NCBI GenBank assembly: GCA_016867315.1
Contig: VGJV01000002.1
Location: 1-49,385 of the forward strand
From: Candidatus Liptonbacteria bacterium
GTDB lineage: Bacteria > Patescibacteriota > Minisyncoccia > UBA6257 > 2-01-FULL-56-20
DNA length: 49,385 nt
Reading direction: 5' to 3'
Numbering within the stretch: the stretch's first letter is position 1; each line of letters starts with the position of its first letter. This document shows, one piece after another, positions 1-49,385 of this stretch. Both the position numbers and the translations under genes were made by a program. Under the pieces are notes generated by a model. The model was not told where the DNA came from and made no database searches. It was given only the letters and a program-made list of their open reading frames with translations.

Positions 1-5
1 TTAAA

Positions 6-97
6 AGCCGCAGTTTGATGCAGGCGCTCGTTTTTTGGATGCTCAAGGAACAACTCCAGCTTAAAAGCTGGAGTTTTAGTCAAGTTCCTTGACATAA
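6..97. repeat. Palindromic scaffold element, copy 1 (5'-truncated by the window edge; apparently lacks both double-hairpin inserts)
   Basis: Matches 16040-16067 plus 16118-16181; stems tcaaggaac/gttccttga and aactccagct/agctggagtt. Confidence 0.9.
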
Positions 98-219
98 TAA
101 TGGACTCTATTGATCCAGAAATCACTCCAATTATTTCTGCTGCTCATACAGTAGGTATGGATGGAATCGTGACTTTTAGCGCAGTCAGAATTTATGATAT
201 TGATGCTTTGATGCCCTGA

Positions 220-2124
220 CTATCTAATCTTGCTTCCTTCTTTTATATCTCTCTCAGGCGATAATATTATTACTTGGCCATCATCCTCTGCAGCTGCAGC
301 AAGTATCATCCCATTGCTTTCAACGCCTTTAAGCATCCTTGGGGCTAGATTTGCTACAAATACTGCCTTCTTACCAACAAGCTCCTCTTTTTTGTACCTA
401 TTCCTAAGGCCCGCGACAATAGTTCTTGGTCTCGCTTCTCCCATATTCACAGTCAGTACGAAGAGCTTGTCTGCTTGAGGATGTTCCTTTACATCAGTTA
501 TCTTACCCACCCTCAGGTCCAGCTTTGCAAAATCATCAAAATTTATAGTAGATCTAGATTTTTCTTCGCTCTTCCCAACATTTTCATTTAGTTTACTATC
601 TACCTTTTCAATTTTCTTTTCATCTTGTTTCTTAAAAGGTGGAAATGCCATTTTATTTTGAGTGATTTCTATCTTCTTGAAGAGTATATGTGCTTTTTTA
701 ATCTTATTTATTCCAAGATCCTTGTTCAGGCTTTCTTTTGAAATCTCAAAATGGAATGTTTTTGCAATCTTTTCAGCTGTATCAGGCATGAAAGGATAAA
801 GTAATATAGTCACGTCTTTCAAAGCGTTGGCTGCTTGATAGATTACCTTTGCGTCTCCAGTCTCCCAAGGCTTTTTTTCTTGCAGGAAATGGTTAATCCT
901 GTCAACAAACCCGAATATCTCATTTAATGCTCTATCAAATTCCAAACCATCGATATGCTTGCTCGCCTTGTTTATCATGCTCCTTGATTCAAGCTCCGTT
1001 TTAGTCTTCTGCATCCCGTATTTCTCGGCAAGGTTTGAGAGCCTGCTAACAAGATTTCCAAGCTTGTTTGCAAGTTCATTATTGTGTCTTTCAATAAAAA
1101 CATCTTGAGAGAACTCCCCATCTTGTCCAAACGGTGTCTCCCTAAATAGTACATATCTCAATGAATCAACTCCTATCTTTGCAGAAAGAGTATCAAGATC
1201 AACTGCGTTTCCTGCAGATTTTCCTATCTTGTCCCCTTTTATAGTAAGCCATCCATGTGCAAATATTTTTTTTGGGAGCTTTATTCCTGCAGACATCAAT
1301 ATTGCAGGCCATATTACTGCATGGAACCACAATATATCTTTTCCTATCAGATGCACATCTGCAGGCCAGAATTTATTGAACATCTCCTGTTTCTCAAGAT
1401 ACCCTATGCCAGAGATGTAATTGAGCAAGGCGTCAAACCATACCCAGGCCACATGACCTTTATCGAACGGCAAAGGAACGCCCCAAGAGAACGTAGTCCT
1501 GGATATTGACAGGTCCTGAAGGCCCTCTTTTACCCTATTTATAACTTCTTGTCTCCTGCCCTCGGGAGATATAAAATCAGGATTTTTCTTATAATGGGCA
1601 AGAAGCTTCTTCTGATATTTGGACAATTTGAAGAAATACGATTCTTCCTTTATCTTCTCAACAGGTTTCTTATGTATAGGACAATTCCCCTCAGTAAGGT
1701 CTTTTTCTGTATAATATGCCTCACAAGCAGTGCAATACAGACCCTCATAGTATCCTTCATAAATATCGCCTTTTTTATGCATTTCAGATAAGATAGTCTG
1801 AACAACTTGTTCATGATCTGAATCAGTTGTCCTTATGAATCGGTCATAATGTAAATTGAGCTTTTTCCATGCCTCTTGAAATTGTGGAACTATATGGTCA
1901 ACAAATGTTTCAGGCTTCAATCCTGCTTTCTCAGCTGCCTCTTGGAGCTTCTTCCCATGATCATCAGTACCAGTCAGGAAAAATACGTCCTTGTCTGCCA
2001 GCCTATTCCATCTCGCAAGTATATCTGCCGCTATTGTTGTGTAAGCAGAGCCAAGATGTGGCTTTGCAGTAGGATAGTATATCGGTGTTGTTACATAGTA
2101 AGTATTCTTTGTCATGTTCATCAA
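220..2124 (-). CDS. metG: Methionyl-tRNA synthetase, bacterial MetRS1-like, with C-terminal tRNA-binding (Trbp111-like) domain
   Basis: YYVTTPIYY..PHLGSAYTT, GTDDHG, CxxC knuckle, GKDILWFH, KIGKS in place of KMSKS, C-terminal DFAKLDLRVG...GVESNGM. Confidence 0.95.
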   Translation of the reverse strand: MMNMTKNTYYVTTPIYYPTAKPHLGSAYTTIAADILARWNRLADKDVFFLTGTDDHGKKLQEAAEKAGLKPETFVDHIVPQFQEAWKKLNLHYDRFIRTTDSDHEQVVQTILSEMHKKGDIYEGYYEGLYCTACEAYYTEKDLTEGNCPIHKKPVEKIKEESYFFKLSKYQKKLLAHYKKNPDFISPEGRRQEVINRVKEGLQDLSISRTTFSWGVPLPFDKGHVAWVWFDALLNYISGIGYLEKQEMFNKFWPADVHLIGKDILWFHAVIWPAILMSAGIKLPKKIFAHGWLTIKGDKIGKSAGNAVDLDTLSAKIGVDSLRYVLFRETPFGQDGEFSQDVFIERHNNELANKLGNLVSRLSNLAEKYGMQKTKTELESRSMINKASKHIDGLEFDRALNEIFGFVDRINHFLQEKKPWETGDAKVIYQAANALKDVTILLYPFMPDTAEKIAKTFHFEISKESLNKDLGINKIKKAHILFKKIEITQNKMAFPPFKKQDEKKIEKVDSKLNENVGKSEEKSRSTINFDDFAKLDLRVGKITDVKEHPQADKLFVLTVNMGEARPRTIVAGLRNRYKKEELVGKKAVFVANLAPRMLKGVESNGMILAAAAEDDGQVIILSPERDIKEGSKIR

Positions 2125-2405
2125 TGGAGAGGCTGGTATAAAAAGATGCTTATGCAGATATTATCGGAGCGAGACCTATCGCTTGCTTCTCTTCTTGCAC
2201 TGCGAGCACAAGTAAAATTCTTTCCAAATAGGAAATTCCTTCTTTGACGGGGTTTCAGACTCTCAAACAACTTCAATCACTTTCTTAACGCACAAATCTA
2301 TACTTATTCTGTATTCTCTCATATTTAATGTATACTAAGCGGACATTTACTCAAATGGTGATTGATAGAGACTTATTAATACCAGTTTATAGCTCAAAGG
2401 GATGA

Positions 2406-3101
2406 TTAGCGGTACATTCTTTCCAGAACGATGTCTTTCACATGAACCGAATCATATCCTACTAGATTGAATATTATCTCTGCAACTTCTTCTACATCCA
2501 TGGCTTTATCAGAATCTTTCTTACCGCCTACGCGATTGTGAAATGTGGTTCGCATTCCTCCTGGATAAACTCCTAGAACACGAATGCCTCTTGGTCGTGC
2601 CTCAATTCTGAGTGCATCTGTGAATCCCTTAAGCCCGTATTTGGAAGCAGCATAAACACCATGTTCGATAGAAGTATCCAAGCCTCCTGTAGAATTAATT
2701 TGGATAATCATTCCCGATTTTTTGGTAAGAAAGTATGAATAAATTCGTTTTGTAAGTTTAATTACAGACATAAGATTTGAATTGATAACTTCATCTACTT
2801 CAGAATCTTCAATCTTCTCAACAAGAGCCTTAGACATAATGGCCGCATTGTTTATCAAGATATCAATTTCTTTTTGTTCTACTAACTCTGCTAATCGTAC
2901 AATCGTCTTGTTTTCTTTTAGGTCTCCAGCTAAGACAATGCATTCAACACCACTTTTGCAAACCTCTTTTTTAACGCTTTCTAAATCGCCTTTATTTCTG
3001 CCATGAAGGATGAGAGAATAATTATTCTTCGAAAATTTAAGGGCCAAAGCTCTCCCAAGGCCTTTACTTGAACCTGTAATCAAAACGGTGCCTTTAGACA
3101 T
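2406..3101 (-). CDS. Short-chain dehydrogenase/reductase
   Basis: TGSSKGLG Rossmann motif, NNAA, catalytic YAASK. Confidence 0.9.
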   Translation of the reverse strand: MSKGTVLITGSSKGLGRALALKFSKNNYSLILHGRNKGDLESVKKEVCKSGVECIVLAGDLKENKTIVRLAELVEQKEIDILINNAAIMSKALVEKIEDSEVDEVINSNLMSVIKLTKRIYSYFLTKKSGMIIQINSTGGLDTSIEHGVYAASKYGLKGFTDALRIEARPRGIRVLGVYPGGMRTTFHNRVGGKKDSDKAMDVEEVAEIIFNLVGYDSVHVKDIVLERMYR

Positions 3102-3172
3102 AAGAGAAAATAATCAGCAAACTATTTAAGTTTTGCCTAAAAAAAGTAAAAAGTAAAAAAAAATATTTCTGC

Positions 3173-3697
3173 TTAATTTGCTAGTTCTCCCTCTTCTGAG
3201 ACTGCTTGACCATCGGCAGCATATTTGCCTACAATGACTCTGCGGTCCTCTTCACGCGCCTTAGCAAGTTTTCTGCTTACATTTATCAGGTCAGGATAAA
3301 GGTTGCGTGCGACTGTCTCGCTCAGGCCAAGATCTCGCATCACAGAGATGTAGTCGTCAGTAGTGAGCCTGCAGCCAGTATTGACTCCAAAATACAGGTG
3401 TTCTTCCGCAATTTTTCTTTTTTCTTCGACTTTTCTCTGCAAAATTGCCCCATGCTCTGGGTGTTCTGCGCTAAACTCTGCAATTGCTTCTTTCATGCCT
3501 CGCGCCTTTTCCTTGTTTTCTCTATCAACATAAGCGAAAATCCTTTCACTTTCAAACTCAGACCCATCTAAATCCTTAACTCGATTAGCCAAGTCTCTGG
3601 CCAGTGCTTGTTTGGATTTCTTCATCTTCTGATACATGCTTGACAGAGGAATCTCTATCCTGTCGCGCGCAATCAATTCTATGAATTCGTTTTGCAT
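3173..3697 (-). CDS. Hypothetical protein
   Basis: Long charged helical ORF; ATG at 3697 has an upstream AGGAG; the ORF track starts at 3736. Confidence 0.65.
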   Translation of the reverse strand: MQNEFIELIARDRIEIPLSSMYQKMKKSKQALARDLANRVKDLDGSEFESERIFAYVDRENKEKARGMKEAIAEFSAEHPEHGAILQRKVEEKRKIAEEHLYFGVNTGCRLTTDDYISVMRDLGLSETVARNLYPDLINVSRKLAKAREEDRRVIVGKYAADGQAVSEEGELAN

Positions 3698-3800
3698 TTT
3701 TATTTTTCTCCTTTCAATTATTATAGATATTACCATGCCTCAGCTTATGAAATAATGTGGCCATATTTATCACCACAATAATTATAAGGGATGGTTACGA

Positions 3801-4514
3801 TTGTTTGATATGAAAGAGAATCTTAAGGAAGCGGGATTGACTGAGAATGAAGCAAAAGTATACACCACTCTTCTTGAGCTAGGACCAAGTCATGCAGGAT
3901 TGATATCCAGGAAAAGCGGACTTCATAGAAGAGTTGTATATGATACTTTGGAGATGCTTATTCAGAAAGGTCTTATTGGCTACATACTTAGGAACAATGT
4001 CAAGCTGTTCCAGTGCGTCCATCCTCATAGATTAGTTGAAATATTGCAAGAGAAAGAACAGCACGTTGAGCAAGTCATGCCATACATGATAGATCTCTTC
4101 ACCAAGACAAAAGAGAAGGAGGAGACTAATTTTTTCACAGGCAAGAATGGATTGAAAACTGTCTTTGAGGATCAGTTAGCCATAGGTAAAGAGATTCTGA
4201 TTCTGGGCGCATCACCTCTTGCTTATGATATGTTAGGAGATTATTTCTTCTGGTTTGATAAGAGAAGAGCTGCCAAGAAGATAAAAACCAAGATTATATT
4301 CCATGAGCAAGGTATAAAGAAGATTCCTTTCTCAGAGGTAAGATTTCTGCCACAAAAATACTCTTCTCCTCTGTCTGTGAATATTTATGGCAACAAAGTA
4401 GCATTGATACTATGGAACAAAGAAAAACCTTTGGCAATAACAATAAAGAACAAGGAGATTTGTGAAGGCTATAGGAAGTACTTTGAATTGCTGTGGAAGG
4501 TTTCAAAAAAATAA
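3801..4514 (+). CDS. TrmB-family transcriptional regulator
   Basis: GLTENEAKVY..LL wHTH, VYDTLEMLIQKGL, C-terminal IYGNKVA effector domain. Confidence 0.85.
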   Translation: MFDMKENLKEAGLTENEAKVYTTLLELGPSHAGLISRKSGLHRRVVYDTLEMLIQKGLIGYILRNNVKLFQCVHPHRLVEILQEKEQHVEQVMPYMIDLFTKTKEKEETNFFTGKNGLKTVFEDQLAIGKEILILGASPLAYDMLGDYFFWFDKRRAAKKIKTKIIFHEQGIKKIPFSEVRFLPQKYSSPLSVNIYGNKVALILWNKEKPLAITIKNKEICEGYRKYFELLWKVSKK

Positions 4515-4527
4515 TCTCCACAATCAC

Positions 4528-4694
4528 AAAAACGATGCGCCACCTCGGCTTAAACCTCGAGGATGTGAATCCTCGATGGCAGTCAGGAATCTAAGATTCC
4601 TGATGAGCCGAGGTTTGTTGCAGGCGCTCGTTTTTGGAGATGCTCGGGAACCACCACACCTTGAAAGGTGTGGTTTTCATCGGTTCCCGACATA
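4528..4694. repeat. Palindromic scaffold element, copy 2, with one double-hairpin module (4555-4605)
   Basis: Stems aaaaacga(t)gcgcc/ggcgctcgttttt, acctcggct/agccgaggt, tcgggaacc/ggttcccga, accacacct/aggtgtggt; homologous to 15960-16180. Confidence 0.92.
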
Positions 4695-4697
4695 AGA

Positions 4698-4705
4698 TTT
4701 AAAAA
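4698..4705 (+). promoter_or_regulatory. Archaeal TATA box
   Basis: aagaTTTAAAAA beginning 29 nt upstream of ATG 4727. Confidence 0.55.
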
Positions 4706-4726
4706 ACTTGCTGAAAACACATCTTT

Positions 4727-5212
4727 ATGAAATTAACACATAAAAATGATTCTGATTCATGGAATGTCTGGATGAGATTGAAAGACAAGAAATATCTCCC
4801 AAGAACAAGCATAGTCCAGTTTAAACCTGAACCTAGGTTGTATGATCAAAATATAATGGTGAGCACTGTCCATAATCAGGACTTCCTTGCTGCTTCGGGA
4901 AATAGCCTTCTCCTTGCACGCCATTATCCTATTGATCATGCGGATATCACTTCTAATCACGAGGCTCTGATTCTTAATAACGAGTGCTATCCAGAAGGGT
5001 TAATATTGACATCAGACTTGCAACTATCTTTATCGTCGAGAGAAAAAAGTAAAATTAATATTCTCCAATTACTTGGTAACCCTGATGATTCTTTTATCAG
5101 ACGTTTCTTTTTTACGCATAATCATGTAATGGTACAAAAACCACATTATCTCTCAAGAGGGCCGGTACTCTTGTATGCAAAAAGAGGTAATGCTGAGTAT
5201 ATACTCAGATAA
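4727..5212 (+). CDS. Hypothetical protein
   Basis: 161-aa ORF with a TATA box upstream; no recognisable motif. Confidence 0.6.
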   Translation: MKLTHKNDSDSWNVWMRLKDKKYLPRTSIVQFKPEPRLYDQNIMVSTVHNQDFLAASGNSLLLARHYPIDHADITSNHEALILNNECYPEGLILTSDLQLSLSSREKSKINILQLLGNPDDSFIRRFFFTHNHVMVQKPHYLSRGPVLLYAKRGNAEYILR

Positions 5213-5229
5213 ACAAAGTTTTCGACAGG

Positions 5230-5237
5230 TTTAAAAA
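5230..5237 (+). promoter_or_regulatory. Archaeal TATA box of rpl15e
   Basis: TTTAAAAA beginning 29 nt upstream of ATG 5259. Confidence 0.55.
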
Positions 5238-5258
5238 GCATTTCTTGCTGAAAAAAGG

Positions 5259-5831
5259 ATGGCAACAGGATTATATCATCAATTAAGACAGGTATGGAAA
5301 AAGCCGAGCAGAGAGATGATTCATGGAAGAATGATTCAATGGAGGGCCGGTGAAGCCGCTGTTGTAGTAGAGAAACCAGAGCGCCTTGACAAAGCCCGTG
5401 CCTTGGGTTATAAAGCTAAAGTAGGTTTTGTAGTTGTAAGGATTCGTGTTAAGAGAGGAGGACGCCAAAGGCCTCGCCACAAACATGGAAGAAAAAGCAG
5501 AAAGCAGCATGTAAGAAAGATTCTGAAGATGAATTACAGATGGGTCGCTGAGATTAGAGCAGCAAGAAAATATCCTACATTGGAAGTCCTAAACTCATAT
5601 CCTCTTGGTAAGGATGGAAAATATTACTTTTACGAGGTCATCCTTGTAGATCCTTCTAGACCTGAGATTAAGAATGATAATGTAATCAACTGGATATGTA
5701 ATCCGTCTAATCGAAGAAGGGCAGAAAGAGGATTGACCAGCGCAGCTAAGAAGTCTCGTGGCCTGAGGACAAAGAGCCCAAACATGAAAGTGCGCCCAAG
5801 CCAGAGAGCCTGGGGAAGAAAAGGCAAGTAA
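5259..5831 (+). CDS. rpl15e: 50S ribosomal protein L15e
   Basis: RLDKARALGYKAK.G, LEVLNSY, YEVILVDP, RGLTSA.KKSRGL. Confidence 0.97.
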   Translation: MATGLYHQLRQVWKKPSREMIHGRMIQWRAGEAAVVVEKPERLDKARALGYKAKVGFVVVRIRVKRGGRQRPRHKHGRKSRKQHVRKILKMNYRWVAEIRAARKYPTLEVLNSYPLGKDGKYYFYEVILVDPSRPEIKNDNVINWICNPSNRRRAERGLTSAAKKSRGLRTKSPNMKVRPSQRAWGRKGK

Positions 5832-5925
5832 TTATCATTCTGATAGTCCTCCACTTTATTGAAGCAAATGTCTCTGCTTTCAGTAATAGAAATATCTAAA
5901 TACCTTAAGTAAGTCTCTGAAGCCT

Positions 5926-6195
5926 ATGAAATATTTACTGGCTATTTTGAGGGAGGTAGATGAAATATATGACGCTTTTATGGACGATATCGCCAAGGGT
6001 TATTTATTTAAGAAAAGCCTGGCTAGAAGGATCTACTCTCTAGATGAACTTAATTCAAGAGGTTGCAAGATTTCTGTAGGCGAAGGTCCTACCATTATAG
6101 AACAAGGAAGGATGAGAAGATATAATGCCAATCATAAAGATGATGGTCAATATGAAGTTTTGTCGGACCCTTTTACTCCCTGGTTTAGAGATTGA
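5926..6195 (+). CDS. Hypothetical small protein
   Basis: 89-aa ORF filling the gap and abutting the topA stop. Confidence 0.5.
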   Translation: MKYLLAILREVDEIYDAFMDDIAKGYLFKKSLARRIYSLDELNSRGCKISVGEGPTIIEQGRMRRYNANHKDDGQYEVLSDPFTPWFRD

Positions 6196-8538
6196 TTACT
6201 CAGATTCGTCCTCTTTTTTCTTGACTTCTCTTTCTTGTCTCTTTTGCGTCTCAATAGGGCATTCAGGATTGAAGCAGAATTCCCACGGTCTCTTGCCTTT
6301 CCTTATTGCAAGAAGTCTAGGAAACTGGTCGGCAGGACATAATTTTTCGGATCGTTTTATAAGTGAATTAGGGGGCAATGAAAAGGTCTGTCTACAATCA
6401 GGATATTTTGTGCATCCAATAAAATATCTACGAGTCTTCTTGGAATAAGTTATCCTCAATTCTCCTTTCTTACATAATGGGCAAGGCATCAATGTATTTG
6501 CCGCTTGCTGGTCTGCTCTCATGGTTTCCACGCCCTTGAGCAACTCTTTCCCTATCTCAGTTTCCTTAGCTTTGAATTCTTTGGATATATCAGTTATTAA
6601 TCTCTTGGCCTTCTCCAAAACTTCTTTCTCTTGATACTCAAAATTGCTTCTGCTTTCCTGTACTTTTTCAAGTTCTTCTTCAAGCTGCCTAGTCAGGCCC
6701 TCATCTATTATTATGGGGGAGTACTTCTCTAGTGCCTCTATTAACCTGATACCTAATTGTGTGGCTTGTATACTTCTACCGTCTAAATATCCTCTGTCAA
6801 ATAGCGTGTCTACTATAGCTGATCTAGTAGCCTTGGTTCCAAGATTCTTTTTTTCAAGTAATGTTATCAGTGATGTTGGAGTAAACCTTTTGGGAGGTTG
6901 TGTCTCTTTCTCAGATATTTCCACATTGTCCACTTTTACTCTGCCACTAATTTCGGGGAGAGACTTCTCTTCAAAGGATGTTGGATATACTCTGCTCCAT
7001 CCACTCTCTATTAATATGCTTCCAGAGGCGGTGAAAGTTATGGCTCTTTCTTTGATATCTTCTTCTGTCTTTTCATCCCCATCTTCATCTTCTACTCTTG
7101 AGGGTGCAGGTTTAGGAGTGTACATTATAGTTTTTCCCTTGGAATCTAAAGCTGTCAATGTGATTCTAGTAGTGGCGGTCTTCATGTCTGGAAAGAAAGC
7201 TGAGATAAATCTCTTGACTATCAATGAATAGAGTTTTTCATCGTTGCCTGACAATGAAGCATGCTCTCCTGTCGGATATATCGAAGGATGTGCCGGATCT
7301 GATTTTTTCCCTTCAACAGGATAAGGCCTAGATGCGTTTTTTGCTTCAGGAAAATATCTTTCTAAAGATTTTAATATTTTTCTTGGCTGTATCTCCTTTG
7401 GAATCTTCTGGCTAGATGTCCTTGGATAAGATATAAGACCTGCAAGATATAGCTTTTGTGCTATTTGGAGAGTCCCAGATGGAGAGATTTTATAGAACCT
7501 ATAAGCCTCTCTCTGCAAGGTAGTAAGATCAAATGGAAAAGGCGGAGGAGTATTTTCCTCTCCCTTCTTAGTCTCTGCGTTTGCCTCTTTTATACCCTCA
7601 AAAAATTTAAGATGTGCTTTATCAAAAATATCTAAGGGATGTTTGAAAACAAGACCACTTGAATGCGCATATGCTTCCCAGTAAGGTAAAGGCTTAAATT
7701 CATTTATCTCTCTTTCTCTGTCTACTATCAACTTTAATGCTGGTCCTTGGACTCTTCCTATAGATAATATCTTGAAAGATCCAGATGTTTTTATCGCGGA
7801 CATGAGTGCTCTAGATAAGTTTATTCCATACAACCAGTCAAGTATATGTCTTGTCTCTCCAGCATATGCATTTCCCCAATGAGGCTCAGGAAGAAGGTTT
7901 TCATATGAAGACTCAAGCTCAGGAGCAGTTAACGTAGAATATTTCATTCTTTTCGCGGTTTTCTGCTTACATATGAACCTAAGTACATTCCAGCCTATTA
8001 CTTCTCCTTCTACATCGAAGTCAGTTGCAATCACAATCTCTGATGCCCTGTAAGAAAGTTTCTTTAGAAGATCATAGTATCTTTTTGTGAATGCCGCTGA
8101 CTTTGTAGCATAAGATGGTTGCCATTCCACATTAAATATCGGCCATCCTTTCTGGCCAGCAGAGTAGGTCAGATTGAAAAGATGACCAACTGCAGAAGCA
8201 ATCACGACTTTCCTGCCATTTCTCTCAAGTTCAAAGTAAGATACTCCGTTCTCAGTTATTTTTTTTGAGTTTCCAAGCGCATTTGCAATCTTCTGTGCAG
8301 CTTGAGGTTTCTCAGTTATTATCAAGAGAATGTCTTTCTTTAGACTTATATCGGAAGGATCTGCTTTCTCAGTCTTCTTCCTTCTCTTTTTCTTAACATC
8401 TGGTATGTCCTCAAGTCCCTTTAGGTCCTTTCCAGGAGACTCTATCGTTGTAAGCTCGGCCAGGCTAGGTTTCTGCCTAACTTGTTTCTCAATAGTCATT
8501 TTGACATCTCCAGGTCTCAAGAATGCTTCTACAGCCAT
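6196..8538 (-). CDS. topA: DNA topoisomerase type IA (archaeal TopA/TopoIII)
   Basis: TOPRIM EKP and DFDVEGE, SIGRVQ, catalytic ISYPRT, LGTKATR, C-terminal Zn ribbons. Confidence 0.95.
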   Translation of the reverse strand: MAVEAFLRPGDVKMTIEKQVRQKPSLAELTTIESPGKDLKGLEDIPDVKKKRRKKTEKADPSDISLKKDILLIITEKPQAAQKIANALGNSKKITENGVSYFELERNGRKVVIASAVGHLFNLTYSAGQKGWPIFNVEWQPSYATKSAAFTKRYYDLLKKLSYRASEIVIATDFDVEGEVIGWNVLRFICKQKTAKRMKYSTLTAPELESSYENLLPEPHWGNAYAGETRHILDWLYGINLSRALMSAIKTSGSFKILSIGRVQGPALKLIVDREREINEFKPLPYWEAYAHSSGLVFKHPLDIFDKAHLKFFEGIKEANAETKKGEENTPPPFPFDLTTLQREAYRFYKISPSGTLQIAQKLYLAGLISYPRTSSQKIPKEIQPRKILKSLERYFPEAKNASRPYPVEGKKSDPAHPSIYPTGEHASLSGNDEKLYSLIVKRFISAFFPDMKTATTRITLTALDSKGKTIMYTPKPAPSRVEDEDGDEKTEEDIKERAITFTASGSILIESGWSRVYPTSFEEKSLPEISGRVKVDNVEISEKETQPPKRFTPTSLITLLEKKNLGTKATRSAIVDTLFDRGYLDGRSIQATQLGIRLIEALEKYSPIIIDEGLTRQLEEELEKVQESRSNFEYQEKEVLEKAKRLITDISKEFKAKETEIGKELLKGVETMRADQQAANTLMPCPLCKKGELRITYSKKTRRYFIGCTKYPDCRQTFSLPPNSLIKRSEKLCPADQFPRLLAIRKGKRPWEFCFNPECPIETQKRQEREVKKKEDESE

Positions 8539-8742
8539 ATTAAATCAGAGAATAGCTTCTATTTATAATTGACTTAAAGGCTAAAAGAACAAATTTGCTG
8601 GGCCAACATGAAAAAGCCAAAAGTTCTGGTCCAGAACTTGTTCAACGCAATTTGAGAACCTGCTTAATACTGCTCTCACACATACAGAAGCGCGCAAAAG
8701 AGTAACCTTATAAACTTTAATTCTTTTAAGAAATTAGTAAGA

Positions 8743-9531
8743 ATGATAATGAAAACAAAAAATAGATATTTCAAAAATATTGAATTTTCAAATCATAAAC
8801 TTGGTTTATACGATGTAAAAACGTTTATCAAAGATTGGGGTTCTGAACCACGAAGAGGCGTAGCTGAAGGGAGAAGCAGAATTGTGAAAAAGAATGGAGA
8901 CAAAGTCCTAGAAATAACTATTCCAAGGGGAACATTGAGTGATGGAGGGTCTTTTTGGAGATTACTCTTTCCAAAAGATTTCCTAAATGTAACATTTGAA
9001 TATGATGTTCTATTTGGAAAAAATTTTGATTTTGTTAGAGGCGGTAAACTCCCTGGAATCGGTGGTGGATTGTCAAATGGATGCGGAGCAACTCCAGATG
9101 AATATCAAAACGGCTTTTCAGCAAGATTAATGTGGAGAGTATTAAACTTCCATAATAAACACCTAATAAAAGACTCTCACAAGGCATACTTGGTTCAGTA
9201 TATGTATTATCCAGATAGGCATCCATCAAAAAAATTCGGTGAAGATTTAATTTATAGATATAAGGGCAGAAAGATATTCGTAAAATCTAATAAATGGTAT
9301 AAACTTAAAACAAACATAAAACTATCAGAAAACCCAAAAAGAAAAGATACAATCACGGCCTATGTAAATGGAAAAATGGTTTTAAATAAGAAATTAAATC
9401 TTAGAAAAAAGACTACCTATGGGATTAATCAGATAATGTTTAGTTTATTTTTTGGTGGTGGAGAACCAAGTTGGGCTACGAAAAAGAAAGAGAAAATATA
9501 CTTTAAAAAATTTATAATTGAAGGAAAATAA
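8743..9531 (+). CDS. Polysaccharide lyase family 14-like protein
   Basis: FDFVRGGKLPG, GFSARLMWR and FSLFFGG motifs typical of PL14. Confidence 0.75.
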   Translation: MIMKTKNRYFKNIEFSNHKLGLYDVKTFIKDWGSEPRRGVAEGRSRIVKKNGDKVLEITIPRGTLSDGGSFWRLLFPKDFLNVTFEYDVLFGKNFDFVRGGKLPGIGGGLSNGCGATPDEYQNGFSARLMWRVLNFHNKHLIKDSHKAYLVQYMYYPDRHPSKKFGEDLIYRYKGRKIFVKSNKWYKLKTNIKLSENPKRKDTITAYVNGKMVLNKKLNLRKKTTYGINQIMFSLFFGGGEPSWATKKKEKIYFKKFIIEGK

Positions 9532-9740
9532 CGATCTTATTTTTGAAAAAAACAGCACGCTCTTCCGTCCCCACTTACAAAAATAGAAGATATAAATTTC
9601 ATTAATCGCGAAAGAAAAAACTCCTTCGCTCCCTCATATTTTTTGATATTCATATTTCAGTAATCACAACAATAAATAGATAACAGATAAACACAGCAAA
9701 TAATTCGATATCCTAATTCTAGGAAATTGAGACCGAATGC

Positions 9741-10091
9741 TTACCTTAATGCAGAAAGCTTTTGTTTTATCCTATTTATCTCTAGGTCCAAAGCAAGGAC
9801 TTTGTCTTGCTGCTTAGAATGAACTTCTTTAACATGAGAAGTATTGATATGTTTTGATTTTTCTACTTTTATGCTTGCCTTAGGCAATAGAGATTCAAGA
9901 TGGTTCAATGATGACATGACATCATCAGCAGATTTCTTAAGCGCCACTTTGAGCATAAATTCTTCTTTTCTCAGTCTCCTATATTCATTATAATGTTTCA
10001 TAGCATTGAGGATAAAAAACTGTGATTCAAGGAGGCTTTTCTTTCCATACTTTAACTCTTGAGGGCCAAGCCTAATATATTCCGTATCCAT
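9741..10091 (-). CDS. Hypothetical coiled-coil protein
   Basis: ORF directly downstream of 10093-10785; ATG (MDTEY) chosen as start. Confidence 0.65.
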   Translation of the reverse strand: MDTEYIRLGPQELKYGKKSLLESQFFILNAMKHYNEYRRLRKEEFMLKVALKKSADDVMSSLNHLESLLPKASIKVEKSKHINTSHVKEVHSKQQDKVLALDLEINRIKQKLSALR

Positions 10092-10092
10092 A

Positions 10093-10785
10093 TTAATCAA
10101 CCTTCTCAAAAAGTGCCTTGCTTATCTCATCTATCCTCGATTTTGCTTGCACCATATCTTTCTCCCATGCAGAAAACTCTTGCTCCTCTCTCATCTTTGT
10201 CTCTCTTATCTTCTTCAAAAGACTGTCTACACTTTCAAGCTGGTTTTGCACCATGCTTAATGCTCTTCTTGCAGAGTGGAACTTATCTATTTTTACAAAA
10301 ACATCAGAGCTGCGACTCGAAGATGGATAAGGGGCTGGCTGAGATACAGGTTCAACTATAATTGGTCTAGGCTCTGGCACAGGTTCTGGCAAAGTTTCTT
10401 CCCTAGGTGGAGGCAATAATGAGGTATTCTTTACAGATGCTCTAGATGCAAGAATAGGAGAAGAGGCAAGGGGCGACTCGTCATCTACTTCTACTACCTT
10501 GAAAGACTTAGGTTCTTGAGCGACACCAACTATCTCTGCGTCCTTAACAGAATCATTTACAATAGCATCCTTAATTGCTGCTTGTGAGAAACCTTTCGTC
10601 ATAGGAGAATCAGGAAAGGAAGGAAGCCCATGCTTCTCTGTAGGAGAAGTGTCATCACTCTCTTCATTTTCAGGCATTCCAGGCATGGCTGATGGCGAAG
10701 CAGGCAGAGGAGTCTTTCCCTGTAAACCTGGCTTCATAGGAGGTAGATCCGGTAACTGCTTATCGTCTTTTTTACCCCAAAACAT
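10093..10785 (-). CDS. Hypothetical protein, Pro-rich N-terminus and C-terminal coiled coil
   Basis: LPDLPP and LPSFPD motifs; VFVKIDKF followed by a coiled coil. Confidence 0.75.
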   Translation of the reverse strand: MFWGKKDDKQLPDLPPMKPGLQGKTPLPASPSAMPGMPENEESDDTSPTEKHGLPSFPDSPMTKGFSQAAIKDAIVNDSVKDAEIVGVAQEPKSFKVVEVDDESPLASSPILASRASVKNTSLLPPPREETLPEPVPEPRPIIVEPVSQPAPYPSSSRSSDVFVKIDKFHSARRALSMVQNQLESVDSLLKKIRETKMREEQEFSAWEKDMVQAKSRIDEISKALFEKVD

Positions 10786-10878
10786 ACCAATAGGTTTTAA
10801 AATTAATTTATATAGCTTTATATTAATTATTTAATAGTAACACCTTTTCGAAACATTTTTAATCAAACTTTTTCAAGG

Positions 10879-11556
10879 ATGGATATGCAAATAGATCTTC
10901 TTAAAGATATTGTAGGTTCTGTCGCTGGAGAGAAGGCTAAATCTATAGTCGACCTCCTTCATCAGAAGAAGAATGTGAACGAATTTCTCGTGGCCAAGAA
11001 GCTGAAGCTTACTATAAATCAGACTAGGAACATCCTTTACAAGCTTGCTGACGAGGGGCTTGTAAGTTTTGTCAGGAAAAAAGACACGAAAAAAGGAGGC
11101 TGGTACACATATTTCTGGACACTCAACATAGAAAGGGGCCTGGCAAAATTCAAGGAGTACTTGCACAGTCTGATAAATTCTGAGAGACAACAAATACAAG
11201 TAAAGAAAACCGAGAAATTCTTCTTTTGCCCTAACTGCCAGATAGAGATGGGAGAGGAGCAAGCACTATCGATACAATATACCTGTCAGGAATGCGGAAA
11301 GACTTTTGAATTGAAGGACAACTCAAAGGAAATTATGGCTCTTGAGAAAGAGATTGTTAAGCAGGAGAAGATACTCAATGATTTAGATAAGGAGTTGGAC
11401 ATAATAAATACTCAGCAAAACAAGGCAAAGGCAAGAAAGCTCAAGGCAGAAGAAGTGAAAAAGAAAAAGGAGAGAGAAGAGAGGAAGAAGCAAAGAATTG
11501 GAGCGAAAAAGTTAAAGGAGAAGAAGAATAAGCCAAAAAAGCGGAGATCTAGTTAA
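10879..11556 (+). CDS. tfe: Transcription factor E (TFIIE-alpha homologue) with basic C-terminal extension
   Basis: wHTH (RNILYKL..GLV, GWYTYFW), CPNC..CQECG Zn ribbon. Confidence 0.9.
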   Translation: MDMQIDLLKDIVGSVAGEKAKSIVDLLHQKKNVNEFLVAKKLKLTINQTRNILYKLADEGLVSFVRKKDTKKGGWYTYFWTLNIERGLAKFKEYLHSLINSERQQIQVKKTEKFFFCPNCQIEMGEEQALSIQYTCQECGKTFELKDNSKEIMALEKEIVKQEKILNDLDKELDIINTQQNKAKARKLKAEEVKKKKEREERKKQRIGAKKLKEKKNKPKKRRSS

Positions 11557-11559
11557 ACC

Positions 11560-12393
11560 ATGCCTCGTTATCAGCATAGAAATAGATCCAGAAAAAGTTT
11601 GTACAATTTCAGGACCACAACTTGGTTGATAATTACTAATGTATTAATATTCTACATCCTATTCTACTTAGCACCAGAATCTTCAAGATATATCCTTCTT
11701 CAAGGAAAACAGATAATCCAAGGTGAAGCCCTATGGACTTTGCTCACAAGTATGTTCATGCATCAAGGCCTCTTACATCTTTTTGTGAACATGTTCTCGT
11801 TGTTCTTCTTAGGGAATTTCTGTGAACAGCTGATTGGCAAGAAGAGATTCATATGGTTATACCTTCTTGCAGGCCTTTTTGCCGGAATCTTTTTTGTACT
11901 AGGCACAATCATAGGATCAGGTATTCCATGGGGTCCAAGAGTTTTTGGAGACATCAACGCGATGGCAGCAGGAGCATCAGGTGCACTATTTGGACTTTTG
12001 GGGCTCTTGGCCATGTTGGTACCAAGATACAGAGTCTATCTTATCGTGGGTCCAATCATAGTATTTGTCTTACTTGCCATAATTGATACACTCCCACAAT
12101 CGCCGGCCATATTCATAATAAATATCTTACTCAACATAATCCTGTTCGCCATGATATTCTCATTATTTATGCCTTCCAAGAATCTCCGTAAATTTTCAAT
12201 ACCAGTAGCATTACCTATGTGGTTTGCCCCTGTTGTTGCAATAGTGCCTCTGATAGTCATCAGTTTTGCCATAGACCTGCCTATCGGGAATAGTGCCCAC
12301 TTGGGAGGCCTACTATTTGGATTGGCATATGGGACTTATCTAAGATTAAAGTACCCTCAAAAGATGCTGCTTCTCAAGAGGTTTTTCAGATGA
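11560..12393 (+). CDS. Rhomboid family intramembrane serine protease
   Basis: TSMFMH..HLFVNM, GASG catalytic Ser, AHLGG catalytic His. Confidence 0.92.
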   Translation: MPRYQHRNRSRKSLYNFRTTTWLIITNVLIFYILFYLAPESSRYILLQGKQIIQGEALWTLLTSMFMHQGLLHLFVNMFSLFFLGNFCEQLIGKKRFIWLYLLAGLFAGIFFVLGTIIGSGIPWGPRVFGDINAMAAGASGALFGLLGLLAMLVPRYRVYLIVGPIIVFVLLAIIDTLPQSPAIFIINILLNIILFAMIFSLFMPSKNLRKFSIPVALPMWFAPVVAIVPLIVISFAIDLPIGNSAHLGGLLFGLAYGTYLRLKYPQKMLLLKRFFR

Positions 12394-12980
12394 AGAAGAG
12401 GCGCAGTCTATTGTCAAGGCTCAAATCATGGGCAAGTGAAGGATTAGAATATTTGAAAGAAAGCAGGAGATACATTTACCTTTCAGCAGCATTATTTATT
12501 TTATTCATTGTTATTGGTTTTTGCTTTGCTGATAAGCTAACAATCTTGGACAGTGTGATTAAAGAGATGAGAGAGAGTGTTTCAGGTCTTGATGGAAAGG
12601 ACCTGACTCGCGCAATTTTTTTATCAAACATACGCGCAGCATTTTTCTCTCTCTTCCTCGGTATATTGATGGGCATATTCACAATATTCAACATAGCCCT
12701 CAATGGGACCTTGATAGGGTATGTTATAAACGCCCTGTGGATTGATTCCGGATTTACTCATTTATGGAAACTTCTACCACACGGAATATTTGAATTGCTT
12801 GCGTTGTTTATAGCATGGGGTCTAGGCATAAGGTTAGGAGCATTTATTTTCTCAAAGAATCCCGGAAAAGATTTGAAGAAGAGACTGATTGGATCAATAA
12901 AGGCATTTACATTTATAATAATCCCTTTGCTTTTCATAGCTGCAATAATTGAAGGTCTGCTCATTGCATTCATCGCATAA
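12390..12980 (+). CDS. SpoIIM-like (DUF95) membrane protein
   Basis: IF..N, NG..IG, LPHGIFEL and AAIIEG motifs. Confidence 0.85.
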   Translation: MKKRRSLLSRLKSWASEGLEYLKESRRYIYLSAALFILFIVIGFCFADKLTILDSVIKEMRESVSGLDGKDLTRAIFLSNIRAAFFSLFLGILMGIFTIFNIALNGTLIGYVINALWIDSGFTHLWKLLPHGIFELLALFIAWGLGIRLGAFIFSKNPGKDLKKRLIGSIKAFTFIIIPLLFIAAIIEGLLIAFIA

Positions 12981-13059
12981 CTCAGCCATTAAGAACTCTG
13001 TTCTTGAGGTTTCCTTACAAGTTCACAATATTTAAAACATCAAGAAATAACCAACTTAT

Positions 13060-13584
13060 ATGGATCTTACAAAAGAAAGCGTTGAAGAGATTGACGCAGA
13101 GCGAGACATGGAGAATACCAAAAAAGTCGAGGCCGCATTGTTCATCTCGGGCAGGTTCCTTTCATTACAAGAACTTGTGGCCTTAACAGATGTAAACCCT
13201 CTTCTTCTTAAGAAAATACTTGAGGATCTTGTAGACAAATATAAGAGTTCGGGTATATCCGTTATCCAGCAAGACAGTCTTTGGAAGATGGACGTCTCAG
13301 AAGAATATACTTGGATGGTCAATAAACTTGCCACAGGAAGTTCTGAATTCAGCAAGGCGGAGCAAGAGACTCTCGCCATAATTGCTTATAAGCAGCCAAT
13401 GAAGCAGTCTGTGCTTGTCAAGATTAGAGGCAACAAATGCTATGATCACATAAGAAAATTCACAGATATGGGTCTAATCAACAAGAAAAAAATGGGTCAC
13501 ACTGCAGAAATATCATTAAGCTCCAGTTTTTATGAGTATTTCCACCTTCCTCAAGGAGAAGAATTGCCAAGGCAGGGAGAGTGA
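13060..13584 (+). CDS. scpB: SMC-Scp complex subunit ScpB
   Basis: VEAALF, ETLAIIAYKQP, IRG motifs. Confidence 0.9.
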   Translation: MDLTKESVEEIDAERDMENTKKVEAALFISGRFLSLQELVALTDVNPLLLKKILEDLVDKYKSSGISVIQQDSLWKMDVSEEYTWMVNKLATGSSEFSKAEQETLAIIAYKQPMKQSVLVKIRGNKCYDHIRKFTDMGLINKKKMGHTAEISLSSSFYEYFHLPQGEELPRQGE

Positions 13585-14845
13585 GATCTTGAATTTCTAC
13601 CACATCCTTACATATATCTTGGTCTATTTGGGCCTTTTTGCTACTTCATTTTATTTACTAAGTCTTTTCTCTTATTATAGAAAACCTCGGAAGACTACTG
13701 ATAAAAAATTCTCAGTAAGTATAATCGTACCTGCGTTCAATGAAGAAAAAACAATATCTAAGACCCTCCAATCTTTGCTTGAACTAGACTATCCTAAAGA
13801 CAGAATGGAGATAATCGTTGTTGATGATGGTAGTACAGATAGCACATACTCGCAAGCAAAAAGATTTGAATCTAATATTGTCAGAGTAATTAGGAAAGAT
13901 AATGGTGGCAAAGGCTCTGCCTTAAATGCAGGCATAAAAGTCGCGAAAGGAGAACTTATTGCTTCCATGGATGCAGATAGTTTTGTCCAAAAAGACGCCC
14001 TTAAAAAAATGGTTGCTCTTTTCTATAATGATAGCGTCATGTCAGTAGCTCCATCCGTAGGAATAATCGAGCCAAAAGGCATACTGAGAAGAATACAGCA
14101 TATTGAGTATGCAATGGGAGTATTCCTCAGGAAATCATTCTCAACTCTCAATGCAATCCATGTCACTCCGGGAGCATTTTCACTCTATAGAAAAATATTT
14201 TTTGACAAATATGGCGGTTACGACGAGCATAATATTACAGAGGACCTTGAGATTGCCCTGCGTATCCAAAGCAAAGGATACGTTATCGAAAATGCAGAAG
14301 ATGCAGTAGCATATACCAGGGGCCCAAGATATTTTAGAGAGTTGATGATACAAAGAAGAAGATGGTATACTGGACTTGCAAGAAATCTCTGGAGATACAA
14401 GAGCTTATTCGGTCCATCAAGAGGTCCACTTGGGACATTGGTCCTTCCGGCAGCAGTGATAGCCATAGTTCTGCCGATGATATTGGTAATATATCAAGTA
14501 ATAAAGAACCTTGACGATATAAGGAGAAACATCATACTCTTGCAGTCTATAGATTTCAGATTCAAGGACCTTTGGGAATATAACAGTTATATCTTTGAAC
14601 AGATAATATTGTCATCATTAAGCTATCCCTTGTTCCTCATGAGTCTTCTTTTTCTGGCACTTCTTGCAGGATATCTTATATTCGCCAAGAGGATCACAGG
14701 TTTTAAGGAAAGATGGCAATTGAATTTTGTCTTGTTCTTCCTCCTGTATTATTTTCTTTTTGTGTTCTGGTGGATAGTATCTACAGCCTATCTTATATTT
14801 AACAAGAAAGTTATATGGAGGAAAGAGAAGCATGAAGCAGGATAA
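13581..14845 (+). CDS. GT2 membrane glycosyltransferase (processive, cellulose/hyaluronan synthase-like)
   Basis: PAFNEE, DDGS, DAD, TED, QRRRW; start probably GTG overlapping the scpB stop. Confidence 0.88.
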
Positions 14846-15479
14846 TTCAATTTATCTTAGAAGATACATCTATTCATTCTTTATAGCAACATTTCTTTTC
14901 ATCTTGGTATTCGCGATAGCTGACTCATTCACACATATAAGTTATGAGAGAAACGCCAGGGAAAGTGAAGTCATAAGATCGTACATAACAGACCTCAATG
15001 GATATTTTAAGGAGCAGAGTTGCAGTGACCAACTGATTTTTGATGCTTCATTAAAGCTAGATAATGTGGGAAACAGGATAGACTTACTTGAAAAAAGATT
15101 TGGAAAATCTGATCAAAGAGTAGTGACTCAGAAGAAGCAATATGCAGAATTGCAGCATACTCATTATCTCATAATCCAAAGACTGAACAAATATTGTGGA
15201 GCAAAATTTATCACGGTACTATATTTCTATACTCAGGCCAAAGAAGAGAGCGATGCAAATGAGCAGGCTTCTTTCATCTTGAACGCGTTCAAACAGGAGA
15301 GTCCTGAGAGAATAATGATATATGCATTTGACTCCAGTATAGGGTCGGGAATTGTAGGCAACCTTAAGACCTGGTACAACATTACTTCAACCCCTTCTGT
15401 CTTGGTGAATCAAGAAAATAAGATAGATAAATTGACCCATATTTCACAGCTAGACCCATTTTTAAAAGAAGTAAGATAA
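14832..15479 (+). CDS. Membrane-anchored protein with C-terminal thioredoxin-like fold
   Basis: N-terminal TM helix; LYFY...YNITSTPSVLVN; no CxxC. Confidence 0.65.
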   Translation: MKQDNSIYLRRYIYSFFIATFLFILVFAIADSFTHISYERNARESEVIRSYITDLNGYFKEQSCSDQLIFDASLKLDNVGNRIDLLEKRFGKSDQRVVTQKKQYAELQHTHYLIIQRLNKYCGAKFITVLYFYTQAKEESDANEQASFILNAFKQESPERIMIYAFDSSIGSGIVGNLKTWYNITSTPSVLVNQENKIDKLTHISQLDPFLKEVR

Positions 15480-15627
15480 ATTGTCGTTCTCAAGAAGTAT
15501 CACCTAGTTACCCTTTTAACAAGTCATCTTAGAATTGTTACTGCCTTAGATGACAAACTTGCAGAAAGATTTAAAAGCAGACCGCAGATGTAATATATAG
15601 GATACAATATAACCATTACAATATACC

Positions 15628-15903
15628 ATGGCAGAAATTCGAGATAATTTTGATATATTCTTTAGAAGAAAGCCAGCCTTGCTCCTAGTAGCATTAAAGA
15701 GGCTTGCAAGAGCAAGATATGGTAGTGTCCTTGCAAAAGAAGTTGATTGTACCTACAGCCACGCCGTCAAGATATTACAATCTCTCGAAAAACTAGGTCT
15801 AGTCATGTTTGAGAAGAAAGGCCGCATCAAGCTTATCAAGCTCACCAAAAAAGGCCAGGAAATCGCTGATAATATTGAGAATGTGAAACGCCTTGTTGGT
15901 TAA
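15628..15903 (+). CDS. Winged-helix DNA-binding protein (MarR-like)
   Basis: LAKEVDCTYSH, GLV, KKGR..LTKKG. Confidence 0.85.
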   Translation: MAEIRDNFDIFFRRKPALLLVALKRLARARYGSVLAKEVDCTYSHAVKILQSLEKLGLVMFEKKGRIKLIKLTKKGQEIADNIENVKRLVG

Positions 15904-15959
15904 TTAATTCTAAAATTAATTGGTTATATCTCTTTTTTAAACATCTATTCTTAAAAATC

Positions 15960-16180
15960 AAAAAAACGATGCGCCACTGCGGCTTAAACCTCGAGGATGT
16001 GAATCCTCGATGGCAGTCAGGAATCTTAGATTCCTGATGAGCCGCAGTTTGATGCAGGCGCTCGTTTCACCAAGAACATTGTTCTTGGATGCCATCAAGA
16101 ATAGAAGATTCTTGAGGTTTGGATGCTCAAGGAACAACTCCAGCTTAAAAGCTGGAGTTTTAGTCAAGTTCCTTGACATA
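15960..16180. repeat. Palindromic scaffold element, copy 3, with two double-hairpin modules in opposite orientations (15989-16039, 16068-16117)
   Basis: Homologous to copies 1 and 2; abuts the tRNA-Lys 3' end with a 3-nt gap. Confidence 0.92.
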
Positions 16181-16183
16181 AAA

Positions 16184-16405
16184 TGGCCTCGAGGGGATTT
16201 GAACCCCCGACACCTGGATTTCCTAAGAAACCTACGGTTCGTCAAGGACGAAGTCCTTGAGCACGCTCAGGAATCTTTGATTCCTGACGTCTTGTGGGTC
16301 AACTTCCCTCAAGAAAATGCCTTATGTCCCCGAGGAGGGTTCATAAGGGTAACGTAGTTCCCTTATTAAGAGTCCAGTACTCTGACCGGGCTGAGCTACG
16401 AGGCC
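16184..16405 (-). tRNA. tRNA-Lys(CUU) with a 147-nt intron at 37/38 (16220-16366)
   Basis: Acceptor GGCCTCG/CGAGGCC, D arm GCTC/GAGT, anticodon stem CTGGA/TCCAG with CT-CTT-A, T loop GGTTCAAATCC. Confidence 0.9.
16241..16289. repeat. Double-hairpin module, GCACG-linker subtype, inside the tRNA-Lys intron
   Basis: gtcaaggac-gaa-gtccttga gcacg c tcaggaatc-ttt-gattcctgac; same layout as 18493-18548. Confidence 0.8.
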
Positions 16406-16441
16406 ATAAAACACAAAGCAAGAGATGATTTAAAAAAGTAT

Positions 16442-16765
16442 CTAGAGTAATTTTATTCTATAATTATTAATGGCATTTCTGAAAAAATCTCTTACGGAGT
16501 GTTCAGAGGGAAAATCAAAATGACTGCATAATTTTGAAGGAGTACTGCCAATAAGAATATGATATAATAAAAAGCTATCGACATCAGGGTATTTTAATTG
16601 CAGATCTCTGGCAAAATCTCTTCTATTTTTATCAAATACCCTGTCCTCATCTGCACTAGCCAATTCTTCAAACTGAGTCCTAACATGATGCATCTCTAAA
16701 TTTTCCTGTGACGTCAGGCCTCTCGCCTCAAGTGCTATCCAATATCTTCCTATATCCCATTCCAC
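16442..16765 (-). CDS. Hypothetical protein
   Basis: 107-aa ORF with GTG start; no motif recognised. Confidence 0.55.
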   Translation of the reverse strand: MEWDIGRYWIALEARGLTSQENLEMHHVRTQFEELASADEDRVFDKNRRDFARDLQLKYPDVDSFLLYHILIGSTPSKLCSHFDFPSEHSVRDFFRNAINNYRIKLL

Positions 16766-16823
16766 AAATAAAGCGTCCAGGTCATCTATTTAAATCTTAG
16801 CTTTGTAATTTTTAAGATTAATA

Positions 16824-17132
16824 TCAACGATATTTTCTCCATGTATGCTTGCATTTTGTGCATTTATAGAACTTAGTCTCTGATTCATCACTTGATCTTG
16901 TCTGTGTGGTCCAGAAATAAGCCTTCTTGTTCTTACACTCTGGGCAGACCATATCAATCACCGGATAAGTATTATCTGCCTCTTCATTTATGACTGCCAC
17001 GGTTTCTTTCTTCATTATCTTTTCAGATGCTTCTATTTTTGGCTTTTTTTTACCTTTATGGCCACATGCTGCACATACTGCACGGTCATTAACTATCTCA
17101 ATAATACCGCCACATTTTTCGCAAAATTCCAT
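16824..17132 (-). CDS. tfs: Transcription elongation factor TFS
   Basis: FCEKCG N-terminal ribbon; CPEC...QTRSSDE..T.FYKCTKC.H.W. Confidence 0.93.
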   Translation of the reverse strand: MEFCEKCGGIIEIVNDRAVCAACGHKGKKKPKIEASEKIMKKETVAVINEEADNTYPVIDMVCPECKNKKAYFWTTQTRSSDESETKFYKCTKCKHTWRKYR

Positions 17133-17156
17133 CGCATTAATAGAGACTTACTTCTT

Positions 17157-17798
17157 TTAAAGCTTTGGTTGAGTCGATCCTCTACAGAAACCTCTCTCAT
17201 CAGCAGGTTTCATGAAGTCGAAGAATATCAATTTCACCCAGCCAAGATAAGGTATTCTTCCTACAGCCACTCCCTGTATTCTGCTTATGGATATATTTAT
17301 CTCATCAACTCCTGCTCTGTTGTTAGAGAATTCTGGATTAGCGACCAGCTGAAGATTGTTATTGTCTCCTTTTGTCTCTATTGGATCTGTACCTACGACT
17401 CTATGTATTATGGGGTAATATCTTGAAGCGGTTGGATGCGCATTGAACACTATGACATCTCCCTTATTATATTTCTTCCCACCAACAAGAAAAATTATGT
17501 CTCCTTTGTTAAGCCCGTTCACAAATCTATAAGATTTGAAATCTTCCTTAGAAACACCATATAATGAATAAAGGTCTCCATTGATTCCCCACCAATCATC
17601 TAGCACTTGTTCATGATACATAGAGCATGACTCAATTATGACTATAGGAAGTGATGTGCCTGTAACAAGTGAAAGAAGAGGAAATAATACAAATTTTATA
17701 ACAATTATTATCAAGACAAAAGAAACCATCCAAGATTTCCAGGAATCCTCTTTTAGAAACCTCCAGATCTTGATTCCATATTCTTTGAATCTATCCAT
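17157..17798 (-). CDS. Signal peptidase I (archaeal S26B/Sec11 type)
   Basis: TM helix, ESCSM catalytic Ser, GD, PIIHRV, TKGDNN, IPYLGW. Confidence 0.85.
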   Translation of the reverse strand: MDRFKEYGIKIWRFLKEDSWKSWMVSFVLIIIVIKFVLFPLLSLVTGTSLPIVIIESCSMYHEQVLDDWWGINGDLYSLYGVSKEDFKSYRFVNGLNKGDIIFLVGGKKYNKGDVIVFNAHPTASRYYPIIHRVVGTDPIETKGDNNNLQLVANPEFSNNRAGVDEINISISRIQGVAVGRIPYLGWVKLIFFDFMKPADERGFCRGSTQPKL

Positions 17799-17880
17799 TC
17801 AATAAAATCGTAAGAAGACTTTAAAAATACTCGGTAGTCGCAATCGCCACATTTTTATACACCAAAACATTAATAGTACT

Positions 17881-18459
17881 ATGGACTTTGATTCAGTTAT
17901 AGACAAGAGGCACTCTGTAAGAGCTTTCAAAAATAAGAAAGCAAGTTGGAAGCTCGTATTAGATGCAATTGATGCTGCAAATCAAGGGCCATTTGCAGAT
18001 AACATAAACCCGCTTAAGTTTCTGATAATCGAAGAGCAGTCTACAATTGACAAGGTCTCGGAGCTATCAGGACAACTATGGATAAATGAATCAAGTATTT
18101 TAGTCATAGTCTGTTCAGATGATACTCATCTTGAACACCTTCACGGCCAGCGTGGAAAGAGATATTCAAGGCAACAATCTGGGGCAGCCATAAATACCTT
18201 CATTCTAAAATTAACAGACCTAGGCCTCTCATCATGCTGGGTAGGGGCATTCACAGACGATCTAATAAAGCAACATCTCAAGATTCCAGGACATATTGAA
18301 ATAGAAGCAATCATCCCTATTGGTTATGAAAAGACAAAAAGCAACAAAAGAAGGAAAAGACCTTTGGAAAACACTCTCAATTGGGAATCCTGGGGTTCCA
18401 CAAAGCGCCCCTCATTATTCAACGAAGATGCTCCCGACCCAGATTTGATAGAGTCGTGA
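17881..18459 (+). CDS. Nitroreductase family protein
   Basis: RHSVRAF, GLSSCWVGAF, IIPIGY. Confidence 0.88.
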   Translation: MDFDSVIDKRHSVRAFKNKKASWKLVLDAIDAANQGPFADNINPLKFLIIEEQSTIDKVSELSGQLWINESSILVIVCSDDTHLEHLHGQRGKRYSRQQSGAAINTFILKLTDLGLSSCWVGAFTDDLIKQHLKIPGHIEIEAIIPIGYEKTKSNKRRKRPLENTLNWESWGSTKRPSLFNEDAPDPDLIES

Positions 18460-18463
18460 TCAC

Positions 18464-18618
18464 TCCTGCAGATGAAACTCAACTTTCATCCTGTCAAGAA
18501 CTTTGTTCTTGAGCACGATCAAGAATTGCGTTAAACCAATTCTTGACGCATCAGAGTTTTTGAAAAAAATTACTGATGGGATGATATTATTCCTGCAGAT
18601 GAAACTCAACTTTCATCC
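18464..18618. repeat. 28-bp direct repeat (18464-18491, 18591-18618) enclosing a hairpin cassette
   Basis: tcctgcagatgaaactcaactttcatcc occurs twice; double-hairpin module at 18493-18548 lies between. Confidence 0.9.
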
Positions 18619-18976
18619 CATCGGGATCCTTAGTGAATATGGCAGTTCCACCGTATCCATCATCAGTTATTCCATTATCTTCCATTTCTATTCCCATTTT
18701 ACGTAAGGTTCCCTCTATTTCATCCAAGTCTTCTCTGGTATCAATCTTAAAAGCCCAGTGATTTAGTCCTAGTTTCTCAGGATCAAAAGTCTCGTCTTTT
18801 CCAATTACCAATTGAGAATTCGCGAGCCATAGTGAAAACATTCCATCGGTCAAACCACAAACATCTTCCTCATCATGCATTACTTCCATCCCACATACAT
18901 CTCTGTAGAAATCACGTGATTTAGAAATATTCCGCACAATCAAAGTAATATGATGAACTCCAGTTGTTGTAACCAT
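18587..18976 (-). CDS. VOC/glyoxalase family protein
   Basis: HHITL.V, FY..V.G, H.AF, F.DPDG..VEF. Confidence 0.9.
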   Translation of the reverse strand: MVTTTGVHHITLIVRNISKSRDFYRDVCGMEVMHDEEDVCGLTDGMFSLWLANSQLVIGKDETFDPEKLGLNHWAFKIDTREDLDEIEGTLRKMGIEMEDNGITDDGYGGTAIFTKDPDGMKVEFHLQE

Positions 18977-19126
18977 AAGTAAAAATGAAAAAGAAGATAA
19001 TTAAACCTTTTTATTTTTTAATTAATACCTTAACAAAACTCTTCGAGTTTTAACCTCTACCTAAGGTAGAGGATTTCTACGAGCGTTAATAAAACCAAAA
19101 TTTTCAAATTGTTACATATAAATCAA

Positions 19127-19145
19127 GGAGCCTCTTTCGAGGCCC
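19127..19145 (-). terminator. Putative hairpin terminator downstream of ftsZ
   Basis: gcctc-tttc-gaggc stem; minus-strand T tract at 19154-19167. Confidence 0.35.
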
Positions 19146-19191
19146 CTCAAGAGAAAAATAAAAAAAAGGGAAGTTAATAAGAACTTTGTCT

Positions 19192-20271
19192 TTATCTGAA
19201 GACTTCGATGCCTAAATCAGACATCTCTGACTTCATTGAGGCTTCTTCACGGAAGGCTTTCTTACCAAGGACATAAGGTGATCTGACACCCGTCATGATA
19301 GTAATAACTCTGACGCGATTAGCGAATTCCTTATTGACGCGAGCTCCAATAATTACTTGGGCATCCTGGCTGATGTTCTCTGTTACAAGCTCACCAACTC
19401 CTGCGAATTCCTCAAGCTTGAAGTCAGGGCCGCAAGTGATGTGGATCAAAGCTCCTGTTGCTCCTTTATAGTCTACATCGAGCAAAGGATGTGTCAAAGC
19501 TTGCCTGACTGCTTCATCTACTCTTGCTGTTGTGTCAGATTCTCCAACGCCGATTACTGCTACGTCGCCATTCTTCATAATAGCTGAAACGTCTGCATAG
19601 TCTAAGTTAATCAATGATGGCAAGGTAATAGTTTCCACTATGCCTTTGATCATTGTACTGACTAGCTCGTTAGCTACTGCGAATGCCTGCTCCATAGGCA
19701 AGTTTCCAGCGATATCTACCAGTCTATTGTTATCAATCACGATAACAGTGTCAACAACTTCTGTAAGTTCCTGCAATCCAAACTCTGCTTTGTCATGTCT
19801 TGCTTTTTCACACTCAAACGGCATTGTGACTACTCCTATTACTACAGCTCCAGATTCTTTAGCAAGCTGTGCAACAACGGGTGATGCTCCTGTTCCGCTT
19901 CCTCCCCCCATTCCTGTGAGGACGAAGACCATATCAGCTCCAGATGCAGACTTCTTAAGCTCAGACAAAGATTCCTTTGCAGCTTCTCGTCCCTTGGCAG
20001 GATATCCCCCGCATCCAAGACCACGTGTAAGCTCTTTTCCGATAAGTATTTTCTCATCTGCCTTTGTTATGCTCAAATGTAATGCATCAGTGTTGATAGC
20101 ATAAATAGAAGCTCCATTTATTCCTTTGTTGAATAGCCATGTCGCCATATTGCTTCCAGCTCCTCCAATACCAAATACTTTGATATTGGCTTTTCCAGCT
20201 CTCAATTCATCAAAATTGATGCTATGCGTCTCCGCATTTTTGATCGCCTCTTTTGCAAAATCAAGTACCAT
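19192..20271 (-). CDS. ftsZ: Cell division protein FtsZ (FtsZ2-like)
   Basis: GIGGAG.N, INTD, GMGGGSGTG, IDNNRL, SLINLDYADV. Confidence 0.95.
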   Translation of the reverse strand: MVLDFAKEAIKNAETHSINFDELRAGKANIKVFGIGGAGSNMATWLFNKGINGASIYAINTDALHLSITKADEKILIGKELTRGLGCGGYPAKGREAAKESLSELKKSASGADMVFVLTGMGGGSGTGASPVVAQLAKESGAVVIGVVTMPFECEKARHDKAEFGLQELTEVVDTVIVIDNNRLVDIAGNLPMEQAFAVANELVSTMIKGIVETITLPSLINLDYADVSAIMKNGDVAVIGVGESDTTARVDEAVRQALTHPLLDVDYKGATGALIHITCGPDFKLEEFAGVGELVTENISQDAQVIIGARVNKEFANRVRVITIMTGVRSPYVLGKKAFREEASMKSEMSDLGIEVFR

Positions 20272-20416
20272 GTTTTTTACCTCCTTTCAGTTAATATTTA
20301 TGTTTTTTCAAAGGCCACTTCACTATTTATACTTGACGATACCAGATTATATAAGAATGAGAAGATAAAAAGAGTGAAAATGATAATTTTATAAGGAAAA
20401 AACCACATATATATAC

Positions 20417-20950
20417 ATGATAAAAAAGTCTTCTGCATTCGATAAGTTTGTAAATTTCAAAACTAAGAAGAGAGCAGATATCACGACTCTCTTTGAGCAC
20501 CCATCAGCCTTCAAAGGAGTTGTAGATGAGATGACGAAACCATTCGGAAAAGTGAAAATAGATAAGATAGTAGGATTAGATGCCTTGGGATTTATCCTGG
20601 CGAGTGGAATGGCCTTAAAAATGAGAAGGCCTTTGATACTTATAAGAAAAAAAGGAAAATTGCCTTACCCGTCTAGTGCGTTACTAAGGATTGATGCAAG
20701 AGGTGTAAAAACGGACAAAGATAATAATCCAAGCAGGAAGTTAGAGATAAGAAAAGATTCTATTAAGAAAGGAGATCAGGTTCTATTGGTAGATGAATGG
20801 ATCCACACAGGAACACAAGTGCTTGCAGCAGTAAAGATTATAGAAAAATTAGGTGGGAGGGTAGTAGGAATTGCATGCTACAGTGCCAATCTTAACGAAA
20901 AAACTAATGTCTTATTCGATAAGTACAATCTCAAGCAGGTCCGCAAATAG
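20417..20950 (+). CDS. Adenine phosphoribosyltransferase-like type I PRTase
   Basis: GLDALGF, IRKKGKLP, PRPP loop LLVDEWIHTG. Confidence 0.8.
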   Translation: MIKKSSAFDKFVNFKTKKRADITTLFEHPSAFKGVVDEMTKPFGKVKIDKIVGLDALGFILASGMALKMRRPLILIRKKGKLPYPSSALLRIDARGVKTDKDNNPSRKLEIRKDSIKKGDQVLLVDEWIHTGTQVLAAVKIIEKLGGRVVGIACYSANLNEKTNVLFDKYNLKQVRK

Positions 20951-20957
20951 ATTGAAC

Positions 20958-21992
20958 TTATATTCTCTTCAGTCTATCCATGAATTCTGCAATATACTTT
21001 AAAGGAAATAAGCACCCAGATGCGGCTTTATGCCCGCCTCCATCTGAATTCTCAAACCCTTCGACTATTTTTCTTGCGAGTATAGACACATCTTCTCCTC
21101 TATCTTGCCTTCTAAACGAGCATTTTACAAGGTTATTAGACTTTCTGTAAATGACGATTGTCTTATCTGGAATTTTATGGCTTCTATCGTTAATTACAAC
21201 CTCTCTTATTGGAAATATCCCTTTGAATTCCCATACATATCTTCCATTTATCTCCTTCTTCTCAGAATCAAAAGACTCTAATGCTTTATCGACCTCTTCT
21301 TGCACTTCAGCTATATGTCCTCCCAAGATGCCAAGTTCGCCGAACTGCCTGGGAAATCTATCGTAAAAATCATATATTGTATCTTTATAATATACTAAAG
21401 CAAGATAAAGTTTGTATTGAAAATCCCATATCTTGCTATCTTTTACCTCTTCATCTCCAGGAACGAACTCTCCTCCATATTTTTTATATACTTCTGACAA
21501 GAAACCTCCATTTGACTTCCATGCCCAATCAGATAAGGATGCGCAAGCAACCGCCCAATCCCAAGATTTCAGTTCTTGTATTTGTGAAAATAAAAAATAA
21601 CAGAGATAGGCTGCGCACATTCCTTGAGCGTTCATATATACTGTCTTTTCAGAATTGAAATCTTCTATTATCTGATGATGATCTATTATCAATATTTTTG
21701 CAAAAGATTCCAATTTAATGAATTTGTCTTTGGTTTTAAAATTCAGGTCAGTCATGACGACCTTGGTCACACCTTCTTTCCTTAGTTCTTCTATAAGTTC
21801 ATCATTCAATTCCTCATATCCTACGAGCCTAACTATATTTGGATCAATGGCTTCACTGACTATTTTTGCAGAAACTATGCCATCCAGGTCAGACTTGTGA
21901 CTAACTACTGCAATCACATCTTTATCATCTAAAGAACCAACATATTCAGCAAACCTTTTCTCATTCCCAGTAATCCAATTGGGTTTTTCCAT
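20958..21992 (-). CDS. DHH/DHHA1 phosphoesterase (RecJ-like)
   Basis: H..DLDG, TD, IIDHH, GGGH..ASG. Confidence 0.88.
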   Translation of the reverse strand: MEKPNWITGNEKRFAEYVGSLDDKDVIAVVSHKSDLDGIVSAKIVSEAIDPNIVRLVGYEELNDELIEELRKEGVTKVVMTDLNFKTKDKFIKLESFAKILIIDHHQIIEDFNSEKTVYMNAQGMCAAYLCYFLFSQIQELKSWDWAVACASLSDWAWKSNGGFLSEVYKKYGGEFVPGDEEVKDSKIWDFQYKLYLALVYYKDTIYDFYDRFPRQFGELGILGGHIAEVQEEVDKALESFDSEKKEINGRYVWEFKGIFPIREVVINDRSHKIPDKTIVIYRKSNNLVKCSFRRQDRGEDVSILARKIVEGFENSDGGGHKAASGCLFPLKYIAEFMDRLKRI

Positions 21993-22009
21993 GCTCAGGT
22001 GATTGATAC

Positions 22010-22687
22010 TTATACTCTTTCTAAAATGACAGAATTAATGCCATTTTGCAAGCAGAGAGATTCAAATCTTTTAGCATCATCAATCGTGCCTACTACTCCA
22101 GACCCATAATGCATGGGGATTGCCAGATCAGCACCTAACATCTTGGCCACGTCTGCAGCGTCTTCTGCAGTCATTACATAAGTCCCAGAAACAGGCAACA
22201 ATGCCACAAACTCATTTCCATGTTTCCCATATCCTGTAAGCCTCTCCATGTCAGGTATCTTGTCTGTGTCTCCTGCATGGTAGATGATTACCCCATTAAA
22301 TTTGATCACAAAGCCAAGCCACCTCTCAGATTTTGGATGAAAATCATTCCCGACATTATATGCAGGTACGGCTTCTATTTTGACTCCATCCATCTCAAGT
22401 TCATCACCAATCTCCATTATCTGCATTTGGACATCATCGATTCTCGTTATCTTGCTTTGTGCATCAGGGGACGTTATTATCGTAGTCCCTTTTTTTGACA
22501 TCTTAGCAATATCTTTTATGCTGCAGTGGTCAGAGTGACTGTGTGTGACAAGTATGTAGTCTGCTTTTCCAGCAGCATCTGATACATTATATGGATCTAT
22601 CGCTATCCTTTTTCCATTACTATTACTTATCAAAAAGCCATCGTGGCCTAAAAATTCAATGATGACATCTTTTATCTTCATCAACAA
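22010..22687 (-). CDS. Metallo-beta-lactamase fold hydrolase
   Basis: IDP, THSHSDH, YHAGDT, IPMHY. Confidence 0.9.
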   Translation of the reverse strand: MLMKIKDVIIEFLGHDGFLISNSNGKRIAIDPYNVSDAAGKADYILVTHSHSDHCSIKDIAKMSKKGTTIITSPDAQSKITRIDDVQMQIMEIGDELEMDGVKIEAVPAYNVGNDFHPKSERWLGFVIKFNGVIIYHAGDTDKIPDMERLTGYGKHGNEFVALLPVSGTYVMTAEDAADVAKMLGADLAIPMHYGSGVVGTIDDAKRFESLCLQNGINSVILERV

Positions 22688-22855
22688 TCAATCTTTACTT
22701 AATTTATAAGCTTACTGGTGATTGACATGAAAGATTTAAATATGAGGAAAAATGGGCAGTTGACGGCCATATTACAGATATTTCATTCGATACATACTGG
22801 CAGGCATGAGACTGATAGTTTTTTATTGCACTATTTTGACCAACATTAAGAGGTA

Positions 22856-24148
22856 TTAAGAAAATTTCCCTGCTATCTTCAACGCCTTTAAATCATTTCC
22901 TTTGGCACACATTACCTGTAAGCCGACAGGTATATTTTCCACAATTCCCGATGGTACAGCAACAGAGCATATACCGGCCAGATTCGCAGGGCAAGTAAGT
23001 GCATCAGCAGCATATACTTCTTCAATGCTCATCTTGTCCCCCTCCCCAACCTTCCATGGCAATATTGGGCACACAGGTATTATTATACAGTCTACTTTGC
23101 CGAAAGCTTTTGAAAATTCTTCTGATATCATTTGTTTAATTTCCAATGATCGTCTATAATATGCTCCCGCGTGTTCTGCTTTAGTGATCTCGCTCCCTCC
23201 AAGTACTCTCCTTAACACTTCCTTGCCGCACTTATCTTCAAACCGATATCCGTACCTCCTTCCATCAAACCTCCTTGTCCCAGAATAAAACTCTGAATAT
23301 ACGAGAGGATAATATGTCTGTACAGCAAGCCCTATGTTTTCAAGTTCTATTTCTTTTATAAGCCATTTATTAATCTTTGCGACCTCTCTTAGTTTATGTT
23401 CCACAATTTTATGAATCCTTGAATCTATTCCTTTTATCTTTAAAACTCCTATATTTATTGTATTCCCTTCATCTTCCTTTATGTCTTCACTCATAGTATC
23501 TCTCTCATCTCTACCTGATATAACTTCAAACAACAATTTAGCATCCTCAACATTTTTTGCTAGTGGCCCTATCTGATCAAGGCTCATCGACAGGTCTACA
23601 AGTCCATATCTGGAGACTGCGCCATAACTTGGCTTCATCCCAACTATCCCGCAATGCGAGGCGGGGGCCCTTATGCTCCCTCCAGTATCGCTTCCTAGTG
23701 CAACATCGCAAAAACCTGCTGCTACTGCCGCAGCACTACCGCTGCTGCTTCCTCCAGGTATTTTTCCCAATGCAGCAGGGTTCTGTGTTGGTCCAAATGC
23801 GCTATTTTCCCCACTTACTCCTGCCGCAAATTCATCCATATTTGTCATCCCTATTATAACTCCATCTTCTCCCTTGATCTTAGAAATGACAGTAGCATCA
23901 TAAGGTGCGACATAGTTCTCTAAGACACGCGAAGCGCAATTACATATAATCCCTTTTACATTTATATTACTCTTTACAGCCACTACGAAACCATAAAGCT
24001 TTCCTTTCTTGCCTGTCTTTTTAAATTTTTCATCCACAGCTCTTGCCTCCTCAACAACTTTATCGTTAAGATGTAAGAACGCATTAATCTTGCCATCCTC
24101 TTTTTTTATCTTTTCCAGAAACTTCTTTACTTTATCTTCTACACTCAT
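22856..24148 (-). CDS. gatA: Asp/Glu-tRNA amidotransferase subunit A
   Basis: Amidase signature GGSSSGSA, GSDTGGSIR.PAS, TNMDEFA, RFDG.RYG. Confidence 0.92.
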   Translation of the reverse strand: MSVEDKVKKFLEKIKKEDGKINAFLHLNDKVVEEARAVDEKFKKTGKKGKLYGFVVAVKSNINVKGIICNCASRVLENYVAPYDATVISKIKGEDGVIIGMTNMDEFAAGVSGENSAFGPTQNPAALGKIPGGSSSGSAAAVAAGFCDVALGSDTGGSIRAPASHCGIVGMKPSYGAVSRYGLVDLSMSLDQIGPLAKNVEDAKLLFEVISGRDERDTMSEDIKEDEGNTINIGVLKIKGIDSRIHKIVEHKLREVAKINKWLIKEIELENIGLAVQTYYPLVYSEFYSGTRRFDGRRYGYRFEDKCGKEVLRRVLGGSEITKAEHAGAYYRRSLEIKQMISEEFSKAFGKVDCIIIPVCPILPWKVGEGDKMSIEEVYAADALTCPANLAGICSVAVPSGIVENIPVGLQVMCAKGNDLKALKIAGKFS

Positions 24149-24190
24149 ACCGATTTTGAGAATTAGCACTTTATTAATCTTCCTTTACAA

Positions 24191-24421
24191 TCAATGTACT
24201 AGTTCCTTTGCTCTCTGTTCTAATGCTTGCTTTTGAGAAGCATCCATCTTTCCATATTTATCAGAATGTGCTTTCTTGAAATGTTCAATCATTTTCTCGG
24301 CAGTCTCATCAATATTTTTACCTCTTGCCACAAAACCACATTCCATGTTTCCTAATGAGTAACAGTTCAATTCCAGCTCATTCAAACCGGCGCGTGCTTT
24401 GTCAGGATCTGCCTCTTCCAT
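24191..24421 (-). CDS. DUF1059-like small metal-binding protein
   Basis: C...G..C.F.ARG...E......H...H pattern. Confidence 0.7.
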   Translation of the reverse strand: MEEADPDKARAGLNELELNCYSLGNMECGFVARGKNIDETAEKMIEHFKKAHSDKYGKMDASQKQALEQRAKELVH

Positions 24422-24500
24422 ATTATTATAAGAAAATAAGAAGTTTATGAACCTTTCTTTTGTACAAAAACAAAGTCGTGTCTAAGGTTTATACAAAGGC

Positions 24501-25010
24501 TTACCAGCTTATATTCTTCACAGGCTTCTTAATATACATAATCTCCTGCAATTCATAGACTTCCATGGTGCTTTCAACTTGATCGTCAAAATATCTTATC
24601 TGATATTCCTTATCATTTTTGTCAAATACTTCTATAGTCATCTCTTTAGTGCTCCCATGATCCATTAAGACATAATGAGCATCTACCTCTAATTCCACAC
24701 CATCTATCTTTATCTTGTCTCCTTTCTTGATCTTTGATACTGGTCTAGATGCACTTACCTTGGGAGGTTCTGACGGCCCATTATGGTTCATCTTCTCTAT
24801 AACATTAACTGCATCTTCAACCATGTCATCCATGTCATCCATATCATCTTCATCTACTGTCTTCTTTTTCACTTTCGCAGGCTTGGATGCAGGAGCATAT
24901 TCTACATCTTCATCATCACCAAATGCATCATCCAAAGACATCCCTTCATCATCACTTTTATCCGCATTTACTTTCCCTGCTTCTTTCTTTTTTGTTTTTT
25001 TAGCTACCAT
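24501..25010 (-). CDS. Hypothetical protein with acidic low-complexity N-terminus
   Basis: ORF overlapping the gatC stop; beta-rich C-terminus. Confidence 0.7.
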   Translation of the reverse strand: MVAKKTKKKEAGKVNADKSDDEGMSLDDAFGDDEDVEYAPASKPAKVKKKTVDEDDMDDMDDMVEDAVNVIEKMNHNGPSEPPKVSASRPVSKIKKGDKIKIDGVELEVDAHYVLMDHGSTKEMTIEVFDKNDKEYQIRYFDDQVESTMEVYELQEIMYIKKPVKNISW

Positions 25011-25246
25011 TTCTTCTTCTCCGCGATAATGCAATCCTCATCTTTATTTGGCGCGTTAGCAAGTAACATATCTCTGAACGCCTCATCTCCAGATGCTCCC
25101 TTCCCCTCTTCTCTGAATCCTCCAACTCTTTCTTCATTTTTCTTTTTGGAAATCTTAATCTTGGACAACGCAGAGCTGAACTTTTTCAATATTTCTTGTA
25201 CTTCTACTTTAATCTTTTCCTTTTCTTTCTCAGAAATTGCATTCAT
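25004..25246 (-). CDS. gatC: Amidotransferase subunit C (divergent)
   Basis: 80 aa; FREE...FRDMLLANAP....I.AEK.KW, near gatA. Confidence 0.7.
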   Translation of the reverse strand: MNAISEKEKEKIKVEVQEILKKFSSALSKIKISKKKNEERVGGFREEGKGASGDEAFRDMLLANAPNKDEDCIIAEKKKW

Positions 25247-25467
25247 ATTTGTGAAAGAAAGCTTGAATTTATAAAGCTAATGTAGTGAAGTTTACTTTCT
25301 TTTAAAAAAATACTGCATCGATCCTCTCTTTAGTAATGATTTTTTTAATCTTGTAAGGATACTCCTTGAAAATCCCCTAAAACAAGTAGTCTCATTACCA
25401 ATGCAAGAAAATCTTATTAAAAAAAATATCTAGTAAAATATAAATACAGACCAAGGTTAAATTTTTA

Positions 25468-25737
25468 ATGGATATTAGATTGGTGAAAGATTCTGATCTT
25501 CTAAAGAGGTCTTCACTCTACCGAGAATTCCAAGCAGAACGCGAAGAGGTTCTAAGGCATAAGTGGATAGAATCTGAGAAAGCAGGTTATGACATAGGTT
25601 TTGAACATGCCCTAATCGATTGGATAATTCATCATCGCTCTAAATGGAGAACGTGGAGAAAACAAAACTGCCCAGAGTGTCCATATTATATGAAAAAACC
25701 CGAGAGCAATCCCTTGCTACCAAATATTAAGTTTTGA
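25468..25737 (+). CDS. DUF4032-like small protein
   Basis: SSLYREFQAEREE.L.HKWIESEKAG.DIGFE.AL.DW motif. Confidence 0.7.
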   Translation: MDIRLVKDSDLLKRSSLYREFQAEREEVLRHKWIESEKAGYDIGFEHALIDWIIHHRSKWRTWRKQNCPECPYYMKKPESNPLLPNIKF

Positions 25738-25898
25738 GTACCACAATTTCTTTTAGAAGAGATTTGTTTCATGCATGATGCTGAACAAGTACATAAATTC
25801 CCAATTTAGATTGGAAAGCAACTAGAGGAAATAGGTAAATTAAGAAGTAATAATTCAAAGGCATTTTCATTTAACCATCCTTCTCTTAGACTATCACT

Positions 25899-26005
25899 AA
25901 AACGATGCGCCACTTCAGATTCATTATAGAAGAAGTTAATCTTAAATGGCAGTCAGGAATCTTAGAATCTTGATGAGGTGTGTTTTTGGTCGATTCTCAA
26001 CATAA
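25899..26005. repeat. Degenerate palindromic scaffold element, copy 4
   Basis: Retains aaacgatgcgccac, tggcagtcaggaatcttag and ttgatgag; abuts the aspS stop. Confidence 0.75.
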
Positions 26006-27400
26006 TCACTTCTTCTTTTTCTCTTCCTTTTTAGGAACATCCAATTTAATGAATACTTCCTTGAGCTGCTTCTCGCTTACTGAAGACGGAGTATCAAGCA
26101 TGACGTCTTGTGCAGCTTTATTCTTCGGGAAAGCAATCACATCGCGGATAGTGTCTGCGCCGATAATAATCTGAATAAACCTGTCGAGGCCAATAGCATA
26201 CCCTCCGTGTGGCGGCGCTCCATACGACAAAGCATGCAGCAAGAAACCAAACTTTTCCTCTGCTTCTTTCTCGTCAATGCCCAGAACTTTAAACACTCTC
26301 TTTTGAATTTCTGGATTATGGATGCGAATGCTGCCACTCAGCAATTCTGTTCCATTCAAGACCAGGTCATACGTCTTCGCCTTCACTTTCAAGGGCTCTT
26401 TCTCAAGCAAAGTCAAATCAGAGGGCATGCAGAACGGATGGTGCGCAGCAACATATTTCTTCTCTTCCTCAGAGTACTCAAAAAGCGGAAAGTCCACAAT
26501 CCAGGAAAAGGCATACTTCTCTCCGGTCTCCTTGCGCAAATCGGGCTTGTCAGAGTTGTACTTCTTCATCGCCTCTGCATACGGAATCCTCCGAAACGGC
26601 GTCTTCAGATCCTGATGAAGAACCTCCTTAAACAACGCCTTCATGAGCTGCTCAACACTCGAATAAATATCTTCTTCATTAACAAACGACATCTCAACAT
26701 CGAGTTGCGTAAACTCCGGCTGTCTATCTGCACGCAAATCCTCATCGCGTAAGCAGCGCGCGATTTGAAAATATCTATCCATTCCCGATACCATCAAGAG
26801 TTGCTTAAATAATTGCGGCGATTGCGGGAGAGCATAGAATTTGCCTGCATGAACACGGCTCGGTACAAGATAGTCGCGCGCTCCTTCCGGCGTTGATTTT
26901 GCAAGTAAGGGTGTCTCAAACTCCGTAAATCCTTCCTTGGCAAAGAAACTACGAATGGTCTGCATAATCCTGCCGCGCAAATGGAGATTGCGCTGCATGC
27001 GCTCGCTGCGCAAATCAAGATAGCGATACTTCATCTTCACATCCTCATTGACCTCTGCATCATTGAGCATAAACGGCAGAGGCGGACAAGGATTCAATAC
27101 CTCAAACGCCTCACAAAAAACTTCAATGCTCCCTGTAGATAGCTCTTTATTCTCAGTTCCTGCCTTCCTCTTCACCACTTCCCCAACAATCTTCACGCAC
27201 GACTCCAGCGCAATGCTCTTTGCCTGCTCAAATCCCTTGCTTTTCTTAATCAAAACAACTTGCACAACTCCATATCTGTCCCGCATATCCAAAAAAACAA
27301 CACCTCCATGCGCTCTTACTGTCTGCACCCATCCACATAATTGCACTTTCTTTCCCACATCTTTTCCGCTTAATTCTCCGCATGTATGTGTTCTTAACAT
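26006..27400 (-). CDS. aspS: Aspartyl-tRNA synthetase, bacterial type, GAD-less, probably non-discriminating
   Basis: MLRTHTCGEL, STPEGARDYLVPSR, LPQSPQLFKQLLM, RDEDLRADRQPEFTQLD, PPHGG...GLDR. Confidence 0.95.
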   Translation of the reverse strand: MLRTHTCGELSGKDVGKKVQLCGWVQTVRAHGGVVFLDMRDRYGVVQVVLIKKSKGFEQAKSIALESCVKIVGEVVKRKAGTENKELSTGSIEVFCEAFEVLNPCPPLPFMLNDAEVNEDVKMKYRYLDLRSERMQRNLHLRGRIMQTIRSFFAKEGFTEFETPLLAKSTPEGARDYLVPSRVHAGKFYALPQSPQLFKQLLMVSGMDRYFQIARCLRDEDLRADRQPEFTQLDVEMSFVNEEDIYSSVEQLMKALFKEVLHQDLKTPFRRIPYAEAMKKYNSDKPDLRKETGEKYAFSWIVDFPLFEYSEEEKKYVAAHHPFCMPSDLTLLEKEPLKVKAKTYDLVLNGTELLSGSIRIHNPEIQKRVFKVLGIDEKEAEEKFGFLLHALSYGAPPHGGYAIGLDRFIQIIIGADTIRDVIAFPKNKAAQDVMLDTPSSVSEKQLKEVFIKLDVPKKEEKKKK

Positions 27401-27462
27401 GCCAAATCCAAATAAACGCGCTTTTTAACCCTTTTCTTTCAGAAAACCTTACTTTGTTAAGA

Positions 27463-27513
27463 TCTCAAAGTCTATCGGACTTTGATGGCCATCAAGGATT
27501 AATATCCATGAGG
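27463..27513 (-). repeat. Stand-alone double-hairpin module upstream of aspS
   Basis: Minus strand AAA|CCTCATGGAT-ATTA-ATCCTTGA TGGCCA TCAAAGTC-CGATA-GACTTTGA. Confidence 0.7.
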
Positions 27514-27547
27514 TTTCCTAAATCTTATTTTTAACCCTTATGCTACA

Positions 27548-27859
27548 TTAATTTTCCCAAGGACACACTCTGGGATTTCCGCCCCTAGGATCTTCCCATC
27601 CAAAATCATTCCCCTTTATTTCCGTCACCGAAACTGTGTTCATAACTCTTGTTCCATTGCATTCCACAGTAATATCCATACATTTTCCACTAAGCGTGCA
27701 TAATGCAAATGTCCATGTATAATGAAGAGGCTCATCATCTTTCTCATCAATTGCTAATCCAGTCCCACTCACTTTTTGTACAAATAATCCTGCGAAGAAA
27801 GCCAGAACTACAAGTGCCAGCACAATTAACACAAGCCTCCAATTTGCTTTTTTACGCAT
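27548..27859 (-). CDS. Hypothetical membrane-anchored Cys-containing protein
   Basis: Basic N-terminus plus TM helix, TG.AI, four Cys, W.DPR. Confidence 0.65.
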   Translation of the reverse strand: MRKKANWRLVLIVLALVVLAFFAGLFVQKVSGTGLAIDEKDDEPLHYTWTFALCTLSGKCMDITVECNGTRVMNTVSVTEIKGNDFGWEDPRGGNPRVCPWEN

Positions 27860-27953
27860 GGGACAAGTAATCAAGGTACCTTTATAAAATTTGTTATCCC
27901 TACATAGAGACATTTTTAGAAAGATTTATAAAGTGTAATTAAAGCTTGAATCT

Positions 27954-28277
27954 ATGGCAACAAATCCTCTAAGCAGAGTAAATATGTACTTCCCAATAAA
28001 AGGTCTGGCAAGAATACTCTTTCCTCATAAGCCCCTAGACGTATTTCCAATAGGTAATGATCCCTATCAACCATGTAATTTACCTACTTTCACAAAAGAT
28101 GATTACGCTTGCTTTTCCACAGGAGAAGACGTTGTTATAACAAGTATCGGTACATATCAGAAAATAAATGATGCCTGTCATGCAGGTCCGGCACAAATAA
28201 ATTCCAAATTAACGAGTGCACGTTTTCTCTGCTATGCGCTTAAAGAATTTGACGAAGACATAGCCTTGGATCACTAA
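27954..28277 (+). CDS. Hypothetical protein
   Basis: 107-aa ORF; TTTATAAA begins 29 nt upstream. Confidence 0.55.
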   Translation: MATNPLSRVNMYFPIKGLARILFPHKPLDVFPIGNDPYQPCNLPTFTKDDYACFSTGEDVVITSIGTYQKINDACHAGPAQINSKLTSARFLCYALKEFDEDIALDH

Positions 28278-28282
28278 AGGAT

Positions 28283-29752
28283 CTATTTAACCAGTCGATT
28301 CAATATTTCCATCGCTTTTCTCTTATCCACTCCAGGCATCTTGGCAATAACCATCCCCATATATGCTCCTGCCCTCAATCCAGGTTTATCTCGAACAATC
28401 GCGATTATCTTCTCTTCTATAACGTGATCATCTATTTTCTCTATCTTCAAAGCATCTTCAATCTTGGCCCCATTAGTAACTTTCCACAAAACCCCTTTAA
28501 TATCTCCCTCGCCAATCTCTCCCTTAACTAGCGCCTCAAGAACTTGCTCCAACACTCTCTCATTCAAAACACCTTCAATTTCTTCAAAGCTCTTCTTCAA
28601 CTTGCTCGCAAATTCTTGTCTCCATAAAACTACCATCTTGGCAACAAGATCGGCATCTTTGCTATATATCTTGATAAGAGTCTCAAACTCATCAAGATGT
28701 CCATCCAATACAAGCCTTATCATCTCCTCGCTTAGTCCTTTCTTCTTCAACTCATCTCTGATTTCAGTCCTCAATTTTGGAAGTATCTTCTTAAGCATAT
28801 TCAATCTTTCTCTTCCAATTGTTAACAAAGGCAAATCTGTCTCAGGATACATGCGCGCCTTTCCAGGCATGGGGCGCAAAAACTCCGTATCTCCTGAAGG
28901 CAATGCATTTCTCACAGCGCCTTCTTTTTTTCCTTGCTTAAGTTCCGTCTCTTGACGAAGCACTTCTTTGCGAACAGTCTCTATCATCATAGCAGGATCC
29001 TGGAATCCCTTGACTTCCACGCGATCATGCCCTTTTATAGAGATATTCACATCTTGCCTGATAGTGCCAATCCCTCTCTTTACTTTGCAAGCCCTTAATA
29101 TTTCTCCAAGCTTAAGTGCAGTCTCTTTTATCTTGTCAGGAGTATCTAATACAGCAGCAGTGGCAATCTCAACTAAAGGTATTCCTAGTCTATCAAGACG
29201 ATAAACAGCCGCCTTCTCATCTCGACTTACAATGCGCGCCGCATCTTCTTCTAGACACACAGTATCTACCTTTACTTTGCCAAAAGAAGTTTCAATAAAT
29301 CCATCGTGAGCCAATAATACTGTTCTCTGGAATCCAGAAGTGTTACTTCCATCAATCACAGTCTTGCGCATCACCTGAGTCACAGGATATACTTCGCAAT
29401 TGAGCAGAAGTGCTATCTTCAATGCTTCATCAAGTGCCGCTTCATTAACAAAATGCGGGGGCTCCTCATCCAACTCTACCAAACAAGTCGTATCATTATA
29501 GCCTTGATATAAAAATGTCCTTCCTAAAACTGCCTCATGCGCAACAGCAGCATCTACTTCTCCAGTCTCTCCAGCCACCGCATGCAATCTTCTAATCACA
29601 GAGAAATGGGGTTCCTCACTCCTAAGATATCCAGGACATGCACAGAATAGCTTCCCCGTATCCAACTGTTGATGTATTTCCAATCCAGCTTTTAGCCCTA
29701 TTTTAGAATAGGCAGTTGCAGTATGTTGAGAGACTCTCTTTGTATAATCCAT
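28283..29752 (-). CDS. gatE: Glu-tRNA(Gln) amidotransferase subunit E (short form)
   Basis: GLEIHQQL..KLFC, DGSNTSGFQRT, LDRLGIPL.EI, RGIGTIRQD.N.SI, RMYPETD. Confidence 0.95.
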   Translation of the reverse strand: MDYTKRVSQHTATAYSKIGLKAGLEIHQQLDTGKLFCACPGYLRSEEPHFSVIRRLHAVAGETGEVDAAVAHEAVLGRTFLYQGYNDTTCLVELDEEPPHFVNEAALDEALKIALLLNCEVYPVTQVMRKTVIDGSNTSGFQRTVLLAHDGFIETSFGKVKVDTVCLEEDAARIVSRDEKAAVYRLDRLGIPLVEIATAAVLDTPDKIKETALKLGEILRACKVKRGIGTIRQDVNISIKGHDRVEVKGFQDPAMMIETVRKEVLRQETELKQGKKEGAVRNALPSGDTEFLRPMPGKARMYPETDLPLLTIGRERLNMLKKILPKLRTEIRDELKKKGLSEEMIRLVLDGHLDEFETLIKIYSKDADLVAKMVVLWRQEFASKLKKSFEEIEGVLNERVLEQVLEALVKGEIGEGDIKGVLWKVTNGAKIEDALKIEKIDDHVIEEKIIAIVRDKPGLRAGAYMGMVIAKMPGVDKRKAMEILNRLVK

Positions 29753-29789
29753 AACAACACAGAATAAAAGGAGTTATTAAAGATTATCT

Positions 29790-30683
29790 TCACCTAGTTT
29801 TTGTTAAAATCTTTGAATGATTGGAATGTCTAGAACCTTCAAAATTAAGCTTGGAAGCAGAGTTATCCCACAAGCAAACAAATTCTGCTTCTAACTGGGA
29901 TCGGCTATCAGGATGTTCTTTGAAGATAGGGTGGTTACGTGCCGAATAGGAGATTATCCTTTCAAAACCCATTCTCTCAGCAGCTACTTCTGCAATATGG
30001 AGAAGAGCTACTCCTAGCAATACGTTTGGAGGGAAATGAGCATTTCTACAAGGCTGCATCTGAGATACAAGCAATGCATTATCTTGAGCCCAAAAACCTG
30101 CAACTGCCACAAGATTAGACTCTTGATGGTTCTGATGAGTATACATCTCTAAAAGGAAAGGAGAATCAGAACGTATACCTCCTCCTTTTGCCCCGCCTAA
30201 ACTAGTAGTACCCAAACCGCAATTTCCTGAAACAACATATCCTGTTAAATTAATCCCGGAAGGCAGAACAATATTCTTTAGAGTTCTCTTAAGGCATATT
30301 CCAAAAAAGTCAGATGGATTTTTCTGCATGCATTGTAAATAATCTGAGATTTTAATATCATTGCCCATAGATAAAGTATACTCACGATAAAGCCCTTCTT
30401 CAAGGTGGTTTGCTGGAGATTCTATCAAAGGTACAAGAGACAAATAATCTAGAGAAGGAGTCCTGCGCAAGCTATCTGCGGTATTATGATAGTAAGGGTC
30501 TCTTATATCGAACTGATATATGTCTTCTTGGACGAACCCCCATGCATTTTTTAGGTCTGACCGAGTTACAACCTTACGATCTTCTAAAACTAAGGGCAGA
30601 ACCGTCTCATACAAATGTCCTCGTAACTCTGAGAATCTTCCTTCACATTTTACCCTGCGGGGAGGTTTATGTCCGTCTTCCAT
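29790..30683 (-). CDS. Hypothetical protein
   Basis: 297-aa ORF between gatD and gatE; no confident family. Confidence 0.65.
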   Translation of the reverse strand: MEDGHKPPRRVKCEGRFSELRGHLYETVLPLVLEDRKVVTRSDLKNAWGFVQEDIYQFDIRDPYYHNTADSLRRTPSLDYLSLVPLIESPANHLEEGLYREYTLSMGNDIKISDYLQCMQKNPSDFFGICLKRTLKNIVLPSGINLTGYVVSGNCGLGTTSLGGAKGGGIRSDSPFLLEMYTHQNHQESNLVAVAGFWAQDNALLVSQMQPCRNAHFPPNVLLGVALLHIAEVAAERMGFERIISYSARNHPIFKEHPDSRSQLEAEFVCLWDNSASKLNFEGSRHSNHSKILTKTR

Positions 30684-30752
30684 GAAGCAAATAAGAAAAA
30701 TTCTCTATTTAAATCTTTTTAATTGTAATTCCTTTATAGTTATAACATTAAT

Positions 30753-32027
30753 TTATACCGCGATTCGCTCATTCAATTCCCCAGAAACATTCTCCTTCAT
30801 CTTCTCCTTCACCTTTCCTTTCCAACCGAAGTGTCCGAGAACCCAGCCCAACTTAACCATCGCAGTCTCAGGAAGCATATCATCCAGGAAAATCACTCCT
30901 GCATCAACGATTTCTCTCCCATTTGAATAGACAAAGGGATCAAGTCTTCCATAGATAGTTTGTGCTGCAGCACATATCACAAGGCCTTGTCTGATATGTT
31001 TTTTCAGAGCAGGCACCCAATTATGTTTAGCCTCACTAGGAGGCAGGTGCCCCAATCCTCCAACTTCTATAACAACACCTTTAAATTTAAGTGCATATAA
31101 ATCAAGGATAGAAGGGTCCTGCCCAGGATAAAATTTCACTAATGCCACTTTATCAGTAAAAGAAGTATCCAGAACAGTTTTCCCTCCAGGACTTTTCCTA
31201 TACTCAGAGATAAACTCTATCTTATCAGGCCAGACTTTCGCGATGGGCTCGCAATTAATCGGCTGAAAAGCATCTCTTCTTGAGCTATGCATCTTTCTTA
31301 CTTTTGATCCTCTCATGGCATGGCAGTATTCATCATTTAAGTTTGCATGACCGACCAACATCACTTCGGCGACATCTGATAAAGCTGCCCTCGCAGCGCA
31401 CACTAGATTCAGATTGGCATCACTGCTAGCTCTGTCTATACTTCTCTGAGAATATGTCAAAACTACTGGCTTTGTAAGATCTTGAAGGAAAAATGAAAGT
31501 GCTGCTGCAGTATAATGAAGGAAGTCCGTCCCGTGTGTCACAATGACTCCCTTTATCTCAGGGTCATCTACCATCTTCTTCACGCTTTCAGCTATCTTTA
31601 TCCAATGCTCACTAGTCATGGCTTCAGACGATGTCATGAATGGAACATCTATAGTCTTAACATCGACCATCTCAAAAAGTTCAGGGTAGAATCTCATAAG
31701 TTCTCCAGGATCTGTAAGCCAAGATGTCCCGCCTCTCTTTGCATCAAGCTTGGCCGCTATTGTCCCACCAGTCACAACAAGTCCCAGCACAGGCAATCCT
31801 TTTTTTCTTTTTACCTCACTTTTTTTCTCTTCCTTAACGACTCTCTCATATTTCTTCAATACTCTTGAAGCCAATATATTATCCCGAGGAATTCCTACAT
31901 TATAACCAGATTTTAATTTTATTAAGACTACGCTACTGTCAGGGTTTTCAAGTACAATTCCATCGACTTCCTCTTGAGCCAATCTAAATCTAACTTCATC
32001 TCCTGCATTGAAACCAAGTTCAGCCAT
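30753..32027 (-). CDS. gatD: Glu-tRNA(Gln) amidotransferase subunit D
   Basis: KLKSGYNVG N-domain, TGGTI, HGTD, SQRS.DR, KMHSSRRDAF. Confidence 0.95.
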   Translation of the reverse strand: MAELGFNAGDEVRFRLAQEEVDGIVLENPDSSVVLIKLKSGYNVGIPRDNILASRVLKKYERVVKEEKKSEVKRKKGLPVLGLVVTGGTIAAKLDAKRGGTSWLTDPGELMRFYPELFEMVDVKTIDVPFMTSSEAMTSEHWIKIAESVKKMVDDPEIKGVIVTHGTDFLHYTAAALSFFLQDLTKPVVLTYSQRSIDRASSDANLNLVCAARAALSDVAEVMLVGHANLNDEYCHAMRGSKVRKMHSSRRDAFQPINCEPIAKVWPDKIEFISEYRKSPGGKTVLDTSFTDKVALVKFYPGQDPSILDLYALKFKGVVIEVGGLGHLPPSEAKHNWVPALKKHIRQGLVICAAAQTIYGRLDPFVYSNGREIVDAGVIFLDDMLPETAMVKLGWVLGHFGWKGKVKEKMKENVSGELNERIAV

Positions 32028-32169
32028 ACTTCTCAAGAGAAGAAGATGTTTTTAAGTGTTTGTTTCGCAGAGATAATTAATTAGATTAATAAATGAATTC
32101 ACCAGTAGGTATAGTAAAAAACTGGATTTATAGCGGAAATAAGCCTATGAAAAGAATTTATGTGCAGGC

Positions 32170-33678
32170 TTAATACTCTCGTGCAATATATACCGTTTCC
32201 TTTGCGGGTTTTCCACACACAATACAAACTCCGGAAGTCTTTGTTTTTCCAATCTCATCAAACTTTCTTCCCCTAACTTTGGCACCTGTGCTTTCTTCAA
32301 CTTTATCAGAGCATGAAGCACCGTCTTTTTCTATCGAACAGAATCCGCATCGCACAATACCTCCAGATTCAATGACCTGCTTCGCTTTCTTCAGATCAGT
32401 CGCATTAATAATCAGATCATCAAATACCTTGTCTGCTTGCCGCATTAGGATTTTACCAGACTCTTCAGCGAGTTTTTTGATATAGCCCAGAACATTTTCC
32501 TCTCGAATTACTTTCTTTTCACCTGTGTCTCTTCGGAATATAGTGACGCTTTTTTCTTTAATGTCTTTCAAGCCAAGATCAATACGTACCGGAACTCCCT
32601 TCATCTCCCAATGATTGAATTTTTCACCTGCACTTTTATTAGTCATATCAATTTCTACATTAGAAAATGAAGATAACTTATGATATAAGTTGTCAGCTTT
32701 CTCCATAACTTTAGGATCATCAACAATCGGCACTATTACTACTTGAATAGGTGCAAGGTTCCAAGGCAATCTAAGGCCTTTGTCATCGCCATGAACAATA
32801 ACTACACTTGCAAAAATTCGTGAAACTGCAGGACCATAACAAGTAATCCATCCATAATTTTCTTTTCCATCTGCACCAGTATATTTAACTCCAAACCCTT
32901 TTGAGAAAGCCTGGGAAAGTAAATGTGTTGAAGGCTGCTGTACAACTCTCCCATCAGGATTCAAAACATCTGCTGCAAATGTTCGATCTGCCCCAGGAAA
33001 CTTATCCCATGCTGGACGCTCAAAAAAGATAAAAGGCAATCCGAATACATCATGAAGGACTTCTTTTGTAGTCTGCATATCTTCTAGTACCTGTTTTTCA
33101 GCATCTTTCTCTGTTGCATGTACGCAGTGAGTTTCAATCCAATGAAATTCCCTACTTCGTAAGAATGGTCGTGTTGCTTTAGTCTCATACCTAAAAACAT
33201 TTGCCCTCTGGTACGTTTTAAAAGGCAGATCTTTGTAACTTCGAATCCATAAAGAAAACATCTGATAGAAAGCAGTCTCTGAAGTGGGTCTTAAAGCGAG
33301 ACGTTCCTCAAATTTCTTATCTCCTCCTTCAGTAACCCAGAACACTTCAGGTGTAAAACCAATAATGTGAGTACTTTCCCGTTTTAAGTTACTTTCAGGA
33401 ATAAGAGTAGGGAAAAAATAGGGTTTATGCCGCTTTTGTTGCAAGGTTTTCTCAAGATAAGAGTACATTTTCTCCATAACCATGACTGACCAAGGCTGAA
33501 ATACCAGAAAACCCTTTACATTGTATCGTAAATCGGCAAGTTCTGCCTTCTGCACGACCTGAGTATACCATTCAGAAAAGTCTTCATTCTTTTTTACAGT
33601 CAAACCCTTAGTATCTTCAATTTTTCCCTTTATTTCTTTCACAACTTCCTTGGCAGCCTTCTCAGTCTTCATATTCAA
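32170..33678 (-). CDS. proS: Prolyl-tRNA synthetase (archaeal/eukaryotic type)
   Basis: FSEWY..V, LRPTSET, FRYETK.TRPFLR.REF, C-terminal Zn and terminal Y. Confidence 0.95.
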   Translation of the reverse strand: MNMKTEKAAKEVVKEIKGKIEDTKGLTVKKNEDFSEWYTQVVQKAELADLRYNVKGFLVFQPWSVMVMEKMYSYLEKTLQQKRHKPYFFPTLIPESNLKRESTHIIGFTPEVFWVTEGGDKKFEERLALRPTSETAFYQMFSLWIRSYKDLPFKTYQRANVFRYETKATRPFLRSREFHWIETHCVHATEKDAEKQVLEDMQTTKEVLHDVFGLPFIFFERPAWDKFPGADRTFAADVLNPDGRVVQQPSTHLLSQAFSKGFGVKYTGADGKENYGWITCYGPAVSRIFASVVIVHGDDKGLRLPWNLAPIQVVIVPIVDDPKVMEKADNLYHKLSSFSNVEIDMTNKSAGEKFNHWEMKGVPVRIDLGLKDIKEKSVTIFRRDTGEKKVIREENVLGYIKKLAEESGKILMRQADKVFDDLIINATDLKKAKQVIESGGIVRCGFCSIEKDGASCSDKVEESTGAKVRGRKFDEIGKTKTSGVCIVCGKPAKETVYIAREY

Positions 33679-33736
33679 TTAATGATGATAAGCTATTAAA
33701 ATCTACCGTTGAGACTCACTCCAAAGAATATTAGAG

Positions 33737-34096
33737 TTAATGGCCATTCCTTCGACCATACATTTCATCACGCATGGTCTTCAGGACAGCTTGAGGGCGG
33801 GCAACAAGTTCTTGTAACCCTCCAGCAAATCCTCTTGCTATAACCCCTCCAAGAGCAGTACTAGCCATAAGAGTCAAATTAGGATGCTGAAGAACAGTAT
33901 ACGAAAAAGCGTTTTGTGGAAAGTAAGTTACAGCTTTATTTAATTCCATCCCGACATAAGCGCCAACAGCACTTCCTAAAACAAATGCAGCATTGCGAAG
34001 TAGCCTTCCACGAGAAGAATTGATATACGTTGCTCTTTGTTGAGATTCTTTCAGAAACTCTTGAACAATCATTCTCATAGAAATTTGATTGGACAA
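33737..34096 (-). CDS. Hypothetical membrane protein
   Basis: Two hydrophobic segments; start uncertain. Confidence 0.55.
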   Translation of the reverse strand: MSNQISMRMIVQEFLKESQQRATYINSSRGRLLRNAAFVLGSAVGAYVGMELNKAVTYFPQNAFSYTVLQHPNLTLMASTALGGVIARGFAGGLQELVARPQAVLKTMRDEMYGRRNGH

Positions 34097-34150
34097 TCCT
34101 TTAAAAACCCTTCCTAAAAAAAGTACCCATGTTCAGTAGAAAAAGAAATA

Positions 34151-34282
34151 CGGGTCCAGGAGGAATCGAACCCCCGTTACAGCGTTCCTTCGCTCCTTTC
34201 CAAAAGGGAGGTTGAACAAAAAGGAACAGTCGGGTTCCTTATACTCCGAAGCGCTGCGTTCTATCCACTAAACTATGGACCC
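34151..34282 (-). tRNA. tRNA-Arg(UCG) with a 60-nt intron at 37/38 (34186-34245)
   Basis: Acceptor GGGTCCA/TGGACCC; anticodon stem CAGCG/CGCTG; BHB central helix CUUC/GAAG with 3-nt bulges GGA and GAA. Confidence 0.92.
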
Positions 34283-34328
34283 AACAAAAAGAGCCCAAAC
34301 ATCTTTTTTAATGCTTTGTATACAAATT

Positions 34329-34738
34329 CTAAGGCAATAATTTCAGACTTTCATCTTTCTTCAAGGCATAGTTCTTTCTCGAGTAATAAAGAGACACCAA
34401 CTCGTTTACTACCCAAGTCACTGCCAGCAACAGTGCGAAGAATGCTCCTCCGATGGGTGTAGCGTAGGCAGGCTATCACTTTCAAGATAACTCAGTATGC
34501 CTGCGATTACTCCGACAGTAGTTATCAAACGTAAAGAGCCGATAGAATTGCGAGTGCTTTCAGCACCCATCTCACCAAATCTGGCAATAGTCGCACCAAG
34601 ATAATTGTCAGTCATCTTCCAGAGTTCCTTGATATAGGACAAAGTATCTTCAAGAGTCTCATATTTATATGAGAATATTTGGTCAAGAGTTTCATCAATT
34701 TTCTGCGTATTTGCAATCTTTCCTCTTGTCCTCAGATA
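34329..34738 (-). pseudogene. Displaced duplicate of the 3' end of the 35519 gene, frameshifted
   Basis: 410 bp matching 35519-35929, with about 7 substitutions and a 1-bp deletion by manual comparison. Confidence 0.9.
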
Positions 34739-34746
34739 TAACGCTT

Positions 34747-35178
34747 CTAATTCACGTTGGCACAGATAGCATAGGCAGTAACCGAATAATCACTATCAGG
34801 AGTTCCTGGAGGGACATGTAAGGAGCACGTCCATCCGTACTTTGTTTTATCTAAACTTATCCAAGGTTTATTATCTTCCATGAACTTACCATTGGGTCCA
34901 TCACACCCGCCGCCGATAACTTTCCTCCCTACAGGGCATTCGGCAGTTACCCCTGAAACTCTTACTGCTCCTCCCAGACTGACAGCATAAACATCCGCGT
35001 TTTCCTTTGTAACAACTTCATATCCCGAGATACCTGCAAGACCTGTCTCTCCTCGAGGTCCTTGCGGTCCTGTGAGGGGTCCATTAGGAGTAGCTACTAA
35101 ATACAAACTGAAGGCAGCAACAAGCAACGCAAGAAGAGAGAGAATCAAAGAGATATGCCCTGTTTTCATAACTTTCAT
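34747..35178 (-). CDS. Membrane-anchored surface protein with short collagen-like repeat
   Basis: TM helix, GPQGPRGETGLAGISG, CP.G.KVIGGGC...W.C...YAICA. Confidence 0.75.
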   Translation of the reverse strand: MKVMKTGHISLILSLLALLVAAFSLYLVATPNGPLTGPQGPRGETGLAGISGYEVVTKENADVYAVSLGGAVRVSGVTAECPVGRKVIGGGCDGPNGKFMEDNKPWISLDKTKYGWTCSLHVPPGTPDSDYSVTAYAICANVN

Positions 35179-35297
35179 AATATAAGAAGGTTTTTATATT
35201 TTAGCCTAGCCTTAGCTATGGTGAAAATTAGTCCATAAATTTCTCATGGCTGGCCCTTACCCATCATCGCTACCAAAAAAACAAGTATCCTTTAGAG

Positions 35298-35522
35298 TTG
35301 CCAGAAAAGCCCGTACAATTCTCTGAAGGAACAAAACTGCTCCTTGATATATACAGTAGAATTGTAGCAATTGCAGACCAAAATGACGCATTGAAAAGAA
35401 GAAATGATAAATATGGCCCTATTGAGATGAAATTGCCAAGATCTAAGGAAATAATGCTTGCCAACAACAAAGATCAAGAATATCTTATTAAAGAACTATA
35501 CGGAGCAAGAATTTTGACCTAA
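35298..35522 (+). CDS. Possible small protein or gene fragment
   Basis: 74-aa ORF with TTG start, converging on the 35519 gene. Confidence 0.3.
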   Translation: MPEKPVQFSEGTKLLLDIYSRIVAIADQNDALKRRNDKYGPIEMKLPRSKEIMLANNKDQEYLIKELYGARILT

Positions 35523-36427
35523 GGCAATAATTTCAGACTTTCATCTTTCTTCAAGGCATAGTTCTTTCTCGAGTAATAAAGAGATACCAACTCGTTTACT
35601 ACCCAAGTCACTGCCAGCAACAGTGCGAAGAATGCTCCTCCGATGGGTGTAAGCGTAGGCAGGCTATCTCTTCCAAGATAACCCAGTATGCCTGCGATTA
35701 CTCCGACAGTAGTTATCAAACGTAAAGAGCCGATAGAATTACGAGTGCTTTCAGCACCCATCTCACCAAATCTGGCAAGAGTCGCACCAAGATAATTGTC
35801 AGTCATCTTCCAGAGTTCCTTGATATAAGACAAAGTATCTTCAAGAGTCTCATATTTATATGAGAATATTTGGTCAAGAGTTTCATCAATTTTCTGCGTA
35901 TTTGCAATCTTTCCTCTTGTCCTCAGATAGGAAGCCATCTGGTTTATTCTGCTCTCTATCAGCTTTATTGTCTTTTGATAAGAGTCTAATTGCGCCCTGA
36001 ATCTCTTAATATCTCTTCCTCTTATTTTGCTTTTTTCTTTTATGTCAGCTATTTCAGTCCATATCATTCTATGTATTCTAAGATAAGAATGTAATTGTGA
36101 CTTGAATTCTCTAAAAAAAATCTGCGCTTCCACTATCTGTCTTATCTTCTCAAGGGGAGCCTTGCTCACTACCAATATTATCCTTTTAGTCTTGTAGACC
36201 GTGGCTTGGCTAGATTCTAATACTGAATATGAATGTAGGCCTCTTTCACTAAAAAATCGAGATACTTATCCTTGTTAGCATTTTTAGCGATTAATATAAA
36301 TGGAAGCAAGGTATGTATCTTTGCCATTTCCTTGGGAACAGGGGCACCTCTGCTGAAAAGATATTTTAGAGCAGGAGAAAGCCTCCTCTACAAAACTACT
36401 TAATCAAAAAATTCTCTAGTAAGGTTT
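35519..36427 (-). pseudogene. Disrupted membrane-protein gene (intact 3' part 35519-36175)
   Basis: Protein-like reading continues upstream in another frame (LSPALKYLFSRGAPVPKEMAKI), with a frameshift near 36250-36270 and an in-frame TAG near 36389; 5' end lost at the junction. Confidence 0.6.
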
Positions 36428-37549
36428 CTACCCCTCCCCCGGCCCGCCGAGCGTAATATTCTCCGGCTCAAAGAATACTCTCCGATCGCCTTCTTCCACC
36501 ATTCCCACTTCCTTGAGTTCGTATCCTGCCTTTTTTCCAATTGTGAGTACCCGTTGTACCTCCTGCGGAGGTAGAAAGATATAGTACCCCGCTCCCCAAT
36601 TGAACGTCTTCAAACAATCTTTAAGCGCCACTCCTAACTCTCGCATAAACTGCATCAAAGGATGCACCGGCACCCACGAGTGAATCCGATAGTTATACGG
36701 CCGCTTATCAAACGCAATTTTCCCCACGCCATCTCCCGTCCCCGGAAGCAAGGCATGAATATCCACCTTCTCCGCGAGTAAGGCTTCGACGAGCGCCACA
36801 TACGACCGCGTGGGAATAAGAATTTCTTCTCCAAGCGTTTTGCCGTTCGGCAATTTCGTCAAAAACTTTTCCGGCAATTCCATCGCTTTTTTGATCGCGA
36901 GGGAAATCCCGTTCGAATGAATCCCCGAAGAAGTAACCGCAACGATCCGGTCTCCGGGCACAAGTTTCTTCCCGGTAATCAAATTTTCTTTGGGCGCGAT
37001 GATTCCCGTGGTACACCCCGAAAGGGTCGCGACCATCTCGACGGGGGGCTTCGGATTCACAATATAAGTAACCGAGGCGGACTCCCCCGCAGGCATCGCC
37101 ATCCCAACTTCTTCGCAAATTTTGAGAAACCCGGCCGCTAAATCCCTCGCCCGGTTCTCGTCCGAGTACCACGCACTGTTCGAGGCTTCGATCTGATCGG
37201 TAAAAACCACCGGCAACGCTCCCTGCGCCAAACAATCGTTTACCGTCATCATCGCGGTATCGATCGCAATCGCATCGTAGTAAGTTTTATGTTTATCTCC
37301 GGAGAATTGCCGCATCCATTCCGCAATCCAGTTTTTATTTCCTAAATCTTCCTGCGTCTGGCACCAGATGTGCGATTGGTTTCCTCGATATTCAAATACC
37401 GCCCCGTGCGCCCCCGTCGCTTCTTCGGTAATAAACACTCCCCGCTTTTCCGGGAACTTTAAAGTTTTCCGCCCCGCGCGCACCATGTGCTGCTTGAAGG
37501 GCTCCATCTGGACATAGTCCACTCCCGCTTTTGCGTATTCGCTCTGCAT
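36428..37549 (-). CDS. purM: AIR synthetase PurM, divergent
   Basis: YAKAGVD, NDCLAQGA.P, GE.A, SSGIHSNG.SL, TFNWG.G; purine operon context. Confidence 0.85.
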   Translation of the reverse strand: MQSEYAKAGVDYVQMEPFKQHMVRAGRKTLKFPEKRGVFITEEATGAHGAVFEYRGNQSHIWCQTQEDLGNKNWIAEWMRQFSGDKHKTYYDAIAIDTAMMTVNDCLAQGALPVVFTDQIEASNSAWYSDENRARDLAAGFLKICEEVGMAMPAGESASVTYIVNPKPPVEMVATLSGCTTGIIAPKENLITGKKLVPGDRIVAVTSSGIHSNGISLAIKKAMELPEKFLTKLPNGKTLGEEILIPTRSYVALVEALLAEKVDIHALLPGTGDGVGKIAFDKRPYNYRIHSWVPVHPLMQFMRELGVALKDCLKTFNWGAGYYIFLPPQEVQRVLTIGKKAGYELKEVGMVEEGDRRVFFEPENITLGGPGEG

Positions 37550-37583
37550 AGAAAGTAAAAATTAGAAAATAGAAAGTAGAATG
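37550..37583. repeat. Heptamer array (AGAAAGT-like), inverted partner of 38502-38533
   Basis: AGAAAGT AAAAATT AGAAAAT AGAAAGT AGAATG. Confidence 0.6.
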
Positions 37584-37611
37584 ATTAGAACTAGAATAGC
37601 ACTGTCCCAAG

Positions 37612-37648
37612 AAAAACGGAAAGCGGCGCGAGGTTACCCAAGCGCCGC
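37612..37648 (-). terminator. Intrinsic terminator of the protease-like gene
   Basis: GCGGCGC/GCGCCGC stem followed by TTTCCGTTTTT on the minus strand. Confidence 0.6.
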
Positions 37649-37667
37649 CCGTGTTTAACATTGCACT

Positions 37668-38444
37668 TCAATGCAACTTGATTTTGACCGAGGTCATAAG
37701 CGCAAATCCACCACTGCGCGGTGTAATGCCTAATCTGCGCTGCATCTCTCCATCTATGAAGGTGAGACGACTCATGATGAATGTGGAATCGCGGCACACA
37801 AAGCTCGAACCGCTTTCGGCTGGAGTAGGATCGTAATCCATAATGAGAAACTTCTCTGCAGTAGGATCAGTGGAATCGACAGACGTTCCAATCACGTTAT
37901 ACCGTTCTCCGGTAATTTGAGATTGTGCAATAACCGACTCTGTGATTCTGGCAAAGTCAGCTTTTCCCGTTACATCTGTCTTTCCAAACCACAATTGTGG
38001 TATTAGCCGTGCTTCACCCACCATCGCAACCGCCGCATCATTCTTGGGAGAAGGAAGCGACACGCTTTGAATTGCCCATACACGCCCCGAAAAATTTTCC
38101 GGCAGGACAATCGTGACGTAGTAGAAACCCGAACGCAAGAAAACATGAGCGGATGTAACCACCAGTTCAGGACCATTCGCGCCCATAAACGCCGTCCCCG
38201 AGGCAGTCCAAGTTCCCGCAATATCATTAGAATCAACTCCTTTGGGATTCATGGAAATATGAACGGGAAAACGATCAGGCAGGAGAGGGTCCTTCAAGCG
38301 ATGCGCCATAAGGTAGTGGTAACGCTTGATGATATCCGCACTCGTAGGAATGGGATTCTGAATTTTCACCGGGAACACCCAGAAGATGGCGATCGAGATG
38401 CAGATTGGAATCAAAACCAATAAAAAAACATATTTAGTTTTCAT
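37668..38444 (-). CDS. Membrane-anchored trypsin-like serine protease (putative)
   Basis: N-terminal TM; TSAHV (His), NDAAV (Asp), AESGS (Ser) in triad order; ATG 38444 follows the promoter. Confidence 0.6.
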   Translation of the reverse strand: MKTKYVFLLVLIPICISIAIFWVFPVKIQNPIPTSADIIKRYHYLMAHRLKDPLLPDRFPVHISMNPKGVDSNDIAGTWTASGTAFMGANGPELVVTSAHVFLRSGFYYVTIVLPENFSGRVWAIQSVSLPSPKNDAAVAMVGEARLIPQLWFGKTDVTGKADFARITESVIAQSQITGERYNVIGTSVDSTDPTAEKFLIMDYDPTPAESGSSFVCRDSTFIMSRLTFIDGEMQRRLGITPRSGGFALMTSVKIKLH

Positions 38445-38456
38445 AGAGCAGTGGAA

Positions 38457-38485
38457 AGAATACAAATTCAGCCTCTGAATGTCAA
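38457..38485 (-). promoter_or_regulatory. Bacterial sigma70 promoter
   Basis: TTGACA-17 nt-TATTCT upstream of ATG 38444. Confidence 0.7.
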
Positions 38486-38501
38486 GAGGCTATTTATAAA
38501 A

Positions 38502-38533
38502 CATTCTATTTTTTACTCTCTATTTTCTACTCT
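38502..38533. repeat. Heptamer array, inverted partner of 37550-37583
   Basis: Minus strand AGAGT AGAAAAT AGAGAGT AAAAAAT AGAATG. Confidence 0.6.
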
Positions 38534-39047
38534 CTTCTGCAAGATATTTCTCAAACCCCTCCTCTTCCAATTTCTGCGCTTTTTCTAACACCGCTTTCTC
38601 TAAATTCTCCCGATAAGTATCAAGCTGTTCTTGCAACTTCTTATCCCCTGTCGCAAGAATCCGCACCGCGAGGAGTCCCGCATTTTTAGCTCCGTTGATC
38701 GCCACCGTCGCCACGGGAATCCCACCGGGCATTTGCACAATCGAAAAAAGTGAATCGATCCCTTTCATTGTAGAAGTTTTAATAGGCACCCCGACGACCG
38801 GCAACGAAGTCATCGACGCCGTCATCCCCGGCAAATGCGCCGCCCCTCCCGCGCCCGCGATAATGACTTTAAGTCCCCGCTCCGCCGCGGACTTCGCATA
38901 CTCATTCATTCGATCCACAGTTCGATGAGCCGAGACCACCGTCACTTCGTGCGGCACGCCGAATTCCTCGAGCACTTTCGCCGCCTCTTGCATCACCGGC
39001 AAATCCGAATCCGAACCCATAATGATCCCTACGAGTGGTTTATCCAT
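38520..39047 (-). CDS. purE: N5-CAIR mutase PurE
   Basis: [37 protein letters not shown]. Confidence 0.97.
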
Positions 39048-39882
39048 AATTGCTCTTAATGTAATCCATTCCCGCCGCTTTGAATATCCCATCGAAATTC
39101 GAGAGGATTTTTTTCTCTCCATTCGAAAAAGTCACCATAAGATGCACAAACACATTGGGTAGTTCTGGCATTTCCGGATTCATCAGCCGCGCCTCGAATG
39201 TAAATGCGCACGATTCGGGAATTTTGAAAGTTTCAAGCTCATTAATATACACCCGCTTCGAGCGAATAGTTTCTCGCACTTCTTCAAAAGAATTACCGAA
39301 TGAAATCGGCTCCCCATACGAACCGGGTACCGTGTGTCCCAAATTGGTTTTTAATGGATCGTGATTCGTCGTCATCCACCCGATCACCCGCCACTGACTT
39401 GCAAAATGTTGCATCGCCGCCGCAAATAATTCTCGGAAACTCATTCCTACCTCTGCGAGTGCTGCTGCGTCATATATCATCTTATAAGTATTCGAAATAT
39501 GCTCCCGAACTTTCTCATCTGTCCCCCGATACACGGTGCATCCCAGATCTCCGATCATCCCTGTAGCCTTGTCCACCGTCGAAGCATAAAGAATACTTAC
39601 CGACTCCGCGGTCATTGGCACCGATTCTTGCGGAGCTGACTCCGGCTTTCGAAGCGTCTCGAATTTCAACCGATCATAAGGAGCTTCTGCCGCAAGCACT
39701 CCTATTCCCCCTGCGGGAGGGTCATACCACCCGGTCGGATAAAACTGCGGATATTGCGAAATATTCGCGAGAATCCGATCCCGCATTCCCGCCTCGGAAA
39801 TTCCCTCTACGCCTTTGAGCGCTTCGGCCATAATATCTCCAGTGAGCTTCCGCGATTCAATAATAGTCTGAATCCGATCCAT
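39040..39882 (-). CDS. M24 (pita-bread) fold-like protein of unknown function
   Basis: SE..MRD, GDLG.T.Y.G, LGH and FTFE pattern reminiscent of M24 peptidases/creatinase. Confidence 0.55.
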
Positions 39883-39890
39883 TAGTTTGA

Positions 39891-41051
39891 TTATATAGAA
39901 ATTTTACTCCTCGCTTCCTCTGCTCTCCGACGCGCCTCTTCTATAGTTTCTCCGATGGCGGTCACATGCCCCATTTTTCGCTCGGGCTTCGTTTCTTGTT
40001 TGCCATAGAGATGCACGCGCACACCGGGCACTTTATGGGCCTCCTCCACTCCTTTTGGCTCCGCCGGGCCGCTCCGGTCTCCTAAAATATTCACCATCAC
40101 TGCCGCCGGCACATTCATCTCCGCAGATTCAAGCGGCATTCCGGTAATCGCCCGAATATGCTGCGTGAACTGCGACGTAAGGCACGCCTCAATCGTAAGA
40201 TGTCCGCTGTTGTGCACCCTCGGCGCAATTTCGTTTATCAAAATTTCATATCCCTCGCCTCCGCTCGGGATTCTTGATTCCTTTGGAACCAAGAACATTT
40301 CGATTCCGAATACGCCTACTCCCTTGAGTTCTTGGAGGACCCGGCTTGCGACGCGCTGCGCCTCCTTGCGCGCCGCCTCGCCCACAGGCGCCGGCGCGAT
40401 CACCACATGGCAAATATTATTGCGGTGCATGGTCTCCACGGGCATGTAGGAAACAATCTCGCCCGTGGTGCCTCTCGCGACCACTACCGAAAGTTCTTTC
40501 GTGAACGGCACCCACTTTTCTACATAGCACGGGGACTTCGATAACTTTTGAAAGCCCTTTTTAATTTCCTCCTCCTTAGTTACGCAAAAATTTCCACGCC
40601 CGTCATACCCGCCCTCCCGCGCCTTGAGCACGAAAGGGTACCCAAAACTCTTTGTTACCTCCCGTATTTCCTCTTCCGAATGTACCGAAACAAAATCGGC
40701 GGTAGGAATTCCCGCCGCACGCAAAAATTCTTTCTGCCGCAATTTGTCTTTGATAATCTCCAAAGTCTCGGGCGAAGGATTCACGCTCTTCCCCTCCGTC
40801 ATAAGCTCCTTCAAAACTTCGTGATTCACGTGCTCCAATTCAAAGGTAATAAAGTCACTCTGCGTGGCAAGTTCTCGAATCGCCTTCGCGTCTTTAAAAC
40901 CTGCGACAATCTGCCCATCTGCAACTTGTGCCGCGGGACTCCCCGGCGTGGGATCGAGTACCACGACACTAAACCCCAATGCATGCGCCGCCATCGTGAG
41001 CATCCGCCCCAATTGTCCTCCGCCCACGATCCCGATTCGCTTCCTGTTCAT
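39891..41051 (-). CDS. purK: N5-CAIR synthetase PurK
   Basis: GGGQLGRM, GYDGRGN, NEIAPRVHNSGH, YGK...RKMGH. Confidence 0.97.
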   Translation of the reverse strand: MNRKRIGIVGGGQLGRMLTMAAHALGFSVVVLDPTPGSPAAQVADGQIVAGFKDAKAIRELATQSDFITFELEHVNHEVLKELMTEGKSVNPSPETLEIIKDKLRQKEFLRAAGIPTADFVSVHSEEEIREVTKSFGYPFVLKAREGGYDGRGNFCVTKEEEIKKGFQKLSKSPCYVEKWVPFTKELSVVVARGTTGEIVSYMPVETMHRNNICHVVIAPAPVGEAARKEAQRVASRVLQELKGVGVFGIEMFLVPKESRIPSGGEGYEILINEIAPRVHNSGHLTIEACLTSQFTQHIRAITGMPLESAEMNVPAAVMVNILGDRSGPAEPKGVEEAHKVPGVRVHLYGKQETKPERKMGHVTAIGETIEEARRRAEEARSKISI

Positions 41052-41076
41052 TGCCTATGACTATACCGGAAAAGCA

Positions 41077-41108
41077 AAGAGGCTGAAAGGAAATCCCTTC
41101 AGCCTCTT
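41077..41108 (-). terminator. Intrinsic terminator hairpin
   Basis: aagaggctgaa/ttcagcctctt 11-bp stem followed by TGCTTTT on the minus strand. Confidence 0.6.
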
Positions 41109-41119
41109 GGCATGAATGG

Positions 41120-41590
41120 CTAAATACTGATCGTGGGAGCTTCTTGAAGAAATATCACGACAGTGCGGATAACCTTTTGGGCAGTGAATTCCAACTGCCC
41201 TTCTTCATTGGCATAGACCAAATGAAAAATGGGGTGCTGTAAAAGGCGCGGAAATTGGGCCGCCGGATCTTCCCGCAACCAAGCTTGGATCACGCGACGT
41301 TTATAATCGGGAAACATTTCCCGCAATCTTCGTTCTCGCTCTGCAAGCGAAGCGCGAATAAATATCCGCAATGTTTTGTCTCCCTTCTCCGTCAGCAAAT
41401 CCAGTGTTCTGGCTTCTTGAGGACTTACCTCCATAGCTACTTGCGCAGAACCCGCAAGTGAATCCTGCACCATCCCAAAAGGATGTCCGTTCCTCTCCAC
41501 GCAGCGAACTATGGGAAAGGCTTCCTGAATTCGTTTCAAAATCTGTGTTTTCCCCGCTCCTCGGCAACCGGAAATAGTGATAAGTTTCAT
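41120..41590 (-). CDS. P-loop NMP-kinase-like protein
   Basis: Walker A GCRGAGKT; IFIRAS..ER..RL lid-like motif. Confidence 0.6.
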   Translation of the reverse strand: MKLITISGCRGAGKTQILKRIQEAFPIVRCVERNGHPFGMVQDSLAGSAQVAMEVSPQEARTLDLLTEKGDKTLRIFIRASLAERERRLREMFPDYKRRVIQAWLREDPAAQFPRLLQHPIFHLVYANEEGQLEFTAQKVIRTVVIFLQEAPTISI

Positions 41591-41694
41591 ATCCTCCCGC
41601 TCGTTGGTTTGGTTTTTACAAAATAGCGAAAGCCACTACTCTCAAAAAGTGGCCCTACAACTGCTTCTAGCCTATCTCTCTTTTTGCGCCTTCG

Positions 41695-43008
41695 TCAAAC
41701 TCGATTCAAAGATTTCACCCCAATGTCTTTTCTATAATAAACGCCTTCAAAATGAATTTTCGCCGCTGCCTCGTAGGCCTTTTTGAGCGCATCCTCGAGC
41801 GTAGCTCCAATCGCCGTTACTCCCAACACCCTTCCCCCGGAAGTAACTAATTTTCCATTCTCCATCTTAGTCCCTGCGTGAAACACTACAACATCGGACA
41901 TTTTTTCCGCCTCTTCGATTCCCGTGATTTCCTTTCCCTTTTCATAATTGCCCGGATACCCTCCGCTGCAAAGGATGACGCAACACGCAAATCCGGAATT
42001 CCATGCTATAGAAACATTTTCCAAAGTGCCCTCGATACACGCTTCGATAACATCGAGCAAATCGGTCTTCAAAAGGCGCATATAACTCTCGCATTCCGGA
42101 TCGCCAAACCGAGAATTAAATTCAATCGTCTTTATCCCGTGATCCGCGTCAGCGGATTTTACGGGATTCGACCCCTCCGCAGTCATCATAAGCCCCGGAT
42201 ATAAAAGCCCCTGAAAAGGAGTCCCGGCTTTTCGCAAAGCCTCGAGTGCCGGAGCCACTACCCTCTCTGCCACAATTTGCATATTCTGCGCTCCCACCCA
42301 CGTAAGCGGCGCGATAGTACCGATACCGCCGGTGTTGGGTCCCTTGTCTCCCTCGTAAATCGCCTTGTGATCCTGCGACGGCGGGAACATCACAAATGTC
42401 TTCCCATCCGTAAACGCATGTGCTGAAAACTCCTCTCCTTTCAAGAATTCTTCGATCACCACCCGACTCCCCGACTCTCCAAACACTTTTTCCACCATAA
42501 TTTTTTTGAGCGTAGCTTCTGCTTCTTCGAATGTAGCCGCAATCGTTACGCCTTTCCCCAATGCCAACCCATCAGCCTTAATCACAATCGGCAAAGATTG
42601 ATTCTTCACGTATTCCAAGGCCTTCTCATAATTATCGAAAGTTTCAAATTTCGCGGTGGGAATCCTATTCTCCTGCATAATTTTTTTAGCAAATCCCTTC
42701 GAAGCCTCGATTTGCGCCGCGGCCTTCGTCGGTCCGAAAATCTTTAACCCTCTCGCGGTAAACGCGTCCACGATCCCCATCGCCAGCGGATCGTCCGACG
42801 CCACCACCGTAATATCTATTTTCTCATCGAGGGCGAATTCAATAAGTTTCGGAATATCCGTTGGGGCAATTGGCACGTCTTGGGCCACATTGCCCGTGCC
42901 CCCGTTTCCCGGCGCGATATACAGCTTCGTGACGCGTGGCGACTGCGCGAGCTTCCACGCAAGCGCATGTTCCCGCGCATAATTTCCCACCACAAGTACT
43001 TTAGCCAT
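41695..43008 (-). CDS. purD: Phosphoribosylamine-glycine ligase PurD
   Basis: REHALAW, PGNGG, KADGLA.GKGV, GPNTGG, EFNSRFGDPE, GGRVL. Confidence 0.97.
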   Translation of the reverse strand: MAKVLVVGNYAREHALAWKLAQSPRVTKLYIAPGNGGTGNVAQDVPIAPTDIPKLIEFALDEKIDITVVASDDPLAMGIVDAFTARGLKIFGPTKAAAQIEASKGFAKKIMQENRIPTAKFETFDNYEKALEYVKNQSLPIVIKADGLALGKGVTIAATFEEAEATLKKIMVEKVFGESGSRVVIEEFLKGEEFSAHAFTDGKTFVMFPPSQDHKAIYEGDKGPNTGGIGTIAPLTWVGAQNMQIVAERVVAPALEALRKAGTPFQGLLYPGLMMTAEGSNPVKSADADHGIKTIEFNSRFGDPECESYMRLLKTDLLDVIEACIEGTLENVSIAWNSGFACCVILCSGGYPGNYEKGKEITGIEEAEKMSDVVVFHAGTKMENGKLVTSGGRVLGVTAIGATLEDALKKAYEAAAKIHFEGVYYRKDIGVKSLNRV

Positions 43009-43645
43009 TCGAATTTAATTTATAGACGTAATATGTAAACCCATTCTTACCTTTTCTCTTTCCGACTTCAAGCGGCGTCAAACCATATACTCTCGCCAAC
43101 CGCTTAATTTTTCGCGTATCCCCGAATGATGACCAGCAAATAAAGCCTCTCCCTCCTTCCCTAAGATGCTCCGGCAAGTGTTTCAAAAACTTCTTTACGG
43201 AAACATGTCCTGCATCCCAAAAACTGATTTCGTGACTTCGCTTCGCCTGATGATCGGTGAACGGCGGATTGAACGCGATCACATCGAATTTTTTCTTGAT
43301 TCCTCCAAACACATCCTCTCGCCGCACCTCTATATTCAAATTGAGAAAGCTGCTATTCCGTTTCGCGTTTGCTACCGCCGCCGGATTTTTGTCTGTCGCG
43401 AGCACATAATGAGCTCCGTGCTTTTTTGCATACAAAGCCACGAATCCGGTTCCCGTACCTATGTCCCACAAATCCTCTCCTTTCTTGAGATCGAGCACGC
43501 TGCAAAGAAGCTCTGTATCCGTGCTCCCTTGATAGACCTTCGGCAGTACAAAATAATTAATACCCGTACTCTTCTTAAGAAACGGCCGACGTTCTGCCAT
43601 TCTCTTTAGAGATTCTGCCTGAAGCTTTAAACTTTCTGCGCTCAT
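43001..43645 (-). CDS. Class I SAM methyltransferase (HemK/PrmC-like)
   Basis: DIGTGTG motif I; FNPPF motif IV. Confidence 0.85.
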   Translation of the reverse strand: MSAESLKLQAESLKRMAERRPFLKKSTGINYFVLPKVYQGSTDTELLCSVLDLKKGEDLWDIGTGTGFVALYAKKHGAHYVLATDKNPAAVANAKRNSSFLNLNIEVRREDVFGGIKKKFDVIAFNPPFTDHQAKRSHEISFWDAGHVSVKKFLKHLPEHLREGGRGFICWSSFGDTRKIKRLARVYGLTPLEVGKRKGKNGFTYYVYKLNSNG

Positions 43646-43651
43646 CTGATA

Positions 43652-44434
43652 TTATCCGTGCGGAAATAATTCTATCGCTTTTTGTTTCGCTTCTTCCAAG
43701 ATTTTTTCTTCCCCAGGCCAAACAAGCGACGTCTCCCGCACGAGTTCCATCACCCCGTCAGTAGATCGGGCAGCCTTCCACCCCTCGGGCACTGCCCGAT
43801 TCACTGCGGGGCTTTCGCTTCTCCTCGCAAAACTCGCCACGGTCTCAATTTGCACTTCATATTCCGCGGGAAGCACTCGCCCCTGCAATCCCTCGGGGGT
43901 ATCTTCGGGCAAAATCGGCACGCGTTGCACTCCCACGACCGCCCCTTTGTCATACTCCGCCGCCACCCTGTGCGCGGTAGCTTCCGTCCAGAAATCCCGA
44001 TTCACTGCCCGCACAAAAAACAGTCGCGCTGCACTCACCCGCTTTCCATACATTCCCTGTCCGCCGAAATCCAACCGCCCAGGGTCTAACGGCCCCGGAT
44101 GCTGATTCACAATTCTCCCCTCAAAAGCTTTAATGACATTCTCCGGAGTTTTCACGAGCCACCCATACTGCCCCACAAAGTCCACCTCTCGTGCACGGCA
44201 CTCTTTTATAATCGCCTCCCCGAATTCTTCCCGCGAGGCAAAACTTTTAGGCGAGAGCACTAACACATCTTTCTCCGGTACTCCGGCTTTTTTCGATCTC
44301 TCAATCCCTCCCGCCTCCGACTTGCTCGCAATCACACACCCGATCTCCACTCCCGTGAGTCTCCCCGATTGAGTGGCCCGAATAATAGCTTCGGCAGTAG
44401 TCCCCCCGCCGGAGATAAGCAAAGCAATTTTCAT
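43652..44434 (-). CDS. purN: GAR transformylase PurN
   Basis: LISGGGT, N.HP, FGG.GMYG, T.H.V...YD.G. Confidence 0.88.
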   Translation of the reverse strand: MKIALLISGGGTTAEAIIRATQSGRLTGVEIGCVIASKSEAGGIERSKKAGVPEKDVLVLSPKSFASREEFGEAIIKECRAREVDFVGQYGWLVKTPENVIKAFEGRIVNQHPGPLDPGRLDFGGQGMYGKRVSAARLFFVRAVNRDFWTEATAHRVAAEYDKGAVVGVQRVPILPEDTPEGLQGRVLPAEYEVQIETVASFARRSESPAVNRAVPEGWKAARSTDGVMELVRETSLVWPGEEKILEEAKQKAIELFPHG

Positions 44435-44436
44435 GG

Positions 44437-45861
44437 CTACGAAGTAAACAAAGTCCCCTGCCGCTCGTGCATCACTTCCATCACCCGCACTTCGCGCATG
44501 CGTTCATGAATATCGATCGGATAATCTCCGGTAAAACAGGAAGTATTAAACACCGATCGGGGCAAACGGGTGGATTCGATAAGGCCTCGAAGCGAGAGAT
44601 AATAAAGCGAGGTCGCTCCCAAAAACTTCCCCACTTCTTCCACGGATTTTGTAGAGGCAATTAAATCTTTCTGCGCCGGCGTGTCGATTCCATAAAAATC
44701 CGGGAAAAGAATGGGCGGCGAGCTCACGAGGAAATGCACTTCAGTTGCTCCCGCTTCAAAAAGCGATTTTACAATTCTCCGCGAAGTTGTCCCGCGCACG
44801 ATCGAATCATCGATTAAAATCACCCGCTTGCCGCGCAAAATCTCCGGCACAGGCACGAGCTTCAACTTCACTCCCAAATCCCGCGAGTGCTGATCGGGCT
44901 CAATAAACGTCCGATGGATGTATCGGTCTTTAATAAAGGCGAGTTCCAAGGGAATCCCCGAGGCATGCGCATAGCCTGCCGCCATGGGAACTGCCGTCTC
45001 CGGCACTGGTACCACAATATCCGCCTCGGGCTTATATTCCTTCGCGAGCTGCATCCCGAAGTTCCTCCGCACTTCATAGACCGATCGGCCCATAAAAGTG
45101 CTGTCCGGCCGTGCAAAGTAGACGAACTCAAAAATATCGAAACGCTGCCGCCCAGGCACAAGCTGTTGCGCTCGCACGCCTTCTTTGGTAACCGTGACCA
45201 TCTCTCCCGGCGCTACTTCTCTCAAAAACTCGGCCCCCATCGAGTGAAACGCGCAGGTCTCCGACGCGAATACCACGCCCCCATTCAAAGTACCCATCAC
45301 GAGCGGCCGCACGCCAAATCCGTCCCGCACGGCCACCAGCGCCTCCTTCGTCATCACGACCAAAGAAAAAGCCCCTGTGAAAAAGGGGAATGCTTGCCTC
45401 ACTGCTTCCGGAAGCGAACTACCCACCTTCATGAAATAACCGATCGCCTCCGCCATAAGCTCCGAGTCATTTTTACCTTCGATGGATACATTTCGCGCTG
45501 AAAGAAACTCTTCGAGAAGCTTCACACTGGGCAAATTCCCGTTGTGCGCGAGGGCGAGTGCTCCATCTCGCACGACGACCGGTTGCGCATGCGTCATGCC
45601 AGTGCCTTCGGAAGTCGAATAGCGATTATGCCCGATCGCACAAAATCCCTTGAGGCTCTGAATCGCTTCTTCGGTGTATACCTGGGTCACTAGTCCCAAT
45701 CCTTTGTGAGAACGAATACTTTGCCCGTCTCCCACGGCAATTCCCGAACTTTCCTGTCCGCGATGCTGCAGCGAAAAAAGGCCGAAGAATGATAATCGGC
45801 TTACATCCATACCCTCTCCAAAAATCCCGAAAATCCCACATTTTTCATTCACTTCGTTCAT
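44437..45861 (-). CDS. purF: Amidophosphoribosyltransferase PurF
   Basis: Propeptide then CGIFG, QHRGQ, GHNRYST, HNGN, FEFVYFARPDS, DDSIVRGTT. Confidence 0.97.
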   Translation of the reverse strand: MNEVNEKCGIFGIFGEGMDVSRLSFFGLFSLQHRGQESSGIAVGDGQSIRSHKGLGLVTQVYTEEAIQSLKGFCAIGHNRYSTSEGTGMTHAQPVVVRDGALALAHNGNLPSVKLLEEFLSARNVSIEGKNDSELMAEAIGYFMKVGSSLPEAVRQAFPFFTGAFSLVVMTKEALVAVRDGFGVRPLVMGTLNGGVVFASETCAFHSMGAEFLREVAPGEMVTVTKEGVRAQQLVPGRQRFDIFEFVYFARPDSTFMGRSVYEVRRNFGMQLAKEYKPEADIVVPVPETAVPMAAGYAHASGIPLELAFIKDRYIHRTFIEPDQHSRDLGVKLKLVPVPEILRGKRVILIDDSIVRGTTSRRIVKSLFEAGATEVHFLVSSPPILFPDFYGIDTPAQKDLIASTKSVEEVGKFLGATSLYYLSLRGLIESTRLPRSVFNTSCFTGDYPIDIHERMREVRVMEVMHERQGTLFTS

Positions 45862-45866
45862 GGTAT

Positions 45867-46321
45867 CGATGCGAATATACTAATCTACTAATAATACTAA
45901 TCAAATTAAATTCTTCCGTGTATCAGATTCGATTTTAACAATCCGCACGGGTTTCAAATAACGATTTCTAAAATTAACAAGCAATCCCAGCTTTTTATTT
46001 AGGTTCTGCAAATATCGTTGTGTCTGATAAAAATCTTCTTTGTTCAATAACCGCTTAGACTTAGCCTCAAGAACAATTTTGTCATCAATTAAAAAATCTA
46101 CAATATTGCCCGTCTCGCCTATTGAATATTCTCTCTTGTAAGGCAAGCCAATTTCCTTAAATTTTGCCTCAAGAAAGTCGCAGTACTGCTTTTCTCTTCC
46201 AAACCTTCCCAATTCATTGTGAGCAGCGAAACAAATTCCCGTGATTGTATAAGAAAGTTCTGGATGAATCAGTTTCTGATTCATATTCGCATAATTAGTA
46301 CTCATTCGTATATTAGCATCG
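45867..46321. mobile_element. Putative insertion cassette: GxxExxY gene within inverted repeats
   Basis: CGATGCGAATATACTAAT (45867-45884) matches the reverse complement of 46304-46321 at 16/18; AT-rich interior. Confidence 0.55.
45901..46305 (-). CDS. GxxExxY family protein (PD-(D/E)XK nuclease-like)
   Basis: HNELGRFGREKQY, DFLI...LEAK, Q..RYL, GLLVNF. Confidence 0.88.
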   Translation of the reverse strand: MSTNYANMNQKLIHPELSYTITGICFAAHNELGRFGREKQYCDFLEAKFKEIGLPYKREYSIGETGNIVDFLIDDKIVLEAKSKRLLNKEDFYQTQRYLQNLNKKLGLLVNFRNRYLKPVRIVKIESDTRKNLI

Positions 46322-46326
46322 CTACC

Positions 46327-47106
46327 CTACGCGAAATATTTAACAGCATTCTTAAATATCTGTAACCCAGGCCCTTCTTTCGGCAACGGCTTCCTAGTCC
46401 GCAAAGACTCTTCGCGTAGATATGCCCAGTGAGGCAACTGCGTTGGAAACATCGCTCGCTCGGGATGCGGCATCATCCCCAAAATCTTACCATGCCTCCC
46501 CAACACCCCGGCAATATCCCGGAGCGCGCCATTGGGATTTGCGGGCAAGGCTTGCGTCTCGCATATTTCTCCTTTCACATATTTAAATGCCACCGATTGA
46601 CTCTTCTCTAAAGAATTTAAAAGTGCGTCGCTACCAATATATTTTCCCTCTCCATGGGCAATAGGAACGGAAATACGGGTAATACCTTGAAGCCACGGGC
46701 TCTTCCCTACCGTTTCCAAATCCACCCATCGATCCGTGTATCGCGCGGAGTCATTATACGTGAGCGCGCCTGGCAAAAGTCCTGCGTTCGTCAAAATTTG
46801 GAACCCATTACAAATCCCGATTCCCAATTTATCGCCTTCGAAAAAAGTATCGATACTCGCCGCAAGATGGTTCCGCAACTTGTTCGCATATGCTTTTCCC
46901 GATCCCGTATCGTCTCCATAGGAAAACCCTCCCGGTACTGCGAGAATCTCATAAGACCGGAGCGACACAAATCCATCCACAAGATCGTTCACATGCACGA
47001 CGTCCGCGGTGGCCCCCGCTCGTTCGAATGCGAATTTCGTCTCCTCCTCACAGTTGAGGCCGTAGCCGGAGAATACTATAACTTTAGGTTTGCGAATTTT
47101 TGTCAT
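46327..47106 (-). CDS. purQ: FGAM synthase glutaminase subunit PurQ
   Basis: G.NCE.E, PGGFSYGD, GICNGFQIL, AHGEG, NPNG, GMMPHPER. Confidence 0.97.
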   Translation of the reverse strand: MTKIRKPKVIVFSGYGLNCEEETKFAFERAGATADVVHVNDLVDGFVSLRSYEILAVPGGFSYGDDTGSGKAYANKLRNHLAASIDTFFEGDKLGIGICNGFQILTNAGLLPGALTYNDSARYTDRWVDLETVGKSPWLQGITRISVPIAHGEGKYIGSDALLNSLEKSQSVAFKYVKGEICETQALPANPNGALRDIAGVLGRHGKILGMMPHPERAMFPTQLPHWAYLREESLRTRKPLPKEGPGLQIFKNAVKYFA

Positions 47107-47112
47107 AAGTCA

Positions 47113-49385
47113 TTAGTACCCTACAAATGTCGAGCGGTACGCCTTGAGGGCTGTAGTAACCTTTATAGGAGAAATCTTTTTATTCCCCGACCGCAATCGG
47201 ATTTCTTTTTCCACAACTTTCCCGAGACACGCAAACGCATTGCCTTTGAGCGTATGTTCGAATTCTTTTTGCTGCTTAGGATTCACGCTCACGAGTATCC
47301 GTCCCTGACTCTCCGAAAAAAGCGCGGCATATTCGCTTCTCACTTCTCCCGGAATTATAGCGAGATCGAGTTCCGCCCCTAAATTCCCCGCCATGGCACT
47401 CTTCATGATTGCAATGCCTAATCCGCCCCGCCCCACACTTATTGCCGAGGCGATAAGTCCCTGCTCCGCCGCGTTCGCAAAAGCCGCGTAAAGCTTTTTA
47501 TTTGTTGCGGCGTTTACTTTAGGCACCTTATTCCCCCAAAGCACCTTCTTATGCGCCTCAGACTGCCACATCGCGTACTCCGAGCCTCCCAATTCCTCAT
47601 GCGTCTCTCCCAACACATACACCAAATCTCCCGCGAATTTGAAATCGATGGAGGGCACATTAGTGGCCTCTTTTGCAATGCCGATTGCGGAAATAAGGAG
47701 CGTCGGCGGAATAGAAATCGCTACGGAATTCCCTTTCGCATCGAAGCCTTTAAAATCATTGAACATGCTGTCCTTTCCCGAAATGAATGGCGCCTCAAAC
47801 GCGACTGCGGTGTCATAGCACGCGCGGAGCGCCTCCTTAAGCTGCGCCAGTCGCTCCGGGTCATACGAACTGCACCAGCAGAAATTATCGAGGAGCGCAA
47901 TGCGCTCGGGATCAGCTCCTGCAACCACCGCCGCGCGAATAGCAGTGTCGATTGCCGAAGCCGCCATATTATATGCATTGATTTCGGAATATGTGGGATA
48001 AAGGCCCTGCGAGAGCACCACTCCCTGCGGCGAGTCTAACCGCGGCCGCGTAACGGTCGCTTCCACATTTACTCTGCCTTTCCCTGCGAGCGGCTTCGTC
48101 ACCGACCCCGCCTGCACTTCGTGATCATATTGCTTGGAGATAAATTCAAAACTCGCGAGATTCGGCCGTGCGAGGAGTGCAAGCAATGCCGCAGATAAAT
48201 CTTTGGCTTTGGTCTGCATGGGTTCCCCGAACTGCACCGCACGGGACCTCGAGTGAAGCTCTTTCCGTACCCAGCCCTCATGGAGAAACTCCATTTCCAT
48301 ATCCATGATTTTTTCTCCGCCATACCGCACCACGCATCGGCCGGAATCCGTAAACGTCCCGATCACCGTAGCCTCTACTCCTCGCCGCGCGAGAAGCTCC
48401 GAAAACGCTTTCCACTTTTTAGGAGGCACCGCCAAGGTCATCCGCTCCTGGGATTCCGAGATCCAAATCTGCCACGGCTCAAGCCCCGGATACTTGAGCG
48501 GCACCTTGTCGAGCTCTACTTCGCATCCCCCTGCTTCTTTAGCCATCTCCGCCACCGAACACGAAATTCCTCCCGCCCCATTGTCCGTAATGCTCGAGTA
48601 AAGTTCCATGTCTCGCGCTTCTTTGACAAGCACATCCGAAAGCTTTTTCTGCGTGATGGGATCTCCGATCTGCACTGCGGTGGCCGGACTCCCCGCATCG
48701 AGCGCGACCGACGAGAATGTCGCCCCGTGAATACCATCCTGCCCCACGCGGTTGCCCGCCATCACGATCAAATCCCCCGGATTAGCTTTTTTCTCATACA
48801 GTTTCCGGGCAGGGCCCCGTGAGCCCGCAGGGCTTTTACGGGGAATAATTCCCACCGTGCCCACAAACACGAGCGGCTTCCCGCGGAATCGCGGATCAAA
48901 CCATACAAACCCCTGCGGCGTGGGAATTCCGGAACAGTTTCCTCCGGCATTCACCCCCGCGATCACTCCTTCCATAATCCGCCGCGCGGGCAAAAGCTTC
49001 TGCATCCGCGCCTGATCTCTGTAAAATTCGGATTTGTCGCGCGGATCGGCGAAACAAAATCCATACGTATTAATCGTGGGCTTCGCCCCCAATCCAAATC
49101 CCATCGTATCCCGATTCACTCCCACGATTCCCGTGATCGCTCCGCCAAAGGGATCGAGTGCCGATGGACTGTTATGCGTCTCCACCTTATGCGTCACAAG
49201 ATACTCTTCATCGAATTCAATCGCTCCCGAGTTATCAGTAAACACCGACACGCAAAAATCTTTTTTGCCTTTCGCTTTACGAATTTTATTCGTCGCGGCC
49301 TTGATATACCTCCGATAAAATCCTTCCTTCACTTCATCCACGGGACAGGCAAAAATGGTGTGTTTGCAATGCTCCGACCACGTCT
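47113..49385 (-). CDS. purL: FGAM synthase PurL (5' end beyond the window)
   Basis: WSEHCKH in frame upstream of the listed start, KVETHNSPS..DPF.GA.TG, DNGAGG, SESQERM, ISGKDS, LFSES.GR. Confidence 0.97.
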   Translation of the reverse strand, partial: TWSEHCKHTIFACPVDEVKEGFYRRYIKAATNKIRKAKGKKDFCVSVFTDNSGAIEFDEEYLVTHKVETHNSPSALDPFGGAITGIVGVNRDTMGFGLGAKPTINTYGFCFADPRDKSEFYRDQARMQKLLPARRIMEGVIAGVNAGGNCSGIPTPQGFVWFDPRFRGKPLVFVGTVGIIPRKSPAGSRGPARKLYEKKANPGDLIVMAGNRVGQDGIHGATFSSVALDAGSPATAVQIGDPITQKKLSDVLVKEARDMELYSSITDNGAGGISCSVAEMAKEAGGCEVELDKVPLKYPGLEPWQIWISESQERMTLAVPPKKWKAFSELLARRGVEATVIGTFTDSGRCVVRYGGEKIMDMEMEFLHEGWVRKELHSRSRAVQFGEPMQTKAKDLSAALLALLARPNLASFEFISKQYDHEVQAGSVTKPLAGKGRVNVEATVTRPRLDSPQGVVLSQGLYPTYSEINAYNMAASAIDTAIRAAVVAGADPERIALLDNFCWCSSYDPERLAQLKEALRACYDTAVAFEAPFISGKDSMFNDFKGFDAKGNSVAISIPPTLLISAIGIAKEATNVPSIDFKFAGDLVYVLGETHEELGGSEYAMWQSEAHKKVLWGNKVPKVNAATNKKLYAAFANAAEQGLIASAISVGRGGLGIAIMKSAMAGNLGAELDLAIIPGEVRSEYAALFSESQGRILVSVNPKQQKEFEHTLKGNAFACLGKVVEKEIRLRSGNKKISPIKVTTALKAYRSTFVGY

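What the first reader, a model, noticed from the sequence alone, without database searches (positions are those of the whole stretch)
4528..16180. Dispersed multi-stem element with compensatory covariation (copies at 6-97, 4528-4694, 15960-16180, degenerate 25899-26005)
Seen: the copies keep the same secondary structure while stem sequences change in pairs. Examples are acctcggct/agccgaggt vs actgcggct/agccgcagt, tcgggaacc/ggttcccga vs tcaaggaac/gttccttga, and accacacct/aggtgtggt vs aactccagct/agctggagtt. Fixed motifs (aaacgatgcgcc...ggcgctcgttt, atgc...gacat) are conserved. Two copies start within a few nt of a minus-strand gene end (tRNA-Lys, aspS). Inference: a structure-selected non-coding family, either a REP/REPIN/PATE-like non-autonomous element or a structured RNA, that I cannot assign to a known family.
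Basis: partly seen in the sequence, partly recalled or inferred. Interest (0 to 1): 0.85.

Follow-up and report, generated by a model that had tools for sequence, protein, structure and literature searches.

The report
Mosaic hairpin repeats in small archaea
A family of short, very strongly folding DNA repeats built from stacked hairpins is scattered between genes, in ribosomal RNA spacers and beside or inside tRNA genes of a small-genome archaeal lineage, and it looks like an archaeal counterpart of bacterial REP/BIME-type repeats rather than a new RNA gene.

Summary
All four copies exist on the + strand. Copies 2 and 3 fold far better than shuffles (z -11 and -12). The stems covary. In 15 homologous copies from the window and metagenome contigs, 17 of 41 pairs changed on both sides (0 of 500 shuffles reached this). 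No Rfam family matches.

It is a modular, dispersed repeat, not a single RNA gene.
- Near-identical copies (99.4% and 96.5%) sit in unrelated flanks.
- A 51-nt twin-hairpin cassette is present or absent at one exact point. It is inverted in one copy and occurs alone elsewhere, sometimes with flanking direct repeats.
- Members lie in 16S-23S spacers, in tRNA trailers, in a tRNA T arm and in the window's tRNA-Lys intron.
- The 5' flanks share no sequence, so the element carries no conserved promoter.
- Pairs are almost purely Watson-Crick, and both strands fold equally well. This points to DNA-level palindromy.
- Decayed and nested copies exist.

No transposase was found nearby, so the mobilising enzyme is unknown. 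The family is confined to a low-GC lineage. In this assembly it occurs only in the first 28 kb of a contig whose first 36 kb differ in GC from the rest of the genome.

Verdict: a REP/BIME/MITE-like mosaic palindromic repeat family in a DPANN-like archaeon. It is a new variant of a known kind.

The parts
1..100 (+). Copy 1. It is cut by the contig start and is the form without the twin-hairpin core: P2 3' arm, 3' bulge, P1 3' arm with T6, then module B ending GACATAATAA.
   Evidence: Same sequence as the second element of L064. Module B is identical to that of copy 3.
4522..4700 (+). Copy 2, a full element. Module A is 4528-4636: P1 and P2 stems, with the 51-nt twin-hairpin cassette at 4555-4605. 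Module B is 4640-4693.
   Evidence: Fold z -11.1. R1 131.4 bits. 99.4% identical to L064 over 4522-4693 with unrelated flanks. A contig joint 4554->4606 lacks the cassette in 4 of 4 runs.
15953..16183 (+). Copy 3, a full element. Module A is 15962-16070, two extra TCAAG-foot hairpins are at 16071-16120, and module B is 16123-16179. Its 3' end abuts the tRNA-Lys 3' end.
   Evidence: Fold z -12.0. R1 131.1 bits. 96.5% identical to L080 and L087 with unrelated flanks. R2 hits at 16065-16120.
25898..26005 (+). Copy 4, a decayed copy. The P3 hairpin is mutated, and a deletion runs from the P4 3' side into the module B upper stem.
   Evidence: z -0.25; 28.2 bits. A similar deletion form sits in tandem before a full copy in L087.
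27422..27539 (-). A twin-hairpin cassette with its own short closing stem (27458-27527), inside a 94-nt insert flanked by 12-nt direct repeats (27422-27433 and 27528-27539). It lies upstream of the Asp/Asn-type synthetase ORF.
   Evidence: R2 65.9 bits, E 5e-16. Direct repeats. Sequence.
18459..18631 (-). A pair of TCAAG-foot hairpins (18493-18551) between direct repeats (18459-18504 and 18586-18631; 46 nt at 83%). The repeats duplicate the 3' end and stop codon of the glyoxalase-family ORF.
   Evidence: R2 29.4 bits. Repeats. Hairpins. ORF family. Sequence.
16184..16405 (-). tRNA-Lys(CUU) with a 149-nt intron. The 3' half of the intron holds two family hairpins (16242-16260 and 16267-16287).
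   Evidence: Rfam tRNA 45.6 bits. Hairpins. R2 36.6 bits on the + strand.

Best explanation
**What it is.** This is a family of dispersed, non-coding, mosaic palindromic repeats of a low-GC, small-genome (DPANN-like) archaeal lineage. It resembles bacterial REP/BIME or hairpin-type MITEs.

**Building blocks.**
- Simple hairpins whose stem foot reads TCA(A/G)G...C(T/C)TGA.
- A 51-53-nt twin-hairpin cassette made of two such hairpins. The first is usually capped by a GNRA loop.
- A 'unit hairpin': an outer stem, a 1-nt 5' bulge, a lower stem, an upper hairpin with a UNAA loop, and a 7-9-nt 3' bulge starting UUU.

**The full element (about 175-230 nt).** It runs from (A)ATCA-A5-7-CGATGCGCC to GACATAATAA. 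It is two unit hairpins in tandem, modules A and B. There may be extra hairpins between them, and the cassette may sit just 3' of the upper loop of module A.

**Shown.**
- Copies spread to unrelated sites.
- Cassettes nest, invert and delete.
- Copies decay.
- They avoid ORFs.

**Inferred.**
- The fold is kept because the folded single strand of DNA, or arm-to-arm templated repair of the palindrome, is what propagation depends on. An enzyme supplied in trans does the moving. An HUH/Y1-type transposase is my first guess, at low confidence.
- When transcribed, the very stable stems, flanked by an A run and a T run, probably end or insulate transcription and block 3' exonucleases. That would explain why they are tolerated in spacers, trailers, introns and between genes.
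For: **Dispersal.**
- Copy 2 matches L064 at 99.4% over 172 nt. Copy 3 matches L080 and L087 at 96.5% over 229-233 nt. The flanks do not align.
- In 4 of 4 lake metagenome runs, summed contig depth over element bins is several-fold to about 20-fold that of neighbouring bins. Many contigs diverge exactly at the element ends: before 4523 and before 15953-15957, and behind 4700 and behind 16182-16183. This depth is not a copy number.
- A metagenome scan gave 28 loci with 29 matches, all family members on reading.
- R1 gave 53 matches at E<=0.001 in 222,800 bases. That count includes some opposite-strand re-hits of the same palindromic sites.

**Modularity.**
- Forms without the core occur at L064:5324, L080:3410 and 3865, L087:1046, L085:1053 and L068:974.
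- The exact 51-nt skip 4554->4606 is seen in 4 of 4 runs at depth 50-477.
- The core is inverted in L083. P4 carries nested inserts in L068 and L090.
- The inner part of module B is inverted in L065, L067 and L091.

**Decay.** Copy 4, and the same type of deletion in L087.

**Extragenic position.**
- Only 8 of 71 foot-motif hairpins lie inside ORFs of 90 aa or more, although such ORFs cover 75% of the loci.
- In the window, all members are intergenic or sit in the tRNA intron.

**DNA-level palindromy.**
- Outside two junction pairs there are 5 G.U cells against 7 A.C cells.
- Module B has 0 G.U and 4 A.C cells.
- The sense strand is the more stable one in only 9 of 15 copies, with a mean difference of -1.1 kcal/mol.

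**No shared promoter.** The 5' flanks are unalike upstream of ATCA.

**Orientation.** All P1-type copies in a contig share one strand: window 4 of 4, L080 3 of 3, L087 3 of 3.

**Lineage restriction.**
- Foot-motif hairpins: 7 in the first 36 kb, 0 in 50 shuffles, and 2 in the other 842,862 bases of the assembly.
- Strong R2 hits occur in 1 of 150 other genomes of the order and 0 of 150 of the phylum sample.

**Terminator-like flanks.** P1 is followed by 5 or more T in 14 of 21 copies. The next ORF downstream is convergent in 14 of 19 cases.
Against: **No mobilising enzyme found.**
- Y1_Tnp: 0 hits in this assembly.
- TnpB zinc ribbon (PF07282): 0 hits in G000 and G100.
- No recurrent transposase among the 25 most frequent Pfam families of 136 ORFs from the loci. 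The other 107 families were not displayed.
- Of 10 ORFs next to elements, 8 have no family, 1 is a methyltransferase and 1 is a tyrosine recombinase.
- G100's three Y1-like ORFs have no family hairpins within about 1.5 kb.

**Ends and targets are unclear.**
- No terminal inverted repeats, and no clear target motif.
- No flanking direct repeat of 11 nt or more around full elements. Twin-hairpin-only inserts, in contrast, have direct repeats of 8-46 nt. One mechanism does not obviously give both.

**Features that would also fit an RNA-level role.**
- Junction nucleotides are strongly conserved.
- The P3 loop is GNRA in 20 of 27 distinct copies.
- Modules lie in the sense orientation in the rRNA spacers of G100 (3 of 3) and L072 (3 of 3) and in the tRNA trailers.

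**No filled-versus-empty orthologous site was found.**
Confidence: 0.6

Rival explanations
1. It is a family of structured non-coding RNA modules that act as RNA. For example, the three-way junction could be a docking or processing site for a protein or nuclease, used in pre-rRNA spacers, tRNA trailers and stand-alone transcripts. The dispersed copies would then be gene duplicates.
For: - Very stable folds, and covariation in all four helices of module A and both helices of module B.
- Junction nucleotides are nearly invariant.
- The P3 loop is GNRA in 20 of 27 copies, with four GNRA variants.
- Modules lie in the sense orientation in the 16S-23S spacers of G100 and L072, and inside the 23S processing stem of L072.
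- A hairpin 3' of ftsZ has 3 G.U pairs on the mRNA strand.
Against: - The 5' flanks share no sequence.
- Both strands fold equally, and G.U pairs are no more common than A.C.
- The core can be absent, inverted or interrupted without loss of the rest.
- Decayed copies exist.
- Near-identical copies lie in unrelated flanks.
- Not found at E<=1e-6 in 149 of 150 other genomes of the order, or in 150 of 150 of the phylum sample. It is therefore not a general requirement of rRNA processing.
- The variety of GNRA loops is no more than single changes from GUAA would give.
Confidence: 0.2
2. Their main reason for being kept is as bidirectional transcription terminators or insulators and 3'-end protectors. 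This would make them host-beneficial elements rather than selfish ones.
For: - P1 is a long stem preceded by A5-7 and followed by 5 or more T in 14 of 21 copies.
- The next downstream ORF is convergent in 14 of 19 cases.
- Copies 1, 3 and 4 face the 3' ends of minus-strand genes.
- Archaeal RNA polymerase stops at oligo-T tracts (established knowledge, recalled).
Against: - 7 of 21 copies lack the T run, including copy 3.
- Module B and the cassette are not needed for termination.
- Copies also lie at the 5' side of divergent genes, in 10 of 20 cases, and inside rRNA spacers, where termination would be harmful.
- A simple terminator scan did not flag them.
- This idea does not explain dispersal or nesting. 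It is compatible with the best explanation as a secondary use.
Confidence: 0.1
3. They are remnants of integrative elements that entered tRNA genes and other sites by site-specific recombination. The flanking direct repeats would be att sites, and the hairpins the leftover element end.
For: - Direct repeats duplicate tRNA 3' ends: 32 nt in G100, and 11 nt in L069/L078.
- A 28-46-nt repeat duplicates a gene's 3' end at 18.5 kb.
- A tyrosine recombinase ORF abuts an element in L073.
- tRNA genes disrupted by integrating elements are described in archaea (PMC3293823, abstract read).
Against: - Full elements have no flanking repeat of 11 nt or more.
- The same modules occur at many unrelated sites, including hairpin loops, with no duplication.
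- Repeat lengths differ at every site.
- No recombinase recurs near them.
Confidence: 0.05

Closest known systems
Bacterial REP sequences, BIMEs and REPINs (with RAYT transposases)
   Same: - Short extragenic palindromes with a conserved stem foot, clustered into mosaics.
- High copy number, with decay and turnover.
- The fold is kept by paired changes.
- Tolerated in transcribed spacers and 3' regions.
- REPINs are described as miniature mobile DNA in PMC3116915 (search listing and start of the abstract seen).
   Different: - The host is archaeal.
- The foot motif is TCA(A/G)G/C(T/C)TGA, not the GT(A/G)G head (recalled).
- The units are larger and include a bulged two-tier hairpin and a three-way junction.
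- Cassettes nest inside hairpin loops.
- No RAYT was found next to them.
IS200/IS605-derived non-autonomous elements (PATE-like)
   Same: - No terminal inverted repeats.
- No flanking direct repeat of 11 nt or more around full elements; shorter duplications were not scanned.
- Hairpins close to both ends.
- One orientation per contig.
   Different: - No conserved 4-5-nt target was seen on the left flank.
- No TnpA or TnpB partner was found.
- The structure is far more elaborate than two end hairpins.
Transposed tRNA introns of Thermoproteales (Fujishima et al. 2010, as cited in PMC4090602; passage read)
   Same: [quoted passage not shown] Examples are the window's tRNA-Lys intron and the tRNA-Leu T arm of L074/L077. 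The gain is thought to happen at the DNA level.
   Different: - Most members here lie outside tRNA genes.
- No bulge-helix-bulge motif was seen at their own borders, by eye only.
- The lineage is different.
Hammerhead ribozyme
   Same: The window copies carry GUC, a hairpin, then CUGAUGAG next to a three-way junction.
   Different: - The GAAA strand is missing.
- GUC and GAU pair with each other.
- Relatives read UUGAUGAG or UUGAAGAG.
- Rfam Hammerhead_3 scores 14.9 bits against a threshold of 48.5.

Membership tests
REP / BIME / REPIN | Short imperfect palindromes, extragenic, in many copies | tested here: met
   - Hairpins of 19-28 nt with a common foot: 7 in 36 kb against 0 in 50 shuffles.
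- 8 of 71 lie inside ORFs, although ORFs cover 75% of the loci.
- Element bins show several-fold to about 20-fold higher summed depth in 4 of 4 runs. This is not a copy number.
REP / BIME / REPIN | Mosaic clusters of units | tested here: met
   - Tandem units, extra hairpins, and nested and inverted cassettes.
REP / BIME / REPIN | A cognate RAYT (Y1/HUH) gene flanked by the repeats | tested here: not met
   - PF01797: 0 hits in G000.
- 3 hits in G100, with no family hairpins within about 1.5 kb.
- tblastn with the G100 ORF found nothing better than E 1.2 in the 28 loci and G000.
- The host genome is not available whole, so absence is not shown.
REP / BIME / REPIN | Conserved GT(A/G)G head at the 5' end of the palindrome (recalled) | tested here: not met
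   - The foot is TCA(A/G)G.
IS200/IS605-derived MITE (PATE) | No terminal inverted repeats, no target duplication, hairpins near both ends | tested here: met
   - Ends are (A)ATCA... and ...GACATAATAA, which are not complementary.
- No flanking repeat of 11 nt or more around full elements. Shorter duplications were judged by eye only.
IS200/IS605-derived MITE (PATE) | Insertion 3' of a fixed 4-5-nt target; a parent element with TnpA/TnpB sharing the ends | tested here: not met
   - Left flanks are A/T-rich but share no fixed word.
- No TnpA or TnpB was found. Sampling is limited to 36 kb plus 167 kb.
Classical MITE | Terminal inverted repeats plus a fixed-length target duplication | tested here: not met
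   -.
- Direct repeats around cassette-only inserts vary from 8 to 46 nt.
Any Rfam family (including hammerhead, C/D and H/ACA sRNAs) | Score at or above the family's gathering threshold | tested here: not met
   - Only two tRNAs reach gathering score in the window.
- Across 15900-16450 at E<=10, nothing but the tRNA is near its threshold.
Archaeal bulge-helix-bulge intron | Two 3-nt bulges 4 bp apart at the borders of the inserted piece | not tested
   - Looked at by eye only. The unit has a 1-nt 5' bulge and a 7-9-nt 3' bulge around a 5-9-bp helix.
- No dedicated search was run.

The most novel reading that the evidence does not exclude
The twin-hairpin cassette may be a new kind of small mobile insert in archaea. 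It would enter hairpin loops, rRNA spacers, tRNA trailers and tRNA bodies, and would be made harmless because the RNA-processing or splicing machinery removes it. If so, it would be a living source of the large tRNA introns and long rRNA spacers of DPANN-type archaea. The conserved three-way junction would be the handle for a so far unknown nuclease or recombinase.
Probability: 0.15. Interest if true: 0.8.

Novelty: new variant of a known kind. Interest (0 to 1): 0.55.

Why it matters
- REP/BIME-type repeats are a staple of bacterial genomes. My two paper searches found nothing on them for DPANN-type archaea: 0 papers hold both 'DPANN' and 'repetitive extragenic palindromic', and none of the 15 titles listed concerns DPANN. 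Those genomes are usually thought of as streamlined.
- A high-copy, modular palindromic family in such small genomes shows active small-scale genome turnover.
- The family breaks assemblies. The contig starts inside a copy.
- It marks a lineage that reference genomes barely cover.
- It offers a concrete case for asking how tRNA introns and rRNA spacers grow in archaea.
- It is also a warning. Strong covariation and a high fold z-score alone do not make an RNA gene.

Tried and rejected
**Ideas rejected on the evidence.**
- Hammerhead reading of GUC...CUGAUGAG. Rejected.
- H/ACA (ACA after a hairpin) and C/D or K-turn readings. By eye there is no two-sided pocket and no tandem G.A pairs, and Rfam is silent.
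- My own idea of a shared TATA-like promoter about 33 nt upstream (seen by eye in copies 3 and 4 and at the tRNA-Lys). Dropped, because 24 copies show unrelated upstream sequence.
- GNRA loops as proof of RNA-level selection. The loop is GNRA in 20 of 27 copies, but the variants are what single changes would give, so I treat this as neutral.
- Integron attC, retron, bridge-RNA and omega-RNA readings. Considered by eye and from recalled features only. No matching core sites or partner genes were seen.

**Searches that found nothing useful.**
- Genome-contig scan with a P4-based pattern. All 19 of 19 hits lacked the element context: 12 share one conserved bacterial sequence that reads like a coding region, and the other 7 look like unrelated chance matches.
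- Viral contigs: 0 hits. Phage and plasmid collections: no match.
- Simple terminator scan. The elements were not flagged.
- Topoisomerase I of the low-GC part against 150 genomes of the order. Only 27-39% identity everywhere, so the lineage is not placed. A protein of the high-GC part found one 61% relative.
- Sequencing runs: no RNA holder listed.

**Not examined or not available.**
- Weak R2 hits in G050, G096, G134, G147 and G188 were not examined.
- Supplements of the cited papers were not opened.

Full report
**1. The observation**

- Copies 2 and 3 fold at -94.9 and -106.9 kcal/mol. Shuffles average -48 and -56 (z -11.1 and -12.0).
- The reverse strand of copy 2 folds almost as well (z -10.1).
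- Copy 4 does not fold better than chance (z -0.25).
- The quoted compensatory stem pairs are correct.

Inside the window there are only two independent versions.
- Copy 1 is cut by the contig start, and its module B is identical to that of copy 3.
- Copy 4 is a deletion derivative of a copy-2-like element.

Rfam gives only two intron-bearing tRNAs at gathering score. Nothing else comes near threshold around copy 3.

**2. More copies**

BLAST and a covariance model of module A (R1) find no copy elsewhere in the 878,862-base assembly. They do find new partial members in the window:
- 27464-27516 (-);
- the tRNA-Lys intron.

A model of the twin hairpin (R2) adds 16065-16120 and 18493-18551 (-).

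Among reference genomes the family is rare.

| Sample | Model and threshold | Other genomes with a hit |
|---|---|---|
| 100 relatives | R1, E<=1 | 1 (G100) |
| 150 of the order | R2, strong hits | 1 (G100), plus weak hits in 5 that I did not examine |
| 150 of the phylum | R2, E<=1e-6 | 0 |
| G100's family (4 genomes including G100) | R2, E<=1e-5 | G100 only |

Other collections:
- A pattern scan of genome contigs gave 19 hits, none with the element's context. Twelve share one conserved bacterial sequence that reads like a coding region, and the other 7 look like unrelated chance matches.
- A scan of metagenome contigs with the invariant columns of the twin hairpin gave 28 loci with 29 matches. 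All were family members on reading, with GC 0.31-0.45.
- Viral contigs, phage records and plasmid records gave nothing.

**3. Covariation**

| Set | Cells paired | Pairs changed on both sides | Shuffles as high | Slid controls |
|---|---|---|---|---|
| Module A, 15 full copies | 96.0% | 17 of 41 (50 cells) | 0 of 500 | 1-3 pairs |
| Module B, 8 copies | 94.2% | 8 of 22 | 0 of 500 | 0-2 pairs |

The module A alignment was fitted to the model, which leans towards the structure. The size of the effect, and plain reading of the sequences, leave no doubt that the fold is conserved.

**4. Anatomy**

Modules A and B have the same plan:
- an outer stem;
- a 1-nt bulge on the 5' strand;
- a lower stem;
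- an upper hairpin with a UNAA loop, stacked on the 5' side;
- a 7-9-nt bulge starting UUU on the 3' side.

The full element runs from (A)ATCA-A5-7-CGATGCGCC to GACATAATAA.

Between the modules there can be extra hairpins whose stem foot reads TCA(A/G)G...C(T/C)TGA.

The three-way junction arises because a 51-nt twin-hairpin cassette sits just 3' of the upper loop of module A.
- Forms without it are common.
- Contigs from 4 of 4 runs join 4554 to 4606 exactly, at depth 50-477.
- The cassette is inverted in L083, and interrupted by further hairpins in L068 and L090.
- It is present in the upper loop of module B in L066. A single hairpin sits at that position in L086.
- The inner part of module B is inverted in L065, L067 and L091.

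**5. Where members lie**

- In G100 three modules sit in the 16S-23S spacer, around tRNA-Ala.
- In L072 two sit between the 16S rRNA and the spacer tRNA. One sits just after the 23S 3' end, inside what I read as the 23S processing stem.
- In L069/L078 one follows tRNA-Lys(UUU) and is flanked by an 11-nt repeat of the tRNA's 3' end.
- In G100 a hairpin cluster follows a tRNA between 32-nt repeats.
- In L074 a module interrupts a tRNA-Leu(CAG)-like gene after the T loop. L077 carries a matching 3' end.
- In the window, the 149-nt intron of tRNA-Lys(CUU) holds two family hairpins.
- The inserts at 27.5 kb and 18.5 kb are flanked by repeats of 12 nt and 28-46 nt.
- Full elements have no flanking repeat of 11 nt or more.
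- Foot-motif hairpins avoid ORFs: 8 of 71 lie inside, against 75% ORF coverage.

**6. Mobile repeat or RNA gene**

For dispersal:
- Copies 99.4% and 96.5% identical have unrelated flanks.
- Many contigs diverge at the element ends, and summed depth rises several-fold to about 20-fold over the elements in 4 of 4 runs. This is not a copy number.

Against an RNA gene:
- Upstream sequences share nothing before ATCA.
- G.U pairs are no more common than A.C outside two junction pairs (5 against 7 cells).
- Module B has no G.U pairs at all.
- The two strands fold equally well.
- Parts can be lost or flipped.

For an RNA-level role there remain:
- the conserved junction nucleotides;
- GNRA loops in 20 of 27 copies;
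- the sense orientation in rRNA spacers.

I rate the selfish or semi-selfish palindromic repeat at 0.6 and the RNA-module reading at 0.2.

A use as terminator or 3' protector is plausible as a side effect.
- In its favour, 5 or more T follow P1 in 14 of 21 copies, and the downstream ORF is convergent in 14 of 19 cases.
- Against it, it does not explain the spread.

**7. How it moves**

This is not shown.
- No Y1/HUH, TnpB or recurrent transposase was found in the sequence available.
- G100's three Y1-like ORFs are not next to family hairpins.
- All P1-type copies of a contig share one strand: window 4 of 4, L080 3 of 3, L087 3 of 3. There are no terminal inverted repeats and no long flanking duplication. 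Single-strand (HUH-type) transposition would give this pattern, but that is an inference.
- Arm-to-arm templated repair could also keep the palindromes perfect without selection on an RNA.

**8. Context of the window**

- The first 36 kb of the contig have GC 0.39, against 0.49 for the rest of the contig and assembly.
- They carry second copies of MetRS, topoisomerase I and an Asp/Asn-type synthetase. They also carry the only L15e, TFE, TFS and ScpB.
- Family hairpins are about 80 times denser there than in the rest of the assembly.
- This part may come from another organism, or it may be a distinct region. I could not settle which.

**9. Literature**

- No paper in the library holds both 'DPANN' and 'repetitive extragenic palindromic'.
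- A wider search listed bacterial REP, REPIN and MITE papers only (titles and starts of abstracts seen).
- Intron transposition among Thermoproteales tRNA genes is reported by Fujishima et al. 2010, as cited in PMC4090602 (passage read).
- tRNA gene disruption by an integrating element is reported in PMC3293823 (abstract read).
- These two are the nearest archaeal precedents for the tRNA-linked members.

Noticed in passing
window 1-36000 versus 36001-49385: There is a sharp GC step from about 0.39 to about 0.49 near 36 kb. The low-GC part holds second copies of MetRS, topoisomerase I and an Asp/Asn-type synthetase, but also the assembly's only L15e, TFE, TFS and ScpB. This could be a chimeric join or a foreign region.
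   Followed up: partly
window 34151-34282 (-): A second tRNA with a 63-nt intron. The intron contains an AAGGAAC/GUUCCUU hairpin resembling the lower stem of module B.
   Followed up: no
window 16224-16367: Contigs from 3 of 4 runs skip 142 nt, nearly the whole tRNA-Lys intron. Their depth is like that of the unique flanks. So an intron-less tRNA-Lys-like gene exists in the same communities.
   Followed up: no
window 19123-19150 (-): A 12-bp GAAA-capped hairpin lies just 3' of ftsZ. It has three G.U pairs on the mRNA strand and a TCAAGG-like foot on the opposite strand.
   Followed up: no
L080:1186-1458 (-): A group I intron at 81.5 bits in Rfam, on a contig that also carries three family elements.
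   Followed up: no
L072:5318-9449 (-): The 23S rRNA match spans 4132 nt against a model length of 2987, and encloses an ORF at 6899-7477. This is probably an insertion or intron in the 23S gene.
   Followed up: no
L092:1240-1962 (-), also L093 and L094 (G100): Three Y1_Tnp-like ORFs of 234-264 aa (read frames). One was translated: 240 aa, RAYT/IS200-like. No family hairpins lie within about 1.5 kb of any of them.
   Followed up: partly
L073:833-1744 (-): A tyrosine recombinase ORF (Phage_integrase, E 7.6e-46) overlaps the 5' end of a full element by 18 nt. It lies in the divergent orientation.
   Followed up: no

Follow-up and report, generated by a model that had tools for sequence, protein, structure and literature searches.

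How does a discrete double hairpin of about 50 nt come to be present in one copy of a repeat and absent, to the base, from another? The question is raised by a structured stretch of 225 nt (15957-16181) in the 49,385 nt of DNA analysed here (hereafter the window), lying between a small winged-helix gene (15628-15903, plus strand) and a tRNA-Lys gene on the minus strand. This stretch is a plus-strand copy (copy 3) of a larger palindromic repeat, which we call the host, and it carries two inserts. GCGGCTTAAA is followed by 51 nt (15989-16039) and then by AGCCGCAGT, and CTCGTTT is followed by 50 nt (16068-16117) and then by TTTGG. At the start of the window, a second plus-strand host (copy 1, 1-97), truncated by the contig start, reads TTAAA-AGCCGCAGT and CTCGTTTTTTGG with no insert, both sites being empty (TTAAA^AGCC and CTCGTTT^TTTGG, the caret marking the insertion point). 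Outside the inserts the two copies are identical, at 28/28 positions (6-33 against 16040-16067) and at 64/64 positions (34-97 against 16118-16181). The first and last bases of either insert are unlike the adjoining flank bases; there is no duplicated flank and the edges are unambiguous. The preliminary description of this DNA had given the span as 15989-16117, with inserts of 51 and 50 nt and an empty site at the window start, and was exact on each count. The window begins at base 1 of its contig (C2), with the left flank of copy 1 outside the sequence; an empty full-length paralogue at the metagenome locus L048:3869, which is 100% identical to window 1-100, has exactly the left arm predicted for copy 1.

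The two inserts are members of one family of modules. A covariance model, R1, built from 26 modules of five genomes and several metagenome contigs, scores the first insert (M1, plus strand) at 67.2 bits and the second (M2), which is reversed, at 59.5 bits on the minus strand; as had been proposed, the second insert when reverse-complemented has the same build as the first. Two other copies pointed out earlier were also recovered. One, at 4555-4605 (plus strand, 67.4 bits), differs from 15989-16039 by a single base (98% identity) and occupies the loop of inner hairpin 1 in host copy 2 (4523-4695, plus strand). The other, at 27463-27513 (minus strand, 52.8 bits), is a solo module upstream of the Asp/Asn-tRNA ligase gene. 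Our analysis adds two copies on the plus strand, both of the subtype CGTC...GACG: one in the intron of the tRNA-Lys gene (16240-16289) and one between the convergent nitroreductase and glyoxalase genes (18492-18548, 53.9 bits), the latter being outside the training set of R1. These six are the only strong R1 loci in the 879-kb assembly that holds the window (G000), and all fall within 4555-27513. A count by hairpin grammar in window 1-36400 found 5 modules, whereas 200 dinucleotide shuffles gave 0.025 on average and never more than 1. The window contains four host copies in all, the last (25893-26005, plus strand) being decayed (61% match) and enclosing a decayed module (25941-25975; R1 19.7 bits, E 0.0033). 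The picture of a discrete double-hairpin unit of about 50 nt, found at several unrelated sites and nested in larger palindromes, is therefore borne out.

Each module consists of two hairpins abutting foot to foot, with the outer bases of their 2-bp feet as its edges, so that in a folded single strand both module ends would meet at one junction. A hairpin comprises the foot, one bulged base, a stem of 8-9 bp (TCRRGRA...TYCYYGA) and a loop mostly of 3-5 nt, and the whole module follows the formula 5'-XY, stem, loop, stem, bulged base, Y'X' / PQ, bulged base, stem, loop, stem, Q'P'-3'. M1, for example, is composed of CC, an 8-bp hairpin, a bulged T and GG, followed by CA, a bulged G, a 9-bp hairpin and TG. 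Two subtypes can be distinguished: the first has the middle TGGCA(G) and the ends CC...TG, and the second has the middle GCACG(C) or GCATGC and the ends CG...CG or TG...CA. Folded as single-stranded DNA, five modules of the window reach -10.5 to -15.2 kcal/mol with z from -4.5 to -7.2 (M1, -15.2 kcal/mol and z -7.2; M2, z -4.9).

The pairing is supported by strong covariation. Among the 26 modules, 97.4% of 500 pair cells are Watson-Crick or wobble, and two-sided changes occur in 17 of the 20 pairs, including all four foot pairs, a result matched by 0/500 shuffles; when the partners are slid by 1-3 columns, pairing falls to 31-53%. G-U or U-G pairs occupy only 3 of the 500 cells and one-sided changes only 2. 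The model scores the two strands almost equally, as with the 58.7 and 58.1 bits of the tRNA-intron module, and these strand-equal scores, together with the near absence of G-U, are characteristic of a DNA palindrome, both strands of which have to be able to pair, and not of an RNA helix. The orientation of the host relative to the upstream gene is random (21 copies on the same strand and 19 on the opposite one among 40 copies, by crude ORF calls). Strong covariation almost devoid of G-U pairs and random host orientation both point to palindromes at the DNA level more than to RNA.

The larger palindrome is itself a multi-copy repeat family. An empty host is about 115 nt long, is made of two hairpins and ends in GACATAA. 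Its long stem (AAAACGATGCGCC / GGCGCTCGTTTT) surrounds a small hairpin with a TAAA-type loop, and its second stem (TCAAGGAAC / GTTCCTTGA) surrounds a second small hairpin. Compensatory changes distinguish copy 2 from copy 3 in each of the inner hairpins, and the variant seen in copy 2 has its own empty form at the metagenome locus L069:10002. We tabulated 42 distinct host copies from the window organism and the genomes G440 and G441. Modules in these copies are confined to three sites, which are filled in all combinations from none to all three: site A in the loop of inner hairpin 1 (TTAAA^A), site B in the T-run between the stems, where the module is reversed (CTCGT[T/G]T^TTTGG), and site C in the loop of inner hairpin 2 (CCCTAAAG^GGCG). 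Copy 2 is filled at A, and copy 3 at A and B. The modules always start with C[C/A/T]TC and finish with GA[T/G/A]G, and the edges are constant across copies, with no ragged boundaries. A fourth host site, TTTGGA^TGCTC, is present in the genome G448.

Four of six distinct sites, namely A, B, C and 27463, have AAA immediately 5' of the module when read on the strand of the module; the other two have AGA (the tRNA intron, AAGA^) and GGA (the G448 site). The rule that a module follows AAA, put forward in the preliminary description, thus holds for these four sites and fails for the intron copy and for 18492-18548. Likewise, from the AAA^A target logo suggested there, the flank table retains the A-rich, single-stranded-looking character and not the strict motif: the target of the module is A-rich DNA in loops or A/T runs.

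The intron of the tRNA-Lys(CUU) gene provides an orthologous pair of filled and empty sites. This gene (16184-16405, minus strand; Rfam tRNA 45.6 bits) contains an intron of 149 nt at the canonical position, which the Rfam alignment places after the anticodon; ARAGORN did not detect the gene at 16184-16405. The tRNA-Lys intron of the genome G455 (contig G455_C35) aligns with that of the window, minus exactly the 50 nt of 16240-16289. The junction reads CAAGA, module, AACCGTAGG in the window and CAAGGAACCGTAGG in G455, again with no duplicated flank. In G455, as in the window, the tRNA-Lys gene shares its contig with the TopA orthologue; the G455 locus orthologous to host copy 3 lacks the host. 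Presence/absence between related genomes, which had been named as a check, is thereby established for this site, and with the exact-length differences seen in several genomes at the three host sites it confirms that no target is duplicated.

The two intergenic copies lying outside hosts sit in larger insertions. That at 27463-27513 is part of 106 nt absent from the syntenic G455 locus and bounded by a 10-nt direct repeat, GGGTTAAAAA, which resembles the TATA region of the Asp/Asn-tRNA ligase gene. That at 18492-18548 is part of an extra segment of about 126 nt bounded by a 31-nt direct repeat, which duplicates the 3' end of the glyoxalase gene (18459-18504 / 18586-18631); the terminus of the G455 glyoxalase gene matches the distal copy. 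The flanking repeats are unequal (10 and 31 nt) and consequently do not fit a single transposase with a fixed stagger. To judge from these alignments, the two copies point to what may be a second, different route of spread.

The genomic setting of the repeats requires comment. The GC content is 0.39 in the first approximately 36.4 kb of the window against 0.49 in the rest of the assembly. This low-GC part codes for archaeal Met- and Asp/Asn-tRNA ligases, L15e, topoisomerase I, TFE, TFS, ScpB, FtsZ and GatB/E, and several of its housekeeping genes have a second copy elsewhere in the assembly with 25-46% identity. Its topoisomerase is 65-74% identical to those of the group of genomes bearing the host and 27% identical to the other topoisomerase-like gene of the assembly. 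Two genomes of the host-bearing group are recorded as Candidatus Woesearchaeota archaeon, and by these sequence comparisons the repeat-bearing part belongs to this host-bearing Woesearchaeota clade. Where this part meets the rest of contig C2, either a chimeric assembly or a large transfer may be involved. A search for the host in 40 relatives of G000 gave no match, a misleading result, since the low-GC part of the window comes from another clade. A search with MetRS in 400 genomes of the phylum, a set that included the unpublished genome G194, on which nothing here depends, gave a best identity of 50% and no useful relative. The only other low-GC piece of G000, C5:1-3000, was considered as a leftward continuation of the window and rejected.

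Among 40 relatives of G440, the 12-base 5' motif of the host occurs in 12 genomes, in 34 down to 1 copies, and its reversed control in none of the 40. The module model has matches in 20 of the same 40 genomes, the richest being G440 (137 strand-matches), G448 (121), G449 (68), G455 (53) and G446 (52), where the number of strand-matches is roughly twice that of module loci. G448 has 121 module strand-matches but only 5 exact host 12-mers; its host 5' motif has diverged and many of its modules lie elsewhere, which makes the modules independent of that exact host form. Some are in frame inside genes: at L183 the reading frame stays open across all 361 nt, and at L182 a class II tRNA ligase carries the module copy in its C-terminal extension. 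Eight of the 11 matches in genome collections fell in bacterial records and were rejected; the two inspected (L084 and L091, GC 0.66 and 0.73) have no host structure, and the other six were set aside by record description alone.

When public metagenome contigs were scanned for one of the module hairpins, 70 loci were obtained. Six of them (GC 0.39-0.40) hold host copies that match the window within the repeats only. Most of the other 64, on varied low-GC contigs, lack the host motif, so that the module family is wider than the host family. A second TC...GA hairpin stands beside the searched one in at least 27 of the 70 loci, a lower bound, since the hairpin script missed modules whose stems extend past TC. 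In four lake-water metagenome runs, the empty joint 4554->4606 has a depth of 477/274/112/80 against approximately 18/12/5/4 for the single-copy flanks; this shows a multi-copy family, the summed depth not being a copy number. Contigs of two runs join 15988 to 16040, skipping 51 nt, at the single-copy depths of 17.5 and 11.3. Host end is joined to host start in many of the run contigs; all of them stop at repeats and therefore neither extend contig C2 leftwards nor resolve filled and empty forms at a single locus.

Taken together, we consider it likely that the modules form a family of small, non-autonomous repeats, palindromic at the DNA level and in part nested in a larger palindromic host repeat. 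This reading relies on the exact, duplication-free presence or absence of the module at three host sites and at one orthologous site in an intron, on the strict Watson-Crick covariation, on the unbiased strand and gene orientation of the host and on the tens of module copies per genome in several species. New sites would arise rarely, when a folded single strand inserts at exposed A-rich DNA such as hairpin loops and T/A runs, the insertion being carried out by a putative enzyme acting in trans. Once inside a host, a module would be spread or lost mainly through host amplification and through recombination or gene conversion between host copies. Modules spread by more than one route, and the difference between copies 1 and 3 may have come about by either insertion or host-copy recombination. 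A functional role would likewise be compatible with a host frame that is conserved across species. Of the mobile nested unit envisaged in the preliminary description, the sharp boundaries, the nesting and the lack of duplication stand, and part of the pattern is better explained by recombination between host copies, which can move or remove a module without transposition.

How far recombination alone could go deserves consideration. If old host subfamilies with and without modules existed, homologous recombination or gene conversion could copy or remove a module exactly, with no transposition needed for the filled/empty pair of the window. Two mosaic hosts (L013:5328 and L048:3414) have inner arms from different variants and show recombination at the loop, and at L103 the host is joined directly from site B to site C. 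Whole composites recur at other metagenome loci of the same or a very close organism, with filled host copies 99.4% identical to copy 2 (L013:5105) and 96.6% identical to copy 3 (L048:7303); such composite copying and the mosaics mean that much of the filled/empty pattern is explicable without new insertion. In addition, a module resembles those at the same host site in other genomes more closely than it resembles those at other sites, with site-specific lineages common to three genomes, and old composite host subfamilies combined with recombination fit this better than frequent new insertion. Recombination leaves unexplained how homologous modules reached three different host sites, a tRNA intron and other places outside hosts; it can account for spread but not for origin. 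As an explanation of the filled/empty pair in the window we regard it as tenable though somewhat doubtful. The short forms could also be seen as products of replication slippage across hairpins, or as an assembly artefact at a contig end. Stable hairpins do favour deletion, copy 1 is located at base 1 of its contig, and a misjoin between the low-GC 36 kb and the remaining contig is possible. Against this, there are no direct repeats at the module edges across which slippage could occur; slippage between the two TTT runs would leave three T, and the empty form of site B retains all six. Independent assemblies (JGI contigs and two GTDB genomes) contain both forms, filled and empty, and in four runs the empty one is in the majority. 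Such an origin of the short forms is highly improbable. Another view is that host and modules belong to a structured RNA in which the modules are arms that may be present or absent; such an RNA could be a 3'-end element or a non-coding RNA in many copies. It would account for the host frame conserved across species with strong covariation, for the T-run at the end of host stem 1 and for one module lying in a transcribed intron. It is at odds with the rarity of G-U pairs, the equal fit of both strands to the model, the random host orientation and the in-frame copies inside G448 genes. At the gathering score, Rfam matched tRNAs alone in the window and 20 metagenome loci; an isrC match was discarded (20.4 bits, below the threshold of 39). 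Inspection of host and module for C/D box, H/ACA, K-turn and bulge-helix-bulge features led us to reject these readings, as GA pairs, guide pockets and opposite-strand bulges are missing. An integron attC reading was likewise rejected, the copies being separated by housekeeping genes. We consider the RNA interpretation very unlikely.

The preliminary description had linked the modules to the Y1 transposases of IS200/IS605 elements. In such a scheme they would be miniature IS200/IS605 or REP/RAYT-type elements, moved as single strands by a Y1 HUH transposase and inserted 3' of AAA. The duplication-free edges, the hairpins with a bulged base and the insertion into loop-like A-rich DNA are all in keeping with it. 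A profile search for PF01797 (Y1_Tnp), positive in 6/14 known genomes used as a control, gave no match in G000 and matches in 10 of the 40 relatives of G440. The domain is present in 7/14 genomes with at least 5 module matches and in 3/26 of the others, which is only a hint of the co-distributed HUH enzyme that had been suggested, as the genomes are kin and not independent. No match to the domain came from G440, G448 or G455, which are among the five genomes richest in modules (137, 121 and 53 module matches); as these are draft MAGs, absence is unproven. The Y1 gene of G441 belongs to an ordinary IS200/IS605 transposase adjoining a 417-aa ORF, and the end hairpins of this element, the one inspected in detail, are unlike the module stems TCRRGRA. 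In an R1 scan of 13 Y1 loci, no locus was flanked by modules on both sides: one module lies 3.5 kb away inside a host, there is one further weak match, and at L158 a hairpin array interrupts the Y1 reading frame. In addition, 2 nt separate the edges of the module from the hairpin feet, a smaller distance than in IS608. In the accessible part of a survey of Y1 enzymes, only the IS200-type subclass is reported in 172 archaeal genomes (PMC6006769). A link to HUH/Y1 enzymes is not specifically supported by these data, and a Y1 origin seems unlikely. A non-Y1 agent, which could be a structure-specific archaeal replication or repair activity or an unrecognised recombinase, might instead move the modules as replicators of a palindrome-in-palindrome kind. 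The folded double hairpin would then be joined into exposed loops and A/T runs of palindromes, into tRNA introns and into genes, and the same activity might leave unequal flank repeats of 10 and 31 nt on ordinary duplex DNA. We can offer this only as a speculative and rather doubtful proposal.

The closest known elements are REP/REPIN doublets, and especially REPs of the CGTC type. Bacterial genomes are the classic setting of REP-like repeats and their doublets, and the papers on REPINs and RAYTs in our literature search concern bacteria; the carrier of the modules is an archaeon. Shared with REP doublets and REPINs are the short palindromic form, the mostly intergenic location, the copy number of tens to hundreds, the pair of hairpins as the unit, the covarying stems, the lack of target duplication and the persistence across related species. 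The high copy number of such palindromic doublets is found here too, with 6 loci in 23 kb and up to 137 strand-matches per genome. The modules differ from them in having no 5' GTAG tag (they start with CCTC, TCTC, CGTC, TGTC or TTTC) and in having hairpins that abut (0-6 nt apart), whereas those of REPINs are spaced; moreover, no RAYT-like gene flanked by the repeats was found in G000, G440, G448 and G455 or at the 13 Y1 loci. REPs tagged with CGTC, as presented in the accessible part of the description by Di Nocera et al. (2013; PMC3733652), include RPE-4/6 of Rickettsia and dRS3 of Neisseria and are bacterial families. According to that text, they have stems of 8-9 bp and loops of 4-5 nt and occur mostly as dimers, some 1-2 bp apart; some are nested in other palindromes and some lie inside genes, with no dedicated transposase (PMC3733652). 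On this partial account, the modules resemble them in their stems of 8-9 bp, in their loops mostly of 3-5 nt, in being always dimers and in having no linked transposase, and the subtype CGTC...GACG (16240-16289), of which G440 has two copies at L136, carries the tag; the main module subtype differs in starting with CCTC or CATC, the comparison being with a text description and not with a consensus. To our knowledge, the enzyme that mobilises CGTC-type REPs, a large class of these repeats, has never been found.

Other known systems are less similar. PATEs, which derive from IS200/IS605 elements and are known in archaea, also have a hairpin at each end and insert without duplication beside a short motif. 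They are larger, and their end hairpins are shared with a full-length IS of the same genome, which is not the case for the G441 element; the module edges, unlike theirs, are at the hairpin feet. The double-hairpin elements and other hairpin repeats of fungal, algal and sponge mitochondria, on which there is reportedly work in Allomyces, offer a functional parallel: they have two adjacent hairpins of about 50 nt and are found in intergenic, intronic and variable regions; their mobility is likewise inferred from presence/absence, with no enzyme assigned. In contrast to the modules, they are organellar; they are also unrelated to them in sequence and lack a defined host repeat that offers fixed sites. 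A classical MITE would be expected to leave a target duplication of fixed length, which is missing at four kinds of site, and the repeats around the two larger insertions are unequal (10 and 31 nt). In the bulge-helix-bulge of archaeal introns, the edges are marked by a pair of 3-nt bulges separated by 4 bp and located on opposite strands; both bulges of the module are 1 nt long and lie on one strand, and its edges meet at one junction. Our literature search, with subscription journals and supplementary files outside its scope, found no published description of such elements in DPANN archaea or Woesearchaeota. What is new here is the presence in DPANN archaea of palindromic repeats like REP doublets, with a defined multi-copy host and base-exact sites.

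These observations are relevant to research on mobile DNA and on small archaeal genomes. Repeats of this kind break the assemblies of the genomes concerned and may mislead binning. They also extend to very small archaeal genomes an element similar to the bacterial ones, with unusually clean sites of the 'before and after' type: three fixed host positions, an orthologous tRNA intron and in-frame gene copies. A well-defined substrate of 50 nt with base-exact edges, together with module-rich and module-poor genomes, allows a search for the enzyme or repair route involved. If the agent turned out to be a non-Y1 activity of the kind considered above, this would be a previously undescribed way of moving DNA in DPANN archaea.

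Several copies of the host, the nested-palindrome repeat of about 115 nt (when empty) that carries the double-hairpin modules, have rearranged interiors. Among L013:5328 and L048:3414 (metagenome contigs) and L103 (a relative's genome), some copies have inner-hairpin arms that derive from different variants and no longer pair, and in one a module at site B, the T-run between the host stems, is joined directly into a module at site C, the loop of the second inner hairpin. The host loops appear to be recombination points. A minimal host form of 88 nt, devoid of the second inner hairpin, is present at six loci of the related genome G441 (L100, L108, L110, L112, L120 and L122). This hairpin, too, therefore gives the impression of having been inserted into a loop, which would add a third level of nesting.

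Two module-bearing segments of the window lie between direct repeats. The first is flanked by a repeat of 31–46 nt (18459-18504 and 18586-18631), one copy of which forms the genuine 3' terminus of the glyoxalase gene and the other of which directly adjoins the stop codon of the nitroreductase gene; the region 18459-18631 looks as if an insertion had occurred into overlapping gene ends and been rescued via target duplication. The second, within 27401-27547, comprises 96 nt including a solo module and is bracketed by the 10-nt repeat GGGTTAAAAA. The distal copy of this repeat is located 24 nt upstream of the start codon (ATG) for the Asp/Asn-tRNA ligase, a position that would be the one expected for the TATA box of a leaderless gene. 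On three metagenome contigs (L039, L043 and L053), the same double hairpin is found upstream of an orthologous gene, where it separates a TATA-like box from the start codon. Its first hairpin is distinguished by compensatory changes between these loci, which marks the copy as old and retained.

Modules and hairpins also occur within genes. At two loci of G448, an open reading frame contains an in-frame module: at L183 the frame is a long one, and at L182 the module belongs to the C-terminal extension of a class II tRNA ligase. In this respect the modules resemble the Rickettsia palindromic elements. At L158 (G449:C123:700-900), an IS200-type Y1 transposase gene has its reading frame split by a TC...GA hairpin array, the end of which resembles the 3' end of the host. 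The tRNA-Lys intron contains, beyond its 50-nt module, a further hairpin-forming piece of ~31 nt (16315-16345) that is absent from the orthologous intron of G455 in their alignment (A1). A second intron-bearing tRNA gene is located at 34151-34282 (minus strand), and small hairpins (AAGGAAC...GTTCCTT) are also present within its intron of about 60 nt. Both intron-bearing tRNA genes were detected by Rfam and missed by ARAGORN.

Adjoining this second tRNA gene are two direct repeats, 34329-34738 and 35519-35929, which together cover about 410 nt, are 98–99% identical and are spaced by 1190 nt. Shortly after them, near 36.4 kb, the GC content changes sharply, from 0.39 (1-36400) to about 0.50 (36401-49385). 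Housekeeping genes of the low-GC part have distant second copies elsewhere in the assembly (identity of 36% for MetRS, 37% for FtsZ, 39% for the GatA-like protein and 46% for AspRS), and L15e, TFE and TFS are, within the assembly, confined to this part. Its TopA is 65–74% identical to that of a different Woesearchaeota clade. Contig VGJV01000002.1 may consist of two organisms joined together, or may hold a very large transfer.
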